From the IMG/VR virus record IMGVR_UViG_3300030118_005494: a stretch of 20,000 bases of DNA. One strand, written 5' to 3'. The position numbers were made by a program, and so were the translations under genes. Source of the DNA: an uncultured virus (IMG/VR IMGVR_UViG_3300030118_005494) (Duplodnaviria; Heunggongvirae; Uroviricota; Caudoviricetes). The notes under the pieces are model-generated. The model saw nothing but the letters and a program-made list of their open reading frames with translations. It was not told the origin of the DNA and made no database searches. Shown here one piece after another: positions 1-20,000 of the stretch (positions are counted from its first letter, which is position 1; each line of letters opens with the position of its first letter).

Positions 1-117
1 AAACACTACATTTGCGCTAAGAAAAACAGTAGCAAGAAATGGTATTCCTGATTTTTGGTTTACCATTAATTGATACCGAGCTTTTGAAATAACTTTATTA
101 CATTCTTCTATATTCAT
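1..117 (-). CDS. 5' fragment of putative metallopeptidase/vWA-associated protein (DUF2201-like, N4 gp25-like), truncated by the window edge
   Basis: Manual translation from ATG at 117: MNIEECNKVISKARYQLMVNQKSGIPFLATVFLSANVVF. The KAR..L....PF.A pattern and the position right after a MoxR-like AAA ATPase fit the N4 gp24-gp25 pair. Confidence 0.6.
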   Translation of the reverse strand, partial: MNIEECNKVISKARYQLMVNQKSGIPFLATVFLSANVVF

Positions 118-119
118 AA

Positions 120-1202
120 TTACATCAACTGAAGACCAGCTTTAGTTTGAAGGGCACGATAAGTAGCTTTAGCACGTAACCTTGGGTTTCGTCTTAATAC
201 GTCTTTACAGAAGCATGAAATGAACTCAGGAGGGATACGTTGCATAAAGTATGAAATTGCAGTATCAACATCATCATCTTGTCCAAACTCTTGCGAGAGA
301 CGCACAGAGAGCATATACGCAATAGAGGGTGAACTAGGTATTGGTACTGTAGTTGGATTTTTTAGAATTTCATCAATTTTTGGAGCTTCTCTGAAGTACT
401 CACATTCTGCAATAAATTTGATTGCATGCTTAATGCCAATGGCACCTGCTATACGCATTGTATGCGCTTGTGTGATGTCTTCTATGTCTTCTATCATAGG
501 ACTCAAGAAATCTGTCCAAGTACGCTCACAAGGGTATGTGAGGTCTGTATCTTTTGGATTGAAGTCATTAAGCATTCCCGGGTCATTACGGATGTACGCA
601 ATAATGCGGCTATCTACATTTGATTTGATAGCGTAATCAAGCCAACTATCTAGATCTGACCGTACAGGGATATGGAATAGACGAGACTTCAAGGCAGTAC
701 TCATAGGAAGCACATGAGCGTTGTCTGTAACTAAGTTACCAGTAGCAGCACATATTACACTTTCATGTAGTTTATTTTGACCTACTAAACCATCTAGGAT
801 GATGCCATAAGCTGCGCTTTGAACGGCTTTAGCACATGAAGAAAGTTCCTCAAAGACAATAAGCCAACCATCGTAAGTTCCAATTTCTTTACCTTTTTTA
901 TCATATTTCTTAGGTAATTCATCACCCTCAACAGGAAATTGTTCCATAGGGATAAACTTACTTTTATTACCAGAAACAACAGGAAAACCATTGATAGCAA
1001 CGGGGTCGTAATAAGCTAAACGAATATCAATAAATAGTAGATTATACTCTTCAGCAATACTTTGTAGTGTCTTGGATTTACCTACCCCGGGTGAACTAGT
1101 CAAATATGGTACAAGTCCTGCGTCCATAGCATCCATAGCTAGTTCTTTGGCTTCAGGCAATGTTGAAGAAAATTGAGACATATCAAGTGGATTAGTGTCC
1201 AT
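120..1202 (-). CDS. MoxR-like AAA+ ATPase (N4 gp24-like)
   Basis: Walker A SSPGVGKS, Walker B-like LIVFEE, ATGN sensor, STALKSRL arginine-finger region, PCERTW motif. Confidence 0.85.
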   Translation of the reverse strand: MDTNPLDMSQFSSTLPEAKELAMDAMDAGLVPYLTSSPGVGKSKTLQSIAEEYNLLFIDIRLAYYDPVAINGFPVVSGNKSKFIPMEQFPVEGDELPKKYDKKGKEIGTYDGWLIVFEELSSCAKAVQSAAYGIILDGLVGQNKLHESVICAATGNLVTDNAHVLPMSTALKSRLFHIPVRSDLDSWLDYAIKSNVDSRIIAYIRNDPGMLNDFNPKDTDLTYPCERTWTDFLSPMIEDIEDITQAHTMRIAGAIGIKHAIKFIAECEYFREAPKIDEILKNPTTVPIPSSPSIAYMLSVRLSQEFGQDDDVDTAISYFMQRIPPEFISCFCKDVLRRNPRLRAKATYRALQTKAGLQLM

Positions 1203-1203
1203 A

Positions 1204-1395
1204 TTAACCTTCTAATAAATTTGTTAGTGTTTTTGCTTGAATAGTTGTATCAACTATTTCACGAAATTCTGATTCAATTAGTTTTAGTTTATTAGCTAAA
1301 GCTACTGACAAAGCAGCAGTGTCAATATTTCTGTGTGGGTTTGTTTCTACTGTTTCAGCCAATTTAATTAATTCAGATATAGTAAGATTTTCCAT
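1204..1395 (-). CDS. hypothetical protein (63 aa)
   Basis: Tightly packed ORF with a GGGG RBS-like motif upstream. Confidence 0.65.
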   Translation of the reverse strand: MENLTISELIKLAETVETNPHRNIDTAALSVALANKLKLIESEFREIVDTTIQAKTLTNLLEG

Positions 1396-1407
1396 TACTA
1401 CCCCAGA

Positions 1408-1424
1408 ACAAACCGAAGGTTTGT
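1408..1424 (-). promoter_or_regulatory. C-GAA-G triloop hairpin, possible virion-RNAP-type promoter or RNA structure
   Basis: + strand ACAAACC-GAA-GGTTTGT (7-bp stem), intergenic; C located 12 nt 5' of the loop centre. Confidence 0.4.
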
Positions 1425-1434
1425 ACTTATGTTG

Positions 1435-2028
1435 TTAAAGTAAATATTCAAAATCAGTATCAACCAATTTAGAAATTTTTAAGTAATAACCAAAAATAAC
1501 TATATCAATACTATGTACAGGGACATCTAAATTTTCTAATTTTTTGTTAATATGATGGAGTTCATATTGAGTAGATGGAGAAAGTTCGGAGTGCGTACTA
1601 ATAAAATGGATAGCATCAAAATTGTCTTTTAATTCTAAAATAGTATCAAGTTCTGAGACAAATCGTAAATCGGGAATAATAGTAATTTTGTCTGTGTATT
1701 GAGGTTTTGCAGCAGTCTCTAAAACATGTTTTGCAAATACAGAATTACCATACAAATCCTTATATAGAGTTTGGTATGCTTCAAGTATTTTTCGTGGAGT
1801 TATTTTTAAATTAAAGCCATGTTTACTATATACAATTTCAGTGTCTTTATATTCATCAGTAAAATTTGAAGTTTTTAAGCCAGTATCCTCTTGTACCATT
1901 GTACATAAAAGGGTAGCAAATGCTGAAATATCTACAGTATAAAGATTTTCTAGATGATTTTGTAAGTACTTGGCTGTAACATCTTTACCAGATCGCTTAT
2001 CACCCATAATAACAATTAATTTATTCAT
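1435..2028 (-). CDS. deoxynucleoside monophosphate kinase (T4 gp1-like)
   Basis: N-terminal P-loop GDKRSGKD, SAFA, TPRKILE and IIPDLRFVSE motifs. Confidence 0.8.
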   Translation of the reverse strand: MNKLIVIMGDKRSGKDVTAKYLQNHLENLYTVDISAFATLLCTMVQEDTGLKTSNFTDEYKDTEIVYSKHGFNLKITPRKILEAYQTLYKDLYGNSVFAKHVLETAAKPQYTDKITIIPDLRFVSELDTILELKDNFDAIHFISTHSELSPSTQYELHHINKKLENLDVPVHSIDIVIFGYYLKISKLVDTDFEYLL

Positions 2029-2210
2029 TTAAGTTCTTTACCTTTTAAGTTAATAAGCCTTTGGTTAGTAATTGAAGCTGATTCTCTCCATTGACCTTTA
2101 TGTAAATAGAGAGCGTAAAAACCATTAGGATTTGTTTTATAAAACGTACCTGAAATTAAGTATTGTCTTTCTTTTGACATAAAAAATAGGGTGCTAGGCA
2201 CCCTTTCCAT
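2025..2210 (-). CDS. hypothetical protein (start uncertain, possibly ATG at 2180)
   Basis: Stop overlaps the next start codon; the 5' part overlaps a terminator-like hairpin and no clear SD is visible. Confidence 0.5.
   Translation of the reverse strand: MERVPSTLFFMSKERQYLISGTFYKTNPNGFYALYLHKGQWRESASITNQRLINLKGKELK
2181..2204 (-). terminator. intrinsic terminator after the MazG-like gene
   Basis: Minus strand AGGGUGC-CUA-GCACCCU followed by AUUUUUU. Confidence 0.65.
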
Positions 2211-2228
2211 AACGGGGAGGAATAAAAC

Positions 2229-2822
2229 TTATTCTTTATCTTTGCGTGCTACAGCTTGTGCATCAGAATAAGAACCAGATGAATACCGGGCGTTGGTGCC
2301 AGTAAGAAGTTTTTCTTGGTTAGCTTGAATGGCTTCATTAATAAAATCATCAACGTTATCCAGTAATTGCGCTTTATGTACAAACATTTCAACCTTAGTA
2401 CGAACTGCGTTATAGAAAATACGTAATGCATCTAATTGGTCTTGTTTTGGTGTGTCTTTTGCATACACTACATGTTTTTTTAAAACACCAAATGGACCTA
2501 GTACATCGTTAATCGGGTCTACAAGTAAAGTTTGAGTAATGTAAGATAGGTTATCTTTGAATTCACCTTGAATTGTAGATGCATACCCCATCAGATAAAA
2601 CATGAAATCGCCCAACTCTTCGGTAACGTTTTTGGAATCATTGTTATAAATTGCAGCCTGTAATTCATTAAACTCATCAAACAAGCCTGTAAGCATATGC
2701 CAACGATTAATAAGTTCTGGTGTCATTTGGCTTAATAGTTCTTCTGGGTCTTTAATTAAGACAAGAGGAACATCATGTGTATACTGTGCTAAAGCAAGTA
2801 CTAAGTTTTGTTTTGTGATCAT
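2229..2822 (-). CDS. mazG: MazG-like nucleotide pyrophosphohydrolase
   Basis: DEFNEL...EELGDFMFY acidic helices; C-terminal N.EKL..RY.SG.YSD.QA.AR.DK typical of phage MazG-like proteins. Confidence 0.75.
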   Translation of the reverse strand: MITKQNLVLALAQYTHDVPLVLIKDPEELLSQMTPELINRWHMLTGLFDEFNELQAAIYNNDSKNVTEELGDFMFYLMGYASTIQGEFKDNLSYITQTLLVDPINDVLGPFGVLKKHVVYAKDTPKQDQLDALRIFYNAVRTKVEMFVHKAQLLDNVDDFINEAIQANQEKLLTGTNARYSSGSYSDAQAVARKDKE

Positions 2823-2833
2823 TATATTTCCTA

Positions 2834-3283
2834 TTAAAATTCTTGGTAAACACCAAGTGCTGTGAAAATTTCCATAACCTGATCATTAGTCAAATTATGT
2901 CCATTAATTGATGCAATCCATCCAGCCCCAATAAGTCTACCTTTATTCATGGTATCCAATACAGTTTTGTGATGACTGTTAAATGTGTCTATCATTTCGG
3001 TATGGGTTTTAGGGTCTTTGTTTTGGATTGCTTCAAATTCTAGGGAATGTTTAAAAGTACCGTCAGAACGTTTCTTTACACTAAACCCAGCCATATACAT
3101 CATCCATTGATATCGGAGTGTAGTTAATGCTTCATAGTCTTTTAGGCTAATTTGGGTTATTACTTGTTTTTTATGTAAATGATATAAAACTACTTTTTGG
3201 TTATACATTCCATTTGTAGCAAATACTGCTACTTTGTTACGCATTGATGCTCTGAAAAGTAATGCTTGTTTTTGTTTGTTCAT
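2834..3283 (-). CDS. hypothetical protein (149 aa)
   Basis: Packed ORF in the operon with a GGA RBS. Confidence 0.7.
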   Translation of the reverse strand: MNKQKQALLFRASMRNKVAVFATNGMYNQKVVLYHLHKKQVITQISLKDYEALTTLRYQWMMYMAGFSVKKRSDGTFKHSLEFEAIQNKDPKTHTEMIDTFNSHHKTVLDTMNKGRLIGAGWIASINGHNLTNDQVMEIFTALGVYQEF

Positions 3284-3286
3284 AGT

Positions 3287-3520
3287 TTATCCAAATGATT
3301 TACGGGCATCAGCTTCATTATCAAATAAACGACAACCCCAAACAGTGAGTTTTTTGCTGTCATATAACGAACGCATATCACTATCTTTCATTACAGCATC
3401 ACAAGCTTTTCCAAAGTTTAATGCAGTAGCACTACCTAAGAATTTTGCAGTATCTGTGTTGCCTGTGATGTTGTATCCTTCCATCCAAACATTAAATTGT
3501 TTTGGCTTCTTTTTTGGCAT
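3287..3520 (-). CDS. small phage hypothetical protein (77 aa)
   Basis: AAAGGA RBS; VWMEGY and WGCRLFDNEADARKSFG motifs recalled from other phage small proteins. Confidence 0.75.
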   Translation of the reverse strand: MPKKKPKQFNVWMEGYNITGNTDTAKFLGSATALNFGKACDAVMKDSDMRSLYDSKKLTVWGCRLFDNEADARKSFG

Positions 3521-3531
3521 TACGATTCCTT

Positions 3532-3762
3532 TTATTTTTTAATAGCTAGTTTGACACCTTCAAGAGTTTTCCAGAACAAGATCAAAACCATAGTGGAAAT
3601 AATGACAATGCCCATGAAGACCCAACCTACAACCAAGAAAGAAATTCTAGCCCAACGTTTTTGGAGAATAGTAAAATCATTTTTGTATTCTTGGATAAGG
3701 ATAGAATTTAAAACAAAGTTAACTACAACAATAGCGAGTATTGAAAGTATTTCATTTAGCAT
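3532..3762 (-). CDS. small membrane protein
   Basis: Two hydrophobic segments; overlaps the HNH stop codon. Confidence 0.65.
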   Translation of the reverse strand: MLNEILSILAIVVVNFVLNSILIQEYKNDFTILQKRWARISFLVVGWVFMGIVIISTMVLILFWKTLEGVKLAIKK

Positions 3763-4057
3763 TACGATTTCTTTTATCCCTCAGTATGCAATTTTTCTTA
3801 TGTGTAACTGGGTTTAGGTGATTAGGGTTAACACAAGCCCGATTACAGCAAGAATGGTCTAACTCACGATTCTCAATATTACCCCCAACAAGAATGGTGT
3901 AAATGGCTCTGTGCGCCATATTACGGACACCTTTGTACCAAGTACGCTGATAACCATTAGGAGTTGGATCTTTGCCTTCAAATAGCCAACAGGAGGTTTC
4001 AGGGCATACTTTAATTTTTTCTTGCATATGTGGGGGCAATACTGAGATATCGTACAT
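3752..4057 (-). CDS. HNH endonuclease
   Basis: CWLF...GY...AHR...LDHSCCNRACVNPNHLNPVTHKKN, an HNH_3-type signature. Confidence 0.9.
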   Translation of the reverse strand: MYDISVLPPHMQEKIKVCPETSCWLFEGKDPTPNGYQRTWYKGVRNMAHRAIYTILVGGNIENRELDHSCCNRACVNPNHLNPVTHKKNCILRDKRNRNAK

Positions 4058-5145
4058 TATTTTAGCTTACCTTGTCTGTATTGGTCTGTAACATCTTCTA
4101 CGACTTTGTAACTACATACTCGGACTTTTGTATGATCATAATCAGAAGGGATTGATACAAAGTCTTGAGGTCGAACAATGCATTTAATTACACGAATACG
4201 AGTATCAGCACCATATGAACTTAGGTAAGATGGTGCACATACATGTAAACCTCTAGAGCATGTTTGATCAGGGTCTTCGACTACAGAACTGCGAAGCATT
4301 GTTACAGTTTCACCTACACCGTTGAAAATAGTATTTGAATAGAGATCCATAAAATCATTGTCTACTTTTTTATAGCATACAACGTTACCTTTATCAGTTA
4401 TTTCAATGTGGGCTTTTTTAATAAAAGTCCAAATTCTTTCATAAATATTGAGTGAAGGGCATGCTTGAATATTTTCAAAGAACTTCAATAAATGCTCAAA
4501 AGGTTCTTCCCGGGTAAATGCATCTATAAGGTCATCTGCAAAATTATTTTTAATTGGCGTATCATTCATAAAGAATTGGTCATTCTCAATTCTAAAATTG
4601 CCTTTTAAATACTTCTGTGCAGCAATTTTAATTGAAGCCAGTTCTAGTGCTTTTTCATTGTTACCTAGGGTCAATTCTAAAGCAATGTCTTGGTACTTAG
4701 GATGTTCTTTGGTTACAGCTAAAGAATCACCATCATCCAGTAAGAGGGTGATAAAAGAACCGGGGTCAATTGTCGCAGAAATAATAGTACGCTTTTCATT
4801 TGTACTTTCTGTTGGTGTATCTGCCTTATCCGCAACTTCTGGTTCAGCAGTTTCAGGCTTTTTTACAGGAGCTTTAGGTCTAGATTTTTTAGGAGTTTTA
4901 TCAGAGTCAGCTAAAACTTTCTTAGGATCTTTCTTGGGTTTATCTTTTGTTATAGTAGTGGCAGTAGTTTTATTTTCTTTGTGTAATCCTACGTTACTTA
5001 AAATCCTGTTTAAAGTTCTAGGGCTAATATCAAACTCTGCAGCTAGTTTTGTTTTGTTAACAGCACCATCTTTGAGTCTTTTTTCATACTCAGTAATTAT
5101 ACTGTTGTTACGCTTTTCTACTTGGTTGGGTGTTAATTTTGTCAT
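4057..5145 (-). CDS. rIIB: rIIB-like protein with N-terminal HTH
   Basis: HTH (KTKLAAEFDISPRTLNRIL), low-complexity linker, then IEITDKGNVVCYKKV, TCSRGLHVC and DFVSIPSDY..K.RVC.Y motifs. Confidence 0.9.
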   Translation of the reverse strand: MTKLTPNQVEKRNNSIITEYEKRLKDGAVNKTKLAAEFDISPRTLNRILSNVGLHKENKTTATTITKDKPKKDPKKVLADSDKTPKKSRPKAPVKKPETAEPEVADKADTPTESTNEKRTIISATIDPGSFITLLLDDGDSLAVTKEHPKYQDIALELTLGNNEKALELASIKIAAQKYLKGNFRIENDQFFMNDTPIKNNFADDLIDAFTREEPFEHLLKFFENIQACPSLNIYERIWTFIKKAHIEITDKGNVVCYKKVDNDFMDLYSNTIFNGVGETVTMLRSSVVEDPDQTCSRGLHVCAPSYLSSYGADTRIRVIKCIVRPQDFVSIPSDYDHTKVRVCSYKVVEDVTDQYRQGKLK

Positions 5146-7423
5146 ACTTGTTTGCCTTATGAATTAAAATAAATAGTCGTTGTAGCCTGCTTAGTGTATT
5201 ACGACTAAGCTTAATTCCTAAATATTTTGGGTTTTGTAATAAACGTTCTATTTTTGCTAGTTTCTTTGCTAAAGTTCTTGCTACATGTTTAACATAGCTT
5301 AATTCAGATCTTGGAACTTTTGGGATAAAATAATCACAAAAAGGAAGCATTGATATATTTTTATCTTCTTCATGTTCAATCAAGAAATCTGAGTAGTTTC
5401 GTAAAAAGTTAAAAACATTTTTGTACAAATACTCTAATGTTGAGTCATTTACTAACTTATAGATTGTTTTATAGTAATCAGTGTAATTAAAGTATAAACT
5501 ACTTTCGAATACAGAAATCTGTGCTGCTCGTAAATGAAGTTTATAAAGCTTTTTACTTTTTTGTGTTTTATTAGCAAAGTCAGAACCAAGTAAAAAAGAA
5601 TAACGTTTAGATTCTTTTATTTTGTAATACGCAGATGAAGATACAAAAACAAATCTAATATTACTTTTCAATAAAAAGTTTGCTTTTAGAAATACTAAAT
5701 ATTCAAGCATATATGTGAATGTACGTTTGTATGTCACATCTACAAAATAAGTAGTATAATTAGGATCTTCAGATAGTGTACTGAAGAACGCTAGTGTAGT
5801 CTTTCCAATTTCTGTTGTGTGTACTACGCTTGTGTTATCGGAATTACAATAAGCCACATCAAACCATGTTCGTGGTTGTGATGCTTTTACTTTCTGTTGT
5901 ATTTTTTCTTCTTGTTCTTTTGGTAACTTTGGTAAATCAACAACTACTATTTCATCATAATACTTCTGTAATTTACTTTTTAGTTTTTGAACGTTTTCAC
6001 TATCTATAACTAAAAAACCATTTGATCTATGAGAAGCATAGGTAGAAAAAGCAGAATCATAACTAATTTCACCATGGTTTAAAAAATACCCTAATTTATG
6101 TCTCATTTGAGGTTGCTTAACATATATAGTACAAGTTTTATTAGGGCTTGCTATGTGTTTTTCATAGTTAAATTTAAATGTTTTTTCTTTACTTGGATAG
6201 CAAACTGATACATTAAAAAGGTTAGAAACAGTATCTAGTGTACTATTTAATTTACTTCTCCATATTGGAATGAAGTGCACTAGACTAGTTCTCTTTTCTA
6301 GTGCACTCCAAAAAAATGTATAATTTCGTTTAATGTAATCTTTTGTAGTATTACCAAACTTTGTATTGTTTAAATTATCAGTAATAACTGAATACGAATT
6401 TTTTCGGTTAGCCCAAACAAAAGTTAAAATTTCTTTTTTATAGTGTTTTAAAATTTTACTAAGCAAAAGACTTACTACATGGTTAGTTCTTTCACTATAT
6501 TCTAAATTTTCACGATCTGGTTTAATATCTACAGCATCAACAGGAACATCTACGACAAATTGATATATTCCAGAAAGACTTTGAATTGCACTTAATTCTT
6601 CTTTCCATTTTTCTCCATGGTCTGAGTCTAGAGATAAAGGATAAAGTACACATCCCATGCGAATTGCAAAACTAGACTGATAATGGATATTAGCAGAGTA
6701 AAGAGGAAGTGATATTTCTGAAAGCTCTAATTCATTGTCTTGGGTAGGTAGATCAATTTTAACATTTAAGAAAGTTTTAGGGTTTTCCAGAGTATAACGA
6801 TACCTGATATTATCACGACCAAAAACATTAGGTTTTACATCAAATGCGCTTAGTTCTTCTTCAAATGCATTAACAAATTTTTGGATGTTATTTTCTGATA
6901 CAGGAACCTTTACCATTACACCGTTAGGCTCATCTGTTGGACCTTCTTGGAGTAGTTCTAATGGATTTTCATTCTTTTGGATACTGCTTCTGAATGTTCT
7001 ACGAATACCATCTAAATATGTTGTAATGAAATAAACTTCAGTAATTGCAAATGGACTTTTACCTCCAATACCCCAACCACCAATAGAGTTACTTTCAGAG
7101 TTTTTAGATGAGTTGCCTAGCACTGAGTACACTTTAACAACTTGGTCTATATCCATAGAACAGCCATAGTCACGTACTATAAAGTACGGGTCTAATTTAG
7201 TTGGTAGAGTTACATCAAAAGGTTGATCTTGTTTGTTTACTGCAATGTGCGCATCTAAGCAGTTGGTGCATAGTTCACGAACAATTGCATTGATTGGACG
7301 TAAATATAAGCTTTTAGTTAAGATAGTAAAAACTGTATTGTTCTGTTTGGCAGTATAATCCACTTTCATTAAAGGCTTAATGCCGATTGTTTTTACTTGG
7401 CTTTTAGTTAAGTTAAGACGCAT
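5108..7423 (-). CDS. rIIA: rIIA-like protein (N-terminal GHKL/HSP90-like ATPase)
   Basis: LY..PINAIVRELCTNCLDAH, VRDYG, IGGWGIGGKSPFA, TDEPNGV.V.VPV and PDRENLEY motifs; directly upstream of rIIB. Confidence 0.9.
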   Translation of the reverse strand: MRLNLTKSQVKTIGIKPLMKVDYTAKQNNTVFTILTKSLYLRPINAIVRELCTNCLDAHIAVNKQDQPFDVTLPTKLDPYFIVRDYGCSMDIDQVVKVYSVLGNSSKNSESNSIGGWGIGGKSPFAITEVYFITTYLDGIRRTFRSSIQKNENPLELLQEGPTDEPNGVMVKVPVSENNIQKFVNAFEEELSAFDVKPNVFGRDNIRYRYTLENPKTFLNVKIDLPTQDNELELSEISLPLYSANIHYQSSFAIRMGCVLYPLSLDSDHGEKWKEELSAIQSLSGIYQFVVDVPVDAVDIKPDRENLEYSERTNHVVSLLLSKILKHYKKEILTFVWANRKNSYSVITDNLNNTKFGNTTKDYIKRNYTFFWSALEKRTSLVHFIPIWRSKLNSTLDTVSNLFNVSVCYPSKEKTFKFNYEKHIASPNKTCTIYVKQPQMRHKLGYFLNHGEISYDSAFSTYASHRSNGFLVIDSENVQKLKSKLQKYYDEIVVVDLPKLPKEQEEKIQQKVKASQPRTWFDVAYCNSDNTSVVHTTEIGKTTLAFFSTLSEDPNYTTYFVDVTYKRTFTYMLEYLVFLKANFLLKSNIRFVFVSSSAYYKIKESKRYSFLLGSDFANKTQKSKKLYKLHLRAAQISVFESSLYFNYTDYYKTIYKLVNDSTLEYLYKNVFNFLRNYSDFLIEHEEDKNISMLPFCDYFIPKVPRSELSYVKHVARTLAKKLAKIERLLQNPKYLGIKLSRNTLSRLQRLFILIHKANKYDKINTQPSRKA

Positions 7424-8025
7424 TACTTTTCCCCGTATTTTTCTGCTGCGTATGTTGTGTAATGTTCTTGGTATGCTTTTGCATTTTTTACTAGAAAATC
7501 AGAAAGAACTTCTTCGTTATCTACAACCCAAACAGAAGCAAAAGTATGTAGTTCTTTTTGGATCATATAAGTTACATCTTCAATGCTGTAACCAGCAAAG
7601 TCTGAGTAGTAATTAATTAAGTCGAATGCAGCCCCATTTATTGCTTGTTTTATGCTACTGAAGTTAGCGTACACAAAAATATTGTTTGCAATTAAGTACC
7701 GAATAAACATAGGTTGTGCAGCTATTCCTATTGCTTTACCTCGTATTTCTTGTTTCATTCGATATTTTTTATCAAACTTAATACGAATACTTTTATAGAA
7801 GTTAGCCATGGTTTTATAGTCATAATACTCTTCAACTAAAAGTGGGATTGTACTTACTCTGGTTCTGAGGGTTATTGTAATCCCATCAAATAACTTTGTT
7901 TCTGCGTTTGTTCCTACAGGTAATTCTTTAAATAATACCGGAATTTCTTTTACGCTAAAGTAATAACTAATACTTCCTACTACAGCCAGAAATACGGCAA
8001 TAAAAATAAAAATTGAAATAATCAT
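7423..8025 (-). CDS. N-terminally membrane-anchored protein, possibly a divergent SPFH/band-7-like protein
   Basis: Hydrophobic residues 2-23; weak resemblance only (DGITITL, GYSIEDV); GGAG RBS. Confidence 0.55.
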   Translation of the reverse strand: MIISIFIFIAVFLAVVGSISYYFSVKEIPVLFKELPVGTNAETKLFDGITITLRTRVSTIPLLVEEYYDYKTMANFYKSIRIKFDKKYRMKQEIRGKAIGIAAQPMFIRYLIANNIFVYANFSSIKQAINGAAFDLINYYSDFAGYSIEDVTYMIQKELHTFASVWVVDNEEVLSDFLVKNAKAYQEHYTTYAAEKYGEK

Positions 8026-8049
8026 GGTAACTCCATAGGTGAAATAAAA

Positions 8050-8131
8050 TGCACATTAAACTGTAGATAATCATTACGGACGAGAGCATGAACGTAAATT
8101 AAAATTAAGACTATCTACAGATTAATATGCA
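8050..8131 (-). ncRNA. putative structured RNA (sRNA or 5'UTR element) carrying an anti-RBS sequence against RNAP2
   Basis: 23-bp inverted repeat 8050-8072/8109-8131 with 20 Watson-Crick pairs; two of three mismatches are G-U on the minus strand; inner stem 8074-8078/8093-8097; 8078-8088 is the reverse complement of 9261-9271. Confidence 0.55.
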
Positions 8132-8225
8132 CTGGACTATCTAGTTTTAGGGTATAGGGTAAAGTAGCTAAAAATAGCTGTTTTAAGTAAAGTTAGGATA
8201 TTATTTTTAAAAAATAAAATACCAG

Positions 8226-8245
8226 AAAAAGACACCGAAGGTGTC
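8226..8245 (-). terminator. intrinsic terminator after RNAP2
   Basis: Minus strand GACACC-UUC-GGUGUC followed by UUUUU, about 25 nt after the RNAP2 stop. Confidence 0.7.
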
Positions 8246-8270
8246 CTTTCCTGTATATTTTTTATTCAAT

Positions 8271-9260
8271 TTAGCATATATGATATTCAGCTGTTTTCAT
8301 TAGAGTAGATAGTTTAGAAGTTCTCTTTCTAGTTCTTATGAACTTTCCTGAAACTTCTCTTGCTATCGTATCTAATAAGTTCGAATCAGCTAGTTCTTTG
8401 AATATCTTTAAGTAGTGATACCTCAGTTCATTTACTCTATTTGGAAGTACTGCAAAACAGTCATGAATACTTAAGATAGGAAAGTTGCATCGTCTGCGTA
8501 ATTCTCTAACTACATATCCGTCTATAGACTGTACTATGTTTGCTGGCATTGGCTTGTTGTACGTACTGGTAGTATTGTCAGTGAATTGATATGTGAAAGT
8601 AGTACCTTCTAATTCATTGATTTCTACCTTAGTTTGGAACTTATCCAGTACAGGTACATGTGCAACATGACCATCAGGTAATGTCCATTGGTGGTACAGT
8701 GCTTTACTGTTCCAGAATGACAGCATTAAGTACATAAGGTCTGTAGCCCCGGGAAACTCTTCAGCAAGGGTTGTATAGAACATTTCAAGTTCATGTGTAT
8801 CCTTGCCAAATACCTTCTGAGGTTCTGCTGTAGAAGCATAAAAGAATGTCATTGTAGGTGGTTTGATCACACTTCGTTCAAGGCGCTTACCTACAAATTT
8901 AGACATTGTTTCAGCCATATTGTTGTAAGCACACTGACACCCATTAACGTTAATGAGATTGACATTCTCAGCAGTGTCAGGACATCCAGACAGTACAGCT
9001 AATATTTGCAACCCAGAAGCTGTAGCATCGAACATAACAGGTATGTTACAAGGTTCACCTTTATACGCTGCATCTATGGCTCTAACAGTTTTAGCTGCAA
9101 GTATTGCTTCTTTCCCTGTTTCCAGTATTTCTTCTCTGTTTATGTTGTTGTGATATACAGCTTGACCTATCTCTAATCTTTCATCCCAATCTTCTTTATC
9201 GAAGCCTAAATTATTGGCTAAGTTAATGAATAAATACTCTAAACCTGTAAATTGGCGCAT
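8271..9260 (-). CDS. RNAP2: N4-like RNA polymerase II subunit 2 (gp16-like; catalytic half of the split T7-type RNAP)
   Basis: Motif A FDATASGLQ, motif B R..IK..TMT.FY, ANIVQSIDG and motif C IHDCF; N-terminal FTGLEYL.I..AN. Confidence 0.95.
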   Translation of the reverse strand: MRQFTGLEYLFINLANNLGFDKEDWDERLEIGQAVYHNNINREEILETGKEAILAAKTVRAIDAAYKGEPCNIPVMFDATASGLQILAVLSGCPDTAENVNLINVNGCQCAYNNMAETMSKFVGKRLERSVIKPPTMTFFYASTAEPQKVFGKDTHELEMFYTTLAEEFPGATDLMYLMLSFWNSKALYHQWTLPDGHVAHVPVLDKFQTKVEINELEGTTFTYQFTDNTTSTYNKPMPANIVQSIDGYVVRELRRRCNFPILSIHDCFAVLPNRVNELRYHYLKIFKELADSNLLDTIAREVSGKFIRTRKRTSKLSTLMKTAEYHIC

Positions 9261-9284
9261 TGCTCTCGTCCTTATTTCAGATAT

Positions 9285-9306
9285 AAAAAAGCCCCAATTA
9301 AGGGGC
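9285..9306 (-). terminator. intrinsic terminator between the RNAP1 unit and RNAP2
   Basis: Minus strand GCCCC-UUAAUU-GGGGC followed by UUUUUU. Confidence 0.7.
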
Positions 9307-9326
9307 GTATTCAGTGTTGATACTAC

Positions 9327-9494
9327 CTAGTTCATCATTTTCCAATCTTGGACAAATGAAGCTGTCTGTGCTCGGGTTAAGTTAAACTTAGTTCGAACTG
9401 TGTCGTATACTGTGATGCTGTCATATTTTCCATCATCCTTAAGTTGACTAATGAACTCCATAACTGCTTTTTTCACATCTTTAGTTTTAGACAC
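9327..9494 (-). CDS. small hypothetical protein (55 aa), missing from the ORF track
   Basis: GTG start with AAAGGAG RBS overlapping the RNAP1 end: MSKTKDVKKAVMEFISQLKDDGKYDSITVYDTVRTKFNLTRAQTASFVQDWKMMN. Confidence 0.75.
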   Translation of the reverse strand: MSKTKDVKKAVMEFISQLKDDGKYDSITVYDTVRTKFNLTRAQTASFVQDWKMMN

Positions 9495-10401
9495 TTGTTA
9501 TTTCTCCTTTTGCAAAGTTAATAAGTGCTTTCTTATATTCAGTTGATTGTATATTGATATGATGTCCTTTAGAGTACATACGCCCTCTACTATCATACCC
9601 GTAACGCAAATAGAATCTGTTACCTGCGTCTAGTATTTCGTTATACACTTGTTTGCTTGTATTAACCAATAGTTCAAATTGTCGTTTCTTTTCAATTGTA
9701 TCTAGTGGCTTATTACTTTTCTCTGGAATTTTAAGTACCTCAGTATCCAGAGTTAAGGCTTGCTGTGCATATAAATTCAGCGCATCTACAGCTATGTTAG
9801 GTGTATTTCTGGCTAAATGATGTCCTAACATACATGAGCCATCTACGTTGCTGTAAGAGCCATCTGTGGAGACATCTTGATATGCCATTGGCGGTATTAG
9901 AGAAGGTGGAACATACATAAAACTATTTATCAGTTCAATTGTATCTTCATCCAATTCCATACAGGCAGTAACATACATTTCATTGTACTCGTTAAAGTCA
10001 ATATCCACTAAATCTGCTTCTGCCATTAAGACTATCAATTCAGCTGCTGTAGTGACTTTATCTCGGGTAGTGAAATCAGCAAACAAAGTATTATTGAACC
10101 ACCCCATAGTAGCTCCACATACAGCTTGAATTGACATTGTTTCATTGCTGGCTAATAGCGGGGTTAACACGTATAGAAAGAAATCAGTAACCTTGTTAAG
10201 TTCTAACTTCAGTATGTTTAACCTAGTTCGTTTTGATTCATACCCGGGGTCGTGTTTAACCCATTCCTTAAATGAAATAAATGCTTGCATGAAATGCAAC
10301 CGCATATCCAAATCTTCAAGTAATTCTTTCTCGATTATTTTACGGATATTCTTTTTGGAATATCTGAGTTCTAAATCAAGTTGTTGTTGTAAAGCATTCA
10401 T
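9487..10401 (-). CDS. RNAP1: N4-like RNA polymerase II subunit 1 (gp15-like)
   Basis: Q..LE..YS, YESK..R, FMY.PP..IPP and FYL....DSRGRMY.KG.HIN.Q (DxxGR motif); AAGGAG RBS. Confidence 0.93.
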   Translation of the reverse strand: MNALQQQLDLELRYSKKNIRKIIEKELLEDLDMRLHFMQAFISFKEWVKHDPGYESKRTRLNILKLELNKVTDFFLYVLTPLLASNETMSIQAVCGATMGWFNNTLFADFTTRDKVTTAAELIVLMAEADLVDIDFNEYNEMYVTACMELDEDTIELINSFMYVPPSLIPPMAYQDVSTDGSYSNVDGSCMLGHHLARNTPNIAVDALNLYAQQALTLDTEVLKIPEKSNKPLDTIEKKRQFELLVNTSKQVYNEILDAGNRFYLRYGYDSRGRMYSKGHHINIQSTEYKKALINFAKGEITSV

Positions 10402-10412
10402 ACTATCTCCTT

Positions 10413-10439
10413 AAAAATTAAAAGGCTCCCGAAGGAGCC
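10413..10439 (-). terminator. intrinsic terminator with UUCG tetraloop after the gp2/Drc-like gene
   Basis: Minus strand GGCUCC-UUCG-GGAGCC followed by UUUUAAUUUUU. Confidence 0.8.
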
Positions 10440-10450
10440 AATTAGGTTAT

Positions 10451-10726
10451 TTAAAGTTCGATATCATCAGTTTCAATGAACTGGATAGTTCCAGTTAAAG
10501 TGAATACGTGATCTGGGTCTTGCTCTGCTTTGCGAATCATGGCAGCAGTTGCACGATCAATACCGGTTAAAGGAACACCTTTAGGTAAAGAATGCTCATT
10601 ACCCTGTTTATCTTTAAGACGTGGATTCCAGTATGCAATCACTTCAGGTTGTGAACGATTACCACGAGCAGGAACACGAGATTGCTTTTCAGCTTGAGTT
10701 TGGTTTGATTTCTTTGAAACAGCCAT
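10451..10726 (-). CDS. probable ssDNA-binding RNAP II co-activator (N4 gp2/Drc-like)
   Basis: Sits immediately upstream of RNAP1; basic/polar N-tail, AYWN..L...G.....GVPL core, acidic C-terminus DDIEL; GAGGA RBS. Confidence 0.6.
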   Translation of the reverse strand: MAVSKKSNQTQAEKQSRVPARGNRSQPEVIAYWNPRLKDKQGNEHSLPKGVPLTGIDRATAAMIRKAEQDPDHVFTLTGTIQFIETDDIEL

Positions 10727-10771
10727 AGTTAAGTCCTCATTAACTAAGATTAAGACAACATTGTCACATGT

Positions 10772-10782
10772 GTCCGAAGGAC
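10772..10782 (-). promoter_or_regulatory. virion-RNAP-type hairpin promoter
   Basis: Template (+) strand GTCC-GAA-GGAC upstream of the gp2-like gene; TCAC at the same offset as in the 17289 hairpin. Confidence 0.6.
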
Positions 10783-10852
10783 TTATTAGAGTGCTATCTG
10801 AACAAGTTAAAGTAGGGGTCGAAGAAAGAATTGTGTGCTTTTAAGGCCCAAA

Positions 10853-10865
10853 TGTGCGAAGCACA
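10853..10865 (-). promoter_or_regulatory. virion-RNAP-type hairpin promoter
   Basis: Template CC-CAAA-TGTGC-GAA-GCACA matches the N4 promoter layout (CC, 4 nt, 5-bp stem, GNA triloop). Confidence 0.75.
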
Positions 10866-10877
10866 CAGGGCCATATA

Positions 10878-11381
10878 TCAAAGTTCTAGAGGTGGAAGTT
10901 TGACTTTTTTACAAGCGTACTGGATACGATCAATTTCTCTCCAAGCTCTATCATATTGATTTGAATTAAATGTACCTACTAACTCACCTAGATAGTCAAA
11001 TATATATATAGGTTTACACTCCATATACATTTGACGAATCATATCTAAAGTACCTTTAGATTTACCATCCCATACAGCTACAAGTATGTCAGACATATTT
11101 TGCATCTTAGTATTACGTTGGAATCCAGCTAGTGCATTGTAAGCAACGTTATTACGGTATTTAATAACACAAGGTTCAACAGAAAGATCATTCCATGCAG
11201 CAGGTACTGGTAGTACTTTTACTCCGATAGATTTGGCATAATCTGCAAAAATTGAATCTGCTCCCGGGGCTTCACCTGAAACATTAATCACATCGTCAAA
11301 TTTATCTAAAACAAAATCATAAATCTTCTTAGTAACGCTAATATCTGTAAAGCTACGTCCACCAGCAAATATAATTTTCAT
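10878..11381 (-). CDS. SLOG superfamily protein (YspA/DUF2493-like)
   Basis: IIFAGGRSF, VSGEAPGAD, AGFQRNTKM and VAVWDGKSKGT.DMI motifs. Confidence 0.85.
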   Translation of the reverse strand: MKIIFAGGRSFTDISVTKKIYDFVLDKFDDVINVSGEAPGADSIFADYAKSIGVKVLPVPAAWNDLSVEPCVIKYRNNVAYNALAGFQRNTKMQNMSDILVAVWDGKSKGTLDMIRQMYMECKPIYIFDYLGELVGTFNSNQYDRAWREIDRIQYACKKVKLPPLEL

Positions 11382-11390
11382 GGTATGTCC

Positions 11391-11885
11391 TTAAATTGGG
11401 TCCAATGAATAGATAGTTAAATTAACTTGTGAATTGTCTGCAAATAACGTTTCGATGATTTCAAGAATAATATTCCAATCACCTCGTGCTGATCCTGCAC
11501 CTAACATAGGGCAAGCTAGTTCAATAGGAGCACCTGTTCTATAAGACTCAGCACGCAATCGAGCATTGATGTCGTGAAGACCTTTAAACAAATATCCATA
11601 GTGAACCTGACGTCCATTTGTACTTGGATTCTCTTGACCAAACAGGTTGTAAATTACTTGGTCGTTTCCTACGTTGTAGTGCATGTAGGTACCAAGTAAT
11701 TTCTCTGGGTTATCCATCTTGTCACACACAGCTTGGTATCGCTCTAGACATTGTGGGTAAGCTTGTGCAATTTGTTTTGCTACACCTCCACCCATTACAC
11801 CTCGAACATTACAGCAGTGAACTAGATTGGTTACTTCACCTTTTTGGAATGCTTTAACAATGTCACCTTGGATTAAATCAACCAT
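11391..11885 (-). CDS. macrodomain (ADP-ribose binding/hydrolase) protein, T4 Tk.4-like
   Basis: IQGDI, VHCCN..GVMGGGVA.QI, YNLFGQ and PMLGAG.ARGDW..I motifs. Start moved to ATG 11885, which overlaps the upstream stop. Confidence 0.9.
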   Translation of the reverse strand: MVDLIQGDIVKAFQKGEVTNLVHCCNVRGVMGGGVAKQIAQAYPQCLERYQAVCDKMDNPEKLLGTYMHYNVGNDQVIYNLFGQENPSTNGRQVHYGYLFKGLHDINARLRAESYRTGAPIELACPMLGAGSARGDWNIILEIIETLFADNSQVNLTIYSLDPI

Positions 11886-12030
11886 TAAGACCACCTTCAA
11901 TTACATATGGAGAAATACCAGCAGTTAGAATAGAAACAAATGCAACTAAATACTGAGTTTCTGCTAATGCAATGCCTGCTACTACTGAAAATATAGATAC
12001 AGCCAGTATCGTGAATTTATTTGATTTCAT
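11878..12030 (-). CDS. small membrane protein (50 aa), missing from the ORF track
   Basis: MKSNKFTILAVSIFSVVAGIALAETQYLVAFVSILTAGISPYVIEGGLNG; AAAGGA RBS; fills the gap between neighbours. Confidence 0.7.
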   Translation of the reverse strand: MKSNKFTILAVSIFSVVAGIALAETQYLVAFVSILTAGISPYVIEGGLNG

Positions 12031-12208
12031 GTTTATTTCCTTTGCAGTTTGGGCAGGTATGTTTAGAACCTTCTAAAGAAGTACCCATAACTACCCAACC
12101 TTGATTAGTGAAATTTGAATTAGCTTGTATTACTGATTTCGAAACAGTTCTAGCTTCAGTTTGCTTGCATGTATCACATACAATTCGATAGTTAAGAAAG
12201 TAAGCCAA
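12017..12208 (-). CDS. small zinc-finger protein
   Basis: CDTC...GW...CPNC; TTG start with a GGGGG RBS. Confidence 0.7.
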   Translation of the reverse strand: MAYFLNYRIVCDTCKQTEARTVSKSVIQANSNFTNQGWVVMGTSLEGSKHTCPNCKGNKHEIK

Positions 12209-12209
12209 A

Positions 12210-12425
12210 CTATACCCCCTTTAAAACTTTTTTACATAAAAGTAAAAAAGCAATCAAAATAGCAATACTAAAATGAATCAAAGATAATAAAGGCCAAGAT
12301 ATAAAGCTAACAGTGTTTATTATCTTTGGATACCTACAGTAGTATTTATGTGTTTTTGCCCAACCAACAAAATTAATCCATATACCTAGTAAGTACATGG
12401 CCCAAGCTACATAATAGTAATCCAT
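12210..12425 (-). CDS. small membrane protein
   Basis: Two hydrophobic segments, SWPL motif. Confidence 0.65.
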   Translation of the reverse strand: MDYYYVAWAMYLLGIWINFVGWAKTHKYYCRYPKIINTVSFISWPLLSLIHFSIAILIAFLLLCKKVLKGV

Positions 12426-12685
12426 TACTTATTCCTTAATGCTGTTTGTTCTTCGAGCCAACGAGTAACTGTAGTGAGTACTCTTTCATTGTTTGGTCTG
12501 GCTGCAATCTTAAATGATAGGTCATTGAGTAAGCGTTTTTCTGAAGCTTGAACTAAGTCTTTTACTAAGTCTTTATCATACTTACTCTGGTTTGTTTTAA
12601 CTAACCTTGTTGCTACAGTTATACCGAAGCAAACCCCCACCACAAATGCGGTGAGGATTACAAATTCAATTGAGACAAATTCCAT
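12425..12685 (-). CDS. membrane-anchored hypothetical protein
   Basis: N-terminal hydrophobic segment; AAGGA RBS. Confidence 0.7.
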   Translation of the reverse strand: MEFVSIEFVILTAFVVGVCFGITVATRLVKTNQSKYDKDLVKDLVQASEKRLLNDLSFKIAARPNNERVLTTVTRWLEEQTALRNK

Positions 12686-12694
12686 AATAATTCC

Positions 12695-13039
12695 TTATAT
12701 GTCTAGTTTTGCTTGAGCGTATTTACAGATATGTTTAACACGGTCAAAGCCACGTAAGTTAAGAATAGCTCTACGAATTGGGTCTGTTTCATGCCAATTC
12801 ATAAGGCGATGGGTTTTAAGGCTGTAGATCTGTTTAGTGCGAGTAATCAGATAAGAGATACCTTCGTAGTGAACGATAGTAGCCATATTCTTTTTACTGG
12901 CTGGGTCTACAATAAAGTTACGTCTAGCAATCTGAAGTTTATGCCCAGATTCAGTAACAATAAGTAATAACCCTTTAGGACGTACAGCAAGACAAAGACA
13001 CCATTGGCCCTTGTATTTACCATATTTACCTACTTGCAT
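12695..13039 (-). CDS. basic hypothetical protein (114 aa)
   Basis: AAGGAG RBS; packed ORF. Confidence 0.75.
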   Translation of the reverse strand: MQVGKYGKYKGQWCLCLAVRPKGLLLIVTESGHKLQIARRNFIVDPASKKNMATIVHYEGISYLITRTKQIYSLKTHRLMNWHETDPIRRAILNLRGFDRVKHICKYAQAKLDI

Positions 13040-13054
13040 AAAAGTCTCCTTATA

Positions 13055-13426
13055 CTAATTTTCTCCTTCGTCCGAAGGACTTACAAAGTATTCTTCAGGT
13101 GAGTTTTCTAAAATATTCGCAATTCCATTGAAAGAAGTTCCACGGTCATTAAGATCAATTAAGGAAAGACCTTCATTCATAGGTTCACCTTTACCGGTTC
13201 TTAGTCCTACCCAATGCATTACCTCTTTTTGTGCGTACAAAGAACCTCCTTCAATAATGCTATGTGGCCCTGTTGCAAGGTTTTTGTCTGTATTTTTTTC
13301 ATACACTTTACATGCAACACCTAAGCAACAAAAAGCCCCAGAAGGTCTTTGGAGTGCATGATACCCTTGGATATATTCACCACTTCTAAGAGCAGCAATC
13401 CATTTCTTTTGGTTTTCAGTAAGCAT
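13055..13426 (-). CDS. conserved phage hypothetical protein
   Basis: KWIAALRSGEY.QG...CCLGVAC...L..LND.G.SF..IA pattern recalled from many phages; AGGAG RBS. Confidence 0.8.
   Translation of the reverse strand: MLTENQKKWIAALRSGEYIQGYHALQRPSGAFCCLGVACKVYEKNTDKNLATGPHSIIEGGSLYAQKEVMHWVGLRTGKGEPMNEGLSLIDLNDRGTSFNGIANILENSPEEYFVSPSDEGEN
13070..13080 (-). promoter_or_regulatory. possible intragenic virion-RNAP-type hairpin promoter
   Basis: GTCC-GAA-GGAC, identical to 10772-10782, about 30 nt upstream of the start at 13039. Confidence 0.45.
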
Positions 13427-13622
13427 AAATATCTCCTGTGCGCCCCGTAGAGCGCATCTAATGATTCTGGTAGTGTAATTGTATGGACTTGAGGTAGAAC
13501 GTTCGACTGTGGCTCACTGTGGAGCCAGAATCATAGTTCTAGTTCATCCAATTCGGCGAATTCTGTATCAGAGTACTGTATTTAAGTATACTTTGATGTA
13601 TTAAACACATAAGTAGTTCATA

Positions 13623-13796
13623 TTAACGTTTTCCTGTGGTTACAATTCGATTATTAAGATATTCATTCCAAGCCAACTTATTGCCATTAGCGTACATACG
13701 TGCAAGTAATGGGAATTCAGCTGGGTCAGGTGAGTAGAGTTGAGATTCAGATAGGTGTTTGTAGAGTTCAAGGCATTGCTGTTGGTACTTAGTCAT
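13623..13796 (-). CDS. small hypothetical protein (57 aa), missing from the ORF track
   Basis: MTKYQQQCLELYKHLSESQLYSPDPAEFPLLARMYANGNKLAWNEYLNNRIVTTGKR; ATG overlaps the upstream stop. Confidence 0.6.
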   Translation of the reverse strand: MTKYQQQCLELYKHLSESQLYSPDPAEFPLLARMYANGNKLAWNEYLNNRIVTTGKR

Positions 13797-14091
13797 GGAC
13801 TTGTACTAACATTTGAATATCAGTTCCTGATATATCGCTACCAAGTAATTCCTCACAAGCGCATATTTCAGAAACAATAAAGCCTAATTTAGGCATTCCT
13901 AATGCTGAAATCACTACTGCACTATTATCACGTAGCCAGTATGTAAGTCCTTGTCCTTTAAAGATGCATAAAGACACATTTGAAACAGGATGACCTAGTT
14001 TACGTAGATGGTCTTCTAATTGGGAATTGTCTACATGAAACTCATAAGTATCTAACCCAATATGAAATGTTAAAGTTGCTGATTTACTCAT
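13789..14091 (-). CDS. hypothetical protein (100 aa)
   Basis: GAGGA RBS; coupled overlap with the upstream gene. Confidence 0.7.
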   Translation of the reverse strand: MSKSATLTFHIGLDTYEFHVDNSQLEDHLRKLGHPVSNVSLCIFKGQGLTYWLRDNSAVVISALGMPKLGFIVSEICACEELLGSDISGTDIQMLVQVHD

Positions 14092-14386
14092 TTGCGTCTT
14101 CCTCGATAAGAATTAAAATTTTGTTTGCCAGTTCTTTACGTAGTTGCAGTTGCTCACCTTCATACAAAGTATTTTGGTGTTTATGCTCTAAATAAGTATT
14201 TTCATCTGGAAAACATTTAGAAGGATGTACTCTGTAATAATACTGTTTAAATACTCTGTAAGTGTTATGACCAACCTGTGCAACTATGTTAGAACAAAGA
14301 CCACAATTAGATTTTAAAATAACTTTTGTATGGTCTGCTACAAATAGACATAGCCAGTTATATAATTCACGTTGTTCTTTATCCAT
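14084..14386 (-). CDS. hypothetical protein (100 aa)
   Basis: TAAGGAG RBS; GLC and LY.GEQ..LR..LA motifs. Confidence 0.75.
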   Translation of the reverse strand: MDKEQRELYNWLCLFVADHTKVILKSNCGLCSNIVAQVGHNTYRVFKQYYYRVHPSKCFPDENTYLEHKHQNTLYEGEQLQLRKELANKILILIEEDANE

Positions 14387-14618
14387 GGGTGTTACTCCTT
14401 ATAGTAATAGTAGTGATACTTCTATTTAATATACTTACAAACTTCTTAGCATTTACCCACCGTTCATAAGCTACACCATGTCGCATGGTGATAGACCTAG
14501 GCCAAGTACATCTCCATACTCCATTACAAAAATATATGTGAGGTTTTCCCCAATTAATGTTTCGGGAACTAAAAGTAACTAATCTACGTATATTGCTAGT
14601 TTTAGTTACATTATTCAT
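14379..14618 (-). CDS. hypothetical protein, paralogue of 16357..16557
   Basis: GKPHIYFCNGVWRC...WVNAKKFV; TAAGGAG RBS. Confidence 0.75.
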   Translation of the reverse strand: MNNVTKTSNIRRLVTFSSRNINWGKPHIYFCNGVWRCTWPRSITMRHGVAYERWVNAKKFVSILNRSITTITIRSNTHG

Positions 14619-14634
14619 GGGTGTTACTCCTTAT
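14384..14634. repeat. 19-bp perfect direct repeat (14384-14402 and 14616-14634)
   Basis: Two copies of CATGGGTGTTACTCCTTAT, which is RBS plus start codon on the minus strand. Confidence 0.85.
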
Positions 14635-15031
14635 GTAGCTTGTCTGCAATTTCTTTACCGATATAATCAGTCAAATCAGTACCTTCCACAAAGTGATTAT
14701 AAATACCATGATCACCATTAAATTCAGTGTCTCTATGCGTAATGGTATTTAAAGCTTGATAGAGTGCTTCACACTCTTTAGTCTTTTCTTCTGCTATTGC
14801 CTGAACTAAGTTTTGGTTAGCCATTATCGCGTCTAACGCATGTATTACATTTGGGGCTGAGTGTCTGCTTGAGTGTACTAATTGCTGTACTTGGCTAGAT
14901 AGTTCACACAGTAATTCATGCTCTCTATCTTGTTTAGGTGTTTCACATAATTCATGCTTACGGATTGCTGCATTTAAAGCTCTGTGTAATACAGTTAATT
15001 GTTCACGATCATAGATTGAAATAATAAACAT
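14624..15031 (-). CDS. hypothetical protein (135 aa)
   Basis: AAGGAG RBS; predicted helical composition. Confidence 0.7.
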   Translation of the reverse strand: MFIISIYDREQLTVLHRALNAAIRKHELCETPKQDREHELLCELSSQVQQLVHSSRHSAPNVIHALDAIMANQNLVQAIAEEKTKECEALYQALNTITHRDTEFNGDHGIYNHFVEGTDLTDYIGKEIADKLHKE

Positions 15032-15041
15032 TAGTTTCTCC

Positions 15042-15239
15042 TTATTCTGGGTATCTCTTTCTAGTGTTATATGCAGCTTTTGCTATCACAGTAGTTACGT
15101 GTTGTAGGCTACGCATTAAACGTGCCCTAAATTCAGCTGGATACGCTTTTGTACCTAGAATCTGTATTACTTCTGCTTCTGGTAGTACTACACAAGATAA
15201 ATCACATGGAATAAGCTTGTCAGCTTTACCTTGAGACAT
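15042..15239 (-). CDS. hypothetical protein (65 aa)
   Basis: AAGGA RBS. Confidence 0.7.
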   Translation of the reverse strand: MSQGKADKLIPCDLSCVVLPEAEVIQILGTKAYPAEFRARLMRSLQHVTTVIAKAAYNTRKRYPE

Positions 15240-15263
15240 ATTATTTCCTTATACCTAAACACC

Positions 15264-15285
15264 AAAAAAGCCCCCGAAGGGGCTT
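15264..15285 (-). terminator. intrinsic terminator with UUCG tetraloop
   Basis: Minus strand GCCCC-UUCG-GGGGC followed by UUUUUU. Confidence 0.85.
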
Positions 15286-15301
15286 CTTAAAGTTAGTTAA
15301 T

Positions 15302-15412
15302 TTATAGAACTACTTCGTCAAGTAATTCCTCGTATTCACAAGCTTCCAATTGTAACTCTTCAGCTTGTTCCAGTACTCCTACTTCTTCAAGTAGTTCATC
15401 GTAATCAAACAT
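15302..15412 (-). CDS. 36-aa highly acidic peptide, missing from the ORF track
   Basis: GGAGG RBS; MFDYDELLEEVGVLEQAEELQLEACEYEELLDEVVL; followed by a terminator. Confidence 0.7.
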   Translation of the reverse strand: MFDYDELLEEVGVLEQAEELQLEACEYEELLDEVVL

Positions 15413-15454
15413 AATAAGTCCTCCAAAATAGTATGTTTAATCTGTTTTACTTCT

Positions 15455-15625
15455 TTAGTGTAGTCGTTCAACCTCTTCGTTTAAATATAACTTTTGGATA
15501 CCTGAATAGGATTTACCTTTTACACCTTCTGCAAATACCTTAGTTACTGTGATAACGAATGGTTGTCTAACTATTAGTTTAGGTCCACCAATGACTCTAA
15601 GCTTTTCACCTACTTTGAATGTCAT
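15455..15625 (-). CDS. small SH3/KOW-like protein (56 aa), missing from the ORF track
   Basis: MTFKVGEKLRVIGGPKLIVRQPFVITVTKVFAEGVKGKSYSGIQKLYLNEEVERLH; AGGGG RBS; FKVG..VRV-like start. Confidence 0.7.
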   Translation of the reverse strand: MTFKVGEKLRVIGGPKLIVRQPFVITVTKVFAEGVKGKSYSGIQKLYLNEEVERLH

Positions 15626-15635
15626 TCAAGTACCC

Positions 15636-15941
15636 CTAAAAGATATTACCGTTCTGGCATCCAGTTAGACCATATTGAAAGGCTGCTAAGAACATTAGTT
15701 TGTTATGTGGTTTGTTTATCTGTTCGTCAGGTATATAGAAATGGTCATTGATCCACTTCGTATACGCTGCTTCGATATACTCTTCACCATTCAACTGATG
15801 TAATTCCTTTGGTTTGGTTGTTGTCACAGGAACATCAAAGTAACAAGTTAATTGTTCTGTTGTTAGTGACTCTACAAATGCCATTGGCATCCCATTTTCC
15901 AATAGTTTCTTTTTCGCATCTTCGATGTACATTGATTTCAT
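15636..15941 (-). CDS. hypothetical protein (101 aa)
   Basis: AAGGA RBS; packed ORF. Confidence 0.7.
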   Translation of the reverse strand: MKSMYIEDAKKKLLENGMPMAFVESLTTEQLTCYFDVPVTTTKPKELHQLNGEEYIEAAYTKWINDHFYIPDEQINKPHNKLMFLAAFQYGLTGCQNGNIF

Positions 15942-15957
15942 GATTTTATTTCCTTGT

Positions 15958-16167
15958 TTATGTGTGTATTGCTAGGATTATTGCCAATATTACAGGCAAC
16001 CAAATTGGTGCTGATACCATTGCTACAAAGTACACAGCAAGGTGCACTATACAATCTCTTACAGGTATATCTGCCTTTAATAGCTGTACTACCCGCACAA
16101 ATAAGAAGGTAATCATGAAGATATAACTAAATACTATGTAGAGTTCAAATACAGTTAAATCAAACAT
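15958..16167 (-). CDS. small membrane protein
   Basis: Two hydrophobic segments; GGAG RBS. Confidence 0.7.
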   Translation of the reverse strand: MFDLTVFELYIVFSYIFMITFLFVRVVQLLKADIPVRDCIVHLAVYFVAMVSAPIWLPVILAIILAIHT

Positions 16168-16169
16168 AA

Positions 16170-16364
16170 CTATTTCTCCGTGTATAAAATGAAGTCAAAG
16201 TACCCTAGTAAATACATTACAACTGCCATTGCAATGATGTTACCAAGTACACTTAGTATTAATTTGTAATGCTTCTTACAGAGTTCACATACTGTATCTT
16301 TGGCTATGTAGCACAGGAATGAACCTAACAACCACCCAAACACAAAAAGTAAAATATCAAGCAT
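16170..16364 (-). CDS. small membrane protein
   Basis: Start moved to ATG 16364 (GGAG RBS, overlap with the upstream stop); two hydrophobic segments. Confidence 0.65.
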   Translation of the reverse strand: MLDILLFVFGWLLGSFLCYIAKDTVCELCKKHYKLILSVLGNIIAMAVVMYLLGYFDFILYTEK

Positions 16365-16557
16365 TGTTACTCTCCAATCGTTTAATAAATTTATCTGCAT
16401 CAAGCCATGGTTGAAATGAACCGTTTGTAAATACAGTTCCGTGTACTGGTGCTAAACATTTCCAGTGGCCATTCCAATAGTAAATATGTGGCTTACCATC
16501 CATAGGTAATCTACGCCGTACTTCAACTATCTTTTCTTCATTTGATAGCTTACTCAT
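16357..16557 (-). CDS. hypothetical protein, paralogue of 14379..14618
   Basis: GKPHIYYWNGHWKC...WLDADKFI; AAGGAG RBS. Confidence 0.75.
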   Translation of the reverse strand: MSKLSNEEKIVEVRRRLPMDGKPHIYYWNGHWKCLAPVHGTVFTNGSFQPWLDADKFIKRLESNNA

Positions 16558-16587
16558 GTAACTATCTCCTTAATATTTCATAAGGCA

Positions 16588-16603
16588 AGCGCCCGAAGGC
16601 GCT
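16588..16603 (-). terminator. UUCG-tetraloop RNA hairpin (weak terminator or mRNA stabiliser)
   Basis: AGCGCC-UUCG-GGCGCU with a poor U-tract. Confidence 0.5.
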
Positions 16604-16609
16604 AAACCC

Positions 16610-16939
16610 CTAAATCTTTAATTTAACTAACGCTCGTTCTACTACTCGTTTAATTTCATCAGCATGACAACGCTTTGGTGTACAGTGACAAGTAATAATT
16701 ACATCATGACCGTTATAGACTAAATCAGCGATATGTTCTAACGCACCAAGAATTACTTCATCTTTAGCTTTAATACGTTCTTTGAGCCATACAGCATAAT
16801 TATCACATACTTCATCACGCATATGTTCACCATACATTTTATATGGATTACCAAGCACACTAGTTCTGTCTACTCGAATTACTTTAGATGTTCTAGGATG
16901 CGAAGCTCTTACTCTACCTACTTTTAAACTACCATTCAT
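16610..16939 (-). CDS. DUF4326 domain protein
   Basis: RVDR.SVLGNPY, RDEVCD.Y..WL and CHC.PKRCHAD motifs. Confidence 0.85.
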   Translation of the reverse strand: MNGSLKVGRVRASHPRTSKVIRVDRTSVLGNPYKMYGEHMRDEVCDNYAVWLKERIKAKDEVILGALEHIADLVYNGHDVIITCHCTPKRCHADEIKRVVERALVKLKI

Positions 16940-16951
16940 AGATATCTCCTC

Positions 16952-16978
16952 AATAAAAATAAGGTGCCCGAAGACACC
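16952..16978 (-). terminator. intrinsic terminator with UUCG tetraloop
   Basis: Minus strand GGUGUC-UUCG-GGCACC (one U-G pair) followed by UUAUUUUUAUU. Confidence 0.75.
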
Positions 16979-16985
16979 CTATTGA

Positions 16986-17261
16986 TTAATCGCAATCATC
17001 ATGAATATTAACTTCACCATGCATTACATTTGCGTACAGAATGAAACCTTCACGAGGATAAACACCATCCTCAAGAGTAGTATCATTAATAAAGTTCCAT
17101 AACTTTGGTATTACCCATTCATCACCTAATAACAAACTAAGCTGACCTACTTTACGTTGTTCATCAGAGTATTTGTGATTGGTTTCATTTAGGGTTAATA
17201 CATGTACATTTAGATGATTAACATCTTCTACATATACAACACGTTCAGGTGGAAAATTCAT
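16986..17261 (-). CDS. hypothetical early protein
   Basis: Start moved to ATG 17261, which has a GGAG RBS. Confidence 0.7.
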   Translation of the reverse strand: MNFPPERVVYVEDVNHLNVHVLTLNETNHKYSDEQRKVGQLSLLLGDEWVIPKLWNFINDTTLEDGVYPREGFILYANVMHGEVNIHDDCD

Positions 17262-17288
17262 ATTAGTCTCCAAATATAAGTATCACCT

Positions 17289-17303
17289 ATATCCGAAGGA
17301 TAT
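17289..17303 (-). promoter_or_regulatory. virion-RNAP-type hairpin promoter
   Basis: Template ATATCC-GAA-GGATAT immediately upstream of the RBS of the 17261 gene, flanked by an AT-rich tract. Confidence 0.7.
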
Positions 17304-17560
17304 TTCATGTATTATTTTAGAGTATATAATAGATATTAAATAATATATATAAGTAAATAAGATATAAATAGAGATAAACCTAATTATGCAGTAAATAAGG
17401 TACTCAGTAACATAGTAGTTACACAGAGTATAATAACTAAATACACAGTGTGTAATACAATATAAATATCTATATCCCCTATATAGAATTAATAATATTA
17501 ATAGTAATTTATATCTTAATAATCTGTGCTATCTAAGATAGTGTTGTGTTGTGTGCTCTT

Positions 17561-17591
17561 AAAAAATAAAAGAGAGTAGCCGAAGCTACTC
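17561..17591 (-). terminator. intrinsic terminator with UUCG tetraloop after the first early gene
   Basis: Minus strand GAGUAGC-UUCG-GCUACUC followed by a U-rich tail. Confidence 0.8.
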
Positions 17592-17598
17592 AATTATA

Positions 17599-17874
17599 TT
17601 AATTAGATTTAGACTTAGCTGAGTCATCCTCGATACCTAACTCATCCTGTAAGTCTTGATACTTCGACTCAAGTTTGAGCATTTCAGACTCTGACCAGTA
17701 ATGAGAATGTTCTTCCATCACCTTAGTCACATTGTCTAACGAACGCATAGTACGTTCACCTGATGTAAAGGCATAACCAATCATGGAGAACAATGCACGT
17801 AACATACCGAAGAATCCAATACGCTCTTGACCATTGTTGTCATGAGAAGTCTGCTTAGTCATAGATTTAGCCAT
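17599..17874 (-). CDS. first early gene product, resembling the gp1-type first ORF of N4-like phages
   Basis: Lies between a hairpin promoter and a terminator; amphipathic LF.M....F..GE.T...LDN.....EE.S pattern recalled from N4-like first genes. Confidence 0.6.
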   Translation of the reverse strand: MAKSMTKQTSHDNNGQERIGFFGMLRALFSMIGYAFTSGERTMRSLDNVTKVMEEHSHYWSESEMLKLESKYQDLQDELGIEDDSAKSKSN

Positions 17875-17923
17875 GATATATATCCTTGTAGTTAACTAGT
17901 TAAGTGGGGTACGTACCCATTTG

Positions 17924-17936
17924 TATGCGAAGCATA
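17924..17936 (-). promoter_or_regulatory. virion-RNAP-type hairpin promoter (first early promoter)
   Basis: Template TATGC-GAA-GCATA; the GCGAAGC core matches the N4 P1-type hairpin. Confidence 0.75.
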
Positions 17937-18215
17937 TACCGGGGGGATATTTAATTTTTAGTTCCTAAACATGTAGTACTACCTTAGTACTTAACTAGCA
18001 CAATTTTCCCTATGATTTTTATTATATATTATATATACATTACAGGAAATTTATTTCTACTATCTATTCCTAAGTATATATGTATATATGTCTAACGTAG
18101 AGGTACGAAGTGAAGTCCGTAGGACTGTAGCGTAGTATCCTCGGAGTGTTCTTCTATTATATATAGGGGAAGATATGACATAAGTTATTGTTGTTTGGTT
18201 AAATTTAGTTTTTAT

Positions 18216-18264
18216 GAACCAGTCGTTTTGACCGGTTCTTATAGAGCCAGTCATTTTGACTGGT
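18216..18264. repeat. two tandem palindromic repeats CCAGTCRTTTTGACYGGT (operator- or iteron-like)
   Basis: Copies at 18219-18236 and 18247-18264, 28-bp period, each self-complementary. Confidence 0.75.
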
Positions 18265-18287
18265 ACTTAAATTTTCAGGTATTAAGT

Positions 18288-18303
18288 TGGCACGGTATTT
18301 GCT
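18288..18303 (+). promoter_or_regulatory. sigma-54 (RpoN) -24/-12 element
   Basis: TGGCAC-GGTAT-TTGCT matches the consensus TGGCAC-N5-TTGCW with exact GG/GC spacing; intergenic and facing the + strand genes. Confidence 0.7.
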
Positions 18304-18318
18304 ATGTGATTTTGGTTA

Positions 18319-18348
18319 TTGACATAGGAAAGATCTTTCGTCTATAGT
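18319..18348 (+). promoter_or_regulatory. sigma-70 promoter with a palindromic spacer
   Basis: TTGACA-18 nt-TATAGT; the spacer contains the perfect palindrome GAAAGATCTTTC (18328-18339). Confidence 0.7.
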
Positions 18349-18379
18349 GAAGACTCTTAAAACACATAGGATGATTATT

Positions 18380-18634
18380 ATGGTTGTTATATTGCTGAGA
18401 AAAGATACTCGTAGAGAAGTACTGAAAGATATTAAACCAGAAGGTATAGAGATGTTGGATTCAGGGTTAATGTTTATAAGTACACAGCCAGAGAAGTATT
18501 ACTACTGTAGTCATGAAGTTTTGGTTTCATTTAGCACAATGTCAGATGAAAAATATGAGAAGACACAAGACCCGGCGAATAAACCTCCATACGGTGGTCC
18601 TAGATATTCTTCTAATAATCCATACGGAGAATAA
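18380..18634 (+). CDS. hypothetical protein
   Basis: Start moved to ATG 18380 (AGGA upstream) because the GTG at 18347 lies inside the -10 box. Confidence 0.65.
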   Translation: MVVILLRKDTRREVLKDIKPEGIEMLDSGLMFISTQPEKYYYCSHEVLVSFSTMSDEKYEKTQDPANKPPYGGPRYSSNNPYGE

Positions 18635-18636
18635 TA

Positions 18637-18774
18637 ATGAATCCTTGCCCAAGATGTAATAGCAAAAATACATGGGATGATGAAACCATGTGGGGGTGTA
18701 AAGACTGTGGTTGGATGGGTAGTAATACTCCAAGCCCATTCATAGTTACAGGAATACTAAATGCAATACTTTAA
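18637..18774 (+). CDS. small zinc-ribbon protein (45 aa), missing from the ORF track
   Basis: GGAG RBS; MNPCPRCNSKNTWDDETMWGCKDCGW... Confidence 0.7.
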   Translation: MNPCPRCNSKNTWDDETMWGCKDCGWMGSNTPSPFIVTGILNAIL

Positions 18775-19186
18775 ACATGTACCCAGTAGAGCTTTTATCA
18801 AAGTTGATTACAATGTAATTAATCACCCTAACCTTAGTGAAGGTGCACAATTGTTGTACATTAAATTGTGTAAATTACCACAAGGTAAGATGATTACAAA
18901 TTTAGAGTTATGTAAGTTATTTAGTATTGGTGAAAAGAAATTACTTAGCTGCAAGAGAGAACTTATTAGCTGTGGTTTTCTGGCTACAAGACAACTAACC
19001 AAAGAAATTTACATGACCTTTATTGGCACAACGTACAAACAAGCGGATGAAGTGGCAAATGAGTATTTTACAGAACGTAAAAAACATAATGATGAAGAAG
19101 TTACCCCAACAAGAACAGCAGAAGAAACTAAACGCTACGCTGAGTACATGGAAGCCCCAGTTCCCAATCGGATTATCGGTGACTGA
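18761..19186 (+). CDS. winged helix-turn-helix DNA-binding protein (HTH_36/replication-initiator N-terminus-like)
   Basis: F.KV...VI..PNLS..A.LLY..L...ELC..F.IG.......REL...GFL pattern. Confidence 0.75.
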   Translation: MQYFKHVPSRAFIKVDYNVINHPNLSEGAQLLYIKLCKLPQGKMITNLELCKLFSIGEKKLLSCKRELISCGFLATRQLTKEIYMTFIGTTYKQADEVANEYFTERKKHNDEEVTPTRTAEETKRYAEYMEAPVPNRIIGD

Positions 19187-19646
19187 AGACAATATTGAAG
19201 AATGGTTACACACCAGACTTACAACATTGCAGCTTCTACTGTGTCCACCCCAAGCGTACTTCTATGCTGGTTTAAATGGTAGGTATGCACGAGAACTTTC
19301 TGATTCTCTCGGACGTACTGATATCCAAATTGTGAAGAGTATTACGCAACTCGATGCCCGAGGTACAGCCAAAGTAATTTATGATCATCACCTGCTAACT
19401 GGAATTATTAGACACAACATCCATTCATGTTTGGCTAATGATATTGGGGAGCTAGGAGAAAAATTACGGGAAACAGAAAAAGAAGACCCGGAAACACATC
19501 AAAATAGAGTAGGGATAGAAACAGAAGCACACCCATACAAAAACAATAAAATAGTGTGGAAAGGGTTTGATATGGCAGGTTTCACTAGCACTAAAGCAAT
19601 AGACCCTGCAGCGTTTGGACTAGGAACTGTAACAACACACTTATAA
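19179..19646 (+). CDS. hypothetical protein (start uncertain)
   Basis: GTG at 19179 overlaps the previous stop; the upstream extension to 19023 overlaps another gene. Confidence 0.55.
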   Translation: MTEDNIEEWLHTRLTTLQLLLCPPQAYFYAGLNGRYARELSDSLGRTDIQIVKSITQLDARGTAKVIYDHHLLTGIIRHNIHSCLANDIGELGEKLRETEKEDPETHQNRVGIETEAHPYKNNKIVWKGFDMAGFTSTKAIDPAAFGLGTVTTHL

Positions 19647-19648
19647 TT

Positions 19649-19969
19649 ATGTTTAAAATTATTTGGATGAACATTTGGTTTAACTTTGATGACTGGTTTA
19701 CTTGGAGTATATCACCAGAAAGTAAATTCATTTATTTGGCTTTAACCAGAGTTACTGAAAATACAGAACATGACGCTAATGATTTATTCGAACATTTGGA
19801 CATTACTCAAGAATTATTTGAAGAATGTATTAGCGAACTCGAAGATAATGATTTAGTATATGTGAAAGAAATTTCAGATTGTGTTTTATTTGTTTTAGGT
19901 AGTAAAAAACATTCAGCTAAAGCAGCATATGAAAGATATCTTGAAACATATGACGATATTCAACAATAG
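19649..19969 (+). CDS. acidic winged-helix protein, paralogue-like to 18761..19186
   Basis: ISPESKFIYLAL...DL...L.I.......ISELEDNDLV pattern; AGGA RBS. Confidence 0.65.
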   Translation: MFKIIWMNIWFNFDDWFTWSISPESKFIYLALTRVTENTEHDANDLFEHLDITQELFEECISELEDNDLVYVKEISDCVLFVLGSKKHSAKAAYERYLETYDDIQQ

Positions 19970-19977
19970 GAACTACT

Positions 19978-20000
19978 ATGCAAAATTTACCAGAGTACAC
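19978..20000 (+). CDS. 5' fragment of the next gene (MQNLPEY...)
   Basis: AGGA RBS followed by ATG at 19978; truncated by the window edge. Confidence 0.5.

What the first reader, a model, noticed from the sequence alone, without database searches (positions are those of the whole stretch)
8050..9271. Candidate antisense RNA stem-loop targeting the ribosome-binding site of the phage's own RNA polymerase II subunit 2
Seen: the gap between RNAP2 and the first downstream gene holds a 23-bp inverted repeat (8050-8072/8109-8131) plus an inner 5-bp stem closing a 14-nt loop. The mismatches are C-A, A-A and A-C on the + strand but G-U, U-U and U-G on the minus strand, so the fold is favoured in the sense RNA. 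The apex on that RNA reads CAUGCUCUCGUCC. It is perfectly complementary over 11 nt (8078-8088 vs 9261-9271) to the RNAP2 leader GGACGAGAGCA and extends onto the AUG with one bulge. This GC-rich leader differs from the AGGAGATA-type leaders of other genes, so the match is specific. Known: N4 RNAP II (gp15/gp16 plus gp2) transcribes middle genes, and loop-displayed anti-SD sequences are how many antisense RNAs act. Inference: a middle transcript, or read-through past the 8226-8245 terminator, represses RNAP2 translation and gives negative feedback on RNAP II. I know of no such RNA circuit described for N4-like phages. A second GACTATCTA copy at 8136-8144 could pair with the left arm and allow an alternative fold.
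Basis: partly seen in the sequence, partly recalled or inferred. Interest (0 to 1): 0.9.

Follow-up and report, generated by a model that had tools for sequence, protein, structure and literature searches.

The report
Leader hairpin complementary to polymerase start
An uncultured marine N4-like phage has a large, well-conserved RNA hairpin just downstream of its RNA polymerase II large-subunit gene, and the hairpin tip could pair with that gene's ribosome-binding site, which suggests a self-limiting switch that is not yet proven.

Summary
A 23-bp inverted repeat (8050-8072/8109-8131) carries a 5-bp inner stem and a 14-nt apical loop. It folds better as minus (sense) RNA (-31.3 vs -24.1 kcal/mol). 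Its loop is exactly complementary over 11 nt to the SD-to-AUG leader of RNAP2 (gp16-like, 8271-9260). The match is unusual: the duplex is -23.8 kcal/mol, and only 2-3 of 1500 loop shuffles reach that against any of 39 leaders.

The hairpin lies after the RNAP2 terminator (8223-8253) and after a promoter-like module conserved in distant relatives. It therefore sits in the 5' leader of the next operon (a 200-aa ORFan, rIIA, rIIB), so terminator read-through is not required. Strain variants about 2-5% diverged have no change in the hairpin, against about 6 expected.

No relative carries the hairpin, and 66 distant relatives show no equivalent complementarity. Co-variation therefore could not be tested, and repression is not shown.

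Best reading (about 0.4): a leader-RNA loop that occludes the RNAP2 ribosome-binding site. Main rival (about 0.35): a purely cis-acting leader structure with a chance match.

The parts
8050..8131 (-). 82-nt stem-loop: a 23-bp outer stem (20 Watson-Crick pairs, 2 G.U, 1 U.U in sense RNA), an 11-nt 5'-side internal loop, a 5-bp inner stem and a 14-nt apical loop
   Evidence: (I1). No change in variants X15 and X20.
8079..8092 (-). Apical loop 5'-UUCAUGCUCUCGUC-3'. The anti-leader 11-mer UGCUCUCGUCC spans 8088-8078, and its last C lies in the inner stem.
   Evidence: (I8). Predicted unpaired probability is 0.83-1.0 at most loop positions; opening energy 2.5 kcal/mol.
8074..8097 (-). Inner stem-loop: UUACG (8097-8093) pairs with CGUAA (8078-8074)
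9258..9274 (-). RNAP2 translation-initiation region UAAGGACGAGAGCAAUG (SD AAGGA, an unusual CGAGAGCA spacer, AUG at 9260-9258). This is the proposed target.
   Evidence: Target opening energy 3.6 kcal/mol. No change in variant X15.
8271..9260 (-). RNAP II large subunit (N4 gp16-like), 329 aa
   Evidence: phrog_2051 at 2.2e-96. PF00940 at 4e-17. 475 phage records match, all below 60% identity.
8223..8253 (-). Intrinsic-terminator-like hairpin (14 pairs, UUCG loop) followed by a U-rich tail, downstream of RNAP2
8144..8225 (-). Promoter-like conserved module. Motif 1 is around 8203-8180 (..ATATCCTAACTTTACTTAAAAC). Motif 2 is at 8161-8144 (TACCCTATACCCTAAAAC). Inferred to be the first middle promoter.
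   Evidence: Alignment A2 with 6 relatives has 12 invariant columns. Motif 2 is identical in L005 and is enriched 100-250 nt after the RNAP2 stop. No sigma-70-like site in 7900-9500.
8042..8049 (-). U-rich tract UUUUAUUU directly 3' of the hairpin. Together they could form a leader attenuator or terminator.
   Evidence: Read. Not called by the terminator scan.
8135..8143 (+). Second copy of GACTATCTA (the first is at 8109-8117). In sense RNA it could pair with 8064-8072 as an alternative 9-bp helix.
   Evidence: The pairing is read from the sequence.
7423..8025 (-). First gene downstream: a 200-aa ORFan with a hydrophobic N-terminus. SD GGAG is at 8034-8031.
   Evidence: No PHROG or Pfam hit. 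Only 2 database proteins match, both 100% identical. No homologue in 90 related loci.
9291..9306 (-). Terminator-like hairpin GCCCC-UUAAUU-GGGGC plus U6, about 17 nt upstream of the RNAP2 SD
9487..10401 (-). RNAP II small subunit (N4 gp15-like), 304 aa
   Evidence: phrog_2166 at 4.8e-59. tblastn finds it upstream of RNAP2 in 87 loci.

Best explanation
The element is an RNA stem-loop in the 5' leader of the first operon downstream of the RNAP II genes. That operon holds the 200-aa ORFan, rIIA and rIIB.

Shown:
- The fold is strong and is better in the sense RNA.
- The element lies after the RNAP2 terminator and after a conserved promoter-like module.
- It is invariant in diverged strains.
- Its exposed apical loop is complementary to the SD-spacer-AUG region of RNAP2.

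Inferred: when RNAP II begins to transcribe this operon, the leader accumulates, either full-length or as a short RNA ending at the hairpin and its U-tract. The loop nucleates pairing with the early RNAP2 mRNA. The weak 5-bp inner stem opens, and the 11-bp duplex (extendable to 13-16 bp) covers the ribosome-binding site. Further synthesis of the catalytic subunit is then reduced. This would be a negative feedback, or early-to-middle shut-off. A cis role of the same hairpin on its own operon (attenuation, processing or stability) is compatible with this and is not excluded.
For: - Structure: -31.3 kcal/mol, z -6.3, 0 of 200 shuffles. The antisense strand is weaker at -24.1, because 2 of the 3 mismatches are G.U only in the sense RNA.
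- Specificity: loop against 39 leaders gives RNAP2 -24.4 and the next best -18.0 and -17.8. RNAP2 is also the best of 3947 sense-strand windows (mean -8.95, sd 3.35).
- Shuffles: 2 of 1500 and 3 of 1500 reach the observed energy against any leader. P(k>=11) is 0.0043 for the inner stem-loop.
- The RNAP2 leader against 507 other 300-nt windows of the window: 0 reach 11 nt.
- Energetics: core duplex -20.2, with opening costs of 2.5 (loop) and 3.6 (target) kcal/mol, so about -14 net.
- Position: terminator 8223-8253, then the conserved module, then the hairpin, then SD and AUG of the next gene.
- In an RNA-library run, one 8990-nt contig covers 7900-8144. Hairpin and downstream gene are therefore on one contig. 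The library may contain DNA, and there is no strand information.
- Constraint: variant X15 has 24 of its 26 RNAP2 differences at third codon positions (7.3% of 330). It has 2 differences in the 245-nt intergenic region (P about 3e-6) and 0 in the 82-nt hairpin (6.0 expected, P 0.0026). X20 has 0 differences in 8026-8159 (6.4 expected).
Against: - There is no direct evidence of pairing or repression.
- The hairpin is confined to this lineage. A covariance-model search found nothing in 75 other sources, and the arm pattern found nothing in IMG/VR. There is therefore no co-variation.
- 66 distinct relatives (33-45% RNAP2 identity) show no enrichment of leader complementarity downstream (median block-rank 0.57; 4 of 66 at or below 0.1). 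The circuit is not a conserved trait of the clade.
- Less strict nulls give P 0.014-0.024.
- A second site at about 9610-9620 reaches -21.6 kcal/mol.
- Invariance in close strains does not single out the loop (36 nt: 2.6 expected, P 0.07; the 11+11 nt: P 0.20).
- An 11-bp helix inside a closed 14-nt loop is sterically strained unless the inner stem opens (inference).
Confidence: 0.4

Rival explanations
1. The hairpin is a purely cis-acting leader structure, and the loop-leader match is a coincidence. It controls only its own operon. It could act as a conditional terminator or attenuator together with the UUUUAUUU tract, yielding a short leader RNA. It could be an RNase III-type processing site, since it has about 23 bp of dsRNA. 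Or it could set the stability of the ORFan/rIIA/rIIB mRNA.
For: - It lies in a 5' leader, 25 nt before the start codon and directly followed by a U-rich tract.
- Hairpin-plus-U-run elements directly upstream of ribosome-binding sites are common in this window and in relatives.
- In virulent Pseudomonas phages, 42 termination sites lie in 5' UTRs and 29 leader-derived ncRNA candidates were reported (PMC10914365, passages).
- Strong sequence constraint fits any functional RNA.
- Relatives show no conserved anti-leader principle.
- 166 reverse-complement 11-mer pairs exist in the window.
Against: - The match is rare against ribosome-binding regions (2-3 of 1500 by energy; 0.0043 by k-mer). It sits exactly in the exposed apical loop and covers exactly SD to AUG of the neighbouring gene.
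- The terminator scan does not call this hairpin (AU-rich stem, 36-nt loop region).
- A plain stabiliser or terminator does not need a 14-nt loop or total loop invariance.
Confidence: 0.35
2. The element works at the DNA level. The palindrome, or the 11-14-bp sequence present in inverted orientation at both ends of the RNAP2 gene (8075-8088 and 9261-9274), is a protein-binding site, a cruciform or a recombination site. Examples would be an operator for a phage regulator, or a structure used by the ssDNA-dependent transcription machinery.
For: - The two copies bracket RNAP2, its terminator and the promoter-like module (I8).
- N4-type polymerases use single-stranded or hairpin DNA (PMC4496689, section 6; PMC9163698, passages).
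- Nucleotide invariance fits a DNA site equally well.
Against: - The two G.U-compatible mismatches favour RNA of the sense strand.
- The geometry differs from vRNAP promoters (5-7-bp stem, 3-nt loop) and from LUZ7 middle-promoter hairpins (stem of 6 bp or more, 3-4-nt loop) (PMC9163698, passages).
- No joints or inversions appear in 4 runs.
- No further copies of the 11-mer or of the arms exist in the 20-kb window.
Confidence: 0.12
3. The element is an evolutionary scar. A lineage-specific insertion or inverted duplication copied about 16 nt of the RNAP2 leader into the next leader, and it has no function of its own.
For: - On the + strand, the loop reads like the leader including its ATG (TACGGACGAGAGCA-TG against TAAGGACGAGAGCAATG).
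- In relative L005, motif 2 is followed directly by the RBS of the next gene, as if the hairpin were an insertion in this lineage.
- The hairpin is unique to this phage.
Against: - Purifying selection: 0 changes in 82 nt against 6.0 expected.
- Similarity does not extend beyond the 14-16-nt core.
- There are no other copies and no target-site duplication (read).
Confidence: 0.08

Closest known systems
Loop-displayed antisense RNAs that occlude a ribosome-binding site (CopA/CopT of plasmid R1, Sok/hok, IS10 RNA-OUT/RNA-IN). Recalled, not from a call.
   Same: A stable stem presents an unpaired loop whose sequence is complementary to the SD/AUG region of the target. A YUNR-like UUCA begins the loop (read).
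   Different: Those regulators are transcribed from the strand opposite their target and are fully complementary. Here the regulator would be part of the sense-strand leader of a different operon, 1.2 kb downstream, with only 11-16 nt of complementarity. No experiment supports it.
5'UTR-derived ncRNA candidates made by premature termination in virulent Pseudomonas phages (PMC10914365, passages seen)
   Same: A promoter, then a structured element inside the 5' UTR, then a gene. Both short and read-through forms are possible.
   Different: Those were defined by mapped 5' and 3' ends, and none were mapped here. No target was assigned to them. They are not N4-like phages.
Trans-acting bacterial and phage sRNAs that block translation by pairing at the RBS (PMC5861419, abstract seen in the listing)
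   Same: Short imperfect-to-perfect pairing across SD and AUG. The net predicted energy (about -14 kcal/mol) is in the range I recall for such pairs.
   Different: The seed is in the apical loop of a very long hairpin within an mRNA leader. The host and any chaperone are unknown.
Hairpin promoters of N4-like phages: vRNAP early promoters, and LUZ7 middle promoters (PMC9163698 passages; PMC4496689)
   Same: An inverted repeat in the early/middle region of an N4-like genome.
   Different: Those have 4-7-bp stems and 3-4-nt loops upstream of the start site. This one has a 23-bp stem and a 36-nt interior, and lies downstream of the promoter-like module.
RNase III processing hairpins between phage T7 genes (recalled)
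   Same: About 20 bp or more of intercistronic dsRNA with an internal loop.
   Different: No cleavage data exist here. T7 sites have no known trans target.

Membership tests
Anti-RBS (antisense or kissing-loop) RNA regulator | Stable stem presenting an unpaired loop in the transcribed strand | tested here: met
   Sense-strand MFE -31.3, z -6.3. Loop unpaired probability mostly 0.83-1.0. These are predictions only.
Anti-RBS (antisense or kissing-loop) RNA regulator | Specific complementarity to the target's SD/start region | tested here: met
   11 nt exact, 14 nt at 93%. Best of 39 leaders. 2-3 of 1500 shuffles reach the observed energy.
Anti-RBS (antisense or kissing-loop) RNA regulator | Regulator RNA is made, on the right strand, when the target mRNA is present | tested here: inconclusive
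   4 RNA-library runs of one study hold the stretch. A contig of one such run covers the hairpin plus the downstream gene. Contigs give no strand, ends or timing, and DNA may be present in the library.
Anti-RBS (antisense or kissing-loop) RNA regulator | Loop and target co-vary in relatives | tested here: inconclusive
   No relative has the hairpin. Close variants have no change at either site. 66 distant relatives show no analogous match.
Anti-RBS (antisense or kissing-loop) RNA regulator | Pairing lowers target translation | not testable with these tools
   Needs a reporter, toeprinting or compensatory mutants.
5'UTR premature-termination ncRNA or attenuator | Transcription start upstream, and a terminator inside the 5' UTR | tested here: inconclusive
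   A promoter-like module lies upstream. The hairpin is followed by UUUUAUUU, but the terminator scan does not call it. No mapped ends.
Intrinsic terminator (scan criteria) | G+C-rich stem, loop of 3-8 nt, T-run | tested here: not met
   Only 8223-8253 and 9291-9306 are called on the minus strand in 7900-9500.
N4 vRNAP early-promoter hairpin or LUZ7 middle-promoter hairpin | Short stem (4-7 bp) with a 3-4-nt loop, 13-15 nt upstream of the start site | tested here: not met
   23-bp stem with 36 nt between the arms. Criteria taken from PMC9163698 passages.
Any Rfam family | Match at gathering score | tested here: not met
   0 matches at gathering score in the window. The only hairpin match is at E = 1 to a miRNA precursor, 19.9 bits against 90 required.
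MITE or other repeated mobile hairpin | Multiple copies in this or other genomes | tested here: not met
   Only the two arms themselves match within 0 mismatches (6 matches at up to 2 mismatches against 3.8 expected). 0 matches in IMG/VR. 0 covariance-model hits in 75 other sources.
RNase III substrate | About 20 bp or more of dsRNA, and cleavage by RNase III | not testable with these tools
   The length criterion is met by prediction. Cleavage is not testable here.

The most novel reading that the evidence does not exclude
The leader of the first RNAP II-transcribed operon carries a kissing-type loop that pairs with the ribosome-binding site of the RNAP II catalytic-subunit mRNA. It would thereby shut off further polymerase synthesis. 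This would be an RNA-only early-to-middle feedback switch in an N4-like phage, built into an mRNA leader rather than carried by a dedicated sRNA gene.
Probability: 0.35. Interest if true: 0.7.

Novelty: new variant of a known kind. Interest (0 to 1): 0.5.

Why it matters
N4-like phages time their genes with three RNA polymerases, and the known controls are proteins and DNA structures. If the pairing is real, it would be an RNA-level control of RNAP II dosage. The papers I read do not describe such a control. The N4 polymerase review (section 6 plus passages), the LUZ7 paper and the Drc paper (passages) report only putative sRNAs and antisense transcripts against late genes. Three literature searches gave no such circuit in their listings.

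It would also be an example of an mRNA leader acting in trans on a neighbouring gene in a virulent phage. Apart from the pairing, the work locates a conserved promoter-like module after RNAP2 in marine relatives. That is useful because middle promoters of N4-like phages are poorly defined.

Tried and rejected
Relatives
- megablast of 7400-9500 against phage records: no match.
- Single-protein scan of IMG/VR: none confirmed.
- Metagenome scan: only a 100% identical contig.
- Species genomes: 10 loci, 24-41% identity.
- No whole genome is held, and the contig behind L081 is not held.
- Relatives at 64% identity exist only as proteins from Logan/ENA.
- A MetaClust member starts TRA-M, which fits the leader codons but gives no nucleotides.

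RNA evidence
- In RNA-library run X13 no contig covers 8145-8247, the stretch between the terminator and the hairpin. Depths differ (21-49 over RNAP2, 89 downstream).
- This would fit a transcript start near 8144-8152. It comes from one study and from contigs only, so I do not count it as evidence.

Other analyses
- RNAcofold of leader plus target: it cannot represent loop-target pairing with the stem intact, so it is uninformative.
- A PWM of motif 1 built from 5 relatives gave no window hit scoring 12 or more. The module rests on the MAFFT alignment and on motif 2.
- Sigma-70 scan: 0 sites.
- Rfam: nothing. tRNA: none.
- Earlier findings of this scan: none.

Ideas rejected
- MITE or repeated element: no other copies.
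- A 40-aa ORF starting at the AUG in the loop (7967-8089): no SD, and it is out of frame with the next gene.
- The 4-codon + strand ORF after the leader-like sequence: too short.
- A bipartite match adding 8035-8047 with 9272-9284 (I16): not recovered by gapped local alignment, and it is sterically incompatible with an intact stem.
- L052/L053 have a 10-nt leader match, but it is the arm and loop of a CCCCTTAATTGGGG terminator hairpin, not an analogue.
Full report
**Setting.** All genes in 120-18254 are on the minus strand. In the direction of transcription the locus reads as follows.
- RNAP II small subunit: 9487-10401, phrog_2166 at 4.8e-59.
- A 55-aa ORF: 9327-9494.
- A terminator-like hairpin: 9291-9306.
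- RNAP II large subunit 'RNAP2': 8271-9260, 329 aa, phrog_2051 at 2.2e-96, PF00940.
- A 245-nt gap.
- A 200-aa ORFan: 7423-8025.
- rIIA (5108-7423) and rIIB (4057-5145).

The phage is a distant, AT-rich (34.5% G+C) marine member of the N4-like group.
- The best phage-record matches to RNAP2 are below 60% identity, in 475 records.
- Its own protein cluster is seen on 54 contigs, among them Tara and JGI sources.
- About 330 aa is the normal RNAP2 length in this clade, so the gene is not truncated.

**The observation.** The inverted repeat, the inner stem, the 14-nt loop and the 11-nt exact complementarity to the RNAP2 leader are all present.
- The sense (minus) RNA folds at -31.3 kcal/mol (z -6.3). 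The opposite strand folds at -24.1 (z -4.9).
- The difference arises because two of the three mismatches are G.U only in the sense RNA.
- Two small corrections apply. The second GACTATCTA copy is at 8135-8143. The terminator stem is 8223-8253.

**Is the match more than chance?** Reverse-complement 11-mers are common in the window as a whole (166 pairs), so the question has to be narrower.
- Exact matching of the loop against the 39 gene leaders (-25..+5), P(k>=11):
  - 0.0043 for shuffles of the 24-nt inner stem-loop;
  - 0.024 for shuffles of the whole AU-rich 36-nt interior;
  - 0.0137 for natural 36-mers of the window, a null inflated by terminator arms that lie inside leaders.
- By duplex energy, which credits the G+C-rich match, only 2 of 1500 and 3 of 1500 shuffles reach the observed -23.8 kcal/mol.
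- RNAP2 is the best of 39 leaders (-24.4; next -18.0 and -17.8). It is also the best of 3947 sense-strand windows, although an unrelated site near 9610-9620 reaches -21.6.
- The RNAP2 leader finds no 11-nt partner in 507 other 300-nt windows.
- The loop is predicted to be largely unpaired. Opening costs are 2.5 kcal/mol (loop) and 3.6 kcal/mol (target) against a -20.2 core duplex.
That is suggestive, not conclusive.

**Where the hairpin sits.**
- Downstream of RNAP2 there is a strong terminator-like hairpin with a U-rich tail.
- Next comes an approximately 80-nt stretch (8225-8144) that aligns with the region after the RNAP2 terminator in six relatives. Their RNAP2 is only 39-43% identical (A2: 12 invariant columns, 61% mean column identity).
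- Its second motif, TACCCTATACCCTAAA, is identical in L005.
- The pattern A[CT]CCTAT[AG] lies 100-250 nt after the RNAP2 stop in the window, L006/L007, L027, L057, L036 and L037. The background rate is 0.08 per kb.
- No sigma-70-like site is present.
- Papers state that N4 RNAP II uses a short AT-rich promoter (-7 to +2; PMC4496689, section 6) with two consensus motifs (PMC9163698, passage).
- I therefore infer that this module is the first middle promoter. The hairpin would then be in the 5' leader of the ORFan/rIIA/rIIB operon, starting about 15-20 nt after motif 2 and ending 25 nt before the start codon.
- The hairpin is directly followed by UUUUAUUU. It could therefore also act as a leader attenuator of the kind that gives 5'UTR-derived ncRNAs in other virulent phages (PMC10914365, passages). 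The terminator scan does not call it.

**Sequencing runs.**
- 20 of the 24 listed runs hold the stretch, from 7 studies. Four of them are RNA libraries of one study.
- In the RNA-library run that I laid, one 8990-nt contig covers 7900-8144, which includes the hairpin and the downstream gene.
- Contigs show neither strand nor ends, and the library may contain DNA.
- The lack of cover over 8145-8247 is recorded under things tried, not as evidence.

**Selection.**
- Variant X15 differs at 26 sites in RNAP2, 24 of them at third codon positions (7.3% of 330).
- X15 differs at only 2 of 245 intergenic sites (P about 3e-6) and at none of the 82 hairpin sites (6.0 expected, P 0.0026).
- The more diverged X20 has no change in 8026-8159 (6.4 expected).
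- The hairpin and its flanks are therefore under purifying selection at the nucleotide level, which argues against an inert scar.
- This does not single out the loop (P 0.07) or the loop-target pair (P 0.20).

**Relatives.** No relative holds the element.
- The arm pattern has no match in IMG/VR.
- A covariance model of the hairpin finds only the window itself in 517,609 bases from 76 sources.
- The gene content after RNAP2 is not conserved. The ORFan and rIIA are found in 0 of 90 loci, and the ORFan has no homologues.
- In 66 distinct relatives, the RNAP2 leader is no more complementary to the 300 nt after the gene than to other parts of the locus (median block-rank 0.57; 4 of 66 at or below 0.1). 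The window scores z -5.5 with 0 of 20 blocks as good.
The putative circuit is at most a lineage-specific invention.

**Verdict.** The element is real, functional in some way, and most likely acts as sense-strand RNA.
- Anti-RBS feedback on RNAP2 (0.4). This is the only hypothesis that explains why the exposed loop matches exactly SD to AUG of the neighbouring gene. I rank it first.
- A cis-only leader structure with a chance match (0.35).
- A DNA-level site (0.12).
- A functionless scar (0.08).

Pairing, repression and transcript ends are all inferred, not shown.

Noticed in passing
window 8144-8225 (-); L005 5215-5310, L002 4040-4135, L003 2708-2800, L036 4095-4175, L001 4050-4130, L039 4068-4150: A bipartite module (..CTAAACC.ATA.ACTAAC.TTT.AAAA.. 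then ..ACTAT..ACCCTATACCC..) directly after the RNAP2 terminator. It is conserved among marine relatives with only about 40% RNAP2 identity. It is a candidate RNAP II middle promoter.
   Followed up: partly
window 10853-10865 and 17924-17936 (+ strand = template strand): Two 5-bp-stem, 3-nt-loop hairpins (TGTGC-GAA-GCACA and TATGC-GAA-GCATA) lie in intergenic regions upstream of minus-strand genes. Their shape is that of N4 virion-RNAP early promoters (shape criteria from PMC9163698 passages).
   Followed up: no
window 9291-9306; L006, L040, L052, L059, L062, L065 intergenic regions: Terminator-like hairpins with the same CTTAATTG loop recur across relatives, often directly upstream of a ribosome-binding site. 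RNAP2 itself lies between two terminators, so its expression needs read-through of 9291-9306.
   Followed up: no
window, + strand CCGAAG sites at 1413, 8235, 10429, 10774, 15274, 16593, 16968, 17293, 17580: Many intergenic hairpins carry a C(UUCG)G tetraloop on the sense strand. This looks like the phage's standard terminator type.
   Followed up: no
window 15302-15412 (-): An unlisted 36-aa, very acidic ORF (MFDYDELLEEVGVLEQAEELQLEACEYEELLDEVVL) with a GGAGG ribosome-binding site, inside what looked like a 215-nt gap.
   Followed up: no
L002 4000-4295 and L003 2669-2960: A leader of about 290 nt after the promoter-like module, with several conserved strong hairpins (-83 to -86 kcal/mol), shared by two relatives. 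It may be a structured RNA of its own.
   Followed up: no
window 7900-9400, run X15: A DNA run labelled with a single organism (not a metagenome) holds a variant about 2% diverged at a depth of about 90-260. This may be a lead to a host or a culture.
   Followed up: no
window 8035-8047 vs 9272-9284: A second, co-linear 13-nt complementarity (85%) between the sequence just 3' of the hairpin and the RNAP2 leader just 5' of the 11-mer (I16). It is not significant on gapped alignment.
   Followed up: partly
window 8152 and 8027: The only two intergenic differences in variant X15 fall right after motif 2 (8152, sense C to U) and at -2 of the ORFan start codon (8027).
   Followed up: no
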